Shown here one piece after another: positions 1 through 64,000 of a DNA stretch of 64,000 nt (positions within the stretch are counted from its first letter, which is position 1; each line of letters begins with the position of its first letter). The translations under genes and the position numbers were made by a program. Source of the stretch: Candidatus Daviesbacteria bacterium RIFCSPLOWO2_01_FULL_39_23 (GTDB lineage: Bacteria > Patescibacteriota > Microgenomatia > Daviesbacterales > UBA10151); contig MFDN01000005.1 of the NCBI GenBank assembly GCA_001776935.1, positions 68,893 through 132,892 of the forward strand, read 5' to 3'. Under the pieces are notes generated by a model. That model saw nothing but the letters and a program-made list of their open reading frames with translations, ran no database searches and was not told the origin of the DNA.

Positions 1-102
1 GGTCCGCCAAAGGCGGACATGATATAGTCCTACCCCTACAGTAATGTAGAAAGGTGCATAATCTTGAGGCAGCGGGTCCGACTCCCGCCCCCGCAACAAT
101 TT

Positions 103-456
103 TTATTTAAAGAAAACTTTCAACCAGCCTAGCCAGTTAGGAAGACGCACCGCTGCTGCTGACGAGCTTGCCCCCAACACCAGCTTTATCTTTTCCTCAG
201 GAATCACCACTATTGTCTCCCCTTTTTTTGTAAAGCCTAATTTATTCCTGACTTCTTCCTCTATAAACTGGGGAGATTGAATTTGGGAAAGTTTTTCTTT
301 TAAAGCCTTATTTTTAACCTCTAGCTTATTGACTTCATCTGCGGCGGCAGACAATCTTTCTCCCGATTTAGTTGCATCCATAATCTGAGCAATCAGATTG
401 TATGCCACCACCAAACTCACCAATATAATCAATCCCAGCACTATCTTTTTACTCAT
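103..456 (-). CDS. FtsB/DivIC-like septum formation initiator (N-terminal TM helix plus coiled coil)
   Basis: 117 aa, single N-terminal TM segment followed by a K/E-rich coiled coil; typical FtsB/DivIC architecture. Motif-level only. Confidence 0.45.
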   Translation of the reverse strand: MSKKIVLGLIILVSLVVAYNLIAQIMDATKSGERLSAAADEVNKLEVKNKALKEKLSQIQSPQFIEEEVRNKLGFTKKGETIVVIPEEKIKLVLGASSSAAAVRLPNWLGWLKVFFK

Positions 457-514
457 TTTTAGAAATATTCACCCTTGACATTCGTATCCTATAACATTAA
501 AATATGTACTTAAT

Positions 515-1378
515 ATGATTACTCTACGCGATGCACATCAACAATTCGTCGGTCACCTGCAAGGCAAGTCACGGGCCTCAGCTACCATTTTAGCTTATGG
601 CAAAGACATTGAACAACTGGTGAATTTTTTGCAGGGAATAAACAAAACCAATCCTGCTTCTGTTGAAACTTCTGATTTAGAAACCTTTATGCAGAAGCTT
701 GCAAACGAAAACTATACTCCTAAGTCAATCTCAAGAAAGACCAATTCCACCCGGACTTTTTTCAAATTCCTAAAATCTTCAAATTTGATAGAAAAAGATC
801 CTGCTGATATATTGGAACATCCCAAATTCGAGAATAAACCTCCGAGAATTTTGGCAAAATTGGAGTACCGGGCGCTCCGCGACGCCGCCAGATCAGATAT
901 CAGAATGCTTGCAGTAATAGAGCTTTTACTCCAAACCGGCATCAGAATCGGAGAGCTTGCGAAACTGCGGGTTGAAGACATTGACCTTACAAATTTCACT
1001 ATCCATGTTCCCCCATTTGAGGATACCCGAGAAAGAACCATTCCCTTAAACAAATCCGCAGCAGAAGCTGTTAAAAATTATTTGCCTATACGGGCAAAAA
1101 CCCCAAATCACGCTTTATTTGTCACCAAAACCGGCAGGCCTTTGCTTATCAGGAATATCCGTACAGCCATTGATAGATACTTTAAGATTGCAGGCATAAA
1201 AGGCGCTAAAGTTAATGATTTAAGACATACCTGGGTAGCATTTCAGCTGCAATCAGGGGTACCTATGACTATGGTCTCAAAATTAGCCGGTCATAAAAGA
1301 CTTTCTACTACTGAAAAATACCTTCAATTTATCCAGGGCCAGACAGTTGAGGGCAAAGTCAAATTAGAAGAACTATAA
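515..1378 (+). CDS. Site-specific tyrosine recombinase, XerC/XerD family
   Basis: 287 aa. N-terminal SAM-like domain; C-terminal catalytic region ARxxI..., LRHTWV..., LAGHKRLSTTEKYLQ (R-H-R-Y signature). Confidence 0.8.
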   Translation: MITLRDAHQQFVGHLQGKSRASATILAYGKDIEQLVNFLQGINKTNPASVETSDLETFMQKLANENYTPKSISRKTNSTRTFFKFLKSSNLIEKDPADILEHPKFENKPPRILAKLEYRALRDAARSDIRMLAVIELLLQTGIRIGELAKLRVEDIDLTNFTIHVPPFEDTRERTIPLNKSAAEAVKNYLPIRAKTPNHALFVTKTGRPLLIRNIRTAIDRYFKIAGIKGAKVNDLRHTWVAFQLQSGVPMTMVSKLAGHKRLSTTEKYLQFIQGQTVEGKVKLEEL

Positions 1379-1477
1379 ATTAACAATTTCCTTACAGCTT
1401 AACTATTTAACAAATATTGACAAAATAACTCTATAGTTTTAGTATTAGGCCGTTGTAAATTTAGCACATCTTTATTT

Positions 1478-2766
1478 ATGTCAGCTAATTTAGAGACTAA
1501 ACTTAGGGAGGGATTTTATAATACTGCCGCAGCAATTCCTCAACATCTAAAAAATCACACGAAAACAGAGCTTGATGCAGAATTTCATCCTCTTTTTGAA
1601 GCTATCGCTACTCACGGATTGATTCCTTTGTTTACTACCGATAGATATGACCAAGATCTTCAGGGTGCAAGCAGAAATGCAATGCGAAGGCCATTTGGTA
1701 TTGTATTAAACACTTTATCTCCTAGTATTCAACTACTTCTTTATCCTGAAATAGTATATAAACCTATTGCTGAAGATAGAACTATTGCTAAAGAAGAAGG
1801 ACTAGAAGTAAGAACTAAAGGACCTCAAGCAATGCTTTATGTCCTTGATGAGTATGCTGGAGAAGTTGGTCAGGTAGAAAACCTTACTGCTAACATTATA
1901 TTCTCTGGTCATATGGCAGATGCTGCCTTAAATAATAGATTTCCTTTTAAAACGGGTGAGAGATCTTCAGAATTTCAAAAAGCAGTCAAAGAGGCTTTTG
2001 AAAAAGCACAAAGATATGTTTTGGCTCTTGAGGAAGAAAGTAGAGGTAAATTATTGCCCAGGATCTCCAAGTTGGGTGATCTTAATGAGATAGCATTAAA
2101 ACAAACCGCTAGGAATTTTGTCCTTTATGAGGTCGAACCCTTAAAAACTCAAGGCTTAATAGAGGTACCACTAAAGGATGATATAAACTTATCCCCAGCA
2201 GATGCAATCGCCACTGGGCAAACTTATTTACATTGCGACGAGAGAGAACTCCCATTTATAAACCCGTTAGGAGACTCATCTTATACAGGAGTACATGCTG
2301 AAGCTTGGTCGGAAATAGATGGGATAGAGATAATCACCTTTATGGTAGGTATGTTACACAAGTAGATGGAGATCGGTTATGTCTTGATTTTAAACTTGAT
2401 AGTACTCATTTCCCCTCGCCATACGGCTTCTTTGACATAATGGAAATTCAAGGACCACCCAAAGACGGATCTGAGCAACATATACTTATTGGCCAGGAAG
2501 TTAATAGGAAGATGGAACCCTTAGCTATGTCAGCAATATTTGCTCAACCCCAAAGAAATATTGGAGAGATATATAGAGAATTACCAGATAAACTAGTTTA
2601 TCCTGTTGTAGTGGCTGGTGATTTTAATTTTTCAATTCCAAGTATTAAGGAAAGATTAGAACAGCTAGCAGCTGATAAAGGTACAAAAGTTGAGATAGCC
2701 GCAGTTTTAAGGGATATTTTGACACTAGCTTCCCAAGATAAACTCAATAGATTAGCTACTAAATAA
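1478..2766 (+). pseudogene. Hypothetical protein apparently split by a frameshift (ORFs 1478-2365 and 2305-2766)
   Basis: The second ORF has no ATG (begins at TTG 2305) and overlaps the first by 60 nt in a different frame. Consistent with one ~430-aa gene carrying a frameshift (real, programmed, or sequencing error). Confidence 0.35.
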
Positions 2767-2828
2767 TATTTCTGTCATAATTATCAAACGGATTTATCCA
2801 AAAAGAGGTAGGCGGACCAGGATTGATG

Positions 2829-2899
2829 TAGGCCCGGAAGGAATCGAACCCTCGTCTTGATTGTATAAGAATCAGGTATTACCATTATACGACGGGCCT
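2829..2899 (-). tRNA. tRNA-Ile, anticodon UAU (reads AUA)
   Basis: Manual cloverleaf fold: acceptor AGGCCCG/CGGGCCU, D-stem GUAU/AUAC, anticodon stem UGAUU/AAUCA with loop CUUAUAC, T-arm GAGGG-UUCGAUU-CCUUC. CCA not encoded. Confidence 0.6.
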
Positions 2900-2907
2900 G
2901 AGCGGGC

Positions 2908-3603
2908 TTAATTGTACCAAAATTTATCACTCTTTGCTCCATAGAATTCACTTATAGCCTTAATAGACATTGCTATCTTCTCACTTAAATCAACGCTGAA
3001 ACAAAGTAAATTGCATGTTCCATGACCAAAGCTTTTGTAGGTTATGCCCTCTCTATTAGTTTTTTTTACATAAGAGGCTTTGAATTGACACTTAGGAATA
3101 TTTAAAGTATCTGACCAAAAAGACTCTTCCGCATTTCGATCCATATCCTTATAAAGATGCAGTCTAACATAGACTTTTTCCTTTTGAACTCCTAAAACCT
3201 TAGTAAGCCAATGTAGTGCAAATTTTATAACCCGTGGGTCTGTATTACTAATAGCAACTGTGCCTCGTTGCTTGCTTCCCTCCCCCCAATAAAGAAATAC
3301 TCCTGCAATAAAGAGTTCTTTTTCTGTCAAAGGCAATAGAACTTTTTCCTGTTCTGATAGCTTGGTTTTTAATCTTGCAATCCATTTATTTCGTGCTGTT
3401 TGACGAAATTTTTCAATTCTAATATCTCTTGAGATAAGTCTATTTTTAGACAACAAAAGAATTTGCTCTTCGGATAGAGGAAGATTTCTTAACCAGCCGC
3501 TAAGAGTGCTCTTAGCAACCCCTAATTCGCGTTTGATTTGCCCGAAAGTATAACCCTGAAGTCTCAGCTTAATTGATTCCCCGCGTAGAACAGTTTTTGC
3601 CAT
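2908..3603 (-). CDS. HTH-domain protein of unknown function; paralog of 33437-34132; abuts the 5' end of tRNA-Ile
   Basis: 231 aa. N-terminal resolvase-like HTH (TFGQIKRELGVAKSTLSGWLRN). Shares FIAGxxLYxGEGxK, SNxDPxxIKF and IPxxQFK motifs with the 33437-34132 protein. Possible LAGLIDADG-like single motif (tentative). Confidence 0.55.
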   Translation of the reverse strand: MAKTVLRGESIKLRLQGYTFGQIKRELGVAKSTLSGWLRNLPLSEEQILLLSKNRLISRDIRIEKFRQTARNKWIARLKTKLSEQEKVLLPLTEKELFIAGVFLYWGEGSKQRGTVAISNTDPRVIKFALHWLTKVLGVQKEKVYVRLHLYKDMDRNAEESFWSDTLNIPKCQFKASYVKKTNREGITYKSFGHGTCNLLCFSVDLSEKIAMSIKAISEFYGAKSDKFWYN

Positions 3604-3660
3604 CTCGTACTCAGCATATTATTTGTATGAACATCTGTCAATGGTACGATTTTTATAACT

Positions 3661-6009
3661 TTATAACCTGGCTCTTGAGGCCAGTTCTGCCTCAACCTGC
3701 ACTACATCCTTACCATGCTTTAACCTGGATAATTCCCTTATTGCCTGACCGATTTGGGGATTTAACATTGCTTTCCATTTTTTCATATCTTTGGTGGTAT
3801 CCAAAGAAAACGGCACCACCGGCTCGCCGTTTACTATGGTTTTAATATAAACATGAGGTGATTCTATATTAACCAAATCTGCCTCTGAAAATGTGGGAGA
3901 AAATTCATGCTGCAGATAATTGGCATCATTGACTCCGACCCGGAAAGCAATCACTGTACCCACATTTCCGAATACGGCATTTTTTAAATCCTCCCCGATT
4001 TGACCGATAAACTGGTTGGCCACCACTAAATTAAGCCTGTATTTTCTGGCCTCCGATAAAATATCTGCAAAAGTATCTGTGGCAAAATTTTGAAACTCAT
4101 CAACATACAGGTAAAAATCCCTTCTTTGCTCCATTGCCATATCTGTCCGCGACATGGCTGCAGCTAAAATCTTCGGCACCAGGATCAAACCTAAGAAGTT
4201 GGAATTTTCTTCCCCTATTTTTCCTTTGGACAAATTCATAATCAGAATTTTTCCTTCATCCATCACTTTGCGCAAATTAAAAGCAGATTTTGACTGGCCA
4301 ATTATATTCCGCATCATTTTATTGGTGACAAAACGGCCGAATTTGGAAACCGTATAATCCAAAACCTCTGATTTATGAAAATCCGTAGTTTGGGCAATCT
4401 GATCTGTCCAGTAACGCCTGACAACCGGATCAGTAACTTTGGGCAGAAGCTCTTTTACAAACTCCGCATCAGTCATAATCCTAACCACCTCCACAAAAGT
4501 GGCTCCCGGATTACTCATGGCAGTTAACATGGCATTTCTGACACCGTGCTCAAAACGCGGACCGATAATACCGGTTTTATTTGGATCAAAAAGCTTGTAC
4601 ATCAAACCAATAATGGAGGACACCACAAAATGCTTTTGCTGCTCATCATATGCTTCAAGCATGTTTAATCCGAAAGGCCGGGTCATATCCGAAGGATCAA
4701 AATAAATTACGTCTTCTGCCCGCTCCGGAGGAATCAATTGCAAAAGCTCCTCTGCAGCATCACCGTGAGGATCGATAAAACACAAACCTTTACCTGCCCG
4801 AATATCCTGCAGCATCAATGTTTTTAAAAGTTCAGACTTGCCAGTACCGGTTCTTCCGATTATATACATGTGCTTACGCCTGTCATCTTCCGAAAGATAC
4901 ACCGGACGGTCCACTCCCCGGAAGACAGATCTCCCAAGGTATAGTCCGGAAACAGGTATTTTCTCCGGAGCAGGAGCCCGTTTCGAGGAAAGCCAGCTGA
5001 TATACGGAGTTTCTATAGACTTGTTCGGAAAATGAAAAATTGAAGCCAGCTCATCAGCTGTAAGTACCGGAACTTTGGAATACCGGGGCATATAACGATA
5101 GATAAAATCAGTTAAAAAGCCTTTTTCCGAATAAACCTTGCCGCCGGTAAAACCATTATAAGGACCGGAGAATTGCTCAAAAGCCGCTTTTATATTAGTT
5201 AAATGAGCTTTAGCGGATTCTTCTGAGGCGCTTGAGACGGCAATCCGCAAACTTACATCAAATCCGGCTTTAACAACTTTATTCTCAACCGCTTCAAGCT
5301 GTTTGGCATCAGGCGGAGCTTTGGGATTTTTTTCATCTCCCGGCTCTTTTTCTTTTTTTAGCCATTTTTTGCCTGCATCTTTCCAAACACTTCCTGAGGG
5401 AGAAATCATCAATTGGATTGCCGCTCCTTCATTAAGCTGCATCTTGGCAAGAGCAGAAGTAATTCCAGAAAGCGGATCTGTCGGCAGATCGCGAAAAGTC
5501 TTTATAGGAAAATGGTCAGCGCTTTTTAACTTCAATTGGGCATAAGCTGTCTCCCCTGTCTCAGAAAAGATATTGTATTCCGAAACTTCTTTAATTTCTG
5601 CATCAGGATAAGCTCCGTGAATTTGTTTTTCAATCAGATCCTGATGGGACTTATGGCAGGAAATAAAAAACCTGATAGACTCATGCAGGGCCACAATCTC
5701 AAAAGAAAGATGAGGCTGGGGGATAAAAGAGCTAAACATGCCTCCGGATTTTCTAAGGGAAGCCAGGGTGGCAAAAAGCTGTTCAGCGGCATCTATTTTG
5801 ATTTCGTTTCCCCTGGGGACTTTAATTTGCAAAAGCACAAACTGCAAAGAAGATTTTTCCCGGCCCCGGTATTTGATCCAACCCACCAGGTATTTTTTTA
5901 AAAACAAAAAAATACCCACAAAAAAGATAACAACCCCTAAGATTGCCACCATTGCCGCCGCTATTGAATTAAAATCTACTGCCCCCCGTGTTGTTTGTGT
6001 GACTTCCAT
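3661..6009 (-). CDS. VirD4/TraG/TraD-like type IV secretion coupling ATPase
   Basis: 782 aa. N-terminal TM segment; Walker A GRTGTGKS; Walker-B-like LYVDEFQNF; overall TraD/T4SS-DNA-transfer architecture. Confidence 0.7.
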   Translation of the reverse strand: MEVTQTTRGAVDFNSIAAAMVAILGVVIFFVGIFLFLKKYLVGWIKYRGREKSSLQFVLLQIKVPRGNEIKIDAAEQLFATLASLRKSGGMFSSFIPQPHLSFEIVALHESIRFFISCHKSHQDLIEKQIHGAYPDAEIKEVSEYNIFSETGETAYAQLKLKSADHFPIKTFRDLPTDPLSGITSALAKMQLNEGAAIQLMISPSGSVWKDAGKKWLKKEKEPGDEKNPKAPPDAKQLEAVENKVVKAGFDVSLRIAVSSASEESAKAHLTNIKAAFEQFSGPYNGFTGGKVYSEKGFLTDFIYRYMPRYSKVPVLTADELASIFHFPNKSIETPYISWLSSKRAPAPEKIPVSGLYLGRSVFRGVDRPVYLSEDDRRKHMYIIGRTGTGKSELLKTLMLQDIRAGKGLCFIDPHGDAAEELLQLIPPERAEDVIYFDPSDMTRPFGLNMLEAYDEQQKHFVVSSIIGLMYKLFDPNKTGIIGPRFEHGVRNAMLTAMSNPGATFVEVVRIMTDAEFVKELLPKVTDPVVRRYWTDQIAQTTDFHKSEVLDYTVSKFGRFVTNKMMRNIIGQSKSAFNLRKVMDEGKILIMNLSKGKIGEENSNFLGLILVPKILAAAMSRTDMAMEQRRDFYLYVDEFQNFATDTFADILSEARKYRLNLVVANQFIGQIGEDLKNAVFGNVGTVIAFRVGVNDANYLQHEFSPTFSEADLVNIESPHVYIKTIVNGEPVVPFSLDTTKDMKKWKAMLNPQIGQAIRELSRLKHGKDVVQVEAELASRARL

Positions 6010-6012
6010 TAT

Positions 6013-6318
6013 TTATGCAGCTTCCTTTTGTAAAAACCGCTTACCTGAAGCTATTGTAACCGGCACTGATCCTTCAACGCTCCGCTCTCCAGTTGATAAA
6101 CCACCACCCCCTGTCTGTTCTTTGATAGTGCTTCCTACTACGTACGTAGCATTACCAAGCATATCTCTTATATTCTCCAGTGGAGATTGATCGTTTGGAT
6201 TAACAGAAACCGGGGTAGTTGTGTATCCACCCTGATTTAATAAATCGCTAGCCTTTCGGTGCAATTCCGGCGTAGGGTCTGCAGATTCAATTATTCCTTT
6301 TGGGACAGGTTCATGCAT
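6013..6318 (-). CDS. Hypothetical protein
   Basis: 101-aa ORF immediately upstream of the coupling ATPase on the same strand; no recognisable motif. Confidence 0.3.
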   Translation of the reverse strand: MHEPVPKGIIESADPTPELHRKASDLLNQGGYTTTPVSVNPNDQSPLENIRDMLGNATYVVGSTIKEQTGGGGLSTGERSVEGSVPVTIASGKRFLQKEAA

Positions 6319-6337
6319 GAATATATTATCTCACATT

Positions 6338-6631
6338 TTAACGGATAAGTATCACCCTGCCGACAATCTGAGAATCATTAATTTCCCCAAAATTTCTGCT
6401 GTCCGTACTTTCCTTAGCATTATCTCCCCTCACATAAATCCTGCTATTTTTATACATATGCACGCGCTTGATTATTTCACGGCTATTTTGCCTGACAACA
6501 ACTATATCCCCTGCTTTCGGCTTTAAAAAAACATATGCCCAATTAAAACACAATACATCCTGACCCGGCTTTAGAGTTGGCAACATGCTGTTGCCATGAA
6601 TTATAAATTTGGAAAAAGGAAAAATAGCCAT
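6338..6631 (-). CDS. sodX: S26-family signal-peptidase-like protease, probable NiSOD maturation peptidase SodX
   Basis: 97 aa with GNSMLPTL (S26/S24 catalytic Ser motif). Lies directly downstream of sodN, the known sodN-sodX arrangement. Confidence 0.65.
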   Translation of the reverse strand: MAIFPFSKFIIHGNSMLPTLKPGQDVLCFNWAYVFLKPKAGDIVVVRQNSREIIKRVHMYKNSRIYVRGDNAKESTDSRNFGEINDSQIVGRVILIR

Positions 6632-6703
6632 CAGTCATCAGTCTTCAGCTATCAGACGCTTTAATTCTTGCTGATCTGATGACTGACAGCTGATAGCTGA
6701 CGA

Positions 6704-7129
6704 CTACTTTTTAGTTTCTTCAAAAATCCCAGCAATCTCGTCTACAGCTTCAATTAACTCCTGAGCCTTGGCTTCATCTACTGCCCTTTTGTTATCAGAG
6801 CACAACTTCGCTGTTTTCCAAATTAACTCATGCAAATTGGGGAATTTTTCCAGGTGTTCAGCCTTAAAATAATCTGTCCATAAAACCAAAACTTCTTTCT
6901 TGCAAATTTCAGCATGAGCTTCTTTTACCATAACCATACGCACAAAATTGTTCCTGTCTAAAACTTGAGGATTTTCTCTGGGCAGCTCATTTATCTTTTG
7001 TACCATAGTCAAAACAGTCTTAGCGGCAATTTGGGCAGGTTTTGGGTCATAAATGCCGCACGGAATATCGCAATGAGCATAAACAGGCTTAGCCGGAAGA
7101 AGTTTCAGCAGTGTTTTTTTTAAATTCAT
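6704..7129 (-). CDS. sodN: Nickel-containing superoxide dismutase precursor
   Basis: 141 aa. Leader MNLKKTLLKLLPAKPVYA followed by the Ni-hook HCDIPCGIYDP (H-C-x-x-P-C-G-x-Y). Confidence 0.85.
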   Translation of the reverse strand: MNLKKTLLKLLPAKPVYAHCDIPCGIYDPKPAQIAAKTVLTMVQKINELPRENPQVLDRNNFVRMVMVKEAHAEICKKEVLVLWTDYFKAEHLEKFPNLHELIWKTAKLCSDNKRAVDEAKAQELIEAVDEIAGIFEETKK

Positions 7130-7181
7130 TAAATTAAATTTTACCGTTATTTTTTATGATTTAAGTAAGTTTCTATACAAT

Positions 7182-8141
7182 TTATTGTAAGATTCCGTTC
7201 CCTTCGGAAGGCAATTCCAACTTCTGCAAATATTCTTCTACGTTTAAGGCAGCTTTACAGCCGGCGCCGGCTGCTGTCACTGCCTGTCTGTAGCGGTGGT
7301 CTGCCAAATCGCCTGCAACATACACCCCCGGAATTTTAGTATAGACTTCATCCTCCACCAATACATAACCTTTTTCGTCCAGCTCCAGTTCTCCCTTTAA
7401 AAACCCTGTATTGGGTTTATGTCCGATGGCAATAAATACTCCGTCAACCTCCAGCTGGCTAATCTTCCCAGTTTGGGTATTTTTTATTTTCACTCCTGTG
7501 ACTTTTTCTTGTCCTAATACTTCTTCAAGTTGTGAATTCAGGATGAAATCAACATTTTTTTTACTCTTTACCAGTTCCTGTAAAGCAGGCTGGGCGCGTA
7601 ATTTATCTCTCCTGTGCACCACGCTCACTTGCTTGCACATACGGGACAGGTAATTTACCTCCCTCATGGCTGTATCTCCGCCGCCTACCACAATCACTTT
7701 TTTGTCTTTAAAAAAGAACCCGTCGCAGACTGCACAAGCAGATACACCCCTGCCGCGAAGACGTTGCTCAGACTCCAACCCCAACCACATTGCTGAAGCC
7801 CCTGTGGCAATAATTAAGCTTTCAGTCGTCAGCTGTCGGCTTTCAGACTGAACTACAAATGGTTTTTTCTTGAGATCCACAGAAATTACATCCTCATTTA
7901 TAAAACGGGTATCAAATCGCTCGGCCTGCTTGCGCATTTTTGCCATCAGATCAGGCCCCAAAACGCCGTTTTCAAACCCCGGATAATCATCAACATCCGT
8001 TGTCCACATGAGTTGTCCCCCCGCTTCCCTGCCCGCAATAACCAAAGGATTTAAATTTCCCCGGGCAGCATAAATTGCGGCTGTCAAACCAGCCGGGCCT
8101 GACCCGATAATAATCAATTTCTCTATTTTTTTATTTGCCAT
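7182..8141 (-). CDS. trxB: Thioredoxin-disulfide reductase
   Basis: 319 aa. FAD motif IIIGSGPAGLTAA, redox-active CAVCDG, NADPH motif VVGGGDTAM. Confidence 0.9.
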   Translation of the reverse strand: MANKKIEKLIIIGSGPAGLTAAIYAARGNLNPLVIAGREAGGQLMWTTDVDDYPGFENGVLGPDLMAKMRKQAERFDTRFINEDVISVDLKKKPFVVQSESRQLTTESLIIATGASAMWLGLESEQRLRGRGVSACAVCDGFFFKDKKVIVVGGGDTAMREVNYLSRMCKQVSVVHRRDKLRAQPALQELVKSKKNVDFILNSQLEEVLGQEKVTGVKIKNTQTGKISQLEVDGVFIAIGHKPNTGFLKGELELDEKGYVLVEDEVYTKIPGVYVAGDLADHRYRQAVTAAGAGCKAALNVEEYLQKLELPSEGNGILQ

Positions 8142-8144
8142 AAC

Positions 8145-8435
8145 CTAGTTTCCACTTGGGCTGACACGGGCGCTTACGCGCGGACTCACCTTAGGTTTAG
8201 CGCTTGGCGTGGCAGTTTTTGTTGATCCGGTAGCTTCTTTTATTCCCGGGGTGGCAGACGGGCTGGATGTTTGAATTACTGAAGCTATCGGAGTCGGTGT
8301 TAATTGCACCTGTTCTTCTATATTAGGCGAAATAACGGGTGAAACCTTACTTCTAAGCCACACCAAATATCCCGCAATAACCACCAACACTAAAATAACA
8401 ACAACTATTGAGACATTTTTATTCATTCTGTACAC
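8145..8435 (-). CDS. Small membrane protein with Pro/Thr/Ser-rich tail
   Basis: 96 aa, one TM helix then a low-complexity P/T/S-rich region. Confidence 0.35.
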   Translation of the reverse strand: MYRMNKNVSIVVVILVLVVIAGYLVWLRSKVSPVISPNIEEQVQLTPTPIASVIQTSSPSATPGIKEATGSTKTATPSAKPKVSPRVSARVSPSGN

Positions 8436-8501
8436 CTCCCCCCGGGCATTTGCCGCTATCTTAAACCTTTTTTGGCTGTAAAATCAACCCTTCGATTACA
8501 C

Positions 8502-9197
8502 TCAGGGTTGATCTCTTCGAGTCTGAGGACGAGATCGCCAGACCTCAGAGTCGAAGACCTGAGCCGGTCGAAGGATCAATACAGAAGCAAAAAGACCAGT
8601 GGCTAAACCCAACAACGCGCCTCCGAAAATATCAGACACCCAGTGCTCACCCAAATAAACTCTGGTTAGCCCCATTAAAAGAGCAAAAAGCAGAATTGAG
8701 CACAAAATAAAAAATCGCGGCACAATATTTTTTGAAGAGAAAATCACCATACAGCAAAAAATCGTCACAATAAAAATAGTCCGGGTCATGTGTCCGGAAG
8801 GATAGGAAAAATCCGTATGGACATAAAAACTAGGTAGAGATGTGGGTGTAAGACTCCGGTGGAAAAAAACCGGAGGACCAGGATGAAAAAGGATTAATTT
8901 CCCAAACACCTCTGCCGCTGTTGCCGGAATAATCATCAGCCAACCTGCAATAGCCAGCCATCTTTTCTTTAATAGATATAAAAACGCTGCTGCCAAACAA
9001 AATCCCACTGTGATTTCTGCGCTTCCTATAAGCGAGAAGTATGAAAAAATTCCATCAAATTTTTGCGGAATGCGGTCCTGCAGTTTAACCGTGGTATCAA
9101 AATCAATTTTTTGCCACCGCTCTTTTGCCACTGAATAGGAAAAGTACGTAAACAGAAAGGCGAAAAGAAGCGAAAGCAGTAATAATTTAATTCTCAC
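8502..9197 (-). CDS. PAP2-family phosphatase (membrane)
   Basis: 231 aa, multiple TM segments. PAP2 motifs SYPSGH and TRVYLGEHWVSD. Confidence 0.7.
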   Translation of the reverse strand: MRIKLLLLSLLFAFLFTYFSYSVAKERWQKIDFDTTVKLQDRIPQKFDGIFSYFSLIGSAEITVGFCLAAAFLYLLKKRWLAIAGWLMIIPATAAEVFGKLILFHPGPPVFFHRSLTPTSLPSFYVHTDFSYPSGHMTRTIFIVTIFCCMVIFSSKNIVPRFFILCSILLFALLMGLTRVYLGEHWVSDIFGGALLGLATGLFASVLILRPAQVFDSEVWRSRPQTRRDQP

Positions 9198-9211
9198 AGA
9201 CTATAATTGTA

Positions 9212-9682
9212 TCATCTGCGATTTAATATTCTGCTTGTAGAATGATCACCCACCATCTTTGTAACATACCTTAACCTGGCTCCGGTTATCTTAGCAACCC
9301 TTTTATGATAAGAATCCTCATATCCCCTGGTTAAGGCGATTATATTAGGTTTGATTTTTTTTACCAGCTTATTGTAGGACTGCTCTGTTGGCATATACGG
9401 CAACATAACCACATAATCCACCACTTCCAAGGCAGATAGAATTTTAGCCCGATCTTTTTGCATATGAACCGGACGATCAGGGCCTTTTATTTTTTTTAGT
9501 TTTTCATCACTTTCCAATAAAACTATTAAGACATCTCCTGCTTCTTTTGCTTTTTGCAGGAAAATTACATGCCCGGGATGCAAAACATCAAAACATCCGC
9601 CTGCCAAAACGATTTTTTTATTTTCGTCTTTGAGGAGTTTAATAAGGTATGAGATTTTTCTACCTGATAGTACACTTCCCAT
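9212..9682 (-). CDS. Cytidylyltransferase-like nucleotidyltransferase (HxGH; RfaE domain II / TagD-like)
   Basis: 156 aa. LAGGCFDVLHPGHVIFL (HxGH nucleotidyltransferase signature). Confidence 0.6.
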   Translation of the reverse strand: MGSVLSGRKISYLIKLLKDENKKIVLAGGCFDVLHPGHVIFLQKAKEAGDVLIVLLESDEKLKKIKGPDRPVHMQKDRAKILSALEVVDYVVMLPYMPTEQSYNKLVKKIKPNIIALTRGYEDSYHKRVAKITGARLRYVTKMVGDHSTSRILNRR

Positions 9683-9762
9683 TTTTACCTACGATACTTA
9701 ACATGAATCCCTGCGCTGCCCATTTGCTGACGAAAGCTTTTCCATTGCAAGGGCAAATTATA

Positions 9763-10164
9763 TCACAAGGTTGTTTTTCGCTTGGAAGGCTGAATTTCTT
9801 GAGCATAGCTTACCCCACTGCTCTGCTGATGCTTAAGCATGCTTCTTAAGTTTGCAATTTCCTCCTTGAGCTCGTCTAATCGCTCAGCTTGTATCTTTTG
9901 ATCTTGCGCATTTTCCCTTAACATTGCCGGCGAAAGCTGCTCTTTCTGTAATGCTTCTTTTTCAGGCACCAAACCAACCTCTCTGCCTTTATCTACAGAA
10001 CAAAGCACCAATCGGTCAACGCGTAGTTCCAGCTTGCCGTGAACTGCCAAACCGGTATCTAAAACCCTTTCCAGTAAAGTAGCAATGCCTTCTGCGATTT
10101 TTTGACCCACATCCTTCTTCTTCCCTCTGCCTTCGCCTTGCCGGACAAGTTGTTTATCTGCCAT
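9763..10164 (-). CDS. Hypothetical coiled-coil protein
   Basis: ORF with a probable start at MADKQ; charged and helical; no clear family. Confidence 0.35.
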   Translation of the reverse strand: MADKQLVRQGEGRGKKKDVGQKIAEGIATLLERVLDTGLAVHGKLELRVDRLVLCSVDKGREVGLVPEKEALQKEQLSPAMLRENAQDQKIQAERLDELKEEIANLRSMLKHQQSSGVSYAQEIQPSKRKTTL

Positions 10165-10619
10165 AATTCTCACCCCTTTCCAATCATTATTTAGCCAAAT
10201 CATATAACCATATTAAAATAACAAGCGTGTGAATCTTCAGTAAGAACAGTACAAGAAATTTAAAACCATTTTAGTTTTTTCTCCACAAGATAATTAAAAT
10301 CGGCATCAGAGCAACACTGATCCCAAGCACCAGATATTCCCCAAATACCGAAGGTTCGCTACCGGTGGTAATATCATCAAGTGCTGCCTAATCAAACACA
10401 AGAATGATTAAAAAAATAGCTGCAATAATTACTCTTCTCATATGTTAGAACTTATTAATATTAATTAAGATTAAAAATTTCAAAATCGTGGTTGCCCTTT
10501 AGATACTTTCCGCCCTGATAATTCCAATCTCAATTATGCGGCCAAAGCGCGAGCTCATGCCGGTGGTTTCCACATCCACAAAGGACAGATTATTGGGAAT
10601 CATAGACTTTCTTTAAAGT

Positions 10620-11939
10620 TTATTTTTTGTTTTGAAAAATGTGTTTTTCCAAAGAATCCTGCTTTTGCCATTTGGGGTTTTGACGGGTGCACATTTCTAT
10701 TTTATGGGCAGCCTTTTCTGCTTTTTCTTTGGCTTTTTGCACATCCGGATCTGTTGCCAAGACTACTCCCATTCTTCTGTTTAGGTGGGCTTCGTTTTTA
10801 CCAAACAGCAATACGCTGACTCCCGGCTCATTCATTACCTCGCTCAAACGATTATAGCCGGGGTCAAAACCTTCAGAAGGAGCTAAAATGACGTGTGAGG
10901 CAGCCGGCGTTAAAATCGGCACCACATCAAAACCCAGCCTTTTAACGGTGGGGATAGGCAGACCGGTGATGGCCCGGACATGCAAGCCGGCTTCGGAAAA
11001 ACCCAGCTGATGCGAGGCAAAAGTAACCATGCCGGTATCATGCGGTCTGGCGCTGCACTCATTTGCCCAAACCATATCACCCTTAACAAACAGCTCGCAG
11101 CCAAAAACTCCGGGTCCACCCAGGGCATCTGTAACTTTTTTGGCAATCTCATACACTTTTTTTTCTGCTGTCTCGGAAATTTCTGCCAGCTGCCAGCTTG
11201 AGTGGTAATCCCCTCCCCGGGTTTGATATTGGCCGACCGGGTGACAAAACGAAGTTTTAAGCGAGCCCGCTTCGCCCGCGAAGCGAGGCGAGCCATTTAC
11301 AAAATACCTGACCACGAGCTCTGTCACTTCCAAATCAAAATCAATGTTTTTTTCTACAATTAATTTTTCCGCAGAGCCGCGGGCGTGAACTTGAGCTCTT
11401 TCATAAGCTTTTTCTATATCAAGTGGGCTTTTAACCTTAGAAGAACCGGCACCCGAGGAATCCTGAATTGCTTTTACCCAACAAGGAAAGCCGGCCTTTT
11501 TACAAGCAGCTTTTAGCTCTTTTAAAGAAGAAGCATAATAATATTCGGAAACCGGCACACCGGTTTTGACAATCAATTCCCGAATCCTTTCCCTTTGCAT
11601 GGCAGTATAGGTGGCTTTGGCGTTGGGGATAATATTAAATCCTTCTTTTTCCAAATCAAACAGCATATCCAAATTAATGGCTTCTATCTCCGGGACAATA
11701 TAGTCAGGTTTTTCTTTTTCAATTAGGGAACGTAAAAAGGCGGCGTCTTTTAAACTACCGGTGTATGAACGGTGAGCAACTTGTTGACCCGGGGCACCTT
11801 CGTAGCGGTCAACAGCAATGGTAAAAAACCCCAGCCGCATGGCTTCTATAATAACTTCTTTGCCTAACTCTCCTGCACCAAGCAGCATAATCTTGGTAGC
11901 TTTGGCAGATAAAGGTGAATAAAGAATCTGGCGCTTCAT
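10620..11939 (-). CDS. purT: Formate-dependent phosphoribosylglycinamide formyltransferase (ATP-grasp)
   Basis: 439 aa. N-terminus KIMLLGAGELGKEVIIEAMRLGFFTIAVDRYEGAPGQQVAHRS...PDYIVPEIEAI closely resembles the PurT N-terminus; ATP-grasp body with an insertion. Confidence 0.7.
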   Translation of the reverse strand: MKRQILYSPLSAKATKIMLLGAGELGKEVIIEAMRLGFFTIAVDRYEGAPGQQVAHRSYTGSLKDAAFLRSLIEKEKPDYIVPEIEAINLDMLFDLEKEGFNIIPNAKATYTAMQRERIRELIVKTGVPVSEYYYASSLKELKAACKKAGFPCWVKAIQDSSGAGSSKVKSPLDIEKAYERAQVHARGSAEKLIVEKNIDFDLEVTELVVRYFVNGSPRFAGEAGSLKTSFCHPVGQYQTRGGDYHSSWQLAEISETAEKKVYEIAKKVTDALGGPGVFGCELFVKGDMVWANECSARPHDTGMVTFASHQLGFSEAGLHVRAITGLPIPTVKRLGFDVVPILTPAASHVILAPSEGFDPGYNRLSEVMNEPGVSVLLFGKNEAHLNRRMGVVLATDPDVQKAKEKAEKAAHKIEMCTRQNPKWQKQDSLEKHIFQNKK

Positions 11940-11998
11940 TTGGCCATTATGATAATGGGAGGAACTAAAATAATCAAGAAGTTTTAATATTAATAGCC

Positions 11999-12217
11999 TT
12001 AACGGGCATTTCCTCTGGCCAGTTTTGCATCAGCTCTGTTTTTAACTATCAGGGCATTTTTGGCAATCCGTTCTGCATTAATTTGATCAAGAATTTTTTG
12101 ACACTCAGCATCAGGACAAACAGTCTGGGTGCAGGTAACCACAACGGTTCCACTCTTTTCTTCCCAGCTCTTACCATCAATTCTTTGCGTTCCGCATCTG
12201 ACACAGGGATTGTTCAT
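11999..12217 (-). CDS. Small zinc-ribbon protein
   Basis: Probable start at MNNPCVRCG; CxxC...C...C arrangement. Confidence 0.35.
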   Translation of the reverse strand: MNNPCVRCGTQRIDGKSWEEKSGTVVVTCTQTVCPDAECQKILDQINAERIAKNALIVKNRADAKLARGNAR

Positions 12218-12341
12218 AATTTTCTCACTTTGGCTGAGGAACCGCATCTTAACAGAACTGAAGGAATAAAACAATGTTAAGCATGAAAATTCAAATGAGG
12301 TATCGCCTGGATAGCTTTTTCTTTATATACTAAATGAAATT

Positions 12342-13700
12342 ATGCATAGGCTTTTAAACGCCAAGATACTGTTAACTTTTGTAATCTTGCTGGGATTATT
12401 TTCGCTGTGGACCTATAAAGGAATCACTGAGACCGGAATCCATGTTGATTTGGCAAGGGATTTAAATGAAGTCTCTAACCTTTGGATGCATAAAATCGTA
12501 TGGCTGGGACCGATGACAAGTGCCAATTTTCCTGCCAGTCCAATTTATTATTATTTGCTCTTCCCCGGCCTCATCCTAAGCGGTGGAAACGGCTTATCCC
12601 TGATTGTTTCTCAAACTTTTTTTGCCCTTTTTGCCTTAGGCATATTTGCTTTTTTTCAGCTTAAAAAATCTTTTGTTTCTACCATCCTTGTGATATTAAC
12701 CATCGGCCTATCTCCATGGTGGATATCATCTTCATCCTTTATTTGGAATGGGCATATGTATGTTTCGTGGGTATTACTGGCTCTGGTAAGCTTATGGTTT
12801 AAAAAACCTTTATTCATATCGGCTCTTCTATTTGGAGTTTCTATAGCCATTAACCCGGTTGCGGCTATGGCTCTTCCAGTCCTCTTTTATGAATGGATTA
12901 TTGAAAAAAGGCGACTGAAAAATTTAATGCATATTTTATTAGGACTTGCTCTTCCCTGGACTCCAATAATCCTTTTTGAAATCATCACCAAAGGTTTTCT
13001 GACTCGTCACTGGCTTCAATACCCTTCTTCTGCCGGAATAACATTTATTCCCAATTTGGGAAATATCATACGTCTTATAAATACAATATATTTACCCAAT
13101 ACAATTGTAGCAATTATTGCTGCAATTTTAACCTTCTTGATGGGATCAAAAAGGGAAAGATATTGGCTTATTTTTATTTCCCTTCCTTTACTCTTCCTGG
13201 CGTTTACTTCCCCTCTTAGGCAATATTACACATTAGGTTTAATCTGCGCGCTAAGTTTTATTTTTGTCATGATTTGGTCCTCTAAAACAATCGGGAAGAT
13301 AATATTGGTAATTATGATTTTTTTATACACTCAAACAATAACATTCACCCCTCTCTCTTTTGCCGGGCGTTCAATCCAAAGAATGGATAATGCGGTAAAT
13401 ACCTTTATACAAAATAATAATTTGGATAAAACAAAAAAGTACGCTGTTGTTTCAGTAAGAGATACACAAAATTCTACCCCACAGGCAGATGACTTCCGAT
13501 TTTTCTTAAGAACAAAGGGAATAAATGCCTTAAATATTGATGAGTACCCGCAAGCTGATAATTTGATCCTTTTTGTTGAAGTTCCAAATTTTAAATGGCA
13601 GGAATGGGAAGATTGGCATATACTACGGTTTGGTAAAAAAAGATTTCTTTCCAATCAAAACATTGATGGAATAGAGATTGTAATGTATGAGAAAGAATGA
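12342..13700 (+). CDS. Polytopic integral membrane protein (possibly a glycosyltransferase-39/ArnT-like fold)
   Basis: 452 aa with more than 10 predicted TM helices and a C-terminal soluble domain. Confidence 0.45.
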   Translation: MHRLLNAKILLTFVILLGLFSLWTYKGITETGIHVDLARDLNEVSNLWMHKIVWLGPMTSANFPASPIYYYLLFPGLILSGGNGLSLIVSQTFFALFALGIFAFFQLKKSFVSTILVILTIGLSPWWISSSSFIWNGHMYVSWVLLALVSLWFKKPLFISALLFGVSIAINPVAAMALPVLFYEWIIEKRRLKNLMHILLGLALPWTPIILFEIITKGFLTRHWLQYPSSAGITFIPNLGNIIRLINTIYLPNTIVAIIAAILTFLMGSKRERYWLIFISLPLLFLAFTSPLRQYYTLGLICALSFIFVMIWSSKTIGKIILVIMIFLYTQTITFTPLSFAGRSIQRMDNAVNTFIQNNNLDKTKKYAVVSVRDTQNSTPQADDFRFFLRTKGINALNIDEYPQADNLILFVEVPNFKWQEWEDWHILRFGKKRFLSNQNIDGIEIVMYEKE

Positions 13701-13737
13701 ATTGGACAATAAATTCTTACAGGTGTAAAATACGCTC

Positions 13738-14511
13738 ATGGGCTTTCTCTTTAGTATCCCGGGACTGATTTTCCTTTTTATTATCTTTGTAATTATCCCT
13801 TCCATAAAACAGGTGAACCAATACGAACGCGGGGTGCGTTTCCGTTTTGGAAAATTTAAAGATGAAATGATACCCGGCTGGAGAATTGTCTGGCCAATAA
13901 TTGAAAGCTGGCAAAGAATAGATATCCGGGTTAAAGCTGTAGATGTCCCTGATCAGGAAGCCATTACAAAAGATAATGTTTCAGCCCGCGTTAATGCCGT
14001 TATCTATTACAGGATAGACGCCGCCCAAAAAGCAGTATTGGAAGTACAAGACTTTTTTTACGCCGTTTCCCAACTTGCACAAACCACTATGAGAAATGTT
14101 ATCGGAGAAACATCTTTGGATGATCTTTTGTCTAAAAGAAACGAAGTTGCCGATAAAATTCAAAGGATTATTGATAAGGCAACTGATCCATGGGGCGTTA
14201 AAGTTGAATCGGTAGAGCTAAAAGATATAATTTTGCCCGATGAGATGAAACGGGTCATTGCCCGTCAGGCAGAGGCAGAAAGAGAAAGAAGGGCAATAGT
14301 TATCCGGGCAGAAGGTGAAAAAGCAGCGGCAGAAAATATTGCCATTGCAGCAGGGAGGCTTGCCAAAACCACCGGAGGATTACATATAAGAACACTGCAA
14401 ACCCTTTCAGAAGTATCGGCAGATAAAAATAACACCATTGTATTTGTCACTCCTTTGGAAATATTACGGGCCTTTGAAGGCCTGGTCAAAAAAGTTAAAC
14501 CCACTAAATAA
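13738..14511 (+). CDS. SPFH/band-7 (stomatin/prohibitin-like) protein
   Basis: 257 aa. N-terminal TM segment then YERGVRFRFGKF...ITKDNVSARVNAVIYYRI, typical of SPFH domains. Confidence 0.8.
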   Translation: MGFLFSIPGLIFLFIIFVIIPSIKQVNQYERGVRFRFGKFKDEMIPGWRIVWPIIESWQRIDIRVKAVDVPDQEAITKDNVSARVNAVIYYRIDAAQKAVLEVQDFFYAVSQLAQTTMRNVIGETSLDDLLSKRNEVADKIQRIIDKATDPWGVKVESVELKDIILPDEMKRVIARQAEAERERRAIVIRAEGEKAAAENIAIAAGRLAKTTGGLHIRTLQTLSEVSADKNNTIVFVTPLEILRAFEGLVKKVKPTK

Positions 14512-14550
14512 TTTTAGACTCCGAGGATAATCTGTGTTAAATTAACCACT

Positions 14551-15144
14551 ATGTTTTTGATAAAAGATGATTTTTGGCAGGTGAAGCGGACAAAAGAAAA
14601 AGGTCTTGGCATCTTTGCCAAAAAAGGAATAGAGGCAGGCACTATAATCGGCGATTACCTTGGAAAGGTAATAGAAACCGCACGATATGATTTTAATAAT
14701 GATAAAGACGGGCTCTATTTAATGTATTATACGGACGAAGCCTCAATTTATCCGAACCTTAAAAAACCCGGCATTCACCTTTTAAATCATTCCTGTGCGC
14801 CAAACTGTTGGATATATACATACCAATATCATACGCTGTTTTTTGCACTGCGGAATATTAAACCCACTGAAGAGCTCACAATCTCCTACCTGCTAAGCCC
14901 CAAAGGAAAAAGCTGTAATCCCTGCAAACACATCTGCAAATGCAACAGCAAATTCTGCACAGGCACAATGCATTTATCAAAAGATAAATATAAAAAATGG
15001 CAAAAATTTCAAGATAACCAAAATAATAAAAAAGCCGCAAAACCACAGGTTATTTTTAATAAAAATTTGCCAAAGCTAACTTCTTACCCGAAAATAATCC
15101 CCACCAACCCAACTATTATCTCTTTGTTCTTCCCGCATGGATAA
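14551..15144 (+). CDS. SET-domain protein (putative lysine methyltransferase)
   Basis: 197 aa. GLGIFAKKGIEAGTIIGDYLG, NHSCAPNC (SET signature), ELTISY, and a post-SET Cys cluster CNPCKHICKCNSKFC. Confidence 0.7.
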   Translation: MFLIKDDFWQVKRTKEKGLGIFAKKGIEAGTIIGDYLGKVIETARYDFNNDKDGLYLMYYTDEASIYPNLKKPGIHLLNHSCAPNCWIYTYQYHTLFFALRNIKPTEELTISYLLSPKGKSCNPCKHICKCNSKFCTGTMHLSKDKYKKWQKFQDNQNNKKAAKPQVIFNKNLPKLTSYPKIIPTNPTIISLFFPHG

Positions 15145-15161
15145 TCACATAGCCTAAAAGG

Positions 15162-15647
15162 CTACATCGTTATTTCTGTCGTACTTAATTCTTCAAGCTT
15201 AGCGATCAATTCTTCCTTTGTGTAGTTAGAAGTATCTATTTGTTTATTTTCAAAAACCCTTAATCCCTCAATGATTCTTCGGGCAAAAACCGCCTCCTTT
15301 TTTCTCAAATTTTTTATTCTGATTTCATTCTGAGTAGAAGTTTTTGAAACGATAACCAGTTGAGCAAAAAAAGGTGCCGTATTGATAAATATATTTGATA
15401 TATCTTTTATATCAACACTGTGCACTTGAGAAGAAGAGAAAAAACTACGGGTGATTATGGTAATCCTCCCCTCTTCTATATTAATGGTGTTTGGAAATAG
15501 ATCAAAAGGAAATCCATGCGAAGAAATGCTCACCAGTATTCGATTGGATTTCCTAACTAAACCCTCTACGGTATTTTTATCTGCACTTTTCTTATCGCTC
15601 GTAATTTGTTCATTTCTTTTAATATCCATAGTTTCACTGGACATCAT
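15162..15647 (-). CDS. Hypothetical protein (possible bacterial PH-like domain)
   Basis: 161 aa; weak resemblance to bPH_2-type domains; no TM segment. Confidence 0.3.
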   Translation of the reverse strand: MMSSETMDIKRNEQITSDKKSADKNTVEGLVRKSNRILVSISSHGFPFDLFPNTINIEEGRITIITRSFFSSSQVHSVDIKDISNIFINTAPFFAQLVIVSKTSTQNEIRIKNLRKKEAVFARRIIEGLRVFENKQIDTSNYTKEELIAKLEELSTTEITM

Positions 15648-15957
15648 TTGATGATACCCAATCCAAGAAGTCCAATAATAATAAGGTACCCGGCTATCAG
15701 ATAGTTAAGAAATTTCGGAAAAATAAGAATCAATACTCCAAATGCTAATGAAGCCAAGGGAGTTAAATTTGCAAAAGATATACTCATATATTATCACCCC
15801 CTCTCCAACAACTCATTTTTTGGACCGATGGCTAAAAAGCAATAACCAATCAGCGGTCTTATCTAAACACTTTTTTAATAAAACCGATATAGCGCTAACT
15901 GTATCTTATAATCGTAAGAAATCAGGCAGAAAACTGCACCTTCTTGGTAAGACAAAC

Positions 15958-16120
15958 AAATACTTTTTCTCTAAAAGCAGGTATAGTTTGACGTTTTGCC
16001 GCATTAAATTCAGGTTGTTTTTCTGGTTCGAGCAAGACAAGTTTGGCTCCGCTGAGTTGGTACACTTACTTGTCGTGAGGAGTCTTCGACGAAGGAGAAC
16101 TGACAATATTGGAATCAAAC
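15958..16120. repeat. Repeat copy 1 (blocks A then B) including a degenerate fic 3'-end remnant
   Basis: 15958-16010 matches 17953-18006 (contains AGTTTGACGTTTTGCCGCATT, encoding ...AAKRQT(I/V)PAFREK on the minus strand). 16043-16120 matches 17853-17925. The two blocks are in opposite order in the two copies. Confidence 0.6.
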
Positions 16121-16139
16121 GACAATTTTGAACCTGTTT

Positions 16140-16529
16140 TTATTTAGCTGCCAATTTATTTAAATCTTTATCAAAAGTAAAAAGAGTAGAATTATTTTCT
16201 TTGGCTTTACATATCAAAAAACAATCAACAAAATCAATATTTTTACTTTTGCAAGCCTCCAACGCTTCTTTAAAAACCATCCTATCTTCAATATCGAGAT
16301 ATGAGGTCACTAAAAGAGTATTCACCTTCTCTATTACTTCAGCTTTGGGAAATTTATAGTATTTATCCAAGGCAAATAAGACTTCAAATATTATTATTTG
16401 GGGAACAAATATCCTTAGTTTTCCTGATTTAGCTTTAATTAATATATTTGCTGCTTCTTTGGCTTGACTTGGAATATCGTCTAGTAGAAACCTTAAAAAG
16501 ACATTTGCATCCAGTGTTGAAGATTCCAT
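16140..16529 (-). CDS. PIN-domain toxin (VapC-like)
   Basis: 129 aa. N-terminal LDANVFLRFLLDD; PIN acidic residues; downstream of and overlapping a small antitoxin gene. Confidence 0.65.
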   Translation of the reverse strand: MESSTLDANVFLRFLLDDIPSQAKEAANILIKAKSGKLRIFVPQIIIFEVLFALDKYYKFPKAEVIEKVNTLLVTSYLDIEDRMVFKEALEACKSKNIDFVDCFLICKAKENNSTLFTFDKDLNKLAAK

Positions 16530-16533
16530 TAAG

Positions 16534-16773
16534 TTATATAGATTTTTTGGCTATATATCCCTCAAATGCTTTACGAATCTCTTTTGGATAAGCTTGTATA
16601 TTAGTTTTTAATGAACCCTTAAGATCCAGCAGATCTTTTACCGGCTCTATAACAAGTTTGCCGTCTTTTTCTGTAACTATAGCTTTTTTAGATTTGTCTA
16701 AGCCTAGCTTCCGACGGATAGGAGCTGGAATACTTATTTGACCTTGAGAAGTAATTGAAACCATGTATGCCAT
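16534..16773 (-). CDS. AbrB/SpoVT/MazE-like antitoxin
   Basis: 79 aa. SITSQGQISIPAPIRRKLGL swapped-hairpin beta-barrel motif; directly upstream of the PIN gene. Confidence 0.6.
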   Translation of the reverse strand: MAYMVSITSQGQISIPAPIRRKLGLDKSKKAIVTEKDGKLVIEPVKDLLDLKGSLKTNIQAYPKEIRKAFEGYIAKKSI

Positions 16774-16909
16774 ACATTACTTATACCATATTACATTATA
16801 TTTGTCAAGATACATTAAATTAAAAACTCAATTAAAGAACTACTTTCTTCTCGCCTTTTACATATTGGCTAATCAGCAAGTTAATAACATTAGAAGTTAT
16901 TTACCAGAA

Positions 16910-17218
16910 CTATTTGAAAACTCCTGAAAAAAGCAGAATCAGGACAACAGCAGTCATAATTGCAAAGATTCCAACAGTTTTAACAAACAGGTTTACTGCT
17001 TCTTTTTTCTTACCTTCAATAAAAAGTAGAAATGGTTGATAAAAAAACAGGAACGCCATGACTGCTGCAGAAAGGGTAAACACGAATAAGGCCGTGATCG
17101 GGGCAAAAAAAGTATCTGGTTTATTCTTTAAAGGTTGCGTCACAAAGGTCATAACAGAGACAACAAGGATTATATAGGCTGAAGCACTCAGTGCATTAAT
17201 AATAGGATTTTTGGACAT
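16910..17218 (-). CDS. Small membrane protein (3 TM)
   Basis: 102 aa, hydrophobic. Confidence 0.35.
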   Translation of the reverse strand: MSKNPIINALSASAYIILVVSVMTFVTQPLKNKPDTFFAPITALFVFTLSAAVMAFLFFYQPFLLFIEGKKKEAVNLFVKTVGIFAIMTAVVLILLFSGVFK

Positions 17219-17289
17219 ATATTAATTATACCAAGCTGGCTCTGTTTAATGTCGGATGTTAGAACTTATTATTCTAAACAAGTTTTTGT

Positions 17290-17778
17290 TTAAGCTGACT
17301 TAAAGTGTTCCACCACTCCATTTAGCATTTGGCGGACACACCATTTAGCATACATATCCCCAAAAAGAACTCCCAATAATTTAGAAACTCCTGTTGGGAA
17401 GTCGTAATCAATAAATATCTTTAATTTCGATTCCTCGTTTTCAGGAACTATCTCTACCCCCATTTGATAGTTCCCAATCACAAGTAGTGTTACATTCCCA
17501 ACTGTTTCCCATGCTTTTCGATGTGGCGGATTATATTCAGTAACAACCTCTTCCAGAAAGAGATTTATTCCCAACACCTTACCGCTCATTCGAATGTGTG
17601 AGCCTACTTTTTGCCCATTGCCTTCATCTACCTGCGTTTCCATTTTTCCTCCACCCATCATCCACGAGGACTTATTCATATGTGATGAGAAAGCATTATG
17701 GTCATCAATGAAATTAAAAGCATCATTAGGAGATGCCTGAATCAGAGCAGCTTCCTGGTAATGATGAGAATACGTCAT
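17290..17778 (-). CDS. SRPBCC (START/polyketide-cyclase-like) ligand-binding protein
   Basis: 162 aa; size and beta-grip-like pattern consistent with the Polyketide_cyc2 family; no database confirmation. Confidence 0.45.
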   Translation of the reverse strand: MTYSHHYQEAALIQASPNDAFNFIDDHNAFSSHMNKSSWMMGGGKMETQVDEGNGQKVGSHIRMSGKVLGINLFLEEVVTEYNPPHRKAWETVGNVTLLVIGNYQMGVEIVPENEESKLKIFIDYDFPTGVSKLLGVLFGDMYAKWCVRQMLNGVVEHFKSA

Positions 17779-17852
17779 GCTTTAAGTATATCAATAGTTT
17801 GAACTGTCCATTAGGGGTAATAAAAATTTAAGGCTAAAATTACTGGCTCCAC

Positions 17853-18006
17853 GGATTTGGCAAACTTACTTGTTTTAAAGGATCTTCGACAAAAGAGGAC
17901 TGGTTATATTGGAATCGCAGAATGCCTATAAACCAATATTTATCTAATACCTATCTTCCAAATACCTTTTTCCCTAAAAGCCGGTACAGTTTGACGTTTT
18001 GCCGCA
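17853..18006. repeat. Repeat copy 2 (blocks B then A) overlapping the fic 3' end and its downstream region
   Basis: See copy 1; here block A is the genuine 3' end of the fic gene. Confidence 0.6.
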
Positions 18007-18812
18007 TTTAAAACTACAGGAGCTGGTTTACCGGTCTTTATTGCATACTCAGTTGCCTCAATAATCTTACTACCCTTCAAGTAGGCTATTCTTTTATGTA
18101 AAGCTTCCATAAGTGCAAGCGATATCAGTCTCTCCATTATTTGAGTTTTTTTGTCATCACGAAACTCTATAAAAGAACTGTAATAATCTGTTTTTTCTTT
18201 ATCGCGGATAATTATACCCGGAAAACCGAATCTATAAAGCTGATAATTTATAATTACCCGTCCAATTCTGCCATTACCATCGTTAAAAGGATGAATTGTT
18301 TCGAATTGCAAATGGAATTTAGCAACCTTGTCTGCAAAATATGTACTTTGATCGCTTGAGTATTCAATTAAAGCTTCTTCAATCATTCTTTCTATATGCT
18401 CCGGAGGCGGAGCAATAAAACTGCCAACGCGCACATATTCCCCTTTTTTACGTAATCTGCCGGCAATCTTTTCATCAATATTTCCTATTAACATCTGATG
18501 AAACAACAATATAGTTTCTTTGGAAAGTTCTTCCGCAATCTTACCCTGGATATATTCCATAACCCGAGCTAAATTTTTTGCTTCAAACACTTCACGTAAG
18601 GAGACATTTTTTGATATTTCCATCTCTAGAAGGATTTTTTCGGTTTCTTTAAGAGTTAATGTGGAGTTTTCTATAGCATTGGAGTTATAAACACTTTCTG
18701 GGATTTCAGCTTCATCAATAATTTTAAGTAAAGACAGCTTGCCTATCTTTAAACGATCATATTCTTTTTTTAGGGTTTCTATTCTTTTTTGAAGGAAAAG
18801 AGGAGTTGGCAT
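17940..18812 (-). CDS. Fic-family protein (class II, canonical motif)
   Basis: 290 aa. HPFNDGNGRIGR (HPFx[DE]GNGRxxR) plus an N-terminal inhibitory-type SNAIEN motif. Confidence 0.85.
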   Translation of the reverse strand: MPTPLFLQKRIETLKKEYDRLKIGKLSLLKIIDEAEIPESVYNSNAIENSTLTLKETEKILLEMEISKNVSLREVFEAKNLARVMEYIQGKIAEELSKETILLFHQMLIGNIDEKIAGRLRKKGEYVRVGSFIAPPPEHIERMIEEALIEYSSDQSTYFADKVAKFHLQFETIHPFNDGNGRIGRVIINYQLYRFGFPGIIIRDKEKTDYYSSFIEFRDDKKTQIMERLISLALMEALHKRIAYLKGSKIIEATEYAIKTGKPAPVVLNAAKRQTVPAFREKGIWKIGIR

Positions 18813-19011
18813 GATGAAATTATTATATCAGATTCACGTTATTTTGTCAAATTAGCGTGAATCGACTGCCATTTACGGTATAAATTCATGCTTTTTGACT
18901 CAAGAAGCGTAATTTTAATATGAGCACGCTCCTGCTTTGCAGTAACCATGAGTTTATTACATATTATCAAGATATTGACTCCTGCGTATCATTATGATAC
19001 GCTAGAAACAT

Positions 19012-20064
19012 ATGAATGATACGCAAGTAAACAACCGGCAGACTAAATTACTGGAATTTTTATTAGTAAACTCTCCGTCTTCAAGATCCAAAATCGAAAA
19101 CCTCCTGAAAGATGACAATGTTTCCCGAATAACCATTATTCGAGACTTAAATTATCTTATCAGCGTTGGTTTAATTGAACAGGTTGGGGGCGGTAAGTAT
19201 GTAAAATACCGTCTCAAGCCAGAGAAAGAATTACTTATTCCCATAGATCTAGAAAAATACTTCTCGACAGTAACCGATACTAGAAAAATCAAATATCCTA
19301 CATTTAATTTTAATTTGATTAATCGTTTGATGGGGTTATTTTCCAAAGACGAATTGGAGTTGTTTGAGACTGGAAAGGACAAATTGAAAAATAAATTTTC
19401 TTCCTTGGACAAAACTATATTAAAACGTGAACTGGAAAGGTTTACGATTGAACTTTCATGGAAATCTTCCCAAATAGAAGGCAACACCTATTCTCTCCTC
19501 GAAACTGAGGAGTTAATAAAAAATAAAAAGGAGGCAAAAGGACACGATAAAAGTGAGGCAATAATGATTCTCAATCACAAGGCAGCCTTTGACACGATTT
19601 TAGAAAAGAAAGAGAGCTTTAAAGAAATCTCGGTTGCGGACATTAGGAGGATTCACTCGGAACTGGTAAGAAAATTGAATATAAAATCTGGAATTAGGGA
19701 ATCTGCCGTGGGAATTACCGGAACTAAATATCGACCCCTAGATAATAAATGGCAAATAGAGGAAGCTCTAAATAAATTTGTGGTTCAGACAAAAAAAATC
19801 AAATCAGTACCAGAAAAAGCTTTAATTTTTCTAGCTGTTATTGCTTATTTGCAACCTTTTACTGACGGCAATAAAAGAACCTCCAGAATGATCAGCAATG
19901 CAGTTCTCCTTTCAAACGGCTATTATCCTCTTTCCTATAGGAGCGTAGACGAAGTTGAATATAAAAAGGCTTTAATTCTTTTTTATGAACAAAATAATCT
20001 TTACCATCTAAAAAGAATCTTTTTAGAACAACAACGTTTTGCGATCGAAAACTACTTTCTCTAA
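19012..20064 (+). CDS. Fic-family protein with N-terminal winged-HTH and a degenerate active-site motif
   Basis: 350 aa. N-terminal DeoR-like wHTH. Fic core reads QPFTDGNKRTSR (His to Gln, Gly to Lys), so it is probably catalytically altered. Confidence 0.7.
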   Translation: MNDTQVNNRQTKLLEFLLVNSPSSRSKIENLLKDDNVSRITIIRDLNYLISVGLIEQVGGGKYVKYRLKPEKELLIPIDLEKYFSTVTDTRKIKYPTFNFNLINRLMGLFSKDELELFETGKDKLKNKFSSLDKTILKRELERFTIELSWKSSQIEGNTYSLLETEELIKNKKEAKGHDKSEAIMILNHKAAFDTILEKKESFKEISVADIRRIHSELVRKLNIKSGIRESAVGITGTKYRPLDNKWQIEEALNKFVVQTKKIKSVPEKALIFLAVIAYLQPFTDGNKRTSRMISNAVLLSNGYYPLSYRSVDEVEYKKALILFYEQNNLYHLKRIFLEQQRFAIENYFL

Positions 20065-20350
20065 ACAGAAAGATCAACGACTGGCTCAAAACATTGGAGC
20101 GACATACAAGGAAGCTGACGACCAACTGAAACGCTACTACCTCAATTTGTTCTTTGGAGGTGGTGGTTTCTTTGTTAAGGATGGAAAGATTGTCAAAGCG
20201 AAGCTCTCAAACGACGTAAAACCCCTCATCAAAGATGGGTCAGTTCGAGTAAGAATGAATTGGCTCGAACGATGGTATGTTTTCCGAAGGACAGACTGGG
20301 TAAACTACCTGGAATATCCAGAATTTACAACTAAGGAAGTGACTAGGTTT

Positions 20351-21151
20351 TTACAAATCTAGCTTGCTAGCCTCTTTGTTTACTCGACCGACTTCGCCAA
20401 GATAGCGTTTTGAAAGATTGTTAAGCTGTTTTGCAATTCCTAGCTTCAGTAACTTATTAGATCTTTCCACAATCGTTAAAAAGAAATCAAATGAGGCAAT
20501 GAGGTCTTCCTCCACCCAGCTTTCACTCCGTCCAATGTCTACGGTATAACCTTTATCATGAGCCTTAACATAATCATTCATTGTTCTGACAGCCGAATGG
20601 GTGATATTGGATTGCAAATAATAAACGGTTTGATAAGCTCCCTCTCTACCAATCTCCTCCGCCATTTGCCTGATTGGTTTATCAGACCATCCCATTCTGC
20701 CATAATTATGCTTTTCCTGAACCAGCTTGGCATATTTTTCTACCTCTTCGATAGTAGTATCCCCAGGTTTGGGGTGAAGTTTCCTCTCCTCAAATAGCTT
20801 TGCGAAGGTAGGCACAGTTTTGGCGTAATCATACATTTTTTTCCTTATTATCGAATCATAATGGAAATATCTTAAAACTCTTTTGTTAGTAGGATCTTTC
20901 AGGATATAAAGGAGCGTAATTGAAAGATCAAAAAGAGAGCGGGTTAGTATTGCAGCGTCCTCACCATACCCCTGCGCACAAAGAAATAAAATAGCGCCAT
21001 GAGTTTTATAAGCCTTACCAAACATAAAGGTGCTAAGAGCAACTTTTGGAGTAATTTTGTGAAACTCCTTGTTCATAACACTATCAACTATCTTCCGAAG
21101 CTCTTCGTTAAAATCAAAGAGGTCTTTGTGTTTCTGATAGATTATATTTGG
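20351..21151 (-). CDS. Hypothetical protein, last gene of the candidate defence operon
   Basis: Probable start at MPNIIYQ (ATG overlapping the stop of the upstream gene); about 266 aa; no recognised motif. Confidence 0.45.
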   Translation of the reverse strand, partial: PNIIYQKHKDLFDFNEELRKIVDSVMNKEFHKITPKVALSTFMFGKAYKTHGAILFLCAQGYGEDAAILTRSLFDLSITLLYILKDPTNKRVLRYFHYDSIIRKKMYDYAKTVPTFAKLFEERKLHPKPGDTTIEEVEKYAKLVQEKHNYGRMGWSDKPIRQMAEEIGREGAYQTVYYLQSNITHSAVRTMNDYVKAHDKGYTVDIGRSESWVEEDLIASFDFFLTIVERSNKLLKLGIAKQLNNLSKRYLGEVGRVNKEASKLDL

Positions 21152-21158
21152 CATAGAT

Positions 21159-21833
21159 TTACCTTTCATCGAGGGCATAAGGACGAGTAATGGCACTAGG
21201 GGGAACTTGCCCACCACCTGATTGCGAAGAAGAAGTTGATGCACAGGTGTTTGTTGAAATAGGTTTTGGATAACCGCTTGCACCACTTGATCGTGTCGTG
21301 GAGGTTACAACCCTAATTGGAAGCTGATCGATCAAATCCTTATACCGAGAGTTTTTATTACCAATAGAATTTTCAGCTTGATTTACCCTTTGGGTATATT
21401 TATCGTCCTCTAATTCCTGCTTAAACTTGTCCAAAGATTCCAAAAAGTCATTAACTAGGGTTTCTGCATCTAGAACTGCCCCTTCGACTTCTTTATAGAC
21501 AGCTGGTTTCCCTCCATCTCTGCTTATACCACCCCTTGCGAAATATTCGTGTGCCAACCCATTTCTAAAAATATCCCTAAGAATTTCTACGGGGTAATCG
21601 CTTGGGTTGGTAAAACACTTGGAAATATACTCCTGGACACTTTGGGCGAAACTGGTGTAACGACCCAGAAGGAAGCTGCCCAAATATTCCATGTAGGCTA
21701 AAACACAAAGGGCTAAGGGGAAGTTAATATTCCCAATCGCAGCGGGCTGCGGTCTTATTCTGTCCCGCATATTTTCTAAGTCTTTTTTAATGTAACCAAA
21801 GACTACTGTGCCTAAGAATGTCTGCCTATCCAT
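21159..21833 (-). CDS. HEPN-like protein (Rx4H motif), third gene of the candidate defence operon
   Basis: 224 aa. FRNGLAHEY fits the HEPN R-x4-6-H motif; C-terminal S/T/G-rich tail. Confidence 0.4.
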   Translation of the reverse strand: MDRQTFLGTVVFGYIKKDLENMRDRIRPQPAAIGNINFPLALCVLAYMEYLGSFLLGRYTSFAQSVQEYISKCFTNPSDYPVEILRDIFRNGLAHEYFARGGISRDGGKPAVYKEVEGAVLDAETLVNDFLESLDKFKQELEDDKYTQRVNQAENSIGNKNSRYKDLIDQLPIRVVTSTTRSSGASGYPKPISTNTCASTSSSQSGGGQVPPSAITRPYALDER

Positions 21834-21835
21834 AT

Positions 21836-23629
21836 TTACTTTCCTTTTATCGAATTAAAGAACTTGCTGACCTCATCTGGTAATCTGCTTAAGTCAATAG
21901 ACTTTATTACTTCAAATTGAAAACCCTTATATGTTAGGTTTTTAACCTTACTCGACTCCGCTGATAGACGGTCATATAGTTTTTTGGTCATTACTTTTCC
22001 GTCAATTTCCATCAATTTAGTTGAGCTGTCCTTTTCTATCGCTTCAAGATGGTTTGTTACATCTTGTGCCTTGTATTGTCTTTCGTCTGAACTGGCGGCG
22101 TCTGCTATCGCTTCAATATCAAAAAGAAAAACATTCTCGAGCGTCTTGTATGGAGTTACTAAAACATTATTGCCAATCTGCCCCAGAACACCTTCGTCAT
22201 CTTTGTCAATTAAGGCTAAGATGTTCAGGGTAGAAGGTTGTTGGGTGAGAGTGCCGATAAATGTCCTAAAAGCATCACTTGTCTGGATTACTCCTGGTTT
22301 ACTCCCAGAACCAGGTTTATTGTCTGTTCCTGCAGGTATGAATACAACACAATTTTTTAGAGGATCTATCAACCTCTGGTAGACCTTAAAGTCCTCTAGA
22401 TGGTCTTTGGCATTTGGGATACCCTCAACATAAACAATCTTAGGGGCAAGAAAGGCTAAATCGAATCTTTTACCAAGAGAGTTGAGAAGCTCAACTCTAG
22501 TGGTCAAATTGTCAACCTTTTCAATAGACTTAGAGTCACTAGTAATCTGATAAACATTCTCGGTGTTAGCGGAAATAAAGTCTGAGGAATGAGTAGAGAC
22601 AAGACAGCTAAAATCCTTCGCTTTAAGAAAAACACCGTTCATAAATTCTGCTAATCTAGTAACATACTCTGGATGAAGGTGAATGTCTGGTTCGTCGATA
22701 AGCACTATCGGTTTGAACGCTTGGCGTTCCCATTGAATTAACATTGCAGCCAAACCGATTACCTGCCGTTCGCCTGAGCTGGCAAACTGGATTGGATAGC
22801 TTCTGTTTATTTTTTTATTAGTCATTCGGAATTTCATTTCCCCTTTCTCAGCTTGAATTTTGTCGAATGAAAGCTCTAGGGGATAAATGATCTCATTGAT
22901 TCTTGAAAGGGTATCTTCTAATTCGGGAAAGGCTACCTTTTGTTGAGAAAAGACTCTCCAAACTGCCATCATTGCTAATCGATTGAGTAGACTACCTAAT
23001 TGAATATTGCTTCTAGTGGTTCTTTGTCTTATGTCAAAATCTCCAGTAACAACCTCTGTCATTTCAACATCACGAGGCGCAGCTCCTAAAAAGGAAGTGC
23101 CTCCCTCGCCAATGTCTTGGAGGGGTTTAACAAACACGCCTAATACTTTATGCCTACCAAGTTCGGATAACCAAGAAGGAATGTCGTTTTGAGAACTGGC
23201 ACCTATGAACTTACGAGTTGATGGTTGCTGAGGAGAAAAGTCAGAAGGTATTGACAGTTCAACAGTAAAAAAATACCTTCCATTTTTCTTCTGAAGGTCG
23301 TTTTGTATCGTTTGCAAAACTGTTTCCCTTGAAGTAAAAGCATTAGGACTTTTTTCAACCAGTATTTCCGCTAGATGTCCAAGGTCGTCATCGCTTAACG
23401 AAACAGAGGCTCGCCACACCGCCTCTGCCCCCGTAATACCACTAACAACTGTCGTATCAATTTGATTTATGTCTACACTATTCAAAAGGAAATTAGCCAC
23501 TTCAAGTATTGTTGACTTGCCTGTCCCGTTCTGACCAGCAAGAACAATAAATCCAGTAAGTTCAGACGCCTTAACTTCAAAGTTCTCAAAACCTCTAAAA
23601 CCAGTAATTTTTATTTCTTCCACTCTCAT
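21836..23629 (-). CDS. OLD-family nuclease-like protein: ABC-type ATPase (AAA_15/21) fused to a TOPRIM-like C-terminal domain
   Basis: 597 aa. Walker A LAGQNGTGKST; Walker B / D-loop VLIDEPDIHLHP; C-terminal IVYVEGIPNAKDH and ALIDKDDEG (TOPRIM-like E and DxD). Confidence 0.65.
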   Translation of the reverse strand: MRVEEIKITGFRGFENFEVKASELTGFIVLAGQNGTGKSTILEVANFLLNSVDINQIDTTVVSGITGAEAVWRASVSLSDDDLGHLAEILVEKSPNAFTSRETVLQTIQNDLQKKNGRYFFTVELSIPSDFSPQQPSTRKFIGASSQNDIPSWLSELGRHKVLGVFVKPLQDIGEGGTSFLGAAPRDVEMTEVVTGDFDIRQRTTRSNIQLGSLLNRLAMMAVWRVFSQQKVAFPELEDTLSRINEIIYPLELSFDKIQAEKGEMKFRMTNKKINRSYPIQFASSGERQVIGLAAMLIQWERQAFKPIVLIDEPDIHLHPEYVTRLAEFMNGVFLKAKDFSCLVSTHSSDFISANTENVYQITSDSKSIEKVDNLTTRVELLNSLGKRFDLAFLAPKIVYVEGIPNAKDHLEDFKVYQRLIDPLKNCVVFIPAGTDNKPGSGSKPGVIQTSDAFRTFIGTLTQQPSTLNILALIDKDDEGVLGQIGNNVLVTPYKTLENVFLFDIEAIADAASSDERQYKAQDVTNHLEAIEKDSSTKLMEIDGKVMTKKLYDRLSAESSKVKNLTYKGFQFEVIKSIDLSRLPDEVSKFFNSIKGK

Positions 23630-24135
23630 ATTAAAAGCTCTCCAATTCGTTTTAATATTTTTCCTTCTGGGGGATAAGCAGAATAAGATGCTTTATCTAT
23701 CTCGAAAGTCTGCCCGTTTTGCTTTAAGACTAGGCGGGGCGTATCGCTGCGATTGTTGTTCCAAACATAACTGTTGCCAGTAAATAAATGATAATCAGCC
23801 CCGATGAAATCCTCTGGAGACAAACTTTCTAGGGGAATTTCACCGCCAGAATGAACCCGCACAATTCGCCCGACTCCAAGATTACCTGAAAATCCCATGA
23901 CTTTTTCCCATACCCCGTTTGGATAGGGAGGCGTATAGGCAACATGCTGGAGTTCAATACTGTTGAGAGAAAAAGACTCGTCACCAATGTTCTTAAAATC
24001 AACCCATTCGCCAGCTAGTTGAGAGAAAGGGACATAATTACCAAGGCGATCTCTGCCAGATGGGTTTGGTTTTACTTGGGTAACATTAAGCCGTTTCATA
24101 GTAATTTTAATCCTTTGTAATGTAGGACTTGACAT
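23626..24135 (-). CDS. Lamin-tail-domain (LTD)-like protein, first gene of the candidate defence operon
   Basis: 169 aa (start may be the internal MKRLNV). VKPNPSGRD...GEWVDFKNIGDESFSL resembles the LTD core (NPxGxD...EWIELxN). Overlaps the ATPase start by 4 nt. Confidence 0.4.
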   Translation of the reverse strand: MSSPTLQRIKITMKRLNVTQVKPNPSGRDRLGNYVPFSQLAGEWVDFKNIGDESFSLNSIELQHVAYTPPYPNGVWEKVMGFSGNLGVGRIVRVHSGGEIPLESLSPEDFIGADYHLFTGNSYVWNNNRSDTPRLVLKQNGQTFEIDKASYSAYPPEGKILKRIGELLI

Positions 24136-24166
24136 TACTGTAAAATTATCATAAAGTTATCATACT
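24136..24166. promoter_or_regulatory. Divergent promoter/operator region between the defence operon and the lexA-like gene
   Basis: 31-bp intergenic segment containing TACTGT and the direct repeat TTATCATA-AAG-TTATCATA; candidate repressor operator. Confidence 0.3.
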
Positions 24167-24766
24167 ATGCCAGTAAAAGTCAAGCCCATTACAGGTAGAC
24201 AAAAAGAGGCGCTCGATTTTATCAATTCCTTTATCCAAGATAATGGATACGCTCCCTCTCTTCGTGAGTTAGCAGCCTTTCTGAAAACCGACAACATTAG
24301 CACGGCTCATTACTTTGTAAAAGAACTTGAAAAGAAGGGTTACCTCAAACGAGATTACTATAAAAACAGAGGGATCACTCCTATTCTTCAAAAACAAACA
24401 GTTCCACTCTTGGGTTATATTGCCGCTGGTGCGCCAATAGAACCAATTGAAGACTCGGAGCCAATACAAGTGCCAACTAACATTAAATTGGCTACAAATC
24501 AGTCTTATTACGCTCTCAAAGTCAAGGGTGATAGCATGATAGATATGGGAATTCTGGACAAAGATATTGTCCTTATTAAGCATCAAATGACAGCAGATGT
24601 CGGCGATGTGGTTGTGGGAATTACAGAAGACGGAGCAACTCTAAAAATTCTAGGAAGAAAAAATGGAAAAACTATCCTTGAACCACGCAACATAAATTAT
24701 AAATCAATAATTCCTAGACAACTTGAGGTTCGAGGAGTTTTTGTAGGTTTAATAAGGGCTGAATAA
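24167..24766 (+). CDS. lexA: LexA-like autocleavable repressor (HTH plus S24 peptidase)
   Basis: 199 aa. N-terminal wHTH (RQKEALDFI...PSLRELAAFL), Ala-Gly cleavage site (IAAGAP), catalytic GDSM and a conserved Lys. Confidence 0.8.
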   Translation: MPVKVKPITGRQKEALDFINSFIQDNGYAPSLRELAAFLKTDNISTAHYFVKELEKKGYLKRDYYKNRGITPILQKQTVPLLGYIAAGAPIEPIEDSEPIQVPTNIKLATNQSYYALKVKGDSMIDMGILDKDIVLIKHQMTADVGDVVVGITEDGATLKILGRKNGKTILEPRNINYKSIIPRQLEVRGVFVGLIRAE

Positions 24767-24802
24767 TAAATTCAAAAATTATAGAATAAGGATAAGATTA
24801 AT

Positions 24803-25588
24803 ATGAATTCAATTAATGACTATCTCAATAAAATAATTTGCGGTGACTGCATTGAAGTCATGCAGAAGATGCCCAATAAAAGCATCGATCTAGCTGTTAC
24901 ATCTCCTCCTTACAATCTTAAAAATTCTACTGGTAATGGTATGAAAGACGGTAGAGGTGGTAAGTGGGCAAACGCAGCTCTCCAGAATGGTTATAGCCAT
25001 CATGATGACTGTATGCCTCACGAAAAATATGTGGCTTGGCAAAGAAAGTGCTTAGAAGAAATGATGAGATTGTTAAAAGACGATGGAGCAATTTTTTACA
25101 ATCACAAATGGCGTGTCCAAAACGGACTGCTTCAAGATAGACAAGACATTGTTTCGGGCTTTCCTGTACGACAAATAATAATTTGGCATCGCAACGGAGG
25201 TATTAATTTTAATAAAGGTTATTTTTTACCCACCTATGAGGTGATTTATCTAATTGCAAAAAAGAACTTCAAGCTAGCACCAAAGGCAAACGCCCTCGGA
25301 GATGTGTGGGACATGGGACAAGACTTAAACAACCCTCACCCCGCACCATTCCCTGTTGAATTGATTGAAAGGATTATCGGATCAACGACTGCCGAAATTG
25401 TTCTAGACCCATTCATGGGTTCAGGTACAACAGCAGTTGCTGCAAAAAATCTCGGCAGAAAGTATATCGGAATTGATGTCTCTCCTGAATATTGCCAGAT
25501 GGCTGAAGAAAGGATCAAAAAGGGACATTTCAATGGCAAGAAACAACAGGATCTTCTTTCTTTGTTTCCCCAAGACTGTTCCGTGTGA
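24803..25588 (+). CDS. DNA methyltransferase, N4/N6 class (PF01555-like), probably m4C
   Basis: 261 aa. DLAVTSPPYNL (SPPY catalytic motif) and DPFMGSGTT AdoMet motif. Confidence 0.85.
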   Translation: MNSINDYLNKIICGDCIEVMQKMPNKSIDLAVTSPPYNLKNSTGNGMKDGRGGKWANAALQNGYSHHDDCMPHEKYVAWQRKCLEEMMRLLKDDGAIFYNHKWRVQNGLLQDRQDIVSGFPVRQIIIWHRNGGINFNKGYFLPTYEVIYLIAKKNFKLAPKANALGDVWDMGQDLNNPHPAPFPVELIERIIGSTTAEIVLDPFMGSGTTAVAAKNLGRKYIGIDVSPEYCQMAEERIKKGHFNGKKQQDLLSLFPQDCSV

Positions 25589-25606
25589 GATAATTAGCTT
25601 AAAGAT

Positions 25607-26398
25607 ATGCAATTATATACAAAAGACGAACTAATTAAGAAACTGAAACAACTTGCCGAAATGGGTTGGATACCAAATGGGAGATTTGGCAACCACGGAG
25701 GAATCGGCAACACTCTTGAGGATTTTTTGGGTATTACAGAAAATAATTTACCAATACCTAATGCTGCCGAGTGGGAGCTAAAAACACAACGGGCAAACAC
25801 ATCGTCGCTAACAACTCTTTTTCATATCGAGCCATCACCAAGAGCCGTAGGTTTTGTTCCAAAAGTATTGTTGCCACTCTATGGGTGGTCGCACCAAGAG
25901 GCAGGAAAACTTTACAAAGATGGCGAAATGAGTTTCAGGCAGACAATCCACGGACTATCCCACAGCGACAGGGGTTTTATCGTTAAAATCGATCGAGCTG
26001 CCAAAAAAGTGCTTATTTCCTTTGATGCAACCAAAGTAGCAGAAAGACATTCTGAATGGCTTCGGGGTGTTGAACAAAAAATGGGGTTAGGGGAACTCAA
26101 TCCACAACCTTACTGGGGATTCGACGATCTAAAACATAAAGCAGGAACTAAACTTCTTAATTGTTTCTATGTGCAAGCGGAAGTAAAAAAGGAAGGTGAA
26201 AAAGAGTTTTACTGGTATAAAAAGGCGCAAATGCTACAAAAGTTCAAATTTGATGGATTACTGGAGGCACTTGAGAAAGGCGCTCTCCTAGTGGATTTTG
26301 ATGCAAGGACAGGTCACAACCATGGCACAAAATTCAGGCTTAGACAAAATCACCTACCTATGCTCTACGAAAAAGTGACCACCGTTGTGAATTCTTAA
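25607..26398 (+). CDS. Type II restriction endonuclease of the MvaI/BcnI family
   Basis: 263 aa. N-terminal ...AAEWELKTQRANTSSLTTLFH and C-terminal LLVDFDARTGHNHGTKFRLRQNH align by eye with conserved BcnI/MvaI blocks (GEFELK...LTLFH; LVMDLCID...GPHLRI). Confidence 0.65.
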   Translation: MQLYTKDELIKKLKQLAEMGWIPNGRFGNHGGIGNTLEDFLGITENNLPIPNAAEWELKTQRANTSSLTTLFHIEPSPRAVGFVPKVLLPLYGWSHQEAGKLYKDGEMSFRQTIHGLSHSDRGFIVKIDRAAKKVLISFDATKVAERHSEWLRGVEQKMGLGELNPQPYWGFDDLKHKAGTKLLNCFYVQAEVKKEGEKEFYWYKKAQMLQKFKFDGLLEALEKGALLVDFDARTGHNHGTKFRLRQNHLPMLYEKVTTVVNS

Positions 26399-26538
26399 CT
26401 CCCTTAAACAGTTTCCCCCATTTCTAACCGCCTGTGTTGACTTGTGTGGGGCTTTCGTGCCTGGGATGGCATAGTTTCACCTCTGTTTGACTTCAGACCC
26501 CTTGTTTGGCATAGTTGCTGGTTACATAAGGTGATAAC

Positions 26539-26824
26539 TATGAATATGAACCAAAATAGACAGTGTCAGCATAATTTAAGGGCAAAAGCCTTTGGCGAAG
26601 CATTAAAAGAAGGCATCAGGGAAGATGTGATGATGCGGTCTTGTTTTCAGTCAGATTTTTCATTAGACAAACATGAGCGTAAATCCAGGCAAAAAATAGA
26701 AAAACTTCTAAACGGAGATCGCAAGAAGGAAATATCAGAGTGGAAGAAAAACAGTAAGACAAGAGCCGAAGCATCCAGACAAGCATTTATAAGAGGGCTG
26801 AAATCGGGAGACAAAACAGAGTAA
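26539..26824 (+). CDS. Hypothetical basic protein
   Basis: Probable ATG at 26539 within ORF 26444-26824; upstream TTGACT and direct repeats TGGCATAGTT x2. Confidence 0.3.
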
Positions 26825-27008
26825 TTTAGTAGCTACAATCTCTAATTAGCGCCCAGTCTACAGTTTGACCACCCTGAGATCTGTTGATCACGCAGCGCAT
26901 AGTTCCCTTAAACCACAGATACTCCAGTGCTAGGAAAAACATAAAGAACAACAGTCCAACTATGAGCATCTTTTTCATAGGTATTTTTACACTACGACAA
27001 TTGCTGTC

Positions 27009-27740
27009 CTAATTTTCAAACAGCGGCACGGTATTCCAATACTGAATCTGTTTGTTGCCATCAACGGTAATGCGGATGGTCGGATAAGAGTAAGGTCTAC
27101 CCTCTAAGCCTTCGGGCAATTTATAACCCTTGTCTTCCCAGAACCACTGATGTAATTCGCCGCCGTATTTTCCAGAATAAATAAACTGTTCTTTGATTTG
27201 ATCAAAGTTCTTTACTCCTCTGACAAGGTAGCCAAAGGCAACGGCTTCAGCTTCCGTCTTGGTAATCTTCGGCATAGTATTTGAACTTGTGTCTGAGCAA
27301 ATAACACCGTTGCTCTTGTAGCCCTCGATTTCACTGGGTTTGAGTCCCGCTATGACAACTGCCACTAAGGAATGGTTTCTGGAATCAACATGATACTCAT
27401 AAACCGAGCATTGTCCATTAAGTAGTTCCTTTTGGTGGTAAATATCTACTTGGCGTGTCCAACCCTCAACTGCCTCCATATTTTCTCCACCCTCCATCTG
27501 GGTGACTTTGCCAACCCTGAAATATACGGGGAAAGGCACATCCGATTTAACAAAGGCTAACTCCAAAGCAGGTTCTGCCATGAAACTGCGAATGGCTGTC
27601 TCATCTTGAGCGGTATTATCAACTTCTTGTTTGGGTAGTAAAGCAGGAACATAGTTGTTTTTCTTTAACCAGACAAAACCAGTCCCCAAGCCAACCAAGA
27701 TAAGTAAGGTAACGATTATTTTTGTCTTCATATTTTTCAC
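27009..27740 (-). CDS. Secreted/membrane-anchored hypothetical protein
   Basis: 243 aa with an N-terminal signal/TM segment. Confidence 0.4.
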   Translation of the reverse strand: MKNMKTKIIVTLLILVGLGTGFVWLKKNNYVPALLPKQEVDNTAQDETAIRSFMAEPALELAFVKSDVPFPVYFRVGKVTQMEGGENMEAVEGWTRQVDIYHQKELLNGQCSVYEYHVDSRNHSLVAVVIAGLKPSEIEGYKSNGVICSDTSSNTMPKITKTEAEAVAFGYLVRGVKNFDQIKEQFIYSGKYGGELHQWFWEDKGYKLPEGLEGRPYSYPTIRITVDGNKQIQYWNTVPLFEN

Positions 27741-27745
27741 CCCCT

Positions 27746-28414
27746 TTACGGATAGGGCGGATAATCAGTCCAGCCCTCTTCTCCTTGAATAAAATAACGA
27801 CTATCGGTGGTATTACAAACCCTGGGATGCCCAGTGCGCCTAGAAGCCTCCTCGCTGGTGACTTGACCACCATCATGCCCGATAGCTTTAAGGCAGTCAT
27901 CATAGTTATTTACCCAGCTATACTTTGCCTGCATTTGCTCTTTCCAGGTTGGAGCAACATCTCCTCCAGGTAAAAGTGCTGGTGTAAAGGGGTTATATTC
28001 CTCACAACCATGATCACAATCCCTGACGCTGGGTATGCCTTCGTTTAGAAGAATTCTGGCTATCTCCCAAGCGCTCATTGACTGGGAAATATCGTAGGCA
28101 GTCTCGGTATCAATGGTGTTATTGCCAACTTTAATCGCTCCAACCTTACCAGGCGTATTGTCCTTGGTGTGTTCAAGAGCGTATTTAAGAGCTTCTTCGT
28201 CTTTGACGAATCCATAATAAGCAAGATTGCCAGTAACCGCTATAAGGGTATTTTGTTTGTCAACTCGGAACTTAACCACAGGAGCAACTTTGCGAGGCGC
28301 TGCAAATTTATTCTGGGACGACTGATACCAATAGAAACCGCCAACAACAAACAGGAGAACAACAAGCAGGAAAGGAATAGTAATCCTAATCTTATTTTTC
28401 ATCTTTATTGTCAT
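27746..28414 (-). CDS. Secreted/membrane-anchored hypothetical protein
   Basis: 222 aa with an N-terminal TM segment; Cys-containing extracytoplasmic domain. Confidence 0.4.
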   Translation of the reverse strand: MTIKMKNKIRITIPFLLVVLLFVVGGFYWYQSSQNKFAAPRKVAPVVKFRVDKQNTLIAVTGNLAYYGFVKDEEALKYALEHTKDNTPGKVGAIKVGNNTIDTETAYDISQSMSAWEIARILLNEGIPSVRDCDHGCEEYNPFTPALLPGGDVAPTWKEQMQAKYSWVNNYDDCLKAIGHDGGQVTSEEASRRTGHPRVCNTTDSRYFIQGEEGWTDYPPYP

Positions 28415-28614
28415 ATTTTGATATAGTTCGGTATGTTAACTTGCTGTCGAGGAGATTGTCAAATCAAACAGAAAGCTCCCCGCCAGCGATAGCCTTTCGA
28501 CTACCCATACCCCTTTCGGGATACAACCTTCGCAGATGCTCTGACTAGGAGCTTTTATCTGCGAAGGTTTTGATGCCATGCCCTTGCGGGTTTAGGCGGT
28601 TAAATTGTTAAATT

Positions 28615-28806
28615 TTATGGCTTATCTCTGCCGTGCATAAGTTTCAAAATATCTTCTTTTTTATAACGACGGTCTTTGCGTTGACCAAAGCGGACAGACT
28701 GTAAAATGCCTTTTTTATCCCATTGACGAAGAGTATTAGGATGAACACTAAGCAATTTGCTTGCCGCTGATAATGTTAAAAGCTGTGGAACGGTTTGGTC
28801 AGTCAT
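28615..28806 (-). CDS. Excisionase/MerR-type HTH DNA-binding protein
   Basis: 63 aa. LLTLSAASKLLSVHPNTLRQWDKKGIL matches the excisionase-family HTH pattern. Confidence 0.55.
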   Translation of the reverse strand: MTDQTVPQLLTLSAASKLLSVHPNTLRQWDKKGILQSVRFGQRKDRRYKKEDILKLMHGRDKP

Positions 28807-28827
28807 AATTGATAGCGGACTCGCTAT

Positions 28828-29799
28828 TTGTTAACATTAGACTACAATAAGCAACAGTTTATTGCAACTATGACGATGAAAATTGACGAGGAATACAAAA
28901 CCTACACAGCTTTTGTTACGAAACTCGCTGTTATAAAGCAACTCTTGCTTAATCAGGAAGAACCTTCTTATATCTTGGAACGCTACACTCAGAAACACTT
29001 ACTAAGTGAGGAGCAGTTTCAAGGGATACAATCTTTGGTTAACAAAGACAAGAACGAGTTAATAAGACTCTTGGACAAAAGTATAAAAGATTTCATGGCT
29101 GGTAGACATCTCGATAAAATTACAAATCCAGAGCTAATAAAATACTCCTATAAATACCAAAAAGATAACTTTATCAACAAAATCGCAGATTATATAAAAC
29201 AATATGGACTAAAAATACCACTCCATTTCGAGGAGGACGCTTCTCTCTTCGGAGAGAACACAACCAGGATAACCTTCATAGAAACTTTAATAGCCTTAGA
29301 GTCGGAAGGATTTATCTCGATTGTTAGTATTAGAGAAGGGACTTCAAAACCACACGAAATCATTACCGCAGACGCTGGCGTTTGGTCTTTGACCAAAGAT
29401 GAAAACAGAAGTGGTTTTACCGTTTACCCAGTTCCTATTGCTACTATACAGCTTACAAGAAAGTTAATTAGCCTTATCGAGCCCCGACTCTCATATACCC
29501 CTCACAAACTGTCCTTCAAAGGCAAAGTAATTTTTATTCCAGAAGGCGACCAAGATACACTCTGTAGGGTAATTTTGCGAAATAAAAATGCAATGAAAAG
29601 AGAGTGGTCATGGGATGAAGTGCTAGAAAAATCAGGAGAAAGAAATATCGACACAAATATGTGGCGCAGGGTTTATAACGCAGGGCGTGAGATCAATAAA
29701 AAAGTGGCAATAGAAACAACAATTAAGGATCTGCTCGATGTTAGAAAGCAGACAATCTCAGTAAACACAAAATATCTGCCATTTCCCCCGAACAAGTAG
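28828..29799 (+). CDS. Hypothetical protein
   Basis: 323-aa ORF in the island; no motif recognised. Confidence 0.35.
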   Translation: MLTLDYNKQQFIATMTMKIDEEYKTYTAFVTKLAVIKQLLLNQEEPSYILERYTQKHLLSEEQFQGIQSLVNKDKNELIRLLDKSIKDFMAGRHLDKITNPELIKYSYKYQKDNFINKIADYIKQYGLKIPLHFEEDASLFGENTTRITFIETLIALESEGFISIVSIREGTSKPHEIITADAGVWSLTKDENRSGFTVYPVPIATIQLTRKLISLIEPRLSYTPHKLSFKGKVIFIPEGDQDTLCRVILRNKNAMKREWSWDEVLEKSGERNIDTNMWRRVYNAGREINKKVAIETTIKDLLDVRKQTISVNTKYLPFPPNK

Positions 29800-29865
29800 T
29801 TAGATAACTTTATATAACCCCTTAGGAGCTAGGCTTATGTTAATAGCCTAGCTTTTTTTATAACT

Positions 29866-30117
29866 ATGAACCAGCAATTAAACGAGAATTACTATCAGAC
29901 CAGCGATCTATCTCTCGCCACAACCCTCTCTTTATTTGCGCCGATAGAAGAAATTGATCGTTCTACTAATCCCCGCAAAGCACTGTTTATCTTCCGCAAA
30001 ACTCCTGAACTGGAGAAGCTAATTGACCAGTATTTCCGAAACGAAATCAAAATCTCGCCTCAGACCTATTTTAATCAGTTGCGTGTCGTGAAGGCACGGC
30101 TCTATGCCAACGAATAA
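29866..30117 (+). CDS. Hypothetical small protein
   Basis: 83-aa ORF. Confidence 0.3.
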   Translation: MNQQLNENYYQTSDLSLATTLSLFAPIEEIDRSTNPRKALFIFRKTPELEKLIDQYFRNEIKISPQTYFNQLRVVKARLYANE

Positions 30118-30264
30118 CTATGATAGATAAAAATTTACTATTGGAACTAAAACAAATCTTAAAAGAAGACTTTGATCTGGAATTAAGCCTCCAGGAAGTT
30201 ACAGAGATAGGCACAACCCTACTGGCTTTTACCGAGACTTTATTAAAAATCGAGTCAACAAACA

Positions 30265-30528
30265 GTGGAGGAAACAGTTATGACGCCCATAGATAAATTT
30301 GTAAGCATTCTAAAACCGCTTTTATTAGCAGGGTGCGGTATTGAATTAACCACAGAAGAAGCGTCGATTGTGGCAAATACGCTGACAGATTTCTTTGAGG
30401 CATTGGCATTAATCGAACACAAAAAGGATTGTCCTAAGAAAGAAAAGCTTGAAGAATACTTGAGACAAAAATGGGGCGGTAAAAGAAAAATTAATATGAC
30501 CATAAATAACCATGATGATCTCAATTAA
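30265..30528 (+). CDS. Hypothetical small protein
   Basis: 87-aa ORF. Confidence 0.3.
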   Translation: MEETVMTPIDKFVSILKPLLLAGCGIELTTEEASIVANTLTDFFEALALIEHKKDCPKKEKLEEYLRQKWGGKRKINMTINNHDDLN

Positions 30529-30868
30529 CGATATAACTATCAAAATTAAACTCTTGAAATCAGAAACCATGCTAGCCCAGGCAACCGTAATACTTTTTGG
30601 TGTCTGGAAAGAACATGGCTGGAAGGTGTTGAGATCTGATCGACCACATCCAAAACATCAAGATTCCCTATGGTTTCAAGCGCCAAGCTATCGACTAGGT
30701 AGTGGTTGGCACGAAATCGTCTTTATCGATGATCTTGATCTATACGAGGCTGTGATAGAGAAGATTTACAACGCCTATTGCCTTGCCAAAAGCAAACAAC
30801 CCGATCAGGGAGAAAAAGAGGAAGAAATCAATCCAGAGGATGTCGATTTAGAAAGCATTAACTTATGA
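30512..30868 (+). CDS. Hypothetical protein
   Basis: 118-aa ORF. Confidence 0.3.
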   Translation: MMISINDITIKIKLLKSETMLAQATVILFGVWKEHGWKVLRSDRPHPKHQDSLWFQAPSYRLGSGWHEIVFIDDLDLYEAVIEKIYNAYCLAKSKQPDQGEKEEEINPEDVDLESINL

Positions 30869-30973
30869 AAAGACATAGTAACTATATAGGGACTTATAAA
30901 GGGAATTTTATAGTAACAATTTTTCCCTTTAAGAGGAAATGTATTTATATAAGTTACTATAGCTAATTTAACT

Positions 30974-31546
30974 ATGAATATCGTTACATCAAAGATACCA
31001 GGAGAACGAGCAAAACAATACGCCGCTTGGCTTCTTTATTGCGAAGTAGGCAGTTTAGAAAAAACGCTCAGGATGTGGGAGCGAATTTCAGCTCAAGATG
31101 ATACCGAAATGATACCGTTTTTTGGGGTTTTCCTGGGTAAACCCGCTGGTTTGGCAACACTCAAACGCTGGTCAGTCAAATATCGCTGGCAGGAACGAAC
31201 TGAGTTGAAAAACACAGAAGATCTGGAAGACATGAGGTTCAAGTTTAAGAGGATTAAGCAAACAAGAGCATATAAAATTGCCATTTTATTAGACAGGGTT
31301 CTTGATAGATTGGGTCGGCAGTTGGATCAAGGCATGTATGTCAGCACAAGAGATCTTTACACGCTTTGGAAGATGCACCGAGTTGAAGAGGGACTGAGTA
31401 TCGGAAACTACCAAGTTATCACTTACCAAGAACCGCCAGCAGAACCAAAAACCCCAGAAGAAATAGAGTTAGACAAGAAGATACAGGAAATAGTCAGTAG
31501 GTATCACAAGAACAACGACAAGGAGGAGCAACCTACCATTACTTGA
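30974..31546 (+). CDS. Hypothetical protein
   Basis: 190-aa ORF upstream of the serine recombinase. Confidence 0.35.
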   Translation: MNIVTSKIPGERAKQYAAWLLYCEVGSLEKTLRMWERISAQDDTEMIPFFGVFLGKPAGLATLKRWSVKYRWQERTELKNTEDLEDMRFKFKRIKQTRAYKIAILLDRVLDRLGRQLDQGMYVSTRDLYTLWKMHRVEEGLSIGNYQVITYQEPPAEPKTPEEIELDKKIQEIVSRYHKNNDKEEQPTIT

Positions 31547-31592
31547 TATTGCCAAACAATTTGTTTATGTTCTGTGTTACATCAAAATTACT

Positions 31593-33275
31593 ATGAAAAC
31601 TGCCATATTCTGCCGAGTAAGCAGTAAAGAACAAGAAGAAACAGGCTACTCCCTGCCAGCTCAGGAGAAGTTCTTGAGAGAGTATGCTGACAAACAGGGC
31701 TTGGAAGTCGCCAAAGTCTTCGCCGTCTCCGAGTCCGCAGCAGGCAAGGTTCAGAGAAAAATCTTCATCGAGATGGTCGCCTATGTCCGCAAGCATACCA
31801 TTCCCACGATTATCGTGGAAACAACTGACCGTTTAACCAGGAATTTCTCTGATGTCCCCACCATTGACTTATGGATTACCGAGAACGAAGAACACCAAGT
31901 CCACCTGGCAAAAGAAGGCTGTATCCTCCACAACTCCTCCCGCTCTCACGAATGGTTTATGTGGCGGGTCAAAGTGGCCACCGCCGAGTATTACGTCCGT
32001 CTTCTTTCAGAGAATGTGAAGAAGGGGCAGAAAGAAAAACTAGCCCAAGGCTGGATCCCCACCAAACCACCACTTGGGTACAAAACAGTGGGTGAAACCG
32101 GCCACAAAATCCATGTCGTTGATGAAGGTGCTTCTAAGCTAGTAATCAAGATGTTTGAGCTCTACGCCTCCGGCGATTATTCCATCAAAAAGCTTGCAAC
32201 CACTATGTATGAAGAAGGCATGCGCTCACCGCAGGGCAACAGACTGGCGATCAGCAGGACCCACTCCCTGCTGCGTGATCCTTTCTATATGGGTAAAATA
32301 AGGTGGAACAATGAGATCAGCGAAGGCAAACATCAACCGTTAATCAGTAAAGAACTATTTGATAAGGTCCAAAATATGCTTGTGAGCAAAACCACCCCTA
32401 AATATATGAAGCACGACTACCTCTTCAAAGGATTAATCCGCTGTGCAGGCTGTGACGGACTGATTACCTGGGAACTACATCGGGGTCATCACTACGGACA
32501 TTGCAACCACTATCACGACTGTACCCAAGAAACGTGGGTCAAGGAACCGGAAACCGAAGAACAACTCTTAGACGGTTTTGATAGCCTCCGCATCAAAAAC
32601 CAGCGGGTAACTGAGTGGCTCAAGAAAGCTCTCAAAGAAAGCCACCAGGACGAAGTTCAATACCACAACAGCACCGTCGGCGATCTGGAAACCCGCTATG
32701 AAGCTGTCAGCAGAAGAATGGACAAGTTGTACGATGACAAGCTCGATGAGAAAATTACTCAGGAGTTTTATAACCGCAAGTTCAAGCAATACTCCAATGA
32801 AAAAGACGAACTAACCGAAACCATCAAACGCCACTCCATCGCCAGCACTGGCTACATAAACTTTGGTATTAATCTCTATGATCTCTCGCAACGAGCCAAA
32901 AACATCTACCTAACCGCCAAAAATAAAGATATGTTGGACGAACAACGAGCACTGATTAGGCTGGTCTTCGCCAAGTTAACGCTCAATGAAGGCAAACTTA
33001 GCTGGGAATACTCCAAGGCATTTAAAATGCTTTCAGAAGCAGTAGCCCAAACCAATTGTTCTAAAGTGGAAAATTTAGAGGATTTTGAAAAAGGAACTTT
33101 CGAACATGCAGAATTGCCCGACAATTCAACACAAAAGGACGCTTTATTGCCTCTGCGTCCCATCTGGCTCCCCCGCGTGGATTCGAACCACGAACCTCGA
33201 TCTTACAGAATTCCACTTGTTACCAAATGGTCTGGACTATCTAATCATCCCAAGATGCGGGAGCCGGGTATATAG
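31593..33275 (+). CDS. Large serine recombinase (resolvase catalytic domain, recombinase domain, zinc ribbon)
   Basis: 560 aa. N-terminal AIFCRVSSKEQ (catalytic Ser); zinc ribbon CAGCDGL...HCNHYHDC. The last ~37 codons run antisense over the tRNA-Asn 3' exon and intron. Confidence 0.85.
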   Translation: MKTAIFCRVSSKEQEETGYSLPAQEKFLREYADKQGLEVAKVFAVSESAAGKVQRKIFIEMVAYVRKHTIPTIIVETTDRLTRNFSDVPTIDLWITENEEHQVHLAKEGCILHNSSRSHEWFMWRVKVATAEYYVRLLSENVKKGQKEKLAQGWIPTKPPLGYKTVGETGHKIHVVDEGASKLVIKMFELYASGDYSIKKLATTMYEEGMRSPQGNRLAISRTHSLLRDPFYMGKIRWNNEISEGKHQPLISKELFDKVQNMLVSKTTPKYMKHDYLFKGLIRCAGCDGLITWELHRGHHYGHCNHYHDCTQETWVKEPETEEQLLDGFDSLRIKNQRVTEWLKKALKESHQDEVQYHNSTVGDLETRYEAVSRRMDKLYDDKLDEKITQEFYNRKFKQYSNEKDELTETIKRHSIASTGYINFGINLYDLSQRAKNIYLTAKNKDMLDEQRALIRLVFAKLTLNEGKLSWEYSKAFKMLSEAVAQTNCSKVENLEDFEKGTFEHAELPDNSTQKDALLPLRPIWLPRVDSNHEPRSYRIPLVTKWSGLSNHPKMREPGI

Positions 33276-33433
33276 TCTCTACACATTTACCCCGCCACAG
33301 CGGGGATTTAGCTCGGGATTACCCTTCGATTACTCTCAGGGCTTCCCCGAATTAGCCCGATTTTCATCTCGGCATTACTGCCGGGAGCTGCCTATTTTGA
33401 CAGGATCTCGCTCTACCGTTGAGCTACAGGGGA
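33165..33433 (-). tRNA. tRNA-Asn (GUU) interrupted by a group I intron; exons 33433-33400 and 33205-33165
   Basis: 5' exon UCCCCUGUAGCUCAACGGUAGAGCGAGAUCCUGU resembles the E. coli tRNA-Asn 5' half. 3' exon UAAGAUCGAGGUUCGUGGUUCGAAUCCACGCGGGGGAGCCA. Joined anticodon loop CUGUUAA. Acceptor pairs with a G-U wobble; CCA encoded. Confidence 0.7.
33206..33399 (-). ncRNA. Group I intron (~194 nt) in the tRNA-Asn anticodon loop, between nt 35 and 36
   Basis: 5' exon ends in U and the intron ends in G (omega-G). The core contains GUGUAGAGACUAUAUACCCGG and UAGAUAGUCCAGACC, which resemble conserved group I P7/P3 and S-element segments recalled from the Azoarcus tRNA-Ile intron (GUGUAGAGACUAGACGG, AGAUAGUCC). 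Confidence 0.6.
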
Positions 33434-33436
33434 TTA

Positions 33437-34132
33437 TTAATGTACGTGAGCTATTCTATCATCCATCAAAGCTGAAATCCACCCCATTATTCGTCGCTGC
33501 TTATCAGAAACACTAAAATTAATCGAAAAAATCCCATATTTATGAATATTTTTTCTAACTTTTCTGCTGTTTATTTTATTTTCTGCAATATATGTTTTGA
33601 AGAATTGGTTCTCCGGAATCCCAGTTATCTTTGTCCAGTATTTCTTTGCTCTATCCACATCTAATCCTTCATGTATCCAAATAGCTCCTCTAAATCTAGA
33701 CAAAGGAATCTCACAAAATTCTTTAAACCAGCTCATCATAAACTTAATTATCTTAGGGTCACTATTGGCCAAGCCAGCCCGACCATCTCCCTTATTCCCT
33801 TCTCCTGCATATAATGTTATTCCTGCTATAAATCTATCCCTTTTGCTTAGATCTCCAAGTTCTTTTTTTGCTTCTTCATAAATAGTTTGTGTTCTAAGAA
33901 TCCTAGCACGTCTTTTATTATCTGCTGCTACAATCGAACCCTTCTTTTGGCCGAACATCTTGTTCTCAAGAAGCTTCTTTTTTTGGTCTTGTGTAAGCTT
34001 AATATCCCGACACCATCTGCTAATAGTATCCTTTGACACATGAATTTGTTGCATTATTTTACCGTAAGATAAACCCTTTTTGCGTAGCGCCTGAGCTTTA
34101 ATCTTCTCTTCTAATTTTCCAACATATCCCAT
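33437..34132 (-). CDS. HTH-domain protein of unknown function; paralog of 2908-3603; abuts the 5' end of tRNA-Asn
   Basis: 231 aa. N-terminal HTH (LSYGKIMQQIHVSKDTISRWCRD). Shares FIAGITLYAGEGNKG, SDPKIIKF and IPENQFFK motifs with its paralog. Confidence 0.55.
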   Translation of the reverse strand: MGYVGKLEEKIKAQALRKKGLSYGKIMQQIHVSKDTISRWCRDIKLTQDQKKKLLENKMFGQKKGSIVAADNKRRARILRTQTIYEEAKKELGDLSKRDRFIAGITLYAGEGNKGDGRAGLANSDPKIIKFMMSWFKEFCEIPLSRFRGAIWIHEGLDVDRAKKYWTKITGIPENQFFKTYIAENKINSRKVRKNIHKYGIFSINFSVSDKQRRIMGWISALMDDRIAHVH

Positions 34133-34245
34133 ACTTACATTATCAAATTAGGACTAAGTATTGTCAATATATTACTATGGTTGGTAATACGATTTGAATT
34201 CTCCAATTAAAAGTAGCACACTAAAGATTAAGGAGGTGAGAAATT

Positions 34246-34512
34246 TTGAAACTGAATCCTAACAAAACAGCTTTGACTGTCGGAACCTTCGTTGGGCTGT
34301 GGCATTTTGTCTGGGGGCTACTGGTAACTTTTGGATTTGCTCAAATCCTTTTGGACTTTATTTATGGTATTCATTTTATGAATAATCCATTTACGATCCA
34401 GCCATTTGATCTGATTAAATGGATTACTCTAGTCGTGGTAACAACCATAGTCGGTTATATTTTTGGTTATATTTTTACCATAATTTGGAATAAAGTTCAG
34501 AAACAGAAATAG
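34246..34512 (+). CDS. Small membrane protein (2-3 TM)
   Basis: 88-aa hydrophobic ORF. Confidence 0.3.
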   Translation: MKLNPNKTALTVGTFVGLWHFVWGLLVTFGFAQILLDFIYGIHFMNNPFTIQPFDLIKWITLVVVTTIVGYIFGYIFTIIWNKVQKQK

Positions 34513-34568
34513 TAGAGATTGCCGCGTCGGGTCGAAGAATCGACCCTCCTCGCAATGACGGGATGGGG

Positions 34569-35660
34569 TTATTCCAGGTAGTCCCGCAGCTTTTTGGCTC
34601 TGGTGGGGTGCTTTAATTTTCTGATGGCTTTGGCTTCAATTTGTCTGATTCTTTCCCTGGTTACCCCAAATTCTTTGCCTACTTCCTCCAAAGTCCGCTG
34701 CTTTCCATCTTCCAAACCAAACCTAAGCTGCAGCACCCTTTTTTCCCGGGGGGAAAGCGAATCCAAAACCTCATCAAGGTGTATTTTTAAAAGCTCTCTT
34801 GTTGCCTGCTCATCCGGCTGTAAACCCTGATCTGCGATAAAATCCCCTAAATGAGAATCTTCCTCATCCCCGACAGGAGTTTCCAGGGAGGTTGGTTCCT
34901 GTGACACTTTTATAATTTCCCGAGCTTTAGTTTCATCAATTCCTAATGCTTTGGCCACTTCTTCCGGGGTCGGCTCCCTGCCCAGTTCCTGCATCAATTT
35001 TCTTTGAGTCCTGTTAAAGCGATTTATAGTTTCAACCATATGAACAGGAATGCGGATTGTCCTGGCCTGATCTGCAATTGCCCGGGTGATTGCCTGCCTG
35101 ATCCACCAGGTGGCATAAGTTGAGAACTTATATCCCCTTCTCCAGTCATACTTATCAACCGCCCTCATCAAACCAATATTCCCCTCTTCAATTAAATCAA
35201 GTAAACTCATTCCGCGCCCGACATATTTTTTGGCAATGGAAACAACCAGCCTTAAATTAGCGCTGATTAATTTATCACGGGCAGCTTTAACATTTTTCTC
35301 TGCTTTTTTTGCAAGCTCTATTTCATCCGCTGCTGTTAAAAGCGGAATTTTGCCGATATCCCGCAAATACTGCCGGACAGGATCTGTAACAGAACCTGCC
35401 TCCAAAGTAGATAAAACTTCCAGTTCTTTTTCAAGCTCTGTTGTGGATTTAGTCTCAACTTCAAGCTCCTCTGCCGTAGTTTCAAAAACATCAATGTTTT
35501 CATCGGTCAGTTGGAGAAAAAATGCATCCAGGGCTTCTATGGTTTCTTCAGGTTTTGGGAAAATCTGCAGGATTTCTTCCTGCGTTACAAAGCCTCTGCT
35601 TTTACCCAGCTTAAGCAGTTTTTTGATATCTAAAGATGTTTGTTTTTTTTGTTTAGCCAT
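34569..35660 (-). CDS. rpoD: RNA polymerase sigma-70 factor (primary sigma)
   Basis: 363 aa. Regions 2-4 including [30 protein letters not shown] and the region-4 [23 protein letters not shown]. Confidence 0.9.
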
Positions 35661-35665
35661 GGTGG

Positions 35666-37471
35666 TTATAAATTCTTTAATTTCACTGACAAATCCCTAA
35701 ACCGCTTGTTTAGAGACTCAACTGTATCCATCTTATCAAACTCTTGGGCATTTTTTATTTCCAGGGAGAGCTTTTCCAAGGATGCTTTAATTAAGGCTTT
35801 TTTAAGTTCCGATATAACCCCTTCCAACTCTTTTTTCCAGTGTTTATCCTCACTAAACCTTTCGTCAAGCTCCATTAAGTATAGCCTATCTACTTCTACA
35901 GTCAACTCGGAAGGCAAAGTAGAGACAAAATCATTAATATTAAATGCCGTACTTTTAAAAGATATCGAGTCTAAATAAAGCACTAAAAGTACGTAAAGCT
36001 GGCGCCATTTTTCTGCCAAAAACAACGTTTCGGGAAAACCGGGGACAAAATCACTTTCCTGGGGCGGGTGCAGGAGCAAAGCTATTAAATATTCTTCCAA
36101 AAGCTCCCTTCGCCCTTTAACAGGCACAACATTATCTGCAGTTTTGGTAGTTTGCAGCAGCGGAGCATAGCTTTTCGGAGAAGCAGTGCGGGCTTTTTCT
36201 ACCGCCACACGTAAGATCTTCTCATCTGTTTTCAAAAAAGAAGCCAGTCTTTGAATATACCGCTCCCTTACCAAATCATCTGTAATTTTTGCCCAGACAG
36301 GAATTAACTCTTCTCCAATTTTGCGCAAATCAGAAGGCTTTTTGCTGTCATATCTTTTTGCAATAGAGGTTAAGTAATAATCATAAATCGGAACTGCCCC
36401 GGAAATTGCTTTTTGCCAAATAGCCGGATCGCTTTTAATAACCTCTGCCGCGTCTTTGCCGCCCTCAAGCTGCACCACTTGAATATTTAATCCTGCTTTA
36501 TCCGCAATTTCGATACCGCGCCGACAGGCGCTGTCTCCTGCCAGATCCATATCAAAACCCAAACTCAAATTTTCAGTAAATTTTTTCAGCATGTCAATTT
36601 GCCCTTCGGTTAAAGCAGTGCCTTTTGAGGCAACAACATTTTTAAACCCCGCCTGGTAAGAGGCAATCATATCCATCTCCCCCTCTACAAGCACTACTTC
36701 TTTTTTGTTTCTGATCTCTCCTTTTGCCAGATTTAAACCAAATAAGAAATTACCTTTATCAAAAATAGGGGTCTGCGGAGTATTAATGTATTTTGGTTCT
36801 GCAGGCATTAACACCCTGCCGGAAAAACCTCTTAAGTTGCCTTTCGCGTCAATTAAAGGAAAAGTAATCCTGCCTCTGAAACGATCATAACTGCCGCTTT
36901 TTGAAGCCACTCCAAGTCCTGAGGAAATAATTTCCTGATGAGTAAATCCTCTTTTTAATAGAAACCTTGTCAAGGATTCCCATGAGTTAGGGGCATAACC
37001 TATACCAAACTCCTCAATTATTTCAGTTAAAATTCCCCTTTCCTGCAAATAATTCAAAGCTTTTTTACCTAAAGGGTGTTTGGTTAAAATATAGTGGAAA
37101 AACTCCTGGGCTTTTAAGTTGATTTCAAACAACCTGTCTTTAAAATCTTTTTTATCATCGGCTTTTTTTTGCAAAACCACGCCGGCTTTTTTGGCCAGCA
37201 TTTCCAAAGCTTCTTTAAATTCCATCCCCTCTTTTTCCATTAAAAAAGTAAACAAATCTCCACCTTTTTGGCAGCCAAAGCAATGCCAAATTTGACGTTC
37301 AGGAGAGACTACAAAAGAAGGAGTTTTTTCGTTATGAAAAGGACAAGGGGCTTTAAAATTTACACCGGCTTTTTTTAAAGTAAGATATTCAGAAATCAAA
37401 TCAACAATATTGATTTTCTCTTTAATAAGTTCAACATCATCCATAGGTTTACAATAATCCCAAAAGCCCAT
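35666..37471 (-). CDS. dnaG: DNA primase
   Basis: 601 aa. CHC2 zinc finger [11 protein letters not shown]...[10 protein letters not shown]; TOPRIM (EGEMD...D); classic dnaG-rpoD order. Confidence 0.9.
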
Positions 37472-37547
37472 GCAAAATTAAGCTTCCAGGTATTGTTGCG
37501 GCCGATTGTACACTAAAAAGTTCCCGAAGACAAGCCTGGATAGAGTC

Positions 37548-37577
37548 TAGTGACTAGAGTCTGGAATCCAGGTATAA
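37548..37577 (+). promoter_or_regulatory. Putative sigma-70 promoter for tRNA-Ser
   Basis: TGACTA, 16-nt spacer, TATAAT, ending ~12 nt before the tRNA 5' end. Confidence 0.35.
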
Positions 37578-37589
37578 TGTGAAACACTT

Positions 37590-37674
37590 GGAGGGATCGC
37601 ATAGTGGCCTAGTGCGCGGGCTTGGAAAGCTCGTATACCGCAAGGTATCGTGGGTTCAAATCCCACTCCCTCCG
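37590..37674 (+). tRNA. tRNA-Ser (GGA)
   Basis: Acceptor GGAGGGA/UCCCUCC; anticodon loop UUGGAAA; long variable arm; T-loop UUCAAAU. Confidence 0.85.
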
Positions 37675-37701
37675 CAGGTTGTCATAGTGTATAATAATTT
37701 T

Positions 37702-37959
37702 ATGTTTAATAACTGGCAGATGCCGAATTTAGGAGCAGGAATATATTTGCTGATTTTGTGGGAAATTTTTTGGAAGGGAGTGGGTCTTTGGAAATCTGCC
37801 AAAAAAGGCGACCTGATCTGGTTTTTGGCAATATTTTTGATTAATTTTTTTGGCATTATTCCCCTCTTTTACCTTTGGAAAACCAAACAATTAGACGGAG
37901 TTATTAAAGATTTTCAAAATTTCTTTAAATCGCTGTTTTTAAGGTTTCAAAAGAAGTAA
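37702..37959 (+). CDS. Small membrane protein (2 TM)
   Basis: Downstream part of ORF 37579-37959, beginning at MFNNWQ after the tRNA; hydrophobic. Confidence 0.3.
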   Translation: MFNNWQMPNLGAGIYLLILWEIFWKGVGLWKSAKKGDLIWFLAIFLINFFGIIPLFYLWKTKQLDGVIKDFQNFFKSLFLRFQKK

Positions 37960-38580
37960 ATATTCCCTGTTCCCTGCTCCACCCAGGATTGGGGAATCAA
38001 TACAATTTACAATGTACAATTTACAATGTACAATTTTTTCCAGCACCTGATTTTTTACTCTTTCTGCAATTTCAGAAGGCAAAACACCTTTTATGAGATC
38101 TCTTTTATCAGCTTCGTAATGAGGTTTGAGTAAAGCAATAATCAAACCATCCGGTTTAAGGAAATTCTTAACAATAGGTAAAATCAGCTCCAGTTTGGTC
38201 CAGCCGGCATCAATTGTGATTAAGTCAACTCCATCCACCTCGGAGGAGTCATGGCTTCCGCTTCGCTCCAGCCTGCCACCATCCGAGGTGTTTTCAAAGT
38301 CACCTTCCAGGTGGGCTTTGACTCCTGGAAGGTGTGTCAGGCGAAGAATATTTGTCCGCTCCATTACTACTACTCTGGGATCATTGCGCAGTTTCCAGGC
38401 CAGTTCCCCATACGCAGTATCCAAAGCATAAACTTTTCTTGCTCCATTTTGCAGTAAACAATCTACAAATCCGCCTGTTGAGGAACCTACGTCGAGGACG
38501 ACGTAATCTTCAATCCTCAATTTCCAATTTTCAATAGCGGATTGCAGTTTTATTCCGCCCCGGGAAACAAATTGATTCAT
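37939..38580 (-). CDS. TlyA-like rRNA 2'-O-methyltransferase (FtsJ fold, no S4 domain)
   Basis: SRGGIKLQSAIENW...VLDVGSSTGGFVDCLLQNGARKVYALDTAYGELAWKLRNDPRV matches the conserved TlyA/FtsJ motifs. Confidence 0.7.
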   Translation of the reverse strand: MNQFVSRGGIKLQSAIENWKLRIEDYVVLDVGSSTGGFVDCLLQNGARKVYALDTAYGELAWKLRNDPRVVVMERTNILRLTHLPGVKAHLEGDFENTSDGGRLERSGSHDSSEVDGVDLITIDAGWTKLELILPIVKNFLKPDGLIIALLKPHYEADKRDLIKGVLPSEIAERVKNQVLEKIVHCKLYIVNCIDSPILGGAGNREYLLLLKP

Positions 38581-38987
38581 ATCTCCTTCCATCTGTCTAC
38601 TGCTTTTTTTAGCAGTTCCTTATCCTGATTAAAAGTCAACTTCTTCATGGCTTCCTCCTGCTCATACCAGCCGATATCACTAACTTCCCAGTCATGGTCT
38701 TTAATATCTCCTGAGACATATTTCATTAAAAAATAAGTCACTACTTTAAAAATCTTCACATTATTAAAAGTATAGACATATTTGGAATAACCTACCTTCC
38801 CAGCAATCTCAGCCAACACTCCACCCTCTTCCCGGACTTCTCTTAAGGCAGACTCTTCCGTTGTTTGCTCCGGATGATCAAGCAAGCCTTTAGGAAAGCT
38901 CCAATGATGATTTTGGGAATGCTGAGTCAGAAGCACCTGCCCCTTATCATTAAAAACAATTCCTCCTGCTGAAAATTCTTGTTTCAC
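38577..38987 (-). CDS. NUDIX hydrolase
   Basis: 136 aa. Nudix box GLLDHPEQTTEESALREVREEGGV. Confidence 0.8.
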   Translation of the reverse strand: MKQEFSAGGIVFNDKGQVLLTQHSQNHHWSFPKGLLDHPEQTTEESALREVREEGGVLAEIAGKVGYSKYVYTFNNVKIFKVVTYFLMKYVSGDIKDHDWEVSDIGWYEQEEAMKKLTFNQDKELLKKAVDRWKEI

Positions 38988-39088
38988 GTTTTTAATTCTA
39001 TCTTTTTTAATTGTGCCCTCGGCGGGAATTGAATCCTTCGATCCTTCGACATACTCAGGACTCAGGACCTTCGGCCCACATCAATCAG

Positions 39089-39162
39089 TATGCCCGAGAG
39101 GACTTGAACCTCCAACCTCAAGATCCGGAATCTTGTGCTCTATCCAATTGAGCCACGGGCAC
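39089..39162 (-). tRNA. tRNA-Arg (CCG)
   Basis: Acceptor GUGCCCG/CGGGCAU; anticodon stem CAAGA/UCUUG with loop UUCCGGA; T-arm GGAGG-UUCAAGU-CCUCU. Confidence 0.75.
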
Positions 39163-39170
39163 ATATTTTT

Positions 39171-39255
39171 TGGCGGAGGGTGCAGGAGTCGAACCTGCTA
39201 GGGCTTTCACCCGATGGTTTTCGAAACCATTACCTTACCGTTCGGCCAACCCTCC
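39171..39255 (-). tRNA. tRNA-Ser (CGA)
   Basis: Acceptor GGAGGGU; anticodon loop UUCGAAA; long variable arm; CCA encoded. Confidence 0.8.
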
Positions 39256-39406
39256 GAATGCGGGTCGCATTCGTAAATGCGACACCTCCGAAAACTTGTC
39301 TTTTGGAAATTTATGCCAAGTTTTCTTCGGCGCGCCCGGCGGGATCTTTACTTCGTAAAGCATAGTGCACTTCGTTTGCACTATGAACGAACCCACGAGC
39401 GCTTTG

Positions 39407-39478
39407 CGCCCCTGGCGGGAATCGAACCCACATTACGAGATCCGCAATCTCGAGGTTTATCCGTTAGCCTACAGGGAC
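39407..39478 (-). tRNA. tRNA, anticodon GCG (Arg) by manual fold
   Basis: Acceptor GUCCCUG/CAGGGGC; anticodon stem CGAGA/UCUCG with loop UUGCGGA; T-arm GUGGG-UUCGAUU-CCCGC. D-stem has one mismatch. Confidence 0.5.
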
Positions 39479-39536
39479 AACATGGGTATTTTAACAGAAA
39501 TCCAGTCTGAAAGCTGAAGCCTGTGACAACTGAAAA

Positions 39537-40148
39537 CTATCTATGGGTATTTTCCAGGGGGAAGTGTTTTTGTAAACCTTCTGACCATTTTTCCATCCAG
39601 CTTTTATACGGCACCTCAACATACGGCAAAAATTTGGCTACAGTTTTTTTAACTTTTTCTTCATCATGCTCTTCCAGTACCAACATAAGCTGAGCCGGAA
39701 ACCTCAGGCGCGTTTGAATATGCAAAATATTTGAACCATCTTTTTTCTTAAACCAAAAAGCATCCAGGTAATGCCAAAGGTAAAAATCTTCCCCGATAGT
39801 AATACCTTGTGTTGAAATCCTGTAAGTAACTTTATGAGGCGGCACAAAAGCCAAAACATAGGCCACAAAAGCTAAGGATAAAAGTGTGGCGATAAGTAAA
39901 AATTCCTTAGCCAAAAGCAATATTAAAACCAGCAAAATCACAATTATCGCCAAAGTGGTGTAGTAAGACCGGTCTTTTTTTCTAAAAGGACGGGATGGCG
40001 CTTCCCACGAGAGTAACGTTTCAATCTCCTCTGTCTCCATCATCTTAGGAGTAAAAAATTCATGGCCAAGATTTTCCTCAGGAGGATTTTTTGGATGCTC
40101 CTTTTTAGGAGGATTCTGCTGGTGTTTTTCAGGATTATCCTTGGGCAT
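39537..40148 (-). CDS. Hypothetical membrane protein (2 TM, charged termini)
   Basis: 203-aa ORF. Confidence 0.4.
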   Translation of the reverse strand: MPKDNPEKHQQNPPKKEHPKNPPEENLGHEFFTPKMMETEEIETLLSWEAPSRPFRKKDRSYYTTLAIIVILLVLILLLAKEFLLIATLLSLAFVAYVLAFVPPHKVTYRISTQGITIGEDFYLWHYLDAFWFKKKDGSNILHIQTRLRFPAQLMLVLEEHDEEKVKKTVAKFLPYVEVPYKSWMEKWSEGLQKHFPLENTHR

Positions 40149-40198
40149 GTTGATTTTAGTTTAACTTTAAATTCCTAAACTGTAAAGACCGATTGCTG

Positions 40199-40283
40199 CG
40201 GAGGCGGCAGGATTCGAACCTGCGAGCCCTTTCGAGCCAATGGTTTTCAAGACCATCTCCATAAACCGCTCGGACACGCCTCC
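40199..40283 (-). tRNA. tRNA-Ser (UGA)
   Basis: Acceptor GGAGGCG; anticodon loop CUUGAAA; long variable arm; T-loop UUCGAAU. Confidence 0.8.
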
Positions 40284-40288
40284 TTAGG

Positions 40289-40372
40289 CGGAGGGTACAG
40301 GATTCGAACCTGTGTGACATTTCTGCCAACGGTTTAGCGAACCGTCTCCTTAAACCACTCGGACAACCCTCC
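40289..40372 (-). tRNA. tRNA-Ser (GCU)
   Basis: Acceptor GGAGGGU; anticodon stem ACGGU/ACCGU with loop UCGCUAA; long variable arm. Confidence 0.8.
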
Positions 40373-40424
40373 AGCAGGCCTAATTTTAACAGAATAGAGT
40401 TTTTCTATCTAGCCAACAGGATTT

Positions 40425-40685
40425 TTATTGGCTAGCATATTTATGCAGGATTGAAGCAGCTAAGGTTTGATAAGGAATGCCCTCTTCTATAGCTTTAGCC
40501 TTAAGTTTCAATAAATCCCTTTCTGAAATCCTTAAATTAATATTTTTATTCTTTTTAACAGTGTTTTTGGCTGCTTCTATGGCATCTTTTTTAGCTTGTT
40601 CAAAATTCTTAACCCTTTTAAACTCTCCTGCCTCAACAGCCTTGAGGATTTCTTCCTCCTCTTTTGTGAGTTCAAAATATTTCAT
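40425..40685 (-). CDS. brnA: BrnA-like antitoxin
   Basis: 86 aa; downstream of and overlapping brnT; C-terminal RHH-like region. Confidence 0.65.
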   Translation of the reverse strand: MKYFELTKEEEEILKAVEAGEFKRVKNFEQAKKDAIEAAKNTVKKNKNINLRISERDLLKLKAKAIEEGIPYQTLAASILHKYASQ

Positions 40686-40972
40686 TTCTTCCTCCTTTCT
40701 ATTAGGTATATTTTAGTCATTTTTCTGCTTGGATAAAGAGTTTTCAAAAAATATTTCTCTTTATCTTCCACAAACGGAATCAGATAAATATAATCATCAA
40801 ACTCAATTACAAACACTTGTTGATTGGAAAATTTTTCCTTGTTGGGATGATCGATAATATCTAACAAACCACCCTCAATAATTACATTAACTAGTTCTTC
40901 AAAAGATACTCCTCTTTTCTTCTTTAATAAAACGCTTTTCTCCCTATTCCAATCAAAGTACTTCACTTTCAT
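40682..40972 (-). CDS. brnT: BrnT-family (DUF497) ribonuclease toxin
   Basis: 96 aa. FDWNREKSVLLKKKRGVSFEEL matches the BrnT N-terminal signature. Confidence 0.7.
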   Translation of the reverse strand: MKVKYFDWNREKSVLLKKKRGVSFEELVNVIIEGGLLDIIDHPNKEKFSNQQVFVIEFDDYIYLIPFVEDKEKYFLKTLYPSRKMTKIYLIERRKK

Positions 40973-41005
40973 ATTTTATGACAATGTATATGTTTTGTCA
41001 ATGTA

Positions 41006-41713
41006 TTACCTGGCCAAAGTTAAAGCCCACACTTTTTTGGCGCCGTTTCTTTTTAAGACATAACAGCATTCACGCAGAGTTGAACCTGTGGTCCAGACAT
41101 CGTCAATAAGCAAAATGCTCTTAGCTATTTGCTTTTCGCTGTTGGCAAGCGCAAAGGCATTTTTGATATTTTGACGGCGGCCATGACCTTTTAATTTTAC
41201 CTGCGGCTTGGTATAACGAATACGCTTTATCGCATCACAATAGGTTAAACCTAACTTTTTGGATAAAAGTTGCCCCATCAAGGCAGACTGGTTAAAACCG
41301 CGGGAATTTTCTCTCCAAAAGTAAAGCGGCACAGAAACAACCCCCCATCCTTCCCCCCTATCTTTTTTAATCTGATCTAAAACAAAAGGCTGATATTTTG
41401 CCCAATATTCCAAAGTTATATTAACCAATGCTTCTGCCAATTCTTTTACTTTCCTGTATTTTAATTGTTTGATTGCTTCCCGGAGCGACCCCTGGTAAAT
41501 TCCCAGACTCCAAAGTCCATCAAGTGCGTATTTCCTCCCACACACCGGATGGGTTTGACCGCCCAGTGCCAATCTTTCGCACCGCGGGCAAACTAAATCT
41601 GTTTGCATAATTTCGGAAACACAACCTTTGCAAAAGTATGTATCAAATTTTTTGCAGCCAACACATCTTTTAGGGAAAAGAAAATCTAAAAACATCCAGT
41701 ATAAATAGTACAC
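41006..41713 (-). CDS. comFC: ComF family protein (ComFC; phosphoribosyltransferase domain)
   Basis: 235 aa. N-terminal Cys4 zinc finger; PRTase motif LLIDDVWTTGSTL. Confidence 0.8.
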   Translation of the reverse strand: MYYLYWMFLDFLFPKRCVGCKKFDTYFCKGCVSEIMQTDLVCPRCERLALGGQTHPVCGRKYALDGLWSLGIYQGSLREAIKQLKYRKVKELAEALVNITLEYWAKYQPFVLDQIKKDRGEGWGVVSVPLYFWRENSRGFNQSALMGQLLSKKLGLTYCDAIKRIRYTKPQVKLKGHGRRQNIKNAFALANSEKQIAKSILLIDDVWTTGSTLRECCYVLKRNGAKKVWALTLAR

Positions 41714-41910
41714 TACTTAAACCACAAAAAAATCAGTTGTAGGGTAAGAGCGAGAACCAGCAGTTGATTATATTTATTAAATCGTAACTCGCTTTTTATC
41801 TCTCTCTTACCCCCAACCTGATTAACACCCACTATATAGAAGATTTTTGATAAACAAATAATAATGGTGTAAACATCCGGTAAGAAGCCGCTTGACAAGT
41901 CCAGCAGCTT

Positions 41911-43098
41911 ATGTCTTTAATGAATATAGTGAATAAATTTAAAGCGCTGTCCAACCAAAAAGGTTTTGCCCATATATTGCTTTTGGGGGTTATCGTTGCT
42001 GGTTTGGCAGTTGCAGTATATGTGGTTGGTATTGAAACTAAAATATTCCCCAAAGCTGCTGAATTTAAGCAAAGTGTTTCCGGACCGGTTCCTGTTTGCC
42101 AAAAAGGCCTGAATACTTTCAGTTTAGAACAACCTTGCCCGGGTAGCGATCTTTACAAACAAGCCAGTTATACCTGTTTTGGCGGTAAAAGTGGTGTGGT
42201 GGGGAACAGTACTTGTCAAACACCTGCAAAATTACAAATGCTTGCTAAACAGGCTTGTAAGGGCCAGTCCAACTGCCCCTTACCTACCTCAACACCAGTT
42301 AATTTAGGTAGTTGTACAATCAGGGATGCATATACGACGCTACCTGTTTATTCTGCTCCCAGTTTAGGTAATGGTTACGCACAAATCAGTCTTGGTCAGG
42401 TTAAAGATTTAGCAGACGCAAAAGCAAGATGTACAGATGCAATTTTTAATGCCTTAATGACAAATTATTGCTCTGTCAATAACCGCCCCGCCCAATGGGG
42501 TGTAGCATTTCACACAAACCCAAACAGCTTAACAGGCACATCTTCAACCTGCGCTGCAAGTGGTTGCAATAATCATGTTTGTCCAACTTCCTCCCCAACT
42601 CCAACATCCACACCGACTCCTATTCCTACCCTAACAGGGACAGGACAAGGAACATTTGATTTCACCGTTGGCACTTATTCATTACCGATAAACGGAACAG
42701 TTACTGTTGATCAACAAAACAAAATGATTACATTAAGCTGCAAACAAGGAGTTGCAGGCTGCGCTTTTTCGGCTGTTTACCGGGCTAGAAACAGAACCAC
42801 GTCTAACCTATACCACCTCGCCATGTGGGTGGCAAATCCTTCGGGAATATCAAATCTACTCCGCTTCAATGGTTTTGATGGAATCATGACGAATGGAAGA
42901 AGCGAGCTAGATAGAATGGTAGAACCTGGACAGGAAGCAATAAACACTGCAATTAGAGTTGAAGCCCAACAGAACTTAGGAACTGCTTTGGCTTATATGT
43001 ATAGCGATGGAAAAATATGCATCTCGCCAGCAAATCCTCAGAGTTGTACATATAACGGAGGATCAAGCTTTACAATTAAGGTAGTAGTCAGCCCCTAA
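41911..43098 (+). CDS. Secreted Cys-rich protein with pilin-like N-terminal hydrophobic segment and a Thr/Pro linker
   Basis: 395 aa. N-terminus KGFAHILLLGVIVAGLAV (prepilin-like but without Glu5); multiple Cys; TPTSTPTPIPT linker. Confidence 0.4.
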   Translation: MSLMNIVNKFKALSNQKGFAHILLLGVIVAGLAVAVYVVGIETKIFPKAAEFKQSVSGPVPVCQKGLNTFSLEQPCPGSDLYKQASYTCFGGKSGVVGNSTCQTPAKLQMLAKQACKGQSNCPLPTSTPVNLGSCTIRDAYTTLPVYSAPSLGNGYAQISLGQVKDLADAKARCTDAIFNALMTNYCSVNNRPAQWGVAFHTNPNSLTGTSSTCAASGCNNHVCPTSSPTPTSTPTPIPTLTGTGQGTFDFTVGTYSLPINGTVTVDQQNKMITLSCKQGVAGCAFSAVYRARNRTTSNLYHLAMWVANPSGISNLLRFNGFDGIMTNGRSELDRMVEPGQEAINTAIRVEAQQNLGTALAYMYSDGKICISPANPQSCTYNGGSSFTIKVVVSP

Positions 43099-43925
43099 AT
43101 TACAAATAACCACAGCTACCACAAGGTTAGGCAGCTATTTTTAGTTTGCCGCCTATTGAAACAGCCTGCATGGTGATTAAATTGGATAACATTGAAGGTA
43201 TACTAATAGTCCCCCTGCTTTGCAATCCCTCTTTAAGGTTTCTGGCATTCGCCAAGTCAGACTTGGCATCCGCCAGAGATTCTTCACTGTGCTCAGAATG
43301 ACAATGAGTAATTTTAGGATGACTCGTGGGATGTAATTGCATGTTGGGAAAGATAATACCTTAAGAAAATAAAGATAAGATATAAAAAGAGTAAGAATTA
43401 AGAAAGTAATAGGTGGAGATGTCGGCTTTGCAGCCGAGTCCAAAATTGTAACTTTTCAAACCTCTACAAGCTTATCCAGTTAATTTTTGTTCATCAGTTG
43501 TAACCAACTGGAAGGAAAACTAATGAATGATTGAATTGTCTTTTGTAACTTCGGATCAACCAACACCAAAATTACAGCATCCTGACTTTGTACGTACCTT
43601 AGTATTCCGTCAGAAGGAGAACATTTTCTAAGGTAACCTTTAGCTTAAGCTACTAAAGCAGGCTGTAAACCCGCGAACGGGTTAACAGTACCTGTAAATT
43701 TAGCAGCGAACTGCTTCAGGTAACGAGCAATATCATTGCCGTTTGTGTTTTGAAACCATATTTAACGCTTAAGATTTCTTTAGCGGCTTGCAGTTTTCAA
43801 AGAGCAATCCTGTCGAAACTATACATCCCCAGGAGTGTATATTACCACAAAACAACGCTCAAAAGCAAATCGCCAATACCCAGACAAAACATTCAACGAT
43901 CGTGGTATGTTTTGTATAAGATAAT

Positions 43926-44366
43926 TCAGGCTTTTCCCCGGAGTTCCTGCTCTACTCTGCGGGCATGATCCTGTTCTTTGATTGCTTTGCGGTGGTCAAA
44001 TTCCTTTTTACTCCTGGCCAGACCTACTTCTACTTTAAACCGGTTATTTTTTTCATAAATAGACAAAGGGATCAAAGTAGTGTTTTTACCGGAAGTCTTG
44101 CCTATTAAAGAATCAATCTGGTGCCTGTGAAGCAGCAGCTTCCTGGATTTTTGGGCATCATATTCTTTATCAGAAGCCTGATTATACATAGGGATATTGG
44201 CATTAATTAGAAAAGCTTCTCCGTTTAACACCCTTATGTGACTTTCTCCTAAATCAATTCTCCCTGCCCTGATGGATTTAACCTCAGAACCGGATAAAAC
44301 TATCCCTGCTTCAAAGTGTTCAAGAATATGATAGTTATGAAGGGCTTTTTTATTGATGATTTTCAT
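43926..44366 (-). CDS. smpB: SsrA-binding protein
   Basis: 146 aa. NKKALHNYHILE...GIVLSGSEVKSIR canonical SmpB N-terminus. Confidence 0.9.
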   Translation of the reverse strand: MKIINKKALHNYHILEHFEAGIVLSGSEVKSIRAGRIDLGESHIRVLNGEAFLINANIPMYNQASDKEYDAQKSRKLLLHRHQIDSLIGKTSGKNTTLIPLSIYEKNNRFKVEVGLARSKKEFDHRKAIKEQDHARRVEQELRGKA

Positions 44367-44430
44367 ATGGCTATTAGCTTTTAGCTATTGGCTATTCGCT
44401 ACGAAAAGCTAACGACCAAAAGCTAACAGC

Positions 44431-46263
44431 TCATTTTAGCTCTACTGAGTAAATCTTGCTTCGCTCAAGCAAATACACTTTTTTCCCTTTTTCATCTACC
44501 ACCAAATCCGTAGCAGAGCCAAATCCGCTTCCCATCATTTGCCCTTTATAGCCGCCTGTTTTTGTTAGGATCAGGAGCCGGGAATTTCCGGAATCCAAAA
44601 GATATAAATTATCCGTGTCTGATGAGACAAAAAGGCTTTTGGGGCTTTTTACCGGAGAAGGTAAACCGTCATAGGAAAAATTATCTTTGTCTCCTTTTGT
44701 AAAGCGTAATATTTCCCCGTCGCTTTTTAGCACATACACCGAAGATTCAATCTGCATTCTTATGGCATTTGCAAAATCTGCTTTTGTACCTTTGGTTAGG
44801 TATTCCCTTTTATCCGAATATCCGTCTGCAGCAGGCAGGTATTTCCAGATTTGACCTGAATCCAAAAGATATATATTTCCGGCAAAACCATAAATATCCT
44901 TAATTTCCTCCCAATCTTTATCCGCTTTGGAAACTGTAGTTGCTTTCTGTTTTGCGCTGTCCACCCTTATAATTCCTTTATCCTTTGAGAAAACAAAAGC
45001 AAAACTGCCGTTTAAAGAAGCGAAAACAGCCTCTCCTAACCCGTCTGAGCCTGCTAAAATTTGATTGCTCTTTTTTGCCATATCTACAACAACCAATGTT
45101 TTAGTGCCGGGATCCAAAAGCAGCAGTTTATCTTTGGATAAACTCATAGAGACGGCGCGGAAGTCTTTTTTAACCAAATCCATATCTAAAAATTCCGGAA
45201 AATTAGACACCTCCGCAGCCTGCAGTATTGAGGAAGATTCATTTTCAAGGGTGTTTTTAAAATTATTCGCTTCCTGGTCTTTTGGCGCAAGCACCAATGC
45301 TTTACTCACCTTATCCTTGGCAGATTCCAGCCTTTTTTTTGCCTCAGCGGGATTTAAGCTGGCCAAACCCTTAGCTCCCTCAAAATCCTCTTTAGCAGAT
45401 GCAAAGATTTGGTTAAATTGCAAAAGCTTTTCACTGTCCTTGTTAACTTTATATTTATATCCTGCTCCTGCCAGTGCAATAACAATTAAAACAATTGCTA
45501 TTGCCAGCCTCCCTCTGCCGCTTTTTGGAAAATAGGTTTTAAGTTGAGAAAACCCCCAAATGATTTTTTTGAAAAAAGCTCCAAAAACCGCCTTTATTTT
45601 GCCCGGGGAATCCGAAACTTCCTGTTGCAAAGTCTCATCTTCCTCTTTTTGCTTGCTGACAGGGGAGATTTCTACATTTTCCTCCGATATCTCCACTGCT
45701 AAAGCTGCCACCCCTTTCTCTTCGAGCTCTGAGGCGCCAATTTTACCTTGCACTTCTTCTTCAAAACTCTCCAGGGGCAATTCCAAACATTTTGTAAAAT
45801 CTGAACCCAAAAAAGCTGTTAAGCTCCTTGTAGAAAATACCAGTTTATCTCCGGCGTTTATAAAACCGGACACAAGCTGAACTGATGCCACTTTCAAAAG
45901 CGATGAGATTTTATCTGACCGTTTCAGGTAAACATCCACCTCTCCTTTGCCGATAAGATATAAAACCTTTCCGGAAACTGCTGCCAACACCAGGTCCCAA
46001 TCCGTAACCTGCTCTGAAAGTTTTTTTTGAGCCTCTGCAAAAGCTGCATCCAGCTTCTCTGCCACTGTCCCCTCGGACTCAAAATAAAAATCTTCAAGCT
46101 CAGATAAAACTTGCCTGCCCTTGGTGAAAGCATCATCACAGGTAAGTGATAACACCGCAAAAAAACTGTTTCCGTCCCGCTCGCTTGAGGTAACCTGAGC
46201 AGCTTTTTGATCTGTATTTAACCCGATAACTTGTGCAATGTTTAATTTCATAGAATTCCCCAC
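44431..46263 (-). CDS. Large hypothetical protein with one TM segment; C-terminal region possibly beta-propeller-like
   Basis: 610 aa. Central TM segment LAIAIVLIVIALAGAGY; repeated hydrophobic-strand patterns in the C-terminal region. Confidence 0.4.
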   Translation of the reverse strand: MGNSMKLNIAQVIGLNTDQKAAQVTSSERDGNSFFAVLSLTCDDAFTKGRQVLSELEDFYFESEGTVAEKLDAAFAEAQKKLSEQVTDWDLVLAAVSGKVLYLIGKGEVDVYLKRSDKISSLLKVASVQLVSGFINAGDKLVFSTRSLTAFLGSDFTKCLELPLESFEEEVQGKIGASELEEKGVAALAVEISEENVEISPVSKQKEEDETLQQEVSDSPGKIKAVFGAFFKKIIWGFSQLKTYFPKSGRGRLAIAIVLIVIALAGAGYKYKVNKDSEKLLQFNQIFASAKEDFEGAKGLASLNPAEAKKRLESAKDKVSKALVLAPKDQEANNFKNTLENESSSILQAAEVSNFPEFLDMDLVKKDFRAVSMSLSKDKLLLLDPGTKTLVVVDMAKKSNQILAGSDGLGEAVFASLNGSFAFVFSKDKGIIRVDSAKQKATTVSKADKDWEEIKDIYGFAGNIYLLDSGQIWKYLPAADGYSDKREYLTKGTKADFANAIRMQIESSVYVLKSDGEILRFTKGDKDNFSYDGLPSPVKSPKSLFVSSDTDNLYLLDSGNSRLLILTKTGGYKGQMMGSGFGSATDLVVDEKGKKVYLLERSKIYSVELK

Positions 46264-46484
46264 ACCAAAACAATTAACCCAACTGCAAAACCAACATTAA
46301 GCAAAGAGAGGGCTTTGAGAACCGGAGATACTTTGGTAATTAAGGTTTGACTCATTAAATTCACCTGTCTGACAACCACCAACGCAAATATAGCGTAAAG
46401 CACCAAAATTATCAAAATTGCAGCCTTAAGCAATATTCTTATTGACTCAAATTCAAAAGGATTAGACGGGATGGTGACTGGCAT
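46248..46484 (-). CDS. Small membrane protein
   Basis: 78 aa, 2 TM. Confidence 0.3.
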   Translation of the reverse strand: MPVTIPSNPFEFESIRILLKAAILIILVLYAIFALVVVRQVNLMSQTLITKVSPVLKALSLLNVGFAVGLIVLVWGIL

Positions 46485-47037
46485 GATTTCCTCCTTTGCT
46501 GTGAATATTGTGCGTTAGATCCAGAATAAAATCAGCCACATGATGAGGCCTTGGGACATCCAACAAATCAATATTTTTAGAAGTCCCGGCTGTCTGAATA
46601 AAAACATCTCCATAATGAAAAATCGACTGCAATATTCCTCCCATGGATGATGAAGTATCTTCTACATTCCGCAGGGGTGCCATATCGATATTCTTAAAAA
46701 GAAGCGAATGAAAATCTACATCCACTATATTTTTCTCAGTTACTATAATGACATTAAAATACCATTGCAAAAAGCCTTCAAAAACAATAATTAACACCAC
46801 CAGATAGTTGACAATTAAAAATAATATTTCAAAAGTTTGGGGAATAGTCTCAAGATCCAAATTAAAAATAGGTAAAAACCTGGCAGCTATAAAAGGCACA
46901 AAAAATATTACAATAGCTGCAGTGATCCAGCCTAAATTAGTAATCGGGTGGGCCCTCAGTAAAAGAAATATCTTTTCGTCCGGATCCTGACCTTCAAAAC
47001 GGCAATTGGTAGGATTTTCTATATAAGAGGAGAACAT
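46462..47037 (-). CDS. Membrane protein, possible bacterial PH (YdbS/YdbT-like) domain
   Basis: 191 aa; two TM helices followed by a soluble domain. Confidence 0.35.
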   Translation of the reverse strand: MFSSYIENPTNCRFEGQDPDEKIFLLLRAHPITNLGWITAAIVIFFVPFIAARFLPIFNLDLETIPQTFEILFLIVNYLVVLIIVFEGFLQWYFNVIIVTEKNIVDVDFHSLLFKNIDMAPLRNVEDTSSSMGGILQSIFHYGDVFIQTAGTSKNIDLLDVPRPHHVADFILDLTHNIHSKGGNHASHHPV

Positions 47038-47140
47038 TAAGGAAAGTATATCATAGAGATAAATAGAAATATGCTTCGCGAAATAAATTGAAATTTCAAT
47101 AAATTTCTACCTGTTTCTATGTATATCTACAAGTTTCTGC

Positions 47141-48850
47141 TTATTTTTTCTCTATATTAAAAAATGCAAAGCCTTTTTGGGGAATTGCTAGATACCCTGG
47201 TGCTCTAATATTAAACGCCTCCTTAAATACTCCTGCACTTATTCGAATCTCTCCTATGTTGGTTTGAAAAATTATTTCGTTTGTGGAACCGTTACCCTGA
47301 ATTACAGTTACTGAAGAAACCGCAGACGGACCGTTGGACTTTTCGCGAAGCTCTGCATGAGAATAAGGATTAGTACCTGGGTAGCATGAGGTAGTCACCG
47401 GAGTCACTCGATCATCCCTGTATCGCGTTGCGTTAATAATATCCGCCATCTCTTCAGGAGATAACCAGGCATTAGATCTTCCACATTTATTACTATTAAT
47501 ACTGTATCTCTCAGTATACCAGGCCTTATAAAGCCATGGCGAGCCGCCTAATTTATCGTAAGCCTTATCTATAAAATTACTTCCACCAGAACCATCTGTA
47601 GTATCCCAGCCAATCGGTGAAGCAAACCCTCCGTGTGTTGAAGCGTAAAAAGTAACCACATCCTCAACCACCTGACCGCGGGTAGCATTGACCGCATTTT
47701 TCCATGCTTGAGGTGGATTATCAGATTTAGACTTATTAAATACTTGGGCCGCTTCTGTAGTCTTAATCGCCTCTCCTGATTGTTTATATCTCAACGCATA
47801 TGTTCTTGCTGCAACAGCCTGGGCTTTCAACGCTTCCGAATGCCAACTGGAAGGCATCTCAGCAATTCCATATAAGTATTTTTCTTCAAAATTCATCGAG
47901 CCAAAACCTGACACGTTGATATCCCCTCCTGTATCTTTACCCACAGGCTCTTTGCCATAATATGCTTTTAAAATTGCTTTGTAATCCTGACCTGACTCTG
48001 CCCTGCCTCTGGCCCCATATTGGCTCATGCCTTTCCGATGGGTATGCGCACCAAAGGAAAACACCCCAAAATATCCAGCAGGAGCGTTGGCTTTAAAGCC
48101 TTTAATTGAAGCATTTATATCATCTGCCTCTTCACTATCTCCAATAGTCGCAGTAAATTGGCCAGATCTTGCTGCCAAAATCTCCTGTTGTTTGGCGGAA
48201 AGCTCGGCAATTTTCCCTGTCAAATCTGCCTGGTAAGCCTTGGCTTTCTTAATTTCTCCGCCTAAAAAGTCTGCATTTTTATCAACTTCTGCCTGCAAAG
48301 AAGAAAGCTTTACTTTATCTTTTTCCAGTTTTTCTTTTTGGGTTAGAAGATCTATAACTTCCCCTGTAACAGAAGCAATAATCGAGCGGTCTTCGCGGGT
48401 AACTGTCTGCCTATAAGACAGCTCGCGGAACAAATCTCCTGAAGAAATGGATGACAAAAGCACAAGCAAAGGTTCTGCTAAATAAGAGCGGATATAGTAG
48501 GCTTTAACCCGTGTCTCAAGGAGTGCCTGTTGAAGCGCCAGCTTATCCTCCCGGATATCCAAATCTTTTTGCTTTTGCTTAATACTTAAAGATAAATTAT
48601 TTAAATTTGCCTGAATTTGGGCAAGCTGCATTTTTAAGGATTCCAATTGCCCTTCCAAAGGCTTTGTGGCTTTAACAGATGATTCCCTTGCTTTGTTTAA
48701 CTCATCAATTTGTTTTTGCAGGTCTTCTATTTCGTCAGCCTGAGCAGTTGGCAGTAAGTAGCTGGCAGTAAGTATTAAGGGTAAAACAAAAAACAGCATT
48801 CCCATAATACATAATACAAATCCCTTAATACTGCTTTTACGGGCAAACAT
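47141..48850 (-). CDS. SpoIID/LytB-domain protein with N-terminal coiled coil
   Basis: 569 aa. Signal/TM segment, long coiled coil, then the SpoIID signature SEALKAQAVAARTYAL. Confidence 0.65.
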   Translation of the reverse strand: MFARKSSIKGFVLCIMGMLFFVLPLILTASYLLPTAQADEIEDLQKQIDELNKARESSVKATKPLEGQLESLKMQLAQIQANLNNLSLSIKQKQKDLDIREDKLALQQALLETRVKAYYIRSYLAEPLLVLLSSISSGDLFRELSYRQTVTREDRSIIASVTGEVIDLLTQKEKLEKDKVKLSSLQAEVDKNADFLGGEIKKAKAYQADLTGKIAELSAKQQEILAARSGQFTATIGDSEEADDINASIKGFKANAPAGYFGVFSFGAHTHRKGMSQYGARGRAESGQDYKAILKAYYGKEPVGKDTGGDINVSGFGSMNFEEKYLYGIAEMPSSWHSEALKAQAVAARTYALRYKQSGEAIKTTEAAQVFNKSKSDNPPQAWKNAVNATRGQVVEDVVTFYASTHGGFASPIGWDTTDGSGGSNFIDKAYDKLGGSPWLYKAWYTERYSINSNKCGRSNAWLSPEEMADIINATRYRDDRVTPVTTSCYPGTNPYSHAELREKSNGPSAVSSVTVIQGNGSTNEIIFQTNIGEIRISAGVFKEAFNIRAPGYLAIPQKGFAFFNIEKK

Positions 48851-48885
48851 TGTCCTAAAATTTTACCATAAACTCTAATCTCTAG

Positions 48886-48967
48886 ACCCTAAATCCCAAA
48901 ATGTGCTAAGCGCTAAGCTGAAATTTATTGTCCAAAACCATTTTATAGATGGTATAATATAAACATT
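48886..48967 (+). promoter_or_regulatory. Repeated cassette-leader element, copy 1 (CCCTAAATCCCAAAATGTGCTAAGC ... TGTCCAAAA ... TATAAT)
   Basis: Shares CCCTAAA...GTGCTAAGC, AATGTCCA and a -10-like TATAAT with copies at 49569, 50345 and 50650. Confidence 0.5.
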
Positions 48968-49240
48968 ATGAACAAAGCCCAAATCATATCTAACCCCAAA
49001 ATCTTAGGTGGAAAACCCGTGATTGCCGGCACCAGAATTTCAGTGGAACTCATACTGGATAGGATCTCTACCGGAATGAGCGAAAAAGAAATATTAATTG
49101 ATTATCCGCATTTAACAGCTAAACAGATTCAGGCAGCCGTAGCATACGCCAAACGAATAGTTATACAAAAAACTGGCACAAAATTGTCAAGTAAAGACAC
49201 TACACCCGTCACCTTATATACCCATGAAATTTCTCGCTGA
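48968..49240 (+). CDS. DUF433-family protein (antitoxin-like)
   Basis: 90 aa. NPKILGGKPVIAGTRISVELIL typical DUF433. Confidence 0.6.
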   Translation: MNKAQIISNPKILGGKPVIAGTRISVELILDRISTGMSEKEILIDYPHLTAKQIQAAVAYAKRIVIQKTGTKLSSKDTTPVTLYTHEISR

Positions 49241-49565
49241 TGAGGATTTCCCCAAACCTCTGATAATCAAAATTAGGAACTTTGGCTTTTCAATCAAAAC
49301 TATCCAGCAGAAAGATCTTCAAGGATCTTCTGATGAAAGAGTAGCAAGTATCGCTCTCAAAGAAAAACGAATACTTTTAACCTTTGATAAGGATTTCTTA
49401 AAAAACCAGTCTAAAAAATTGCAAGCGGTCATTTTCAGCTTCCCTAAAACTCCAACCGCCGAGATACTTTCTTTAATAGAAATGTTCCTGCGAAATTTGC
49501 CGGAAGAATTATTGAAAAGGAAAATATTAAGATTCAGCAAACGTGGATTTGAAATAATTACTTAG
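49224..49565 (+). CDS. DUF5615/Mut7-C PIN-like protein (toxin-like partner of DUF433)
   Basis: 113 aa. MKFLADEDFP...ILLTFDKDF. Confidence 0.55.
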   Translation: MKFLADEDFPKPLIIKIRNFGFSIKTIQQKDLQGSSDERVASIALKEKRILLTFDKDFLKNQSKKLQAVIFSFPKTPTAEILSLIEMFLRNLPEELLKRKILRFSKRGFEIIT

Positions 49566-49568
49566 TAT

Positions 49569-49662
49569 GACCCTAAATCCCAAAATGTGCTAAGCCACAA
49601 CCAGTTTCATAGTTGTGATAAACTAACTTTAATGTCCAAAAAGATGATATAATACAATCAAT
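49569..49662 (+). promoter_or_regulatory. Repeated cassette-leader element, copy 2
   Basis: CCCTAAATCCCAAAATGTGCTAAGCC...TTAATGTCCAAAAAGATGATATAATAC. Confidence 0.5.
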
Positions 49663-49923
49663 ATGAAAAATATTATTACCAGGAATCCAAAAATTTTAGG
49701 CGGGAAACCCATTATTGCCGGCACCCGGATGTCTGTAGAAGTTATTCTGGAATCTTTAGCCGGAGGCATGAGCATAGAAGAAATGCTAAAAGAATATCCT
49801 TTCTTAAAGAAAGAACATATCCAAGCAGCCATAGATTATGCCGCTAAAATTGTTGGTAAAGAAGAAAGCTACTTGTTTGAAAAAGCTTCTGCTATTACCC
49901 ATGAGATTCATCGCCGACGTTAA
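49663..49923 (+). CDS. DUF433-family protein (second copy)
   Basis: 86 aa. NPKILGGKPIIAGTRMSVEVIL. Confidence 0.6.
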   Translation: MKNIITRNPKILGGKPIIAGTRMSVEVILESLAGGMSIEEMLKEYPFLKKEHIQAAIDYAAKIVGKEESYLFEKASAITHEIHRRR

Positions 49924-50260
49924 TATTCCTCAATTACTTATCACGCGGTTAATCGATTTAGATCATAATGTCCTTGACATTAAAAAACATAATCTGGAAA
50001 TCAGCGATATAGAAATTATTAAGATTGCAAAGAAGGAATCAAGAGTAATACTTACCCGGGATAAAGACTATATAATTTTGGTTCAATTCCCTAGGTATCA
50101 AGTTCCTATTATCGCCATCAGGTTGATCAATCAAACTGATACCCAATATATTACCAGCAAAGTTTTGGAATTTATTAAAAATAATAAAGAATCAATTATC
50201 TTAAATTCTTTAACTGTTATCAGAGAGAATGCTGCTACTTCCTATCAGTACCCACTGTGA
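49901..50260 (+). CDS. DUF5615/Mut7-C PIN-like protein (second copy)
   Basis: Start at MRFIADVN overlapping the DUF433 stop; ...ILTRDKDY. Confidence 0.5.
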   Translation: MRFIADVNIPQLLITRLIDLDHNVLDIKKHNLEISDIEIIKIAKKESRVILTRDKDYIILVQFPRYQVPIIAIRLINQTDTQYITSKVLEFIKNNKESIILNSLTVIRENAATSYQYPL

Positions 50261-50344
50261 TTTTCCTGTCTCAAAAATATATACGATCGTATTAAGTTTT
50301 GTCTATTTTACTAATCATTAAAATTCTAACCACCATTCCCTAGT

Positions 50345-50440
50345 CACTAGGCCCTAAACCCTATCTTGTACTAAGCCACAATCAATTCACGTAGTTGTGG
50401 TAAACTAAAATCAATGTCCAAAATACCTTCTATAGCAATA
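50345..50440 (+). promoter_or_regulatory. Repeated cassette-leader element, copy 3, followed by a truncated 5' remnant of a pilin-like gene
   Basis: CCCTAAACCCTATCTTGTACTAAGCCACAA...TCAATGTCCAAAA. After it, MSKIPSIAIFFV* mirrors the signal peptide of the 50693 gene. Confidence 0.45.
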
Positions 50441-50516
50441 TTTTTTGTATAGTTATTTTTTTCTCCGGTTTCAACCATACCGCCTACGCAATAGACCCAA
50501 AAGATGATTATATTCA

Positions 50517-50690
50517 GACCACCTCTTTAGGAGGAAGGGCTGATTATTTGGTGACAGGAGACGAAGATTTGCTTGCGCTTAGTGCCAAACCTGATTTGGG
50601 AGAACTGAAGATTGTTACGACCAAACAGTTCCTGGCTAAAATTTTACCACAAACTCTGGACCCCAAACTTCTCTTGTGCTAAGCTAAAAT
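50517..50690 (+). pseudogene. 3' remnant of a PIN-domain gene
   Basis: Encodes ...GRADYLVTGDEDLLALSAKPDLGELKIVTTKQFLAKIL*, resembling a PIN-domain C-terminus, with no N-terminal part; overlaps leader element copy 4 (50650-50700). Confidence 0.35.
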
Positions 50691-50692
50691 TA

Positions 50693-52204
50693 ATGTCCAG
50701 GATATTCACTATACCAATAATTTTCCTTTCTGTTGTTATATTTTTCTTCGGTTTTAACCGCATCACCTACGCTATAGATCCAAGAGATCCAAACCTTGAA
50801 ATCATACCCCCATCTCCTGCGGTTACAGACTCACAAGTAACCATCACTGTACAAACCAAAGACGGCAGTAGTTCTTTTAATGAAAAAAAATATTCTTTCG
50901 CTGCATGGAAAGGCGATCTCAGTCTGGTAAACTTTGGTATTTATAAGAGACTCGTAGATTATAATTGTGTTTATATAAACTTTAATGAGAACATCTCTAA
51001 TAGAAAAAACGCAGATCTTAGAATTACTCTGGATAAATCAAAAGCTATTGCTATCTGGCCAGTAGATAACAAGTGCGTAAAAATGGGTGACGTCTGGCAT
51101 TTTCGCTTATGGGCATCTCCAAGCATTGATCCTATGGGTAGCGACTGGGATACCATGATTGAAAATAATTTTCTGGTAGAAGACTACAAGTTTCAGTTTG
51201 TTCAACCAAACGGCAAGATTGCTGCAATCAAAGCAGGAGGAAATACCCAAGATTCTAATGTTTACTCTGGGGAAAATGCAACAGTTGTGCTTTCTAATGC
51301 AGCCGATGGTGCCTCCTACACGTTTTGGTGGCATGGCGCATATGGTATTGCTGAAATATATCATAGCAAAGGATCAGGAAACTTTGAAATCGAAATTAAG
51401 GACCGCTTGAATGGCAAGCAAAGATTGTGTATGGAATTTGGTGATGCTGGATTGCAACCGCCAAAAGGTCATCCTTGCAATCAGCCTGGAAAATTTGTTG
51501 ATTTTGAGTTCCATGGCATTAAAAGACCTCCGACAGCTACTTTGCCTCCTGGAATTCAAACTAAATGTTTTTTATATGCTGCCCACCTGCCAACACTTAA
51601 GGAAAGGGATTCCCTAGCAGTCGGTTACATGAATTTACCTCCACGTCAGGAATTCAAGGCAACACTTGTTAATAAAGATGGCACCGAAGTAAATTCCGCA
51701 AAAGCCGTATCCGACCAAAAAGGAAGTCTACTCATCTCTGTAATAACAGAAATTGGTATTGGTGAAGATTATAAGGTCACCATCACTGATTCTAGCAATA
51801 AAGAGGTTTGCTCAGAAATCTTTTCAGCAACAACAGACGGCACAAGTCCTAAATTCGCTAAATGCGACGATTCTTCTTGCACCCGCTTACCGGATAATAT
51901 GGAATGTAAAGACGGTAGCGGAATCGGTATTAATACTGCCATTGGCTGTATTCATACCAATCCGGCAGCGTTGGTAAAAGATCTTTTAAGGTTTATCCTT
52001 GGAATAGGAGGAGGAATTGCATTTTTAATGATGCTTTTGGGGGTTTTCCAGATGCTGACTTCTGCCGGAAATCCCGAGACTTTAAATGCCGGAAAGGAAA
52101 GATTAACCAGTGCGGTGATTGGACTGCTGTTTGTTATCTTCTCCATCTTGCTGTTACAAATTATAGGGTGGGGTATCTTGAAAATACCGGGATTAGGATC
52201 TTAA
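50693..52204 (+). CDS. Large secreted protein with a C-terminal TrbC/VirB2-like pilin module
   Basis: Probable start at MSRIFTIP inside ORF 50612-52204; signal peptide ...NRITYA/IDP. C-terminus FILGIGGGIAFLMMLLGVFQMLTSAGNPETLNAGKERLTSAVIGLLFVIF matches the pilin-like paralog motif. Confidence 0.5.
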   Translation: MSRIFTIPIIFLSVVIFFFGFNRITYAIDPRDPNLEIIPPSPAVTDSQVTITVQTKDGSSSFNEKKYSFAAWKGDLSLVNFGIYKRLVDYNCVYINFNENISNRKNADLRITLDKSKAIAIWPVDNKCVKMGDVWHFRLWASPSIDPMGSDWDTMIENNFLVEDYKFQFVQPNGKIAAIKAGGNTQDSNVYSGENATVVLSNAADGASYTFWWHGAYGIAEIYHSKGSGNFEIEIKDRLNGKQRLCMEFGDAGLQPPKGHPCNQPGKFVDFEFHGIKRPPTATLPPGIQTKCFLYAAHLPTLKERDSLAVGYMNLPPRQEFKATLVNKDGTEVNSAKAVSDQKGSLLISVITEIGIGEDYKVTITDSSNKEVCSEIFSATTDGTSPKFAKCDDSSCTRLPDNMECKDGSGIGINTAIGCIHTNPAALVKDLLRFILGIGGGIAFLMMLLGVFQMLTSAGNPETLNAGKERLTSAVIGLLFVIFSILLLQIIGWGILKIPGLGS

Positions 52205-52224
52205 TGTAAAGATCAAAAATCAAA

Positions 52225-52596
52225 ATGCAAAATGACAGTGTAAAATTCAAAATTGAGTTCAAGAAAAGACTGTACAGTTTTGCATTAAAACTCATAACAT
52301 TTATCGATCAGCTACCAAATGATAATGTTTCTAAAAGAATCGGAGACCAACTTTTAAGAAGCGGCACGAGTATCATAGGAAATTATATCGAAGCCACAGC
52401 CTCCAGCTCAAAAAAAGACTTCACTAATTTTTTTAATCATTCGTTAAAATCAGCTAACGAAAGCAAACTATGGGTATCCCTTTTAAAAGACACAGGCAGG
52501 GCTGTAAAAGAAAAAACCGAATGGTTTATTGTTGAACTGGATGAAATATCAAAAATTTTTGCCTCTTCAATATTAACTCTAAAAGGTAGAAAATAA
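52225..52596 (+). CDS. Four-helix-bundle protein (23S rRNA intervening-sequence protein family)
   Basis: 123 aa. IGDQLLRSGTSIIGNYIEA...KKDFTNFFNHSLKSANESKLW matches the family signature. Confidence 0.55.
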   Translation: MQNDSVKFKIEFKKRLYSFALKLITFIDQLPNDNVSKRIGDQLLRSGTSIIGNYIEATASSSKKDFTNFFNHSLKSANESKLWVSLLKDTGRAVKEKTEWFIVELDEISKIFASSILTLKGRK

Positions 52597-52662
52597 TGTT
52601 ATTAACATTTTAGATTTTGATATGTCATTTTGATATTTACATTTTAATTTTTAAATTTACTT

Positions 52663-52986
52663 ATGAAGATTGCTCAAGTACTACCTGACCTTCAAAAAAT
52701 ATATGATGCCAAGCCGGCAAAAGATATTAACAGCTTAGGCGATCTTATTTCCGTCTTTCTAAACATTGTTTTTTATGCAGCCGGATTTTTAGCTTTCTAC
52801 TATCTGGTTTGGGGAGCGCTCTCCTATATTATGGCTCAGGGAAATAAAGAAAGTCTGGCCAAAGCCAGAGCCAGGATTACCTGGGCAATTATCGGACTGA
52901 TGGTAGTATTTTTGGCATTTTTCATAGCTAGATTCGCAGGGGAAATATTCCCGCCCAGTCCGGACAGAGGAGGGTTGCCATTTTGA
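52663..52986 (+). CDS. TrbC/VirB2-like pilin-family protein (paralog 1)
   Basis: 107 aa. Hydrophobic helix, then AQGNKESLAKARARITWAIIGL, then a second hydrophobic helix. Confidence 0.55.
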   Translation: MKIAQVLPDLQKIYDAKPAKDINSLGDLISVFLNIVFYAAGFLAFYYLVWGALSYIMAQGNKESLAKARARITWAIIGLMVVFLAFFIARFAGEIFPPSPDRGGLPF

Positions 52987-53426
52987 GAGAAATATCAAAT
53001 ATCAAATATCAAATATCAAAATGTTTAAAACATTTTAGATTTTACATTGTCATTTTGATATTTACATTTTACATTTTAATTTTACCTCCCACCCCTGTTT
53101 ATGCTGCCAACCCCTGCACTCCCGACCCAAAAGGAGGATTTAATATAGGCAGCTGCTTTGGCTTTGGGGATATCACTTCTTTGGGTCAGGCTACCAGCAG
53201 ACTGGTTATACCTGTATTTTCCATAGCCGCGGCAGCAGTAGTAATATATTTTTTACTGGGGGCTTTTAAATATTTGAGTTCAGGGGGAAATAAAGAAGCC
53301 GTAGCAGGAGCCCGAGGAATGATTACTCATGCCATTATTGGATTTTTAATATTAATGTTTGCCTTTTTGATATTACAATTCTTAATATCAAGCTTATTCG
53401 GGATTACCAATTTTCAACTATTTTAA
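52983..53426 (+). CDS. TrbC/VirB2-like pilin-family protein (paralog 2)
   Basis: 147 aa. ...LSSGGNKEAVAGARGMITHAIIGFL... The 5' end contains the (ATATCAA)x4 tandem repeat. Confidence 0.5.
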   Translation: MREISNIKYQISKCLKHFRFYIVILIFTFYILILPPTPVYAANPCTPDPKGGFNIGSCFGFGDITSLGQATSRLVIPVFSIAAAAVVIYFLLGAFKYLSSGGNKEAVAGARGMITHAIIGFLILMFAFLILQFLISSLFGITNFQLF

Positions 53427-53435
53427 AGTTAGAAA

Positions 53436-54074
53436 TTAAAAATGCGGACCGGGAATATGAGTCCCTATATTTTTTACCCAGGGAATTTTATACCTGAAAG
53501 CATAAATACTTGCTATTAAACCAATCAAACCACTACCAATAATAATCTGTCCTAAAGGCAACTCGCTATTATCCCTATTTTCTAACTTCTCAGAAATAAA
53601 AGTGGCTGTTGGAGAAGGAACCGGTGTATAAGTCGGGAATAATCCAGCCCGTTGCCTAATTCTAATCTGTTCTTCTGTAAACGTAGGAGTTACAGTAGAA
53701 GTTACTGTAGGCGTTCCTGTTTCTGTAGGGGTTGGAGTTAGTGTCGGTATACTGGTTTTTGTAGGTGTTCCCTTTATAGCACTTATTTCATCGGCTATAG
53801 CAGTGTGAGTTGCCTCACGAAAGGCTAAATCCCTTTCTTTGGATAAAGCAGTTGTGGTTTTATCTGCAATAGCGATTTTAATATCCTGAACATCCGGTGT
53901 TGGTGTTACAGTAGCGGTCGGAGTCCTTGTTGCGGTAACAGTTGAAGAAGGCTTAGGTCCGTCAGCATAAACGTTTTGTGCGGTGTTATCTATCGCAACA
54001 TTTATCGCTGCGCCCAATACTAACGCGCCTATGGTTCGTCTTCCTATTTCTACAATTCCGGGTTGTTTTTCCAT
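53436..54074 (-). CDS. Hypothetical Thr/Pro-rich membrane-anchored protein
   Basis: 212 aa. TPT repeats (TPTATVTPTP, TPTPTETGTPTVTSTVTPT) and a C-terminal TM segment. Confidence 0.35.
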   Translation of the reverse strand: MEKQPGIVEIGRRTIGALVLGAAINVAIDNTAQNVYADGPKPSSTVTATRTPTATVTPTPDVQDIKIAIADKTTTALSKERDLAFREATHTAIADEISAIKGTPTKTSIPTLTPTPTETGTPTVTSTVTPTFTEEQIRIRQRAGLFPTYTPVPSPTATFISEKLENRDNSELPLGQIIIGSGLIGLIASIYAFRYKIPWVKNIGTHIPGPHF

Positions 54075-54184
54075 AATTAAAGCAATATTTTAGCACAATA
54101 AGACCATTTTGTCAAAATTATAGGATATAATAACTGCCATCTTTCTAATTTCTCTTTTTAAGTGATAATATTAGTCTAGAAGTC

Positions 54185-54823
54185 ATGAACTTATTTACTT
54201 TTGCTAGAAAAATAACCCTGTTGATACTATTTTTTTATCTCATTTCTTTTATTATGCCTGCCTCCTCTTTAGCGATCGAACCAGGACTTCCTTGTGACCC
54301 CCAGGCTGCCAAAAATGAGTGTGAAAAAGATCAAGATGGTTTCAGTTATTCCTGCCAGCGGGTTAAAACCCAATTCCTTTGTGAACGCGATATATTTGGC
54401 ACTGTTGATCCTCCTCCGGTTTTAAATCCTTTTTTAAAAAAAGATTCCACAGGTTCTGGGGCTATTAGTGATTTTTTATCCAGATTAATAGTTTTAATTT
54501 ATTCCATAGCAGGTATAGTTTTACTTTTTATGATCCTTTGGGGAGCTTTGGAATGGATGTTATCCGGAGGAGATAAGGAAAAAATTGCCTCTGCAAGAGG
54601 CAGGATTTTTAATGCCATTATCGGCATCATCCTGTTTGCAATAGCTTTTGCTATAATAAGAGTCATTGGGCAATTTACCGGGTTTACGTTTTTTAAAGGA
54701 CAAAATGATGTCGTTATTGTAAGCACTGGCTATGACTCCACCAGTCAAAGTTCTTATGTTTTATGTTCAAACGGACGAAAGCTCTTCACCCCTAGAAAAG
54801 ACAACGCTGTCTGCACTGAATAG
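54185..54823 (+). CDS. TrbC/VirB2-like pilin-family protein (paralog 3) with Cys-containing N-terminal domain
   Basis: 212 aa. ...LSGGDKEKIASARGRIFNAIIGIILF... Confidence 0.5.
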   Translation: MNLFTFARKITLLILFFYLISFIMPASSLAIEPGLPCDPQAAKNECEKDQDGFSYSCQRVKTQFLCERDIFGTVDPPPVLNPFLKKDSTGSGAISDFLSRLIVLIYSIAGIVLLFMILWGALEWMLSGGDKEKIASARGRIFNAIIGIILFAIAFAIIRVIGQFTGFTFFKGQNDVVIVSTGYDSTSQSSYVLCSNGRKLFTPRKDNAVCTE

Positions 54824-54866
54824 CACTTGACAAGTGCTTTGAAATATAGATATAGTTAAGCTACTA

Positions 54867-55238
54867 ATGAAAAAATTAGCATTTTTAGGATCTTCAGTTT
54901 TATCTTTTTTATCACCGGCTTTAACATTAGCCGCTGATCCAATACAAATCCAAAAACCTGCGGGAGTTGGTTTTTCAACTATTGGAAATTTTATCAGCAA
55001 TATATTAACGGTTGTTTTCAGTATAGCTATTTTAGCAGTACTGGTAATGCTGATCTGGGGGGCTTTTGAATGGATCACTTCAGGCGGAGATAAAGAAGCT
55101 GTTGGTAAAGCAAGAGGGAAAATTATTAATGCCTTAATAGGTTTGGCTGTTTTGGCAGTAGCTTTTGCTTTAGCCAGATTAGGCGGACAATTCGTAGGAG
55201 TAGATATTACTAACCTGCCTATCCCCGATCCCCTGTAA
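54867..55238 (+). CDS. TrbC/VirB2-like pilin-family protein (paralog 4)
   Basis: 123 aa. Signal peptide ...ALTLA/ADP; ...ITSGGDKEAVGKARGKIINALIGLAVLAVAFA. Confidence 0.6.
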   Translation: MKKLAFLGSSVLSFLSPALTLAADPIQIQKPAGVGFSTIGNFISNILTVVFSIAILAVLVMLIWGAFEWITSGGDKEAVGKARGKIINALIGLAVLAVAFALARLGGQFVGVDITNLPIPDPL

Positions 55239-55288
55239 TCTTTAAAACCTTAGTTGTGATTCAAAAAAATTAATGATAAGTTAGAATA

Positions 55289-55756
55289 ATGACAGGTTAT
55301 ATGTTACAGGTTACAGGAATAAAAATACTAGCTTTATTTTTTGCTATCCTTGTCTTTCTTTACCCTTTACCCTTTACCCTTTACCCTGCCTTTGCTGCTA
55401 CTGCCCCTTGCGATGATGCAAATTCCATCAGAGCAGGTTACGGGCCTTGCCCTGCAGGACTTTCAGAAATCGAACAAGTAGTGGCTAACGTAATTTCCGT
55501 AATAGTAGGATTGGGGTTTATTACCATGCTGGTAATGCTTATTTTTGCAGGGATTAAATACTTAACCTCAGGAGGAGAACCTAAAGCCTTGCAAGCTGCT
55601 CATATGACTGTTACCTGGGCCCTTTTGGGAATCTTCTTTCTGGCTTTGGCCTGGCTGGCATTACAACTTATTGCAAACTTAACAGGAATAGACGTTACTG
55701 TATTTAATATAAAAGCCTTGTGCGGCGGAACAGGATTGCCGTTTTGCCAACCTTAA
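55289..55756 (+). CDS. TrbC/VirB2-like pilin-family protein (paralog 5)
   Basis: 155 aa. ...LTSGGEPKALQAAHMTVTWALLGIFFLALAW. Contains the (CTTTACC)x4 tandem repeat encoding YPLPFTLYP. Confidence 0.5.
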   Translation: MTGYMLQVTGIKILALFFAILVFLYPLPFTLYPAFAATAPCDDANSIRAGYGPCPAGLSEIEQVVANVISVIVGLGFITMLVMLIFAGIKYLTSGGEPKALQAAHMTVTWALLGIFFLALAWLALQLIANLTGIDVTVFNIKALCGGTGLPFCQP

Positions 55757-55987
55757 TCAATTTTTTAAGGCTTTACTGAATTCTTCTATAGACATATTTA
55801 GGTCGTCAATTATGGCTTTTAATGTTCCGCGCCTTATTTCTTGAGTTGGATGATAAGGGATAGTGGTTCTTCTGCCGTCGGCATGCTTAAGTTGAACATG
55901 ACTGCCTACCTGATGATATTTCAAAAATCCCAATTTGTTGAGCGTTTTTAGAAGTTGTCTGGCTTTAACAACAGGTAACTTAGGCAT
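55757..55987 (-). CDS. hicA: HicA-like mRNA interferase toxin
   Basis: 76 aa. ...LKYHQVGSHVQLKHADGRRTTIPYHP... HicA/YcfA pattern. Confidence 0.65.
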   Translation of the reverse strand: MPKLPVVKARQLLKTLNKLGFLKYHQVGSHVQLKHADGRRTTIPYHPTQEIRRGTLKAIIDDLNMSIEEFSKALKN

Positions 55988-56216
55988 TAAAAGTAATTGT
56001 TTGGATTACCTCCAGGGAATTTTTCTCCTGCGGAGGCGTGACACCATCTTTGTGCAACCCTTCCAGATGGCAACGGATAGCTTCTTCTAAATTATCTTTA
56101 GTTTCTTCGATAGTATCACCCACAGTATGAACGCCCTTTAAAATAGGCACAAATCCATGGTAACCCTTTTCATCAGGTTCAATAATGGTTCTATAAGTAT
56201 ATGTTTTCATATTCAA
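55980..56216 (-). CDS. hicB: HicB-like antitoxin
   Basis: 78 aa. YRTIIEPDEKGYHGFVPILKGVHTVGDTIEE... HicB/UPF0150 pattern; overlaps hicA. Confidence 0.65.
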   Translation of the reverse strand: MNMKTYTYRTIIEPDEKGYHGFVPILKGVHTVGDTIEETKDNLEEAIRCHLEGLHKDGVTPPQEKNSLEVIQTITFNA

Positions 56217-56275
56217 ATTATACTTGATACAGACAAGACTTGCAAAAGGGACTTAGTTTAAGTTAGTGTTAAAAT

Positions 56276-58195
56276 ATGACTGCCCGATTTGAATTTACAA
56301 TTTACAATTTGTTTTTCAAACTGCCTCCGGCAGAGCACTTTACAATTAAATTCTTAATAATCTCTCTTCTGGCTTTTGTTTGTACATTATACATTGTACA
56401 TTTTACATTCCTCACCCCTGCTTCTGCCCAGACCCCTTCTGCTGTTACTGTAGCCACCTCTTCATCCACCTCGGGGGAGCCAAAGCTCACCCCCGAGGTG
56501 TCTCAAACAATACCCTCCTATATCCCCCCTACTTCCCCTCTTTATACTGATCTTTTGGTAAATAATTTATTCCATTCCTTCAGTTGTCTGGCAATCGGGC
56601 AATCCATGATCGGACAACCCTGCTTGACTTATAAAGTCACCAAAAACGCCCAAGGCGCACTTCAGGGCATACCGGTTCTATCCCAGGTGAACCTGTCCGG
56701 CGGTGCATTAGGCTCTGTAACTTCGGTCATCGGAGCTTTGTACCTAAATCCTCCGGTAAGAACTGCTGATTATTTAGCTTCTGTGGGAACCGGATTAGGG
56801 ATTGTTAAAGAAGCCAATGCACAGGTTGTCGGTTCAGGCGCGGCAGTATTAAGTCCTATTTTAAGCCTTTGGCAGGTTTCCAGAAATGTTTCATACGTTA
56901 TCATGATCATTATTTTTGTGGTGATCGGGCTAATGGTGATGTTCCGGAATAAACTTAACCCCCAAACAGTTATTACAGCCCAGGCAGCTTTACCAGGACT
57001 GGTGATTGGCTTAATTTTAATCACTTTTTCCTACTTTTTAGCAGGACTTATTTCCGATATGGCTTTTGTGGGAACCAATGTAGTAGGTTATTATTTTGTG
57101 GCTGCCCAGGGCAGATTAGACGATCCACAGTTTAAGGACCAGCTCAATTTAACACAGAAAATCTCTCAAAGTAGTATCCTAGACATTTTAGCCCCACTAA
57201 CAGGAATAGTAACACGGGAAAGAGCAGACGATGCAGCCAACCGCTTTGTCAGCCAACTGGGAGATGCCATCTGGCCAATAAGAATAGCAATATTCTTCCT
57301 AAGCGCACAATTTTTGATGCCCATTGCCGGCGGTATTCCCCCTCCTTTTGGTTTGATTGCAGCTCCAATAGTCAGCCTGTTTGGCGGAGCTGTTGCTAAC
57401 ATCGGTCTACCCTTCTTTTTGGGTTACTTTTTAAGCTTTGCTGCTGCTTTGGCACTCACCTATCAAATGATCAAACTGCTGATTAAACTGATTATGGCAT
57501 ATCTGACAATAATTTTTTTGACAATCAGCGCCCCGTTTCAGTTTTTGTTTGCTTCTTTACCGGGCAGACAGGGAATAGCCACCGGCTGGATTATGAACAT
57601 GTTGGGAAATATTTTAATATTTCCGGCAGTGGTGGCAGTCATTTATTTTGTAGCATTCCTGCTTGGTCCTGAACTAATGGCGCCGCATTGCCCCCAAGCT
57701 ACCTGCCCATTTAAGGTTTCCAATTTAAATCAGGAGAGTAACATTGCTCTTGTATCTCCAGTATATGCCCAAGGTGCTAATGAAATAATCGGCAACTCAA
57801 CTTTCCCTTTATTAGGAGGAATGGATTTGAATTTTGTCAAGATTTTACTGGCTTTTGGGGCTTTAATGGCATTACCCACAATCCCTGATATAATAACCAG
57901 AGCCATTGGCAAAGGAGGACAAGCAGGATCTATGATCGGACAAGAAATTATGGGTGGCTTTAGAGAAGGCCAAGGCTACGCCCAAAGAACCTACATGGGG
58001 GGACTAAACTATGCTCAGGGAGCTAAGACAAGTATCTTTGGAGAGAAACAGTTCTCTAGAAACCCCACGACAGGAAGATGGGCGGCTACTTATGGAAAAC
58101 CTGGTGCGGTTCATTGGGGTCAGATTGAAAGGGGTAAAACAGATGCAGATATGACAGAAGGCACGAAAGCAGGCACTCAGGCTTTAGGAAGTTAA
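56276..58195 (+). CDS. Polytopic membrane protein, VirB6/TrbL-like T4SS component
   Basis: 639 aa with many TM helices and a Ser/Thr-rich N-terminal region; position next to the pilin genes; no catalytic motif. Confidence 0.45.
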   Translation: MTARFEFTIYNLFFKLPPAEHFTIKFLIISLLAFVCTLYIVHFTFLTPASAQTPSAVTVATSSSTSGEPKLTPEVSQTIPSYIPPTSPLYTDLLVNNLFHSFSCLAIGQSMIGQPCLTYKVTKNAQGALQGIPVLSQVNLSGGALGSVTSVIGALYLNPPVRTADYLASVGTGLGIVKEANAQVVGSGAAVLSPILSLWQVSRNVSYVIMIIIFVVIGLMVMFRNKLNPQTVITAQAALPGLVIGLILITFSYFLAGLISDMAFVGTNVVGYYFVAAQGRLDDPQFKDQLNLTQKISQSSILDILAPLTGIVTRERADDAANRFVSQLGDAIWPIRIAIFFLSAQFLMPIAGGIPPPFGLIAAPIVSLFGGAVANIGLPFFLGYFLSFAAALALTYQMIKLLIKLIMAYLTIIFLTISAPFQFLFASLPGRQGIATGWIMNMLGNILIFPAVVAVIYFVAFLLGPELMAPHCPQATCPFKVSNLNQESNIALVSPVYAQGANEIIGNSTFPLLGGMDLNFVKILLAFGALMALPTIPDIITRAIGKGGQAGSMIGQEIMGGFREGQGYAQRTYMGGLNYAQGAKTSIFGEKQFSRNPTTGRWAATYGKPGAVHWGQIERGKTDADMTEGTKAGTQALGS

Positions 58196-61100
58196 TTCCT
58201 AAAATCACCTTTTTTGATACCTGGAAACATCTCGGTGTTGCCTGCAACAGCTTCTTTACGGACTAGCGGCGGGATACTCTCTCCCAAATTCCTTATCTTT
58301 TCTTGATCATATTTGCCTGTTTTTCTATTTAACGTATACCAGTAGAAACCTTCTTCCCGCATAAACTCTAGAAGACCTCTTCTCCTTACATTTTCCAAAG
58401 CTTTTTTGACTTCCTTATGCAACCCTGGATCATTCCAGGTTTCTTCATTCAGCAGTGACCGCCCTTTTTGTTTTGCCGCGTTATCTGGCCTAGGTGCCTT
58501 TATCGTATTCCCTTGCGTATCTGTTTTAGGCCGACCTTTATCATCCAGTACCGGATCCATAATAATGTTTCCATCCTGATCCCGTTCATGCAATACTTTG
58601 GATAAAATTAGAGCTCCTTCCTGAGCTAATCTGTTTCTTTCATAATCTCTGAGGATCAGATAATCGCCATCCATGAGCATTGTTTCAACCATTGCAAGAG
58701 ATATCTCGCTGAAAGCTTCTCTTGAATATCCCAGCCGGTCAACAATGCCCCTTCCTCCTTTATCCAAACTTTCTCTGAGCAGCCTTCTAAAGGCATACCA
58801 CCTTATAGTATTCTCATAGACATAGTTTCTGGGCGCATTTCCAATCCTGTTTTGTTCAACTTCTTTTTCTGCCTTTAGCCACATTGTGAAATAGTCAAAT
58901 ACTTTAGCTGTTGTATTATAGAGCTCATTTGATTTTACTTTTCCCTTAGATGCTAGTTTATTGTGATCTACCCAAGTTAATTGTCTGGCTACTTCCAAAT
59001 CAGGATCATTAGACAAGCGTTTTCCTGATCGTACTTCATCCATAAGAATAATATATGTCTTTGTATACCCCAGGCCGAGACTATGCAGGATATTTTCTGC
59101 TACTATACTACGCATCACGTCAGCTACCTGCCAGGCACCATGAATGGGTTCCATTAAAAATCCGGGGGTGAATTGACCTTCTCCTAAGCTCCCGCCTGTC
59201 AAAGCTGTCCTAGCTTTATAAGCTGCTGCTTGTGCTTTGGCGTTTTGAGTCATATCTTTTCTAGGATCAAGCATTTTCTGCTTATGAGCCTCAACCTCAT
59301 TCCTCCTTTTCATGTAATTATTTATATCCCCAATACTTCGGCATCCTAACCATATTCCTAAAGGAAAATAGTTTGTCCCAGCAAAAGGAATAAATTCTGG
59401 AAATTTTACTCCCCCGCTGGTAGAAATATTATATTCTGCCTCAGTAACCGTAAGATTTTCTGGATCATCTCCTGAATCAACTACCCTTAATCTGTCTTCC
59501 ATTTCCTGTGGTTCACCCCAGTCATCAGACATGGTAAACAAAGAAACAGCCGGTTTAGGCACCCCCTGCACCTTCACAACCTTGCCATTAATATCACGCT
59601 CATAAATTGGATATTTCCCAAGCATAAATTCATTATTTGCGCGTCTCGTTTCTGAACGCAAACCTCTTCTTTCGCGTTCCAAAAATTCATAAATTTCTTT
59701 TTTATAATCCGCAAAAGGTAAACCCGGGGCTACTTCTACTCCAAACTCTGCCAGGATTCCCCCGAAAAATTTAATCCCGGAGTTATCAAGAGCGCTGGTG
59801 TGCGGCGTGGTTGGAAATCTTCCGTTTACCATACCCTTAGCTTTAAAAGCATGGGTAACTAAAAACTGACAGTCGACTAATTTATTCCTTAAATTTTTCG
59901 TAGTTTCATCCAAAGCCCGGGTTGCAGTATCAATTGCAGTCTGATCTTTAGCGAGCTCTGCTTTATACAAGGCTTTTTGTGTCTGACGCTTGGCATCTTT
60001 AAAGGGTTTTATTTCTGCCTCTTCATCAGCAATAGCCTTTGCCAACCGCGCCTCAATCACATCCCATACACGAAGACTTTTTCTTTCCGGGTCTACAATA
60101 ATAGCTTCACCATTAGCATCTCTTTCAACTTCAACCTCGCGAGTAACAGGATTTATCCTCCCTTTAATCAGACCTAACAATACACTGGTTTCATCATCAG
60201 CCAGTCTGCCTGTATATTCCCCTGCTTGTGGATGACCTTTTGGCATAATCATTCTAATTCTCATCCCGCCCAGTAAACTACTTTCCATCAAAAACCCCTG
60301 AAAAGACCGGGCCAGTTCAAAACCAAATCTTGCTTCCTCTATACGCCCAGCTTGAAGATCTTTAATTCTTGCCTGAACCTCAACATCGCCATCCGCCGCC
60401 TCCGGAAAATAGGCTGATTCATACATTGCCACCCGTTCTTCGTCTGTTAAGGAACGATCAATTACTTTAGCTGCCCGATCTATCTTCAGCCTGACTTTGT
60501 CCCAACCGCTTGGATACCATCTTCTTTGATGAGTTAAAATCCGTTTATCGTTATAATCTTTTACCCATCTCCAGGCAATGCGATCGCACTCTGTTAGGTC
60601 TCCTTTTTTCTTAGCTTCATCAAATTGAGCCATAGCATTTTTGCTCGGACGTATAAAATAACTCCTTTTTTTATTACTTAACAACTCCATCTGCTCCCGG
60701 ATCCTAGTCCTGACAGCTTCTTGTCTTGTGCTTTCTGTTTTTTGCTCAACTTCTTTTTCAATCCATGCTTTGCTTTCATCAGAATCAGGATTTTTACCCT
60801 CATTACGCAACCGGATACGTAACTGCTCCCGGAAAACATCTTTGCGCACTTCAGCTAAATCAAATAATTCCTCGTCTGATAAAGGTCTGCGCCTACGCTT
60901 TTCCTCTTGTTCAATTTCAGCCCGTGTAACAAAATCAAACCCATCCTCGCGGTCTAATTGCTGTTTTATCCTGCGGAAAACTTTGACACGTAAATCATGT
61001 CTTGTTAAAGCCTCATCATCCTTTGTGTCTGCAATTCTTTTCCTGATTTCATCGTTGGGATCCAAGAGTAATATTTCCAAAGGATCGTTTGCGGAATATT

Positions 61101-63219
61101 GCAATTTATAAAATTCCCTTAGTTCAAAAAAACCTTTATAAGCTAACCTTGCATCTTCCTCGTCGTCTTTACTTCTGATCAACCTTAAATCTTCCTCGCC
61201 TTGTTTTGGCTCTTTACTGAACAGATCTCTGTGCAACCCAAAGAGAGATTCCGTAAAAAAATCCAGAGTGGCAGCTTCATCTATCAACTCCTCCTGTATT
61301 TCTGTCCTGTAATCAAGAATATCGCCCTCTTCGGCTTTATCTGTGCGCCAATTATGTCCAGTCCAGTAAGTTCCATCCTTATGCCTTCTTATTCTCTGCA
61401 TCAGATAAGCTGCACACCTGTTTTCCAAATACATGGCATTAAAATTTGCAATAAACCTGGCAGCAAATCTTTCTTTTGCCTGTGGCCCATATTCAGTATT
61501 ACCAGCTTTCATAATCATATCGTTGGCAAAAACATCAGGTAAAGCTTCGCTTATAGCTCTTGCTCTCAGGTAGTCCGGGTTTGTTTCCAGGATTTTTCCA
61601 AACAGTGCAACTAATCCTGGTTCATCATTACACCGGATGCGGCTGTTTTTAAGTAACATCGGACCAGTCTTTCTAGCTTCTTCAAACTCCTGATTTGCAG
61701 TTCCCGCATCACGCTGACCTATATCTGCTATACGGTCCTTCATCCAGTCCATTACAGTCAGAATCATGTCTCTTGCGCTTTCAGGCCATCCGAATATAGT
61801 AATAGTTGCTCCTCCCCAATAAGATTCGGCTTGAAAATACCTGTTTTCGGATGTACTCATCCTATCCTTAGCCCGTTGACGTTTAATTATGGTGAAGATT
61901 CTTTCTACGGCAGGATGTTTAATTATTCTGTTGATGCCTTCCTCCTCAAAACCGATTAACGCATGAATCCCATCCCATAAATATTGATATATACCTCCAA
62001 TCTCAGCTTTTAACGGCGCAAGTTCAGCAGCATCTTCCAATATTTGTTCCTGCATCCGCGCCCGGCTTCTTTCCTGCTCGATCACAGCTTCTCTTCCCCT
62101 GCCCTGTAACTCACGAACTCTGGTTTCCTTAATCTTTTTATAAGAATCCAGAACCCTTCTAAAAAACTCCTTTAAGGGTTTTACCGGATGATTTTCTGCT
62201 TCAAGCGCCAATTGCTCAATCCTTTGCCTGCTTTGTTCTTGAAGCAGTTTAAGTTGCTGTTGCTCAATTGGGTCTTTCGGTATCGGCCTTGACATTAATT
62301 GTTCATAAACAATTCGAGCTTGAGTAAAAACGCTTGGCCGTTCCGGATTATTTAACTCTATAGCCCTATTCCGGAGTATTTCAACTTCATCCAAAAGACC
62401 ATTTGCTTTATCTGCGGCAGCATCGGGTATCTTTCCTTCATACAGTTGTGCTTCAACAAATACTGCGATTCTGTTAAAAAAGTCTTCATCTGCAAGACCC
62501 CGATCAACGGCATGTTTTACTCTTGTCGCAACCTGTTTTAGCATTGGATTAATACCATAGTCATCCGGATTAATACTTCTTTCTCCCGGAGAGAGACGAC
62601 CCACTAATCCTGCTTCAAAAAGTTTACGTCTTTCTTCTTTAGTAAAACTTGATAATTCTTCTGCTTTTCCCCGGATCTGTTCCCGCTTTAAATTGTATAC
62701 ACCCGCCCGGTATTCTTCATTAAGACCTGCTTCCTTTGATGCTTTTTCATGAGCAGCTATAAGCTCCTTCTGCTGTTGTTCAGACAGTTCTTTGCCTAAC
62801 ACTTCTGCTGCTTTTTGCTTGCGCTCTTCGTCCCCAAGCGCGGCATTTTCTAAAACAGTTCCCTCTACTATTATCTTTCCGTTTATTACCTGTCCAGGTG
62901 ATAATGGCATATTTGGCAAATTAACCTTTGTTGATTCCGGCTGACCCGTTACTTTTTCATTATTGGCCTTTTGAGCGAGCGCAGTACGTATACGCTCCGC
63001 TTCTTGTTCTGCATCTTTAAGAAAGTCTTCGTGAGTTTCATATTTATACCGTTGCTGTTGAATAACTTCCAGAGGATGACGCTGGTTTAGCGTCGCAAAT
63101 AGCTGACGGGACATGCCTGGAATAGGAGATTTAACCGCTGCATTTTCGGCTTGGGGTCCTGGTTGTGTAACTTCTGGTCCTGCATTTGTTCCTTCTGCCA
63201 TATTTCTTTCTTGCGCCAT
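58192..63219 (-). CDS. Very large (1675 aa) charged, coiled-coil-rich hypothetical protein
   Basis: Single uninterrupted ORF; E/K/R-rich; no TM segment, Walker motif or recognisable catalytic signature; sits in the T4SS-like region. Confidence 0.5.
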   Translation of the reverse strand: MAQERNMAEGTNAGPEVTQPGPQAENAAVKSPIPGMSRQLFATLNQRHPLEVIQQQRYKYETHEDFLKDAEQEAERIRTALAQKANNEKVTGQPESTKVNLPNMPLSPGQVINGKIIVEGTVLENAALGDEERKQKAAEVLGKELSEQQQKELIAAHEKASKEAGLNEEYRAGVYNLKREQIRGKAEELSSFTKEERRKLFEAGLVGRLSPGERSINPDDYGINPMLKQVATRVKHAVDRGLADEDFFNRIAVFVEAQLYEGKIPDAAADKANGLLDEVEILRNRAIELNNPERPSVFTQARIVYEQLMSRPIPKDPIEQQQLKLLQEQSRQRIEQLALEAENHPVKPLKEFFRRVLDSYKKIKETRVRELQGRGREAVIEQERSRARMQEQILEDAAELAPLKAEIGGIYQYLWDGIHALIGFEEEGINRIIKHPAVERIFTIIKRQRAKDRMSTSENRYFQAESYWGGATITIFGWPESARDMILTVMDWMKDRIADIGQRDAGTANQEFEEARKTGPMLLKNSRIRCNDEPGLVALFGKILETNPDYLRARAISEALPDVFANDMIMKAGNTEYGPQAKERFAARFIANFNAMYLENRCAAYLMQRIRRHKDGTYWTGHNWRTDKAEEGDILDYRTEIQEELIDEAATLDFFTESLFGLHRDLFSKEPKQGEEDLRLIRSKDDEEDARLAYKGFFELREFYKLQYSANDPLEILLLDPNDEIRKRIADTKDDEALTRHDLRVKVFRRIKQQLDREDGFDFVTRAEIEQEEKRRRRPLSDEELFDLAEVRKDVFREQLRIRLRNEGKNPDSDESKAWIEKEVEQKTESTRQEAVRTRIREQMELLSNKKRSYFIRPSKNAMAQFDEAKKKGDLTECDRIAWRWVKDYNDKRILTHQRRWYPSGWDKVRLKIDRAAKVIDRSLTDEERVAMYESAYFPEAADGDVEVQARIKDLQAGRIEEARFGFELARSFQGFLMESSLLGGMRIRMIMPKGHPQAGEYTGRLADDETSVLLGLIKGRINPVTREVEVERDANGEAIIVDPERKSLRVWDVIEARLAKAIADEEAEIKPFKDAKRQTQKALYKAELAKDQTAIDTATRALDETTKNLRNKLVDCQFLVTHAFKAKGMVNGRFPTTPHTSALDNSGIKFFGGILAEFGVEVAPGLPFADYKKEIYEFLERERRGLRSETRRANNEFMLGKYPIYERDINGKVVKVQGVPKPAVSLFTMSDDWGEPQEMEDRLRVVDSGDDPENLTVTEAEYNISTSGGVKFPEFIPFAGTNYFPLGIWLGCRSIGDINNYMKRRNEVEAHKQKMLDPRKDMTQNAKAQAAAYKARTALTGGSLGEGQFTPGFLMEPIHGAWQVADVMRSIVAENILHSLGLGYTKTYIILMDEVRSGKRLSNDPDLEVARQLTWVDHNKLASKGKVKSNELYNTTAKVFDYFTMWLKAEKEVEQNRIGNAPRNYVYENTIRWYAFRRLLRESLDKGGRGIVDRLGYSREAFSEISLAMVETMLMDGDYLILRDYERNRLAQEGALILSKVLHERDQDGNIIMDPVLDDKGRPKTDTQGNTIKAPRPDNAAKQKGRSLLNEETWNDPGLHKEVKKALENVRRRGLLEFMREEGFYWYTLNRKTGKYDQEKIRNLGESIPPLVRKEAVAGNTEMFPGIKKGDFRN

Positions 63220-63396
63220 AAATTCCTTTCTTTAGAGTCTAGTCGCTAGAGTCAAGAGTCTAGAATTTATGATCTTAACTCCAGCATAGAACTTCCAAAA
63301 TTAAAAGTCAAAACTCAAAGTTCAAAGCTCAAAACTACAGCTTAAAGCTTAAAACTTACAAGTAGTTTATACTGAGTAAAATCGAAGCGCTTGATT

Positions 63397-63714
63397 TTAT
63401 TTTGACAAAATCCTGACGGGTTTAAAGTTAAATATTGATCTACCTAATTCCAAAACACTCCCTCTGCATTGTCCCCCAAAACCATGTTTCCCATTACACT
63501 GAAAACATCTCCGCCGACTCCCTCTTGCACGACGAATCCTTTTTGACCCTCTATTAGCTTTTAATTCGCCGGACAAAAAATCCGGAATTAACCTGCTTAC
63601 AGACGAAGTCTCGTTAAACCGAGCCATGATTGTTTCTGGAAAAGAAGGATTAACCCTCTGCATAACATCTGGGTAAACTAGACCGTTAATTCTTAAAGGT
63701 ATTTCTACTGGCAT
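63397..63714 (-). CDS. Hypothetical basic protein
   Basis: 105-aa ORF with an Arg-rich stretch and CFQCNGKHGFGGQC. Confidence 0.25.
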   Translation of the reverse strand: MPVEIPLRINGLVYPDVMQRVNPSFPETIMARFNETSSVSRLIPDFLSGELKANRGSKRIRRARGSRRRCFQCNGKHGFGGQCRGSVLELGRSIFNFKPVRILSK

Positions 63715-63788
63715 ATTGTAACTCCTTACAGAAACGCAATATTACAATATTTTTCCTTATGCAACAACCAAACTAATAGCTCAAAACT

Positions 63789-63959
63789 CTATGCTGCTTT
63801 TGGTAATTCATAATCTTCTTTCTTTTCTTCTTTCTTTGCTCCTGATGGAGCACAGGAAACTTTATCTGTCCCGCAGCTCTGACAATTATTAACATATCCT
63901 TCCCAAGGCCTCTTGTTAATTGCTCCACAAACAGGACAAGGAAAGTATAGCGAACCCAT
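63789..63959 (-). CDS. Small zinc-ribbon protein (56 aa) missed by the ORF track
   Basis: Minus-strand frame encodes MGSLYFPCPVCGAINKRPWEGYVNNCQSCGTDKVSCAPSGAKKEEKKEDYELPKAA; CPVC...CQSC. Confidence 0.3.
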   Translation of the reverse strand: MGSLYFPCPVCGAINKRPWEGYVNNCQSCGTDKVSCAPSGAKKEEKKEDYELPKAA

Positions 63960-64000
63960 GGAATCTGATTCACCAATAACAGATGCCCCGGCTATACCTG

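Follow-up and report, generated by a model that had tools for sequence, protein, structure and literature searches.

Six pilin genes on a Daviesbacteria contig (Microgenomatia, Patescibacteria/CPR) very probably form the pilin block of a chromosomal, origin-proximal type IV secretion system (T4SS) of the MPF-FATA-like monoderm kind; this confidence applies jointly to the assignment and to the assembly scheme proposed below. All six genes lie on the plus strand between 50693 and 55756 of the 64,000-nucleotide window (the whole stretch of DNA that was analyzed), and each encodes one module of the Pfam family PF18895 (T4SS_pilin) that scores above the curated cut-off of 26.6 bits (32.2-40.1 bits; Table 1). 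The bacterium is ultrasmall and probably host-dependent. The array is real but mostly ordinary, given that such arrays in Patescibacteria have already been published; new here are the fixed, ordered set of six in Daviesbacteria, the Ig-like ectodomains on pilin 1, and the lineage-specific insertions.

Table 1 Features of the pilin locus and the unlinked coupling-protein-like ATPase
Feature	Position	Strand	Description
VirD4-type coupling-protein-like ATPase	3661..6009	-	782 aa; one N-terminal TM; unlinked to the locus
SpoIID/LytB-domain protein	47141..48850	-	569 aa; membrane-anchored, coiled-coil; divergent neighbor of pilin 1
Two DUF433/DUF5615 (PIN-like) toxin-antitoxin-type pairs	48968..50260	+	Between SpoIID and pilin 1; precomputed Pfam, identical public contig
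Pilin 1	50693..52204	+	503 aa; signal peptide, three Ig-like beta-sandwich domains with 10 Cys, C-terminal pilin hairpin; PF18895 34.5 bits (residues 456-516 of the 530-aa ORF)
23S-rRNA-intervening-sequence protein (IVP) gene	52225..52596	+	Between pilins 1 and 2; PF05635 63.2 bits
Pilin 2	52663..52986	+	107 aa; PF18895 37.3 bits; no N-terminal signal peptide
Pilin 3	52983..53426	+	147 aa; PF18895 32.2 bits; signal peptide, N-terminal tail with two Cys
Pro/Thr-rich protein	53436..54074	-	212 aa; N-terminal signal-like segment, C-terminal hydrophobic anchor; between pilins 3 and 4
Pilin 4	54185..54823	+	212 aa; PF18895 40.1 bits; signal peptide and module
Pilin 5	54867..55238	+	123 aa; PF18895 39.1 bits; signal peptide and module, no Cys
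Pilin 6	55289..55756	+	155 aa; PF18895 33.3 bits; signal peptide, Cys pairs in N- and C-terminal tails
HicA toxin/HicB-like antitoxin pair	55757..56216	-	Between pilin 6 and the VirB6-like gene; PF07927, PF15919 (identical public contig)
Polytopic membrane protein, VirB6-like candidate	56276..58195	+	639 aa
Giant soluble protein	58192..63219	-	1675 aa; convergent with the VirB6-like gene
105-aa gene and 3' end of 485-aa gene (Cys-rich C-terminus)	63397..64000	-	

Organization of the pilin array

The window is identical to a contig of Candidatus Daviesbacteria RIFCSPLOWO2_02_FULL_39_13 (GCA_001779775.1), with 0 mismatches to public contigs over 48192-64000. Across the window and 9.2 kb of downstream contig (~73 kb), an HMM built from the module matches exactly these six ORFs and no other, with E-values of 1e-27 to 1e-35 that are far beyond chance. 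The module consists of a hydrophobic helix, the motif S/A-G-G-[NDE]-[KP]-E...A-[RK], and another hydrophobic helix in which A-I-I-G is conserved; in the alignment of the six modules (19-31% identity), G, A and G are invariant. All six proteins have two membrane helices connected by a short basic loop, and all except pilin 2 carry a Sec signal peptide. Thus, six paralogous pilin-type genes sharing one module are present as the earlier note described, but several details had to be corrected. The array starts at 50693 rather than at 52225, a position that belongs to the IVP gene, and what was read as a 'YPLPFTL repeat' in pilin 6 is no repeat domain but part of the signal peptide, where it falls in the hydrophobic and cleavage region. 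Nor is the run of pilins up to the polytopic gene unbroken: the IVP gene, the Pro/Thr-rich gene and the HicA/HicB pair intervene.

In the AlphaFold model of pilin 1 (pLDDT 74.7), beta domains at residues 35-170, 178-273 and 293-380 are followed by helices at 424-456 and 461-495, and a Foldseek search yields adhesin-type Ig domains, including those of PrgB, Bap, intimin and invasin. Among 484 homologues of pilin 1, the pilin module shows 60-82% identity, while the ectodomain either shows 30-40% or is replaced. Pilin 2 carries a GGxPF motif at its extreme C-terminus that is conserved across loci, and the TTG start of pilin 3 overlaps the pilin 2 stop; one public record uses an alternative start for pilin 3, giving 123 aa. 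Pilin 4 has four Cys in the N-terminal tail and two in the C-terminal tail, and in pilin 6 the C-terminal-tail Cys pair is kept in an orthologue. Pilin 5, the simplest form and the top scorer of the six against the array HMM, is a candidate for the major subunit. A near-consensus promoter-like site (TTGACA-18-TATAGT) at 54827-54856 is a hint only, the overall count of such sites being not above chance.

Relationship to known pilin families

The reported TrbC/VirB2 signature holds as an assignment to a pilin family (PF18895, 6/6) but not as sequence kinship to the canonical family. None of the six pilins matches TrbC/VirB2 (PF04956) at E<=1 in Pfam, hhalign against Agrobacterium VirB2 gives a probability of 0.4%, and the modules have no sequence match in the PDB. 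The likeness to Agrobacterium VirB2 and RP4 TrbC (T-pilus structures 8cue and 8exh) is one of architecture, namely, a signal peptide ahead of two hydrophobic helices that a short basic loop connects, and genes located beside VirB3/VirB4/VirB6-type genes. In contrast, the Daviesbacteria pilins show no detectable sequence similarity to these proteins, their loop is longer and is followed by the conserved A-I-I-G, several carry large N- or C-terminal extensions, and the host cell is of the monoderm type.

Outside PF18895, the closest named relatives are the Mbov_0395 pilin-like family of Mollicutes integrative and conjugative elements (ICEs; NF045849) and the actinobacterial DUF6112. Four of the six pilins match NF045849 over 67-70 of its 80 positions, with E-values from 5.5e-07 (pilin 2, profile positions 7-74) to 3.6e-03, but every score (17-29 bits) falls short of the 40-bit cut-off, which makes the pilins relatives of this family rather than members. 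The Mbov_0395 protein is likewise small, two-helix, and part of a monoderm T4SS, and the VirB4 and TrsD-like proteins of the locus also match the Mbov_0397 VirB4 family of the same ICE type; unlike the array, the Mollicutes ICE has a single Mbov_0395 copy. Given that these relatives come from monoderm systems not known for pili, and that the VirB4 belongs to the monoderm CD1110 type, it is conceivable, if somewhat doubtful, that the six proteins are T4SS components without an extended pilus, that is, subunits of a short envelope-spanning conduit or of a membrane-embedded channel, as in monoderm ICEs. The large Ig-like ectodomains and disulfide-type tails of several subunits suggest surface exposure, although they are compatible with a short structure, too.

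Associated secretion genes

The PrgI/VirB3-like, TrsD-like and VirB4 genes are located 2-6 kb past the window end on the identical GCA_001779775.1 contig, adjoining dnaN. PrgI is matched with 36.6 bits, and VirB4 scores 378.7 bits against NF045971 (CD1110 family; cut-off 325) and 94.6 bits against P-loop_TraG; beyond VirB4 come a Peptidase_C39_2 protein and then dnaN. The earlier statement that the window holds no VirB4 is accurate, but only because the window stops ~4 kb before this gene; the T4SS genes that were to be sought elsewhere in the genome are found on this contig and in relatives. No VirB8-like component was identified.

These neighbors bear on the view that the module is a generic two-helix membrane hairpin unrelated to secretion, with T4SS genes nowhere else in the genome. 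Short, hydrophobic modules can yield spurious profile matches, and structures with matching sequences are lacking, as mentioned above. Against this, there are six independent matches above the curated PF18895 cut-off, independent sub-threshold matches to the ICE pilin-like family, and the close linkage of the modules to VirB4, PrgI and the VirB6-like gene, which is conserved over 80 loci. The synteny data contradict the hairpin interpretation, which we consider wholly implausible.

The family of the 639-aa polytopic protein is a VirB6-like candidate on the basis of predicted fold and synteny. It matches no TrbL/VirB6 or PrgH profile, and the comparison with TrwI/VirB6 of plasmid R388 (PDB 7o3v) and DotA of Legionella (9ngy) gives 8% sequence identity and no significant Foldseek score. 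The protein is about twice as long as TrwI; its N-terminal region of 150 residues is extracytoplasmic, and its C-terminal tail is rich in Gly and Gln.

Conservation of the array

Synteny was analyzed in 80 species-level related loci. Of the 49 with enough flanking sequence, 42 carry exactly six modules. Of 306 modules, 303 share the strand of the VirB6-like gene and precede it; VirB4 follows downstream at no more than 10 kb in 44 of 57 loci, always on the same strand. For 278 of the 306 modules (91%), the best match is at the same array rank in another genome, indicating an old, ordered set of six, and the median identity of orthologues is 49-59% compared with 32% for paralogues. Individual ranks have conserved traits of their own: a long ectodomain at rank 1, GGxPF and no signal peptide at rank 2, and Cys-rich tails at ranks 4 and 6.

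The paralogues within the array are strongly diverged (15-44% identity) and the pilin 1 ectodomain is highly variable or swapped between genomes, so the six genes could be taken for interchangeable major pilins, deployed as alternatives for immune or defense evasion or host matching, as proposed for the VirB2 paralogues of Bartonella and Anaplasma; the idea has been raised for Patescibacteria as well (PMC12102498). The fixed number, the conserved order and the rank-specific traits make such a variation device unlikely and are the pattern expected of non-redundant, sub-functionalized subunits rather than of recent duplication and turnover.

Proposed function

The coupling-protein-like ATPase, noted earlier at a distance of ~45 kb, scores above the cut-offs for TrwB_AAD_bind (26.1 bits; cut-off 20.5) and TraG-D_C (23.8 bits; cut-off 22), with an additional match to DUF87, and its neighbors are housekeeping genes (XerC/D-like integrase, Ni-SOD, thioredoxin-reductase-like, PAP2). 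The VirB4, PrgI, TrsD-like and coupling-protein homologues all derive from conjugation machinery, and the window contains one serine and one tyrosine recombinase elsewhere. Nevertheless, an integrated conjugative element that transfers DNA is very improbable. At least 50 species-level genomes share the synteny of the locus, which is flanked by housekeeping genes such as SmpB/tmRNA and dnaN. The coupling ATPase is distant, and a scan of ORFs from SpoIID to dnaN gave no match to any relaxase family; relaxases were found in only 103 of 3035 genomes in a survey (PMC12102498). Judging from the lack of a relaxase match in this stretch and the unlinked ATPase, the system is probably not conjugative.

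The even numbers of Cys in the pilin tails, with none in the helices, fit a topology with the loop toward the cytoplasm and both tails of the inserted pilins outside the cell. Under the scheme that we favor, the pilins would then be pulled out of the membrane, with the adjacent VirB6-like protein as the platform for assembly. Assembly would be driven by the downstream split VirB4, composed of the TrsD-like N-domain gene and the CD1110-family ATPase gene, with the PrgI/VirB3-like protein as an anchor. Pilin 1, with its fast-evolving ectodomain, may act at the surface or in host contact, and the fibre or conduit would consist of the short pilins, whereas the upstream SpoIID-type enzyme and the downstream C39-like peptidase could open the cell wall. 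By analogy with the proposal for Saccharibacteria, the system more likely serves host interaction, through effector export or uptake; a function in DNA uptake is speculation.

Comparison with published Patescibacteria systems

The description of expanded pilin sets as typical of CPR agrees with the literature (PMC12102498, PMC10633639, PMC12857230). A recent survey reported 441 VirB2-like pilin arrays in 383 Patescibacteria assemblies and suggested host-range versatility; GCA_001779775.1 is in its dataset, flagged VirB4-positive (Quinonero-Coronel et al. 2025, PMC12102498). Those arrays share with the present one PF18895, the tandem layout, low paralogue identity (~25%), abundance in Microgenomatia, location near the replication origin and lack of a relaxase. 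They vary from 2 to 11 genes, in contrast to the fixed, ordered six in Daviesbacteria, and VirB6 homologues were described as 'scarce' in Microgenomatia, for which a candidate family is proposed here. The T4SS cluster of Southlakia epibionticum ML1 (SEML1_0006-0019) also combines six sequence-divergent VirB2-like pilins with a monoderm-type T4SS, with neither a coupling protein nor a relaxase recognizably linked (Wang et al. 2023, PMC10633639; review PMC12857230). Southlakia belongs to another class (Saccharimonadia), and its six pilins are essential by Tn-seq.

Inserted and flanking genes

The toxin-antitoxin pairs, the IVP genes and the Pro/Thr-rich gene are lineage-specific insertions in the array. 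The DUF433/DUF5615 pairs (at the equivalent position), the IVP gene and the HicA/HicB pair are all missing in the related loci L001 and L003. The IVP gene is outside the T4SS machinery; a second IVP copy is present beyond the window end on the identical contig. The Pro/Thr-rich protein has no family match and is poorly conserved (20-32% identity), and a minus-strand ORF between pilins 3 and 4 is found in only 11 of 51 six-pilin loci.

The SpoIID-type protein (PF08486, 66.4 bits; TIGR02669, 90.7 bits, cut-off 83.3), whose gene precedes the array in 42 of 49 related loci, is a candidate cell-wall remodeling, VirB1-analogous factor. On the other side, the 1675-aa protein has no match in Pfam, NCBIfam, PHROG or PDB. 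It evolves quickly: among its 10 homologues, distant ones share 40% identity over the N-terminal ~270 aa, and outside this region the sequence is diverged. A large minus-strand ORF without TM segments fills the giant-gene slot in 58 of 59 related loci, with a recognizable homologue in only 18. The 105-aa and 485-aa genes, whose products have no Pfam match, keep their position, with the giant gene on one side and the PrgI/TrsD/VirB4 block on the other, and relatives of the 485-aa protein are encoded in many related loci.

A six-gene array of T4SS pilins

The six plus-strand ORFs that the earlier note took for conjugative pilins are all present in the ORF list, and each contains one PF18895 (T4SS_pilin) domain. 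In the Pfam scan, the six products score 32.2-40.1 bits, above the gathering cut-off of 26.6 bits, and the matches span 60-70 of the 71 profile positions. The array begins with pilin 1, at position 50693; the start at 52225 quoted previously belongs to a 23S-rRNA-IVP gene (PF05635). An alignment of the six modules shows pairwise identities of 19-31% and a common layout, namely, a helix followed by SGG[NDE]KE..A[RK] and a second helix with AIIG. A pilin HMM, for which 17 modules were taken from this genome and two relatives, matched exactly these six ORFs in the window and the next 9.2 kb of the contig, with E-values from 1e-27 to 1e-35, and found no further pilin module there. By hydropathy, five of the six pilins have a signal segment and two TM-like segments, and pilin 2 has no signal segment. 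The overall architecture, with a signal peptide, two hydrophobic helices and a short basic loop, is of the TrbC/VirB2 type. The YPLPFTL stretch, previously described as a repeat, was rejected as a domain because it is part of a signal peptide.

The TrbC/VirB2 signature claimed for these proteins thus stands as regards PF18895 membership, the hairpin architecture and the location in a VirB4-bearing cluster, but not as a sequence match to PF04956 or VirB2. None of the six pilins matches PF04956 (TrbC/VirB2) at E<=1 in the Pfam scan, and a search of PDB sequences with the profile of the 17 modules retrieved no pilin and, at most, chance matches. Comparison of the pilin profile with mature Agrobacterium VirB2 (sequence verified against 8cue) using hhalign gave a probability of 0.4%, that is, no relation, and tblastn of VirB2 against plasmids returned close Rhizobiales relatives only. 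The nearest named relatives are DUF6112 and the Mollicutes ICE Mbov_0395 pilin-like family, which matches four of the six pilins over nearly the full length (E 5.5e-07 to 3.6e-03, below the cut-off). These similarities hint that the pilins may belong to a monoderm T4SS lineage, rather than having been borrowed from diderm systems.

The T4SS gene neighbourhood

The 1675-aa protein has already been deposited, and three public contigs match the window base for base over 48192-64000 (0 mismatches); the features downstream of the window were read from such a contig.

Features of the locus and of its surroundings. Positions past 64,000 are window-equivalent coordinates; L005 is a contig that extends past the window end.
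Feature	Position	Strand	Remarks
VirD4-like ATPase	3661-6009		
LOOT RNA (RF03000)	28488-28598	-	78.7 bits (gathering score 46.4)
Serine-recombinase ORF	31593-33275	+	
Apparent split tRNA gene	33170-33430	-	
Intron_gpI (Rfam)	33213-33409		55.1 bits (cut-off 50)
Block between SmpB and SpoIID	44431-47037	-	
SpoIID/LytB-domain gene	47141-48850	-	
Two DUF433/DUF5615 pairs	48968-50260		
Pilin 1	50693-52204	+	503 aa, counted from the ATG of the public annotation
IVP gene	52225-52596		PF05635
Pilin 2	52663-52986	+	
Pilin 3	52983-53426	+	
Pro/Thr-rich gene	53436-54074	-	
Pilin 4	54185-54823	+	
Pilin 5	54867-55238	+	
Pilin 6	55289-55756	+	
HicAB pair	55757-56216		
VirB6-like protein	56276-58195	+	639 aa
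Giant protein	58192-63219	-	1675 aa
485-aa gene	63789-65246	-	
Second 23S-IVP gene	65748-66074 (L005 7146-7472)	+	
PrgI/VirB3-like protein	66147-67232	+	PF12666, 36.6 bits (cut-off 27)
256-aa TrsD/TraC-like protein	67229-67999 (L005 5221-5991)	+	TrsD, E 7e-07; precomputed Pfam PF26593 (TraC-like)
588-aa VirB4	67996-69762 (L005 3458-5224)	+	NF045971
725-aa protein	69778-71955	+	Peptidase_C39_2 domain
Two small membrane proteins	71963-72870	+	One with a Big_5 domain
dnaN	from 72935	-	

The earlier note would have counted it against the pilin reading if the motif were a generic two-helix membrane hairpin with no T4SS genes elsewhere in the genome; this does not apply because the gene for the core ATPase, VirB4, lies 4 kb past the window edge, in a cluster that ends next to dnaN. 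The 588-aa protein scores 378.7 bits (cut-off 325) with NF045971 ('VirB4-like conjugal transfer ATPase, CD1110 family') and, judging from this match, is a VirB4 of the monoderm conjugation type. The alignment is restricted to positions 182-733 of NF045971, with the N-domain missing, and the 256-aa product of the overlapping upstream gene matches TrsD and the N-terminal parts (~170 residues) of two VirB4 families, all below the cut-offs. Thus, VirB4 is effectively split into two genes. The PrgI/VirB3-like and TrsD-like partners adjoin virB4, the arrangement of a monoderm (MPF-FATA-like) T4SS. On the same contig, virB4 follows the VirB6-like gene at a distance of 9.8 kb; it is also downstream, at no more than 10 kb (median 7.3 kb) and without exception on the same strand, in 44 of 57 related loci.

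The VirD4-like ATPase, correctly placed far from the array in the earlier note, passes the TrwB_AAD_bind and TraG-D_C cut-offs and is surrounded by housekeeping genes, in agreement with the report that the T4CP genes of Patescibacteria are mostly unlinked to virB4 (PMC12102498). No relaxase family was detected in the ORFs scanned between 43.9 and 72.9 kb, which take in the interval from SpoIID to dnaN.

Several genes interspersed with this cluster, namely, the two DUF433/DUF5615 pairs, the HicAB pair and both IVP genes, are absent from two related loci (L001 and L003) and, by this comparison, appear to be small insertions gained by the locus, not core components. The Pro/Thr-rich gene was considered as a core component and rejected, because a minus-strand ORF occurs at the matching position in only 11 of 51 loci; the gene is also poorly conserved. 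Upstream of the array, the block between SmpB and SpoIID is syntenic in all relatives examined and encodes a 610-aa single-TM protein that belongs to no family, a 78-aa DUF5657 protein and a 191-aa bPH_2-like membrane protein.

Conservation of the number and order of pilins

We compared 80 species-representative loci, fetched with the alignment of the VirB6-like family (30-75% identity to the window protein); the ORFs in all six frames of these loci were searched with the pilin HMM and the T4SS proteins of the window. Exactly six pilin modules were found in 42 of the 49 loci with at least 8 kb of upstream sequence, the remaining seven having 3, 7, 7, 7, 9, 10 and 11 modules. Nearly all modules (303/306) directly precede the VirB6-like gene and share its strand, SpoIID is found upstream in 42/49 loci, and the first pilin ORF is long (median ~405 codons). 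The six pilin genes adjoin or overlap one another in most relatives. The array is not enriched in promoter-like sites relative to shuffled sequence (26 vs 22.1 +/- 4.9); two 11/12 matches are well placed and can be taken only as hints.

For 278 of the 306 modules in the 51 six-module loci, the best match in another genome occupies the same array rank, against a chance expectation of about one in six. The median identity is 49-59% for orthologues vs 32% for paralogues within a genome, and a comparison of the pilins from three genomes yielded the same picture. Thus, the six pilins are old, ordered and individually conserved. The presence of six positional orthologues across Daviesbacteria argues for a multi-subunit structure over antigenic variation. 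Traits specific to a rank persist as well: rank 1 carries a large ectodomain, ranks 4 and 6 have Cys-bearing tails, and rank 2 has no signal peptide and usually terminates in GG[LVIT]PF, which may be a processing or recognition motif. Counted by the commonest endings (LPF, VPF and TPF), this C-terminus occurs in 22 of 51 genomes.

Many MAG records with a Daviesbacteria-type locus, among them L012, L015-L017 and L021-L022, are titled 'uncultured Gammaproteobacteria bacterium'. These are binchicken co-assemblies, and the titles look taxonomically wrong.

Pilin 1 and its Ig-like ectodomains

Among the 484 detectable homologues of pilin 1, the C-terminal pilin module is 60-82% identical, and the N-terminal 400 residues are 30-40% identical or wholly replaced. 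The structural model (pLDDT 74.7) consists of a signal helix, three beta-sandwich domains, a small Cys-containing hairpin and the two pilin helices, which form a hairpin at residues 424-456 and 461-495. Foldseek matched the model to multi-Ig adhesin-type structures with E-values of 1e-7 to 1e-5 and low TM-scores, including Bap, the Ig-like domains of the pCF10 T4SS adhesin PrgB, intimin, invasin and an S-layer protein. This likeness is a generic Ig-like similarity, and pilin 1 carries Ig-like ectodomains. The fusion of a pilin to a secreted domain, pointed out previously, is borne out for this protein, and such fusions are common in this clade. With its swappable Ig-like ectodomains, pilin 1 is likely to be a host-recognition determinant.

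A candidate VirB6 family

The polytopic protein encoded downstream of the array has nine hydrophobic segments (at least five TM helices were expected of a VirB6-like protein). In the AlphaFold model, obtained with 30 homologues, the mean pLDDT is 64, with 70-90 in the helical core, and long helices span residues 188-468 and 518-588. The protein belongs to no Pfam or NCBIfam family. VirB6/TrbL (PF04610) and PrgH gave no match to the window protein at E<=1 in the Pfam scan, nor did TrbL/VirB6 or PrgH to 41 diverse family members at E<=0.1; searches of PDB sequences with two profiles of the family yielded no matches or chance ones. Foldseek of the model against the PDB produced nothing significant, with VirB6 chains at ranks 27, 36 and 45 and DotA at rank 24. 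The protein is well conserved in Daviesbacteria (50-75% identity), its gene remains linked to the pilin and VirB4 genes, and an exhaustive profile search (E<=1e-3) delineated a family of 3214 clusters at 50% identity. Given the model and the synteny, this protein is probably VirB6-like. A 2025 survey found VirB6 homologues to be scarce in Microgenomatia and ascribed this to extreme divergence (PMC12102498); the 639-aa family is a candidate for the component that such HMM surveys called scarce.

Sub-threshold matches to TrbC (PF04956) were observed in 6 of 41 distant members of the family (best E 5e-05), in its most conserved two-helix hairpin, which corresponds to residues ~200-260 of the window protein. 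By hhalign, the family matches the profile of the array pilins only weakly (probability 8%, E 0.004). A VirB2-like hairpin within the VirB6-like protein is unproven from these sequence comparisons and could be due to chance or represent a pilin-like element of the platform.

A hypervariable gene slot downstream of the VirB6-like gene

The giant 1675-aa protein has no TM segment and no match in Pfam, NCBIfam, PHROGs or PDB. Ten homologues are detectable, the distant ones sharing only the N-terminal ~270 residues. A large TM-free convergent ORF immediately follows the VirB6-like gene in 58 of 59 loci (median about 1240 aa), and iterative HMM search linked the slot proteins in only 18 of about 59 loci. 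The slot is conserved in position and hypervariable in content. That the giant protein is a T4SS substrate or effector, or else a cytoplasmic partner, is a guess.

Possible mechanism and relation to published arrays

Going by the established knowledge of VirB2/TraA pilins and the structure of the R388 T4SS, the pilins would be inserted by the Sec pathway so that the two termini face outwards and the basic loop inwards, then extracted and polymerised on the VirB6-like platform, with VirB4 as the power source. The N-terminal extensions would be exposed at the outer surface, and the SpoIID-type and C39-type enzymes would open the cell wall. By analogy with the arguments made for Saccharibacteria (PMC10633639, PMC11665869, PMC12857230), the system would serve in host-contact transport rather than conjugation. 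In a 2025 review, pilus polymerisation in Patescibacteria is still called a possibility (PMC12857230).

We tentatively propose a more specific reading, which we consider possible rather than probable: rather than a variable expansion, the six pilins would be fixed, ordered, ancient, distinct subunits of a hetero-oligomeric T4SS fibre or conduit, built on a very large family of VirB6-like proteins that had gone unrecognised (about 3200 clusters at 50% identity, no Pfam model), with the giant protein as a secreted substrate. The subunits would comprise an Ig-domain adhesin pilin, a signal-less GGxPF subunit, two subunits with disulfide-type tails and two plain pilins. Because Saccharibacteria also have six, the same reading would allow the six-pilin set to date to early Patescibacteria. 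In S. epibionticum, an array of six pilins is essential (PMC10633639, PMC12857230).

VirB2-like pilin arrays of 2-11 genes have been described in 383 Patescibacteria assemblies, using the same Pfam model; their abundance is highest in Microgenomatia and Saccharimonadia, and the paralogues are ~25% identical (PMC12102498). The Daviesbacteria assembly with this locus is already in that dataset. The interpretation of the locus as a T4SS pilin array, first made from the sequence alone, is supported by family membership, gene neighbourhood and synteny; the locus is a further, uncharacterised member of the described kind, so that the headline claim has low novelty. The new elements are modest, namely, the fixed, ordered six, the candidate VirB6-like family, the adhesin-type pilin and the split VirB4. 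Among monoderm systems, the Patescibacteria T4SS stands out by its pilin genes, and it is essential in the only species tested. The locus sharpens this picture without changing it.

RNA features elsewhere in the window

A tRNA gene in the window is apparently split by a group I intron, detected as Rfam Intron_gpI, the flanks of which resemble tRNA halves (...CCCCTGTAGCTCAACGGTAGAGCGAGATCCTG upstream and ...GGTTCGAATCCACGCGGGGGAGCCA downstream); ARAGORN made no call for it. The 3' end of a serine-recombinase ORF overlaps this split tRNA on the opposite strand. A LOOT RNA scoring well above the gathering score is also present.

Follow-up and report, generated by a model that had tools for sequence, protein, structure and literature searches.

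The window, a stretch of 64 kb, carries on its minus strand a single open reading frame of 5 kb, which had already been recognized in an earlier note on this DNA and encodes a protein of 1675 amino acids (Table 1). The frame starts with ATG, is preceded 6 nt upstream by a Shine-Dalgarno-like AAAGGA and represents a real gene. Its product, referred to here as the giant protein, is 100% identical to the hypothetical protein UT04_C0005G0008 from Candidatus Daviesbacteria bacterium GW2011_GWF2_38_7. Glu (10.4%), Arg (9.0%), Lys (7.2%) and Asp (6.4%) bring the content of charged residues to 33%, with a net charge of about -11. The wording of the earlier note, extremely rich in Glu, Lys and Arg, overstates this composition; a charged fraction of 45-50% is reached at residues ~600-900 only. 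Its further statements that the protein is devoid of transmembrane (TM) segments and of recognisable enzymatic motifs were both borne out. The highest Kyte-Doolittle mean over 19 residues is 1.24, a signal peptide, repeats and β-rich domains are absent, and a motif scan revealed no Walker A, HxH, CxxC or LPXTG motif. Searches against Pfam, NCBIfam, PHROGs, PADLOC and PDB sequences gave sub-threshold noise only, no known fold in the PDB was matched by sequence or by fold, and tblastn against plasmid and phage records returned zero matches.

The giant gene indeed lies beside a pilin/VirB6 cluster, formed by six T4SS_pilin genes and an adjoining gene for a polytopic protein, whose topology comprises a TM segment (residues 19-49), a loop of ~150 amino acids and about seven more hydrophobic segments. 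This topology and the position of the gene speak for the label VirB6-like given earlier, whereas no profile match was obtained. Both genes are convergent and thus on opposite strands, as described previously; their stops, however, are not 4 nt apart but overlap by 4 nt in the sequence TTAA, in which the TAA of each strand share 2 nt. An assignment of the giant protein itself to VirB6/TrbL was rejected: no hydrophobic segment exceeds the threshold, and a polytopic topology with at least five TM segments is found in the neighbour instead.

Upstream of the giant gene, a promoter-like sequence is accompanied by a heptamer-phased repeat. Within the 64-kb window this repeat has 5 matches (0.05 expected), all of them either in the region upstream of this gene or within the pilin array, which hints at a shared regulation of both. 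A 105-aa ORF further upstream (63397-63714) does not correspond to the conserved ~70-aa protein encoded upstream of the giant gene in four other loci. In related loci, the giant gene has as its upstream neighbour the gene for the conserved Zn-ribbon protein that lies at the end of the window, and from synteny a PrgI/TraC-like/VirB4 operon is inferred to lie past the window end.

Table 1. Features of the giant gene and its surroundings (positions in the window; residue numbers refer to the giant protein).
Feature	Position	Strand	Remarks
SpoIID-domain protein	47141..48850	minus	bounds the other side of the pilin array; position conserved
VirB2-type pilin array	50612..55756	plus	six T4SS_pilin (PF18895) genes
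IVP/Avd-like gene	52225-52596		interrupts pilin array
212-aa ORF	53436-54074	minus	interrupts pilin array
VirB6-like protein, 639 aa	56276..58195	plus	polytopic; last gene of pilin operon
Giant ORF, 1675 aa	58192..63219	minus	member of slot-protein cluster c1
C-terminal 40 residues	58195..58314	minus	subfamily motif LGxxIPPLVR
Conserved core, residues ~300-1530	58630..62322	minus	conservation blocks between indel-prone segments
Best-conserved block, residues 1243-1367	59119..59493	minus	very low model confidence
Most charged, indel-prone region, residues ~680-870	60610..61182	minus	missing or shortened in many members
Facultative N-module, residues 119-207	62599..62865	minus	occurrence patchy across branches (~21 of 58 members)
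Helical N-terminal module, residues 31-89	62953..63129	minus	modeled with high confidence (pLDDT ~90), unlike all other parts
Pro/Gly/Gln/Glu-rich low-complexity stretch, residues 11-30	63130..63189	minus	predicted unstructured, pLDDT ~30
Twin-Met signature MAQERNMAEG, residues 1-10	63190..63219	minus	common to slot proteins of all sequence clusters
Upstream region of giant gene	63283..63358	minus	promoter-like TTGACT-17-TATGCT; heptamer-phased repeat (TTTRA-NN)n
Zn-ribbon protein, C-terminal end	63789..64000	minus	ESDxxGSLYFPCPxCGxxNxRPxxGxxxNCQxCG

A profile search among 1.84 billion representative proteins, with the window protein (P0001) itself in the query alignment, retrieved 59 cluster representatives in all, 57 of them below 1e-10, and the family was found nowhere else. 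A word-index homology search returned the same 10 proteins from the single sequence and from the profile. Pfam recognized no domain in another 57 family members and 8 other slot proteins (see below), a comparison of the 58-member profile with the PDB yielded nothing (best E 0.029, ribosomal protein L14), and a signature of a cytoplasmic enzyme or machine was found in none of the family members examined.

Nine family loci, retrieved on the basis of protein identity, were inspected. In each of them, the giant gene is situated between a PrgI/TraC-like/VirB4 operon and a VirB6-like/pilin operon, a position termed the slot in the following, and is convergent with the polytopic gene of ~560-640 amino acids that ends the pilin operon. 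The homologs beside pilin arrays in other genomes that the earlier note had proposed to look for exist, in T4SS loci of Daviesbacteria. A slot survey of GTDB species genomes was anchored on VirB4, for which 333 genomes were positive, with 80 species-level loci kept (VirB4 at least 61% identical). A large, TM-less, acidic ORF occupies the slot in about 50 of them, over a range of 62-100% VirB4 identity; one candidate, L091, was dropped because its domains identify it as ClpB. The junction between slot gene and VirB6-like gene, at which the two overlap by up to 37 nt or are separated by up to 108 nt, is kept in every locus. Insertions of unrelated genes (toxin-antitoxin pairs, AAA_14 ATPases, EamA and others) occur at other places in the loci but never between these two genes, and each locus examined contains one giant copy. 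The proposed link to the T4SS/pilin cluster is therefore strongly supported by nine family loci and about 50 species-level loci, although common descent could account for some of the synteny, since all loci stem from one family-level lineage.

Profile-profile comparison with hhalign connected slot clusters c1 and c4 (probability 95.9%, E 6e-9), c2 and c4 (99.9%), and c1 with c2 and c4 combined (98.1%, E 1e-13). These links join clusters c1, c2 and c4, which can be connected by this type of comparison only, into one superfamily of giants, which illustrates that an apparent lack of conserved partners in such loci can be due to divergence past the reach of BLAST and HMM searches and not to true absence. 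Homology to the slot proteins of sister lineages, which comprise 570-880 amino acids, was not demonstrated (hhalign 17%). The giants are a lineage-restricted superfamily of soluble, acidic, mostly α-helical proteins of about 1000-1770 amino acids in the Daviesbacteria slot, and the giant family is fast-evolving and previously undescribed. The window protein displays the traits of the superfamily: the convergent junction with the VirB6-like gene, the twin-Met signature, the lack of TM segments and a net acidic charge.

In genome pairs with 84-87% identical VirB4, identity decreases to 65-71% for the TraC-like protein, 64-70% for PrgI, 56-58% for the VirB6-like protein and 22-28% for the giant. 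Moreover, the division of the giants into subfamilies does not follow the VirB4 tree: loci L001 and L007 share 72% identity in VirB4 and 50% in the giant, whereas the corresponding values for L001 and L003 are 85% and ~24%. The giant gene is as hypervariable as the pilins and in this respect unlike housekeeping genes. With the closest pair 72% identical at the protein level, synonymous sites are saturated.

Within the giant protein, the helical N-terminal module (residues 31-89) is present in few members only (P0001, P0006 and P0008-10). The facultative N-module, with the consensus NAxLxDxERLxAAxxLLGxxLTxxQxxAILxAHxxG...AGVYNYT...EQRRxLxEAGLVG, is 34-68% identical between proteins that share ~24% over the remaining sequence. 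A profile search for further homologues of this module identified only a 170-aa fragment, and a role as general T4SS-targeting domain was dismissed, the module being confined to cluster c1 and absent from all other proteins of the loci. Near-invariant residues are distributed over the conserved core (Gly409, Arg453, Gly616, Phe748, Asp756, Trp883, Arg910, Arg922, Met932, Gly1129, Pro1136, Lys1173, Arg1184, Ser1266, Gly1292, Asp1322, Gly1353 and Asn1470). The best-conserved block contains the motifs RxRVV..GG..., ISTSGGV, KRRNEVE, xxD and LTGGS..G..PGFLxEPxxGA. The arrangement R...ISTSGG...NEVE raised the possibility of an R-S-E ADP-ribosyltransferase, which was rejected: one branch has GIS-RGT or GTS-ADT in place of STS, conservation of the second Glu in the ExE motif is only 67%, with polar residues after it, and there is no ADP-ribosyltransferase match in Pfam or the PDB.

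The protein was modeled with AlphaFold2 as two halves using alignments of 10 sequences. Both half-models are of low confidence (pLDDT 54.5 and 58.7) and predict ~58% helix in about 50 separate helices, the longest with 35-40 residues. A canonical coiled coil is not suggested by many helices of at most 40 residues each, and the coiled-coil protein with long helices envisaged in the earlier note finds no support in these models. With a pLDDT of 54-59, models of the kind advised there are too poor to be informative, and a Foldseek search against the PDB gave nothing below E 0.5.

At the N-terminus, slot proteins share the signature MAxIERNMAEG followed by a Pro/Gly-rich low-complexity leader. The twin-Met signature is found in 33 of 53 slot ORFs compared with 7 of 785 other ORFs (Fisher p 2e-38), also in slot clusters that display no other detectable similarity; in its strict form it is absent outside slot ORFs throughout the window and the 90 loci searched. 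It matches no known T4SS signal, and such signals are C-terminal or internal. The C-termini differ between subfamilies, ending in FVGEWPARLL or in a strongly basic RxRKKVxRP in subfamilies other than that of the window protein, the last 40 residues of which are not clearly basic (8 Lys and Arg, 6 Asp and Glu) and, in a Pfam search, match neither BID nor XVIPCD. A Trp-containing amphipathic C-terminus, e.g. IWEMIKAFFKQAFSLK, was observed in slot clusters c2, c3, c5 and c6 (10 of 46 slot ORFs compared with 17 of 753 others, for a pattern defined post hoc) and is absent from c1, the cluster of the window protein.

Fixed position, hypervariability, terminal signatures and the lack of a cytoplasmic enzyme or machine signature, taken together with the T4SS literature and the repeat common to the giant upstream region and the pilin array, suggest that the giant may be a variable cargo or host-interaction protein linked to the T4SS. 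We favour this reading tentatively and with less than even confidence; it retains, at the level of a plausible inference, the secreted T4SS substrate or effector considered in the earlier note, and a gene within or beside the T4SS locus is what would be expected of such a substrate. According to this model, the giant, lacking a Sec signal, would be synthesized in the cytoplasm and could be recognized by conserved parts of the apparatus via the N-terminal tag, consisting of MAxIERNMAEG and the disordered Pro/Gly-rich leader, and/or via the C-terminal motif of the subfamily. A VirB4-powered channel of VirB6 and the VirB2 pilus might then export it to or into a host bacterium, where the fast-diversifying body would bind lineage-specific targets of the host or act on them. 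Patescibacterial T4SS clusters are generally devoid of a relaxase, so far have unknown substrates and have been proposed to export proteins, and the T4SS is essential for epibiotic growth of Southlakia epibionticum (Quinonero-Coronel et al. 2025, PMC12102498; Wang et al. 2023, PMC10633639). Slot proteins in general might be protein substrates or host-range determinants of this essential system that would be recognized via a new type of N-terminal tag, in place of the C-terminal signals used by classical T4SSs, and would diversify in an arms race with host bacteria, parallel to the VirB2 pilin arrays, a proposal we regard as speculative.

Several observations argue against cargo. No coupling protein (VirD4) is encoded in the locus, although in Patescibacteria the T4CP genes usually lie at a distance, and in S. 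epibionticum they are dispensable (PMC12102498). The conserved signature is at the opposite end from, or outside, the regions in which T4SS signals are known, the C-terminus of the window protein is not clearly basic, the single copy per locus is unlike typical effector repertoires, and all loci belong to one family-level lineage. A structural subunit would likewise be compatible with a conservation that extends along ~1200 residues and includes invariant Arg, Asp, Gly and Pro. The main alternative is a cytoplasmic accessory or scaffold subunit that would itself not be exported and would dock on the cytoplasmic face of the VirB6-like protein and VirB4, for instance as a substrate receptor replacing the missing coupling protein or as an assembly or regulatory platform. 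A protein without Sec signal or TM segment is cytoplasmic by default; its single copy per locus and its fixed place adjoining the VirB6-like gene are in line with such a role, its conserved terminal motifs could serve docking, and the Trp-amphipathic ends of c2, c3, c5 and c6 resemble a peripheral membrane anchor, although the window protein's own cluster lacks them. VirB6-like proteins of S. epibionticum with large soluble ARM-like domains, in addition, set a precedent for helical soluble modules at the T4SS base. A subunit of the machine, however, would not be expected to diverge so much more rapidly than all identified machinery genes (22-28% compared with 56-87% identity in the same genome pairs), to form subfamilies that disagree with VirB4, or to be replaced in sister lineages by proteins without demonstrable homology, and since an NTPase motif is missing the giant is no true equivalent of a coupling protein. 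We consider such a subunit possible but doubtful.

It is unlikely that the giant has no functional relation to the T4SS and merely follows the inherited Daviesbacteria gene order (dnaN ... smpB). Every locus is from one lineage (VirB4 at least 61% identical), the entire dnaN-to-SmpB region is syntenic, and the giant gene, opposite in strand to both T4SS operons, is not co-transcribed with them; on the other hand, its junction with the VirB6-like gene has withstood many unrelated insertions nearby, the family occurs nowhere else among the proteins searched, the rare upstream repeat is shared with the pilin array, and the pilin-like variability is foreign to housekeeping genes. Even less probable is the surface filament, adhesin or pilus-tip protein also suggested in the earlier note, for which we found no positive evidence. 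The adjoining pilin array and a size and variability typical of adhesins would agree with it, but signal peptide, TM anchor, sortase motif (LPXTG), repeats and β-rich domains are all absent, the predicted protein is 58% helical and globular-modular, and the non-Sec export it would need makes this explanation collapse into that of a T4SS cargo. A DNA-processing enzyme, either SMC-like or a relaxase or primase with a new fold, is very improbable and effectively refuted at the sequence level, despite the large size and a T4SS context without annotated relaxase. The giant is net acidic, HUH/HxH motifs are absent, the positions with at least 90% conservation across the members include neither Tyr nor His, and no relaxase family of Pfam is matched, so that the relaxase-like protein proposed earlier is not supported. 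Likewise, the Walker A pattern [AG]x4GK[ST] of an SMC ATPase is missing from the window protein and occurs as chance matches in 7 of 58 members, SMC_N is not matched, and instead of two coiled-coil arms of more than 100 residues with a hinge, the low-confidence models contain helices of at most 35-40 residues and no long antiparallel arms. MOB, SMC and other Pfam matches are absent from the 57 further members and the first 10 homologues, the giant resembles no plasmid or phage record, and the identity that the earlier note had named as fatal to its own proposals, an SMC or translation-factor fusion, was looked for and no such domain was matched.

Daviesbacteria are very small, have not been cultured and are thought to rely on host cells. 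The T4SS of Patescibacteria (CPR) is essential for epibiotic growth in the one genetically tractable species and lacks a relaxase. The giants provide a concrete candidate for its cargo or for an element of host specificity, and the N-terminal tag is short enough to be used as a peptide in translocation assays. Should the giant be only a cytoplasmic subunit, it would still be an undescribed, lineage-specific part of a machine that seems central to the CPR lifestyle.

Comparison with known systems revealed that the locus is exactly of the Patescibacteria type, in which an MPF-FATA-related VirB4 is clustered with TrsD, PrgI/VirB3, VirB6 and VirB2 pilin arrays (Quinonero-Coronel et al. 2025, PMC12102498; Wang et al. 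2023, PMC10633639). It shares the operon of PrgI, TraC-like/TrsD and VirB4 by dnaN, the divergent VirB2-like array of six pilins, the chromosomal location and the lack of a relaxase. In neither report did we find a large soluble slot protein described as a T4SS component (PMC12102498; PMC10633639). The S. epibionticum cluster SEML1_0004-0019 contains no soluble gene convergent with virB6; its VirB6-like proteins are 'extended' forms of ~1000 amino acids. By description, the giant resembles such extended VirB6 proteins (RvhB6 of Rickettsiales, and SEML1_0011/0013 with ARM-like domains) in placing helical hydrophilic modules at VirB6, and it is always paired with a VirB6-like gene. However, it is TM-less and encoded by a separate gene on the opposite strand and is thus not the product of a simple fission of a VirB6 gene.

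CagA of Helicobacter pylori is a mostly helical T4SS effector of ~1200 amino acids, encoded in the cag island, variable between strains and devoid of a Sec signal; to our knowledge, it has no homologues outside its lineage. Its export depends on a C-terminal signal, the chaperone CagF and the VirD4-like CagBeta. Giant and CagA share neither sequence nor fold similarity, and the likeness is a functional analogy only, based on size, helicity, lineage restriction, a gene in the T4SS locus, variability and the lack of a Sec signal. A conserved delivery terminus combined with a variable body is also characteristic of LXG toxins of the T7SS, XVIPCD effectors of the Xanthomonas T4SS and BID-domain Beps. 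The body of the giant, in contrast, is one homologous, divergent scaffold and not a series of swapped toxin domains, its facultative N-module is restricted to c1, and neither an immunity gene nor a toxin domain was found. The analogy to these proteins lies in the short conserved terminal signature, the fast-diversifying body and the location of the gene beside a secretion system.

The giant, a 1675-aa ORF convergent with the VirB6-like gene of the window, is a real gene that looks expressed and belongs to an undescribed family restricted to one lineage. An AAAGGA sequence resembling a Shine-Dalgarno site lies 6 nt 5' of its start. As the earlier note had it, the gene is a single ORF, free of transmembrane (TM) segments and without recognisable enzymatic motif, on which ORF call, hydropathy and motif scan agree: since the Kyte-Doolittle mean over 19-residue windows never exceeds 1.24, neither a TM segment nor a signal peptide is predicted, and the motif scan detected no Walker A, HxH, HExxH, CxxC or LPXTG in the sequence. 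An ADP-ribosyltransferase, prompted by the pattern R...STS...ExE at residues 1243–1310, was rejected, since STS and the second Glu vary across the family. While largely right, the description in the earlier note overstated two features. The protein is not 'extremely' charged: with 10.4% Glu, 9.0% Arg, 7.2% Lys and 6.4% Asp it is 33% charged and slightly acidic, and 45–50% is reached only at residues ~600–900. Instead of a coiled coil, two low-confidence AlphaFold2 half-models (pLDDT 54.5 and 58.7) predict 58% helix in about 50 separate helices, the longest of 35–40 residues.

The giant is 100% identical to hypothetical protein UT04_C0005G0008 of Candidatus Daviesbacteria bacterium GW2011_GWF2_38_7. 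Word-indexed searches of 5.8 billion proteins retrieved only 10 relatives (1367–1763 aa), all without Pfam domain. Exhaustive HMMER searching of 1.84 billion representatives with a profile of the C-terminal half matched 59 proteins, nearly all of 1000–1690 aa, 57 of them below 1e-10 and without a tail of weak matches. A Pfam scan assigned no domain to any family member, the family profile (58 sequences) found no match in the PDB, and Foldseek gave none below E 0.5 for either half-model. Neither similar plasmid or phage records nor matching defence-system models were found. Conservation blocks extend from about residue 300 to 1530 and include near-invariant R453, D756, R910, R922, P1136, K1173, R1184, S1266, D1322 and N1470.

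The stops of the giant and the VirB6-like gene had been placed 4 nt apart; the genes are indeed convergent, but there is a 4-nt overlap between their ORFs, with a TTAA common to both stop codons. The neighbour, for which no profile match was obtained, comprises a TM segment at residues 19–49, a loop of ~150 aa, about seven more hydrophobic segments and a Gly-rich tail, a VirB6/TrbL-like topology. All nine giant-family loci fetched by protein identity share the same gene arrangement. Beside dnaN, one strand carries a ~150-aa gene, a 660–806-aa gene, VirB4 (PF19044/DUF87/AAA_10), TraC-like (PF26593) and PrgI (PF12666); after this operon, the other strand carries a Zn-ribbon protein, sometimes a ~70-aa protein, and then the giant. 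Convergent with the latter are a polytopic gene of ~560–640 aa and six pilins, past which lie SpoIID, a ~185-aa protein, DUF5657, a ~607-aa protein and SmpB. The window displays the mirror image of this map, which by synteny puts the VirB4 operon just past its end. The locus is the Patescibacteria-type T4SS of Quinonero-Coronel et al. 2025 (PMC12102498).

Positions of genes and elements in the window and in related T4SS loci (L numbers)
Feature	Position	Strand	Remarks
Giant	58192-63219	minus	1675 aa; uninterrupted, ATG start
VirB6-like gene	56276-58195	plus	639 aa; named by topology
Six T4SS-pilin genes (PF18895)	50612-55756		upstream of VirB6-like gene
SpoIID	47141-48850		
SmpB	43926		
Zn-ribbon protein, C-terminus	63789-64000	minus	
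Zn-ribbon protein, other loci	L001 7143-8081; L003 8130-9602; L005 8122-9624; L008 7720-8667		
105-aa ORF	63397-63714	minus	
Insertion hot spot	L001 8099-9619; L006 1137-1839; L007 6972-9793; L008 8714-9333; L009 463-1641		
IVP/bAvd-like gene	52225-52596	plus	
51-nt inverted repeats	52203-52253; 52607-52657		
(TTTRA-NN)n repeat	63296-63358; 52990-53085		
Repeated modules	48887-50423		
tRNA-like sequences	40198-40323	minus	
VirB4-downstream gene	L001 583-3003; L003 2082-4256; L005 1793-4066; L008 1555-3771; L010 3898-5886; L058 11830-16566; L089 11779-16041		hypervariable
Slot proteins	L073 3828-5882; L036 817-4560		examples from clusters with Trp-amphipathic C-termini

Insertions concentrate between the PrgI operon and the giant gene; this hot spot contains HicB, MazE/PIN, PhdYeFM/PIN, Gp49/HTH, AAA_14-DUF4143 ATPases, EamA and a flavokinase. 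The conserved Zn-ribbon neighbour upstream of the giant (300–500 aa) combines a variable N-terminal part with a C-terminal Gly/Ser-rich linker and Zn-ribbon (ESDxxGSLxFxCPxCxxxNxRPxGxxxNCQxCGxD); it received no Pfam assignment. Between the two genes, a 105-aa ORF combines a CFQCNGKHGFGGQC motif with a run rich in Arg. At this position L001, L003, L005 and L006 encode a conserved ~70-aa protein (MxxEKISSEIKS...VKPGL), to which the 105-aa ORF is not related.

Situated within the pilin array is a gene for a 23S-rRNA-IVP/bAvd-like four-helix bundle (PF05635, E 3e-17), bracketed by inverted repeats. Its presence at the corresponding site of L001 and L009, against its absence from L003, L005, L006 and L011, marks it as an apparent insertion. 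Avd-like proteins are companions of diversity-generating retroelements. A heptamer-phased A/T-rich repeat, (TTTRA-NN)n, is found in the 64-kb window only 5' of the giant and within the array (5 matches versus 0.05 expected); other loci have it chiefly between the divergent PrgI and Zn-ribbon genes. It could serve as a common regulatory element. Repeated modules of ~690–780 nt, two to three of which lie between SpoIID and the pilins (repeat families D2, D4, D5), look like tandem toxin-antitoxin-like pairs: one ORF is DUF5615, and the repeated coding stretch presumably resembles DUF433, which occurs at the matching place in L009. Two adjacent ~36-nt sequences like tRNA 3' halves (GGATTCGAACC motif) are probably two tRNA genes.

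A survey anchored on VirB4 covered 80 species-level loci (VirB4 61–100% identical), nearly all from Daviesbacteria. Many TPA records among them (L015, L017, L020 and others) are titled 'uncultured Gammaproteobacteria bacterium', evidently a placeholder or mislabel on Daviesbacteria-type T4SS records. Only 14 of the 80 loci match the giant-family HMM; about 50 possess a large ORF (570–1765 aa) in the same orientation in the slot, the place between the PrgI/TraC-like/VirB4 and VirB6-like/pilin operons. The junction with the polytopic ORF (~520–640 aa) ranges from a 37-nt overlap to a 108-nt gap. Slot ORFs are TM-free and 23–38% charged, with a net charge of -2 to -58, and fall into BLAST clusters c1 (the window's family), c2 and c4 (1077–1570 aa), c3, c5 and c6 (570–880 aa) and singletons. 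Profile-profile comparison joins c1 to c4 (95.9%, E 6e-9, 723 columns), c2 to c4 (99.9%) and c1 to c2+c4 (98.1%, E 1e-13), links which define a giant superfamily present in 27 loci. It also joins c5 to c6 (97.7%); homology between giants and the medium-sized slot proteins (570–880 aa) was not demonstrated (17%). Slot-protein representatives matched neither Pfam nor PADLOC. One candidate, from L091, is ClpB and was dropped.

A twin-Met N-terminal motif occurs in slot proteins from all clusters, c3, c5 and c6 included, typically as MAxIERNMAEG, MSKEFMTDG or MERERIMPDG. It is directly followed by a Pro/Gly/Ser/Glu-rich low-complexity stretch, and a strong Shine-Dalgarno sequence belongs to its first ATG. 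The loose pattern matches 33 of 53 slot ORFs versus 7 of 785 others (p 2e-38), and the strict one is absent outside the slot (ORFs of at least 100 aa, window and 90 loci). The codons vary (MAE, MPD, MSE, MTE), so it is apparently the protein that is under constraint. C-terminal motifs are subfamily-specific: LGxxIPPLVR in the window's, FVGEWPARLL in another and basic RxRKKVxRP in a third. Frequent in c2, c3, c5 and c6, and absent from c1 and the window protein, is a Trp-containing amphipathic C-terminal segment (IWEMIKAFFKQAFSLK, TIWDFIFGKFVPT, GIWAGFKLVFNK), which, as a pattern chosen post hoc, is found in 10 of 46 slot proteins versus 17 of 753 background proteins; it is reminiscent of a C-terminal recognition signal or of a helix for peripheral membrane targeting. 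An N-module of ~90 residues (119–207), conserved far above the giant body, is confined to c1 and present in only ~21 of 58 members.

In genome pairs with VirB4 84–87% identical, identity amounts to 65–71% for TraC-like, 64–70% for PrgI, 56–58% for VirB6-like and 22–28% for the giant. Giant subfamilies are incongruent with the VirB4 tree (L001/L007: VirB4 72%, giant 50%; L001/L003: 85% and ~24%), which suggests old allelic lineages, exchanged or differentially retained. As divergent as the giant is the product of the gene that directly follows VirB4 (20–28% identity where VirB4 is ~85%), which may be a second variable component; it comprises 660–806 aa, without Pfam match, and reaches 1579 aa in some loci.

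The giant family keeps a fixed position at the T4SS locus; its proteins are hypervariable, soluble and acidic and have conserved terminal tags. Our leading reading, a tentative one, is that the T4SS exports the giant as a variable cargo or host-interaction factor. This reading is favoured because the rate and pattern of change of the giant resemble those of pilins, not machinery, because an enzyme or machine signature is lacking, and because a diversifying body between terminal tags is a typical feature of secretion substrates. Moreover, the literature predicts protein export for such relaxase-less T4SSs. A subunit that stays in the cytoplasm and docks on VirB6-like/VirB4 as an accessory or scaffold, the main rival, is possible if doubtful: single copy, fixed position, conservation along the full protein and, in some clusters, C-termini resembling membrane anchors would suit it, but extreme divergence and incongruence with VirB4 would not. 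That the position reflects synteny by descent alone is improbable, a surface filament decidedly so, and a DNA-processing protein hardly credible.

We rate the giant as an accessory or cargo element, so far undescribed, of the Patescibacterial T4SS. The family is limited to one uncultured lineage and its function is inferred, yet it offers a concrete, testable candidate for CPR T4SS cargo or a means of host specificity. The type of T4SS locus is already known, the giant component is not: no description of a soluble giant component was found in PMC12102498 or PMC10633639. In Southlakia epibionticum, where this T4SS is essential (PMC10633639), the gene table contains no soluble gene convergent with virB6.
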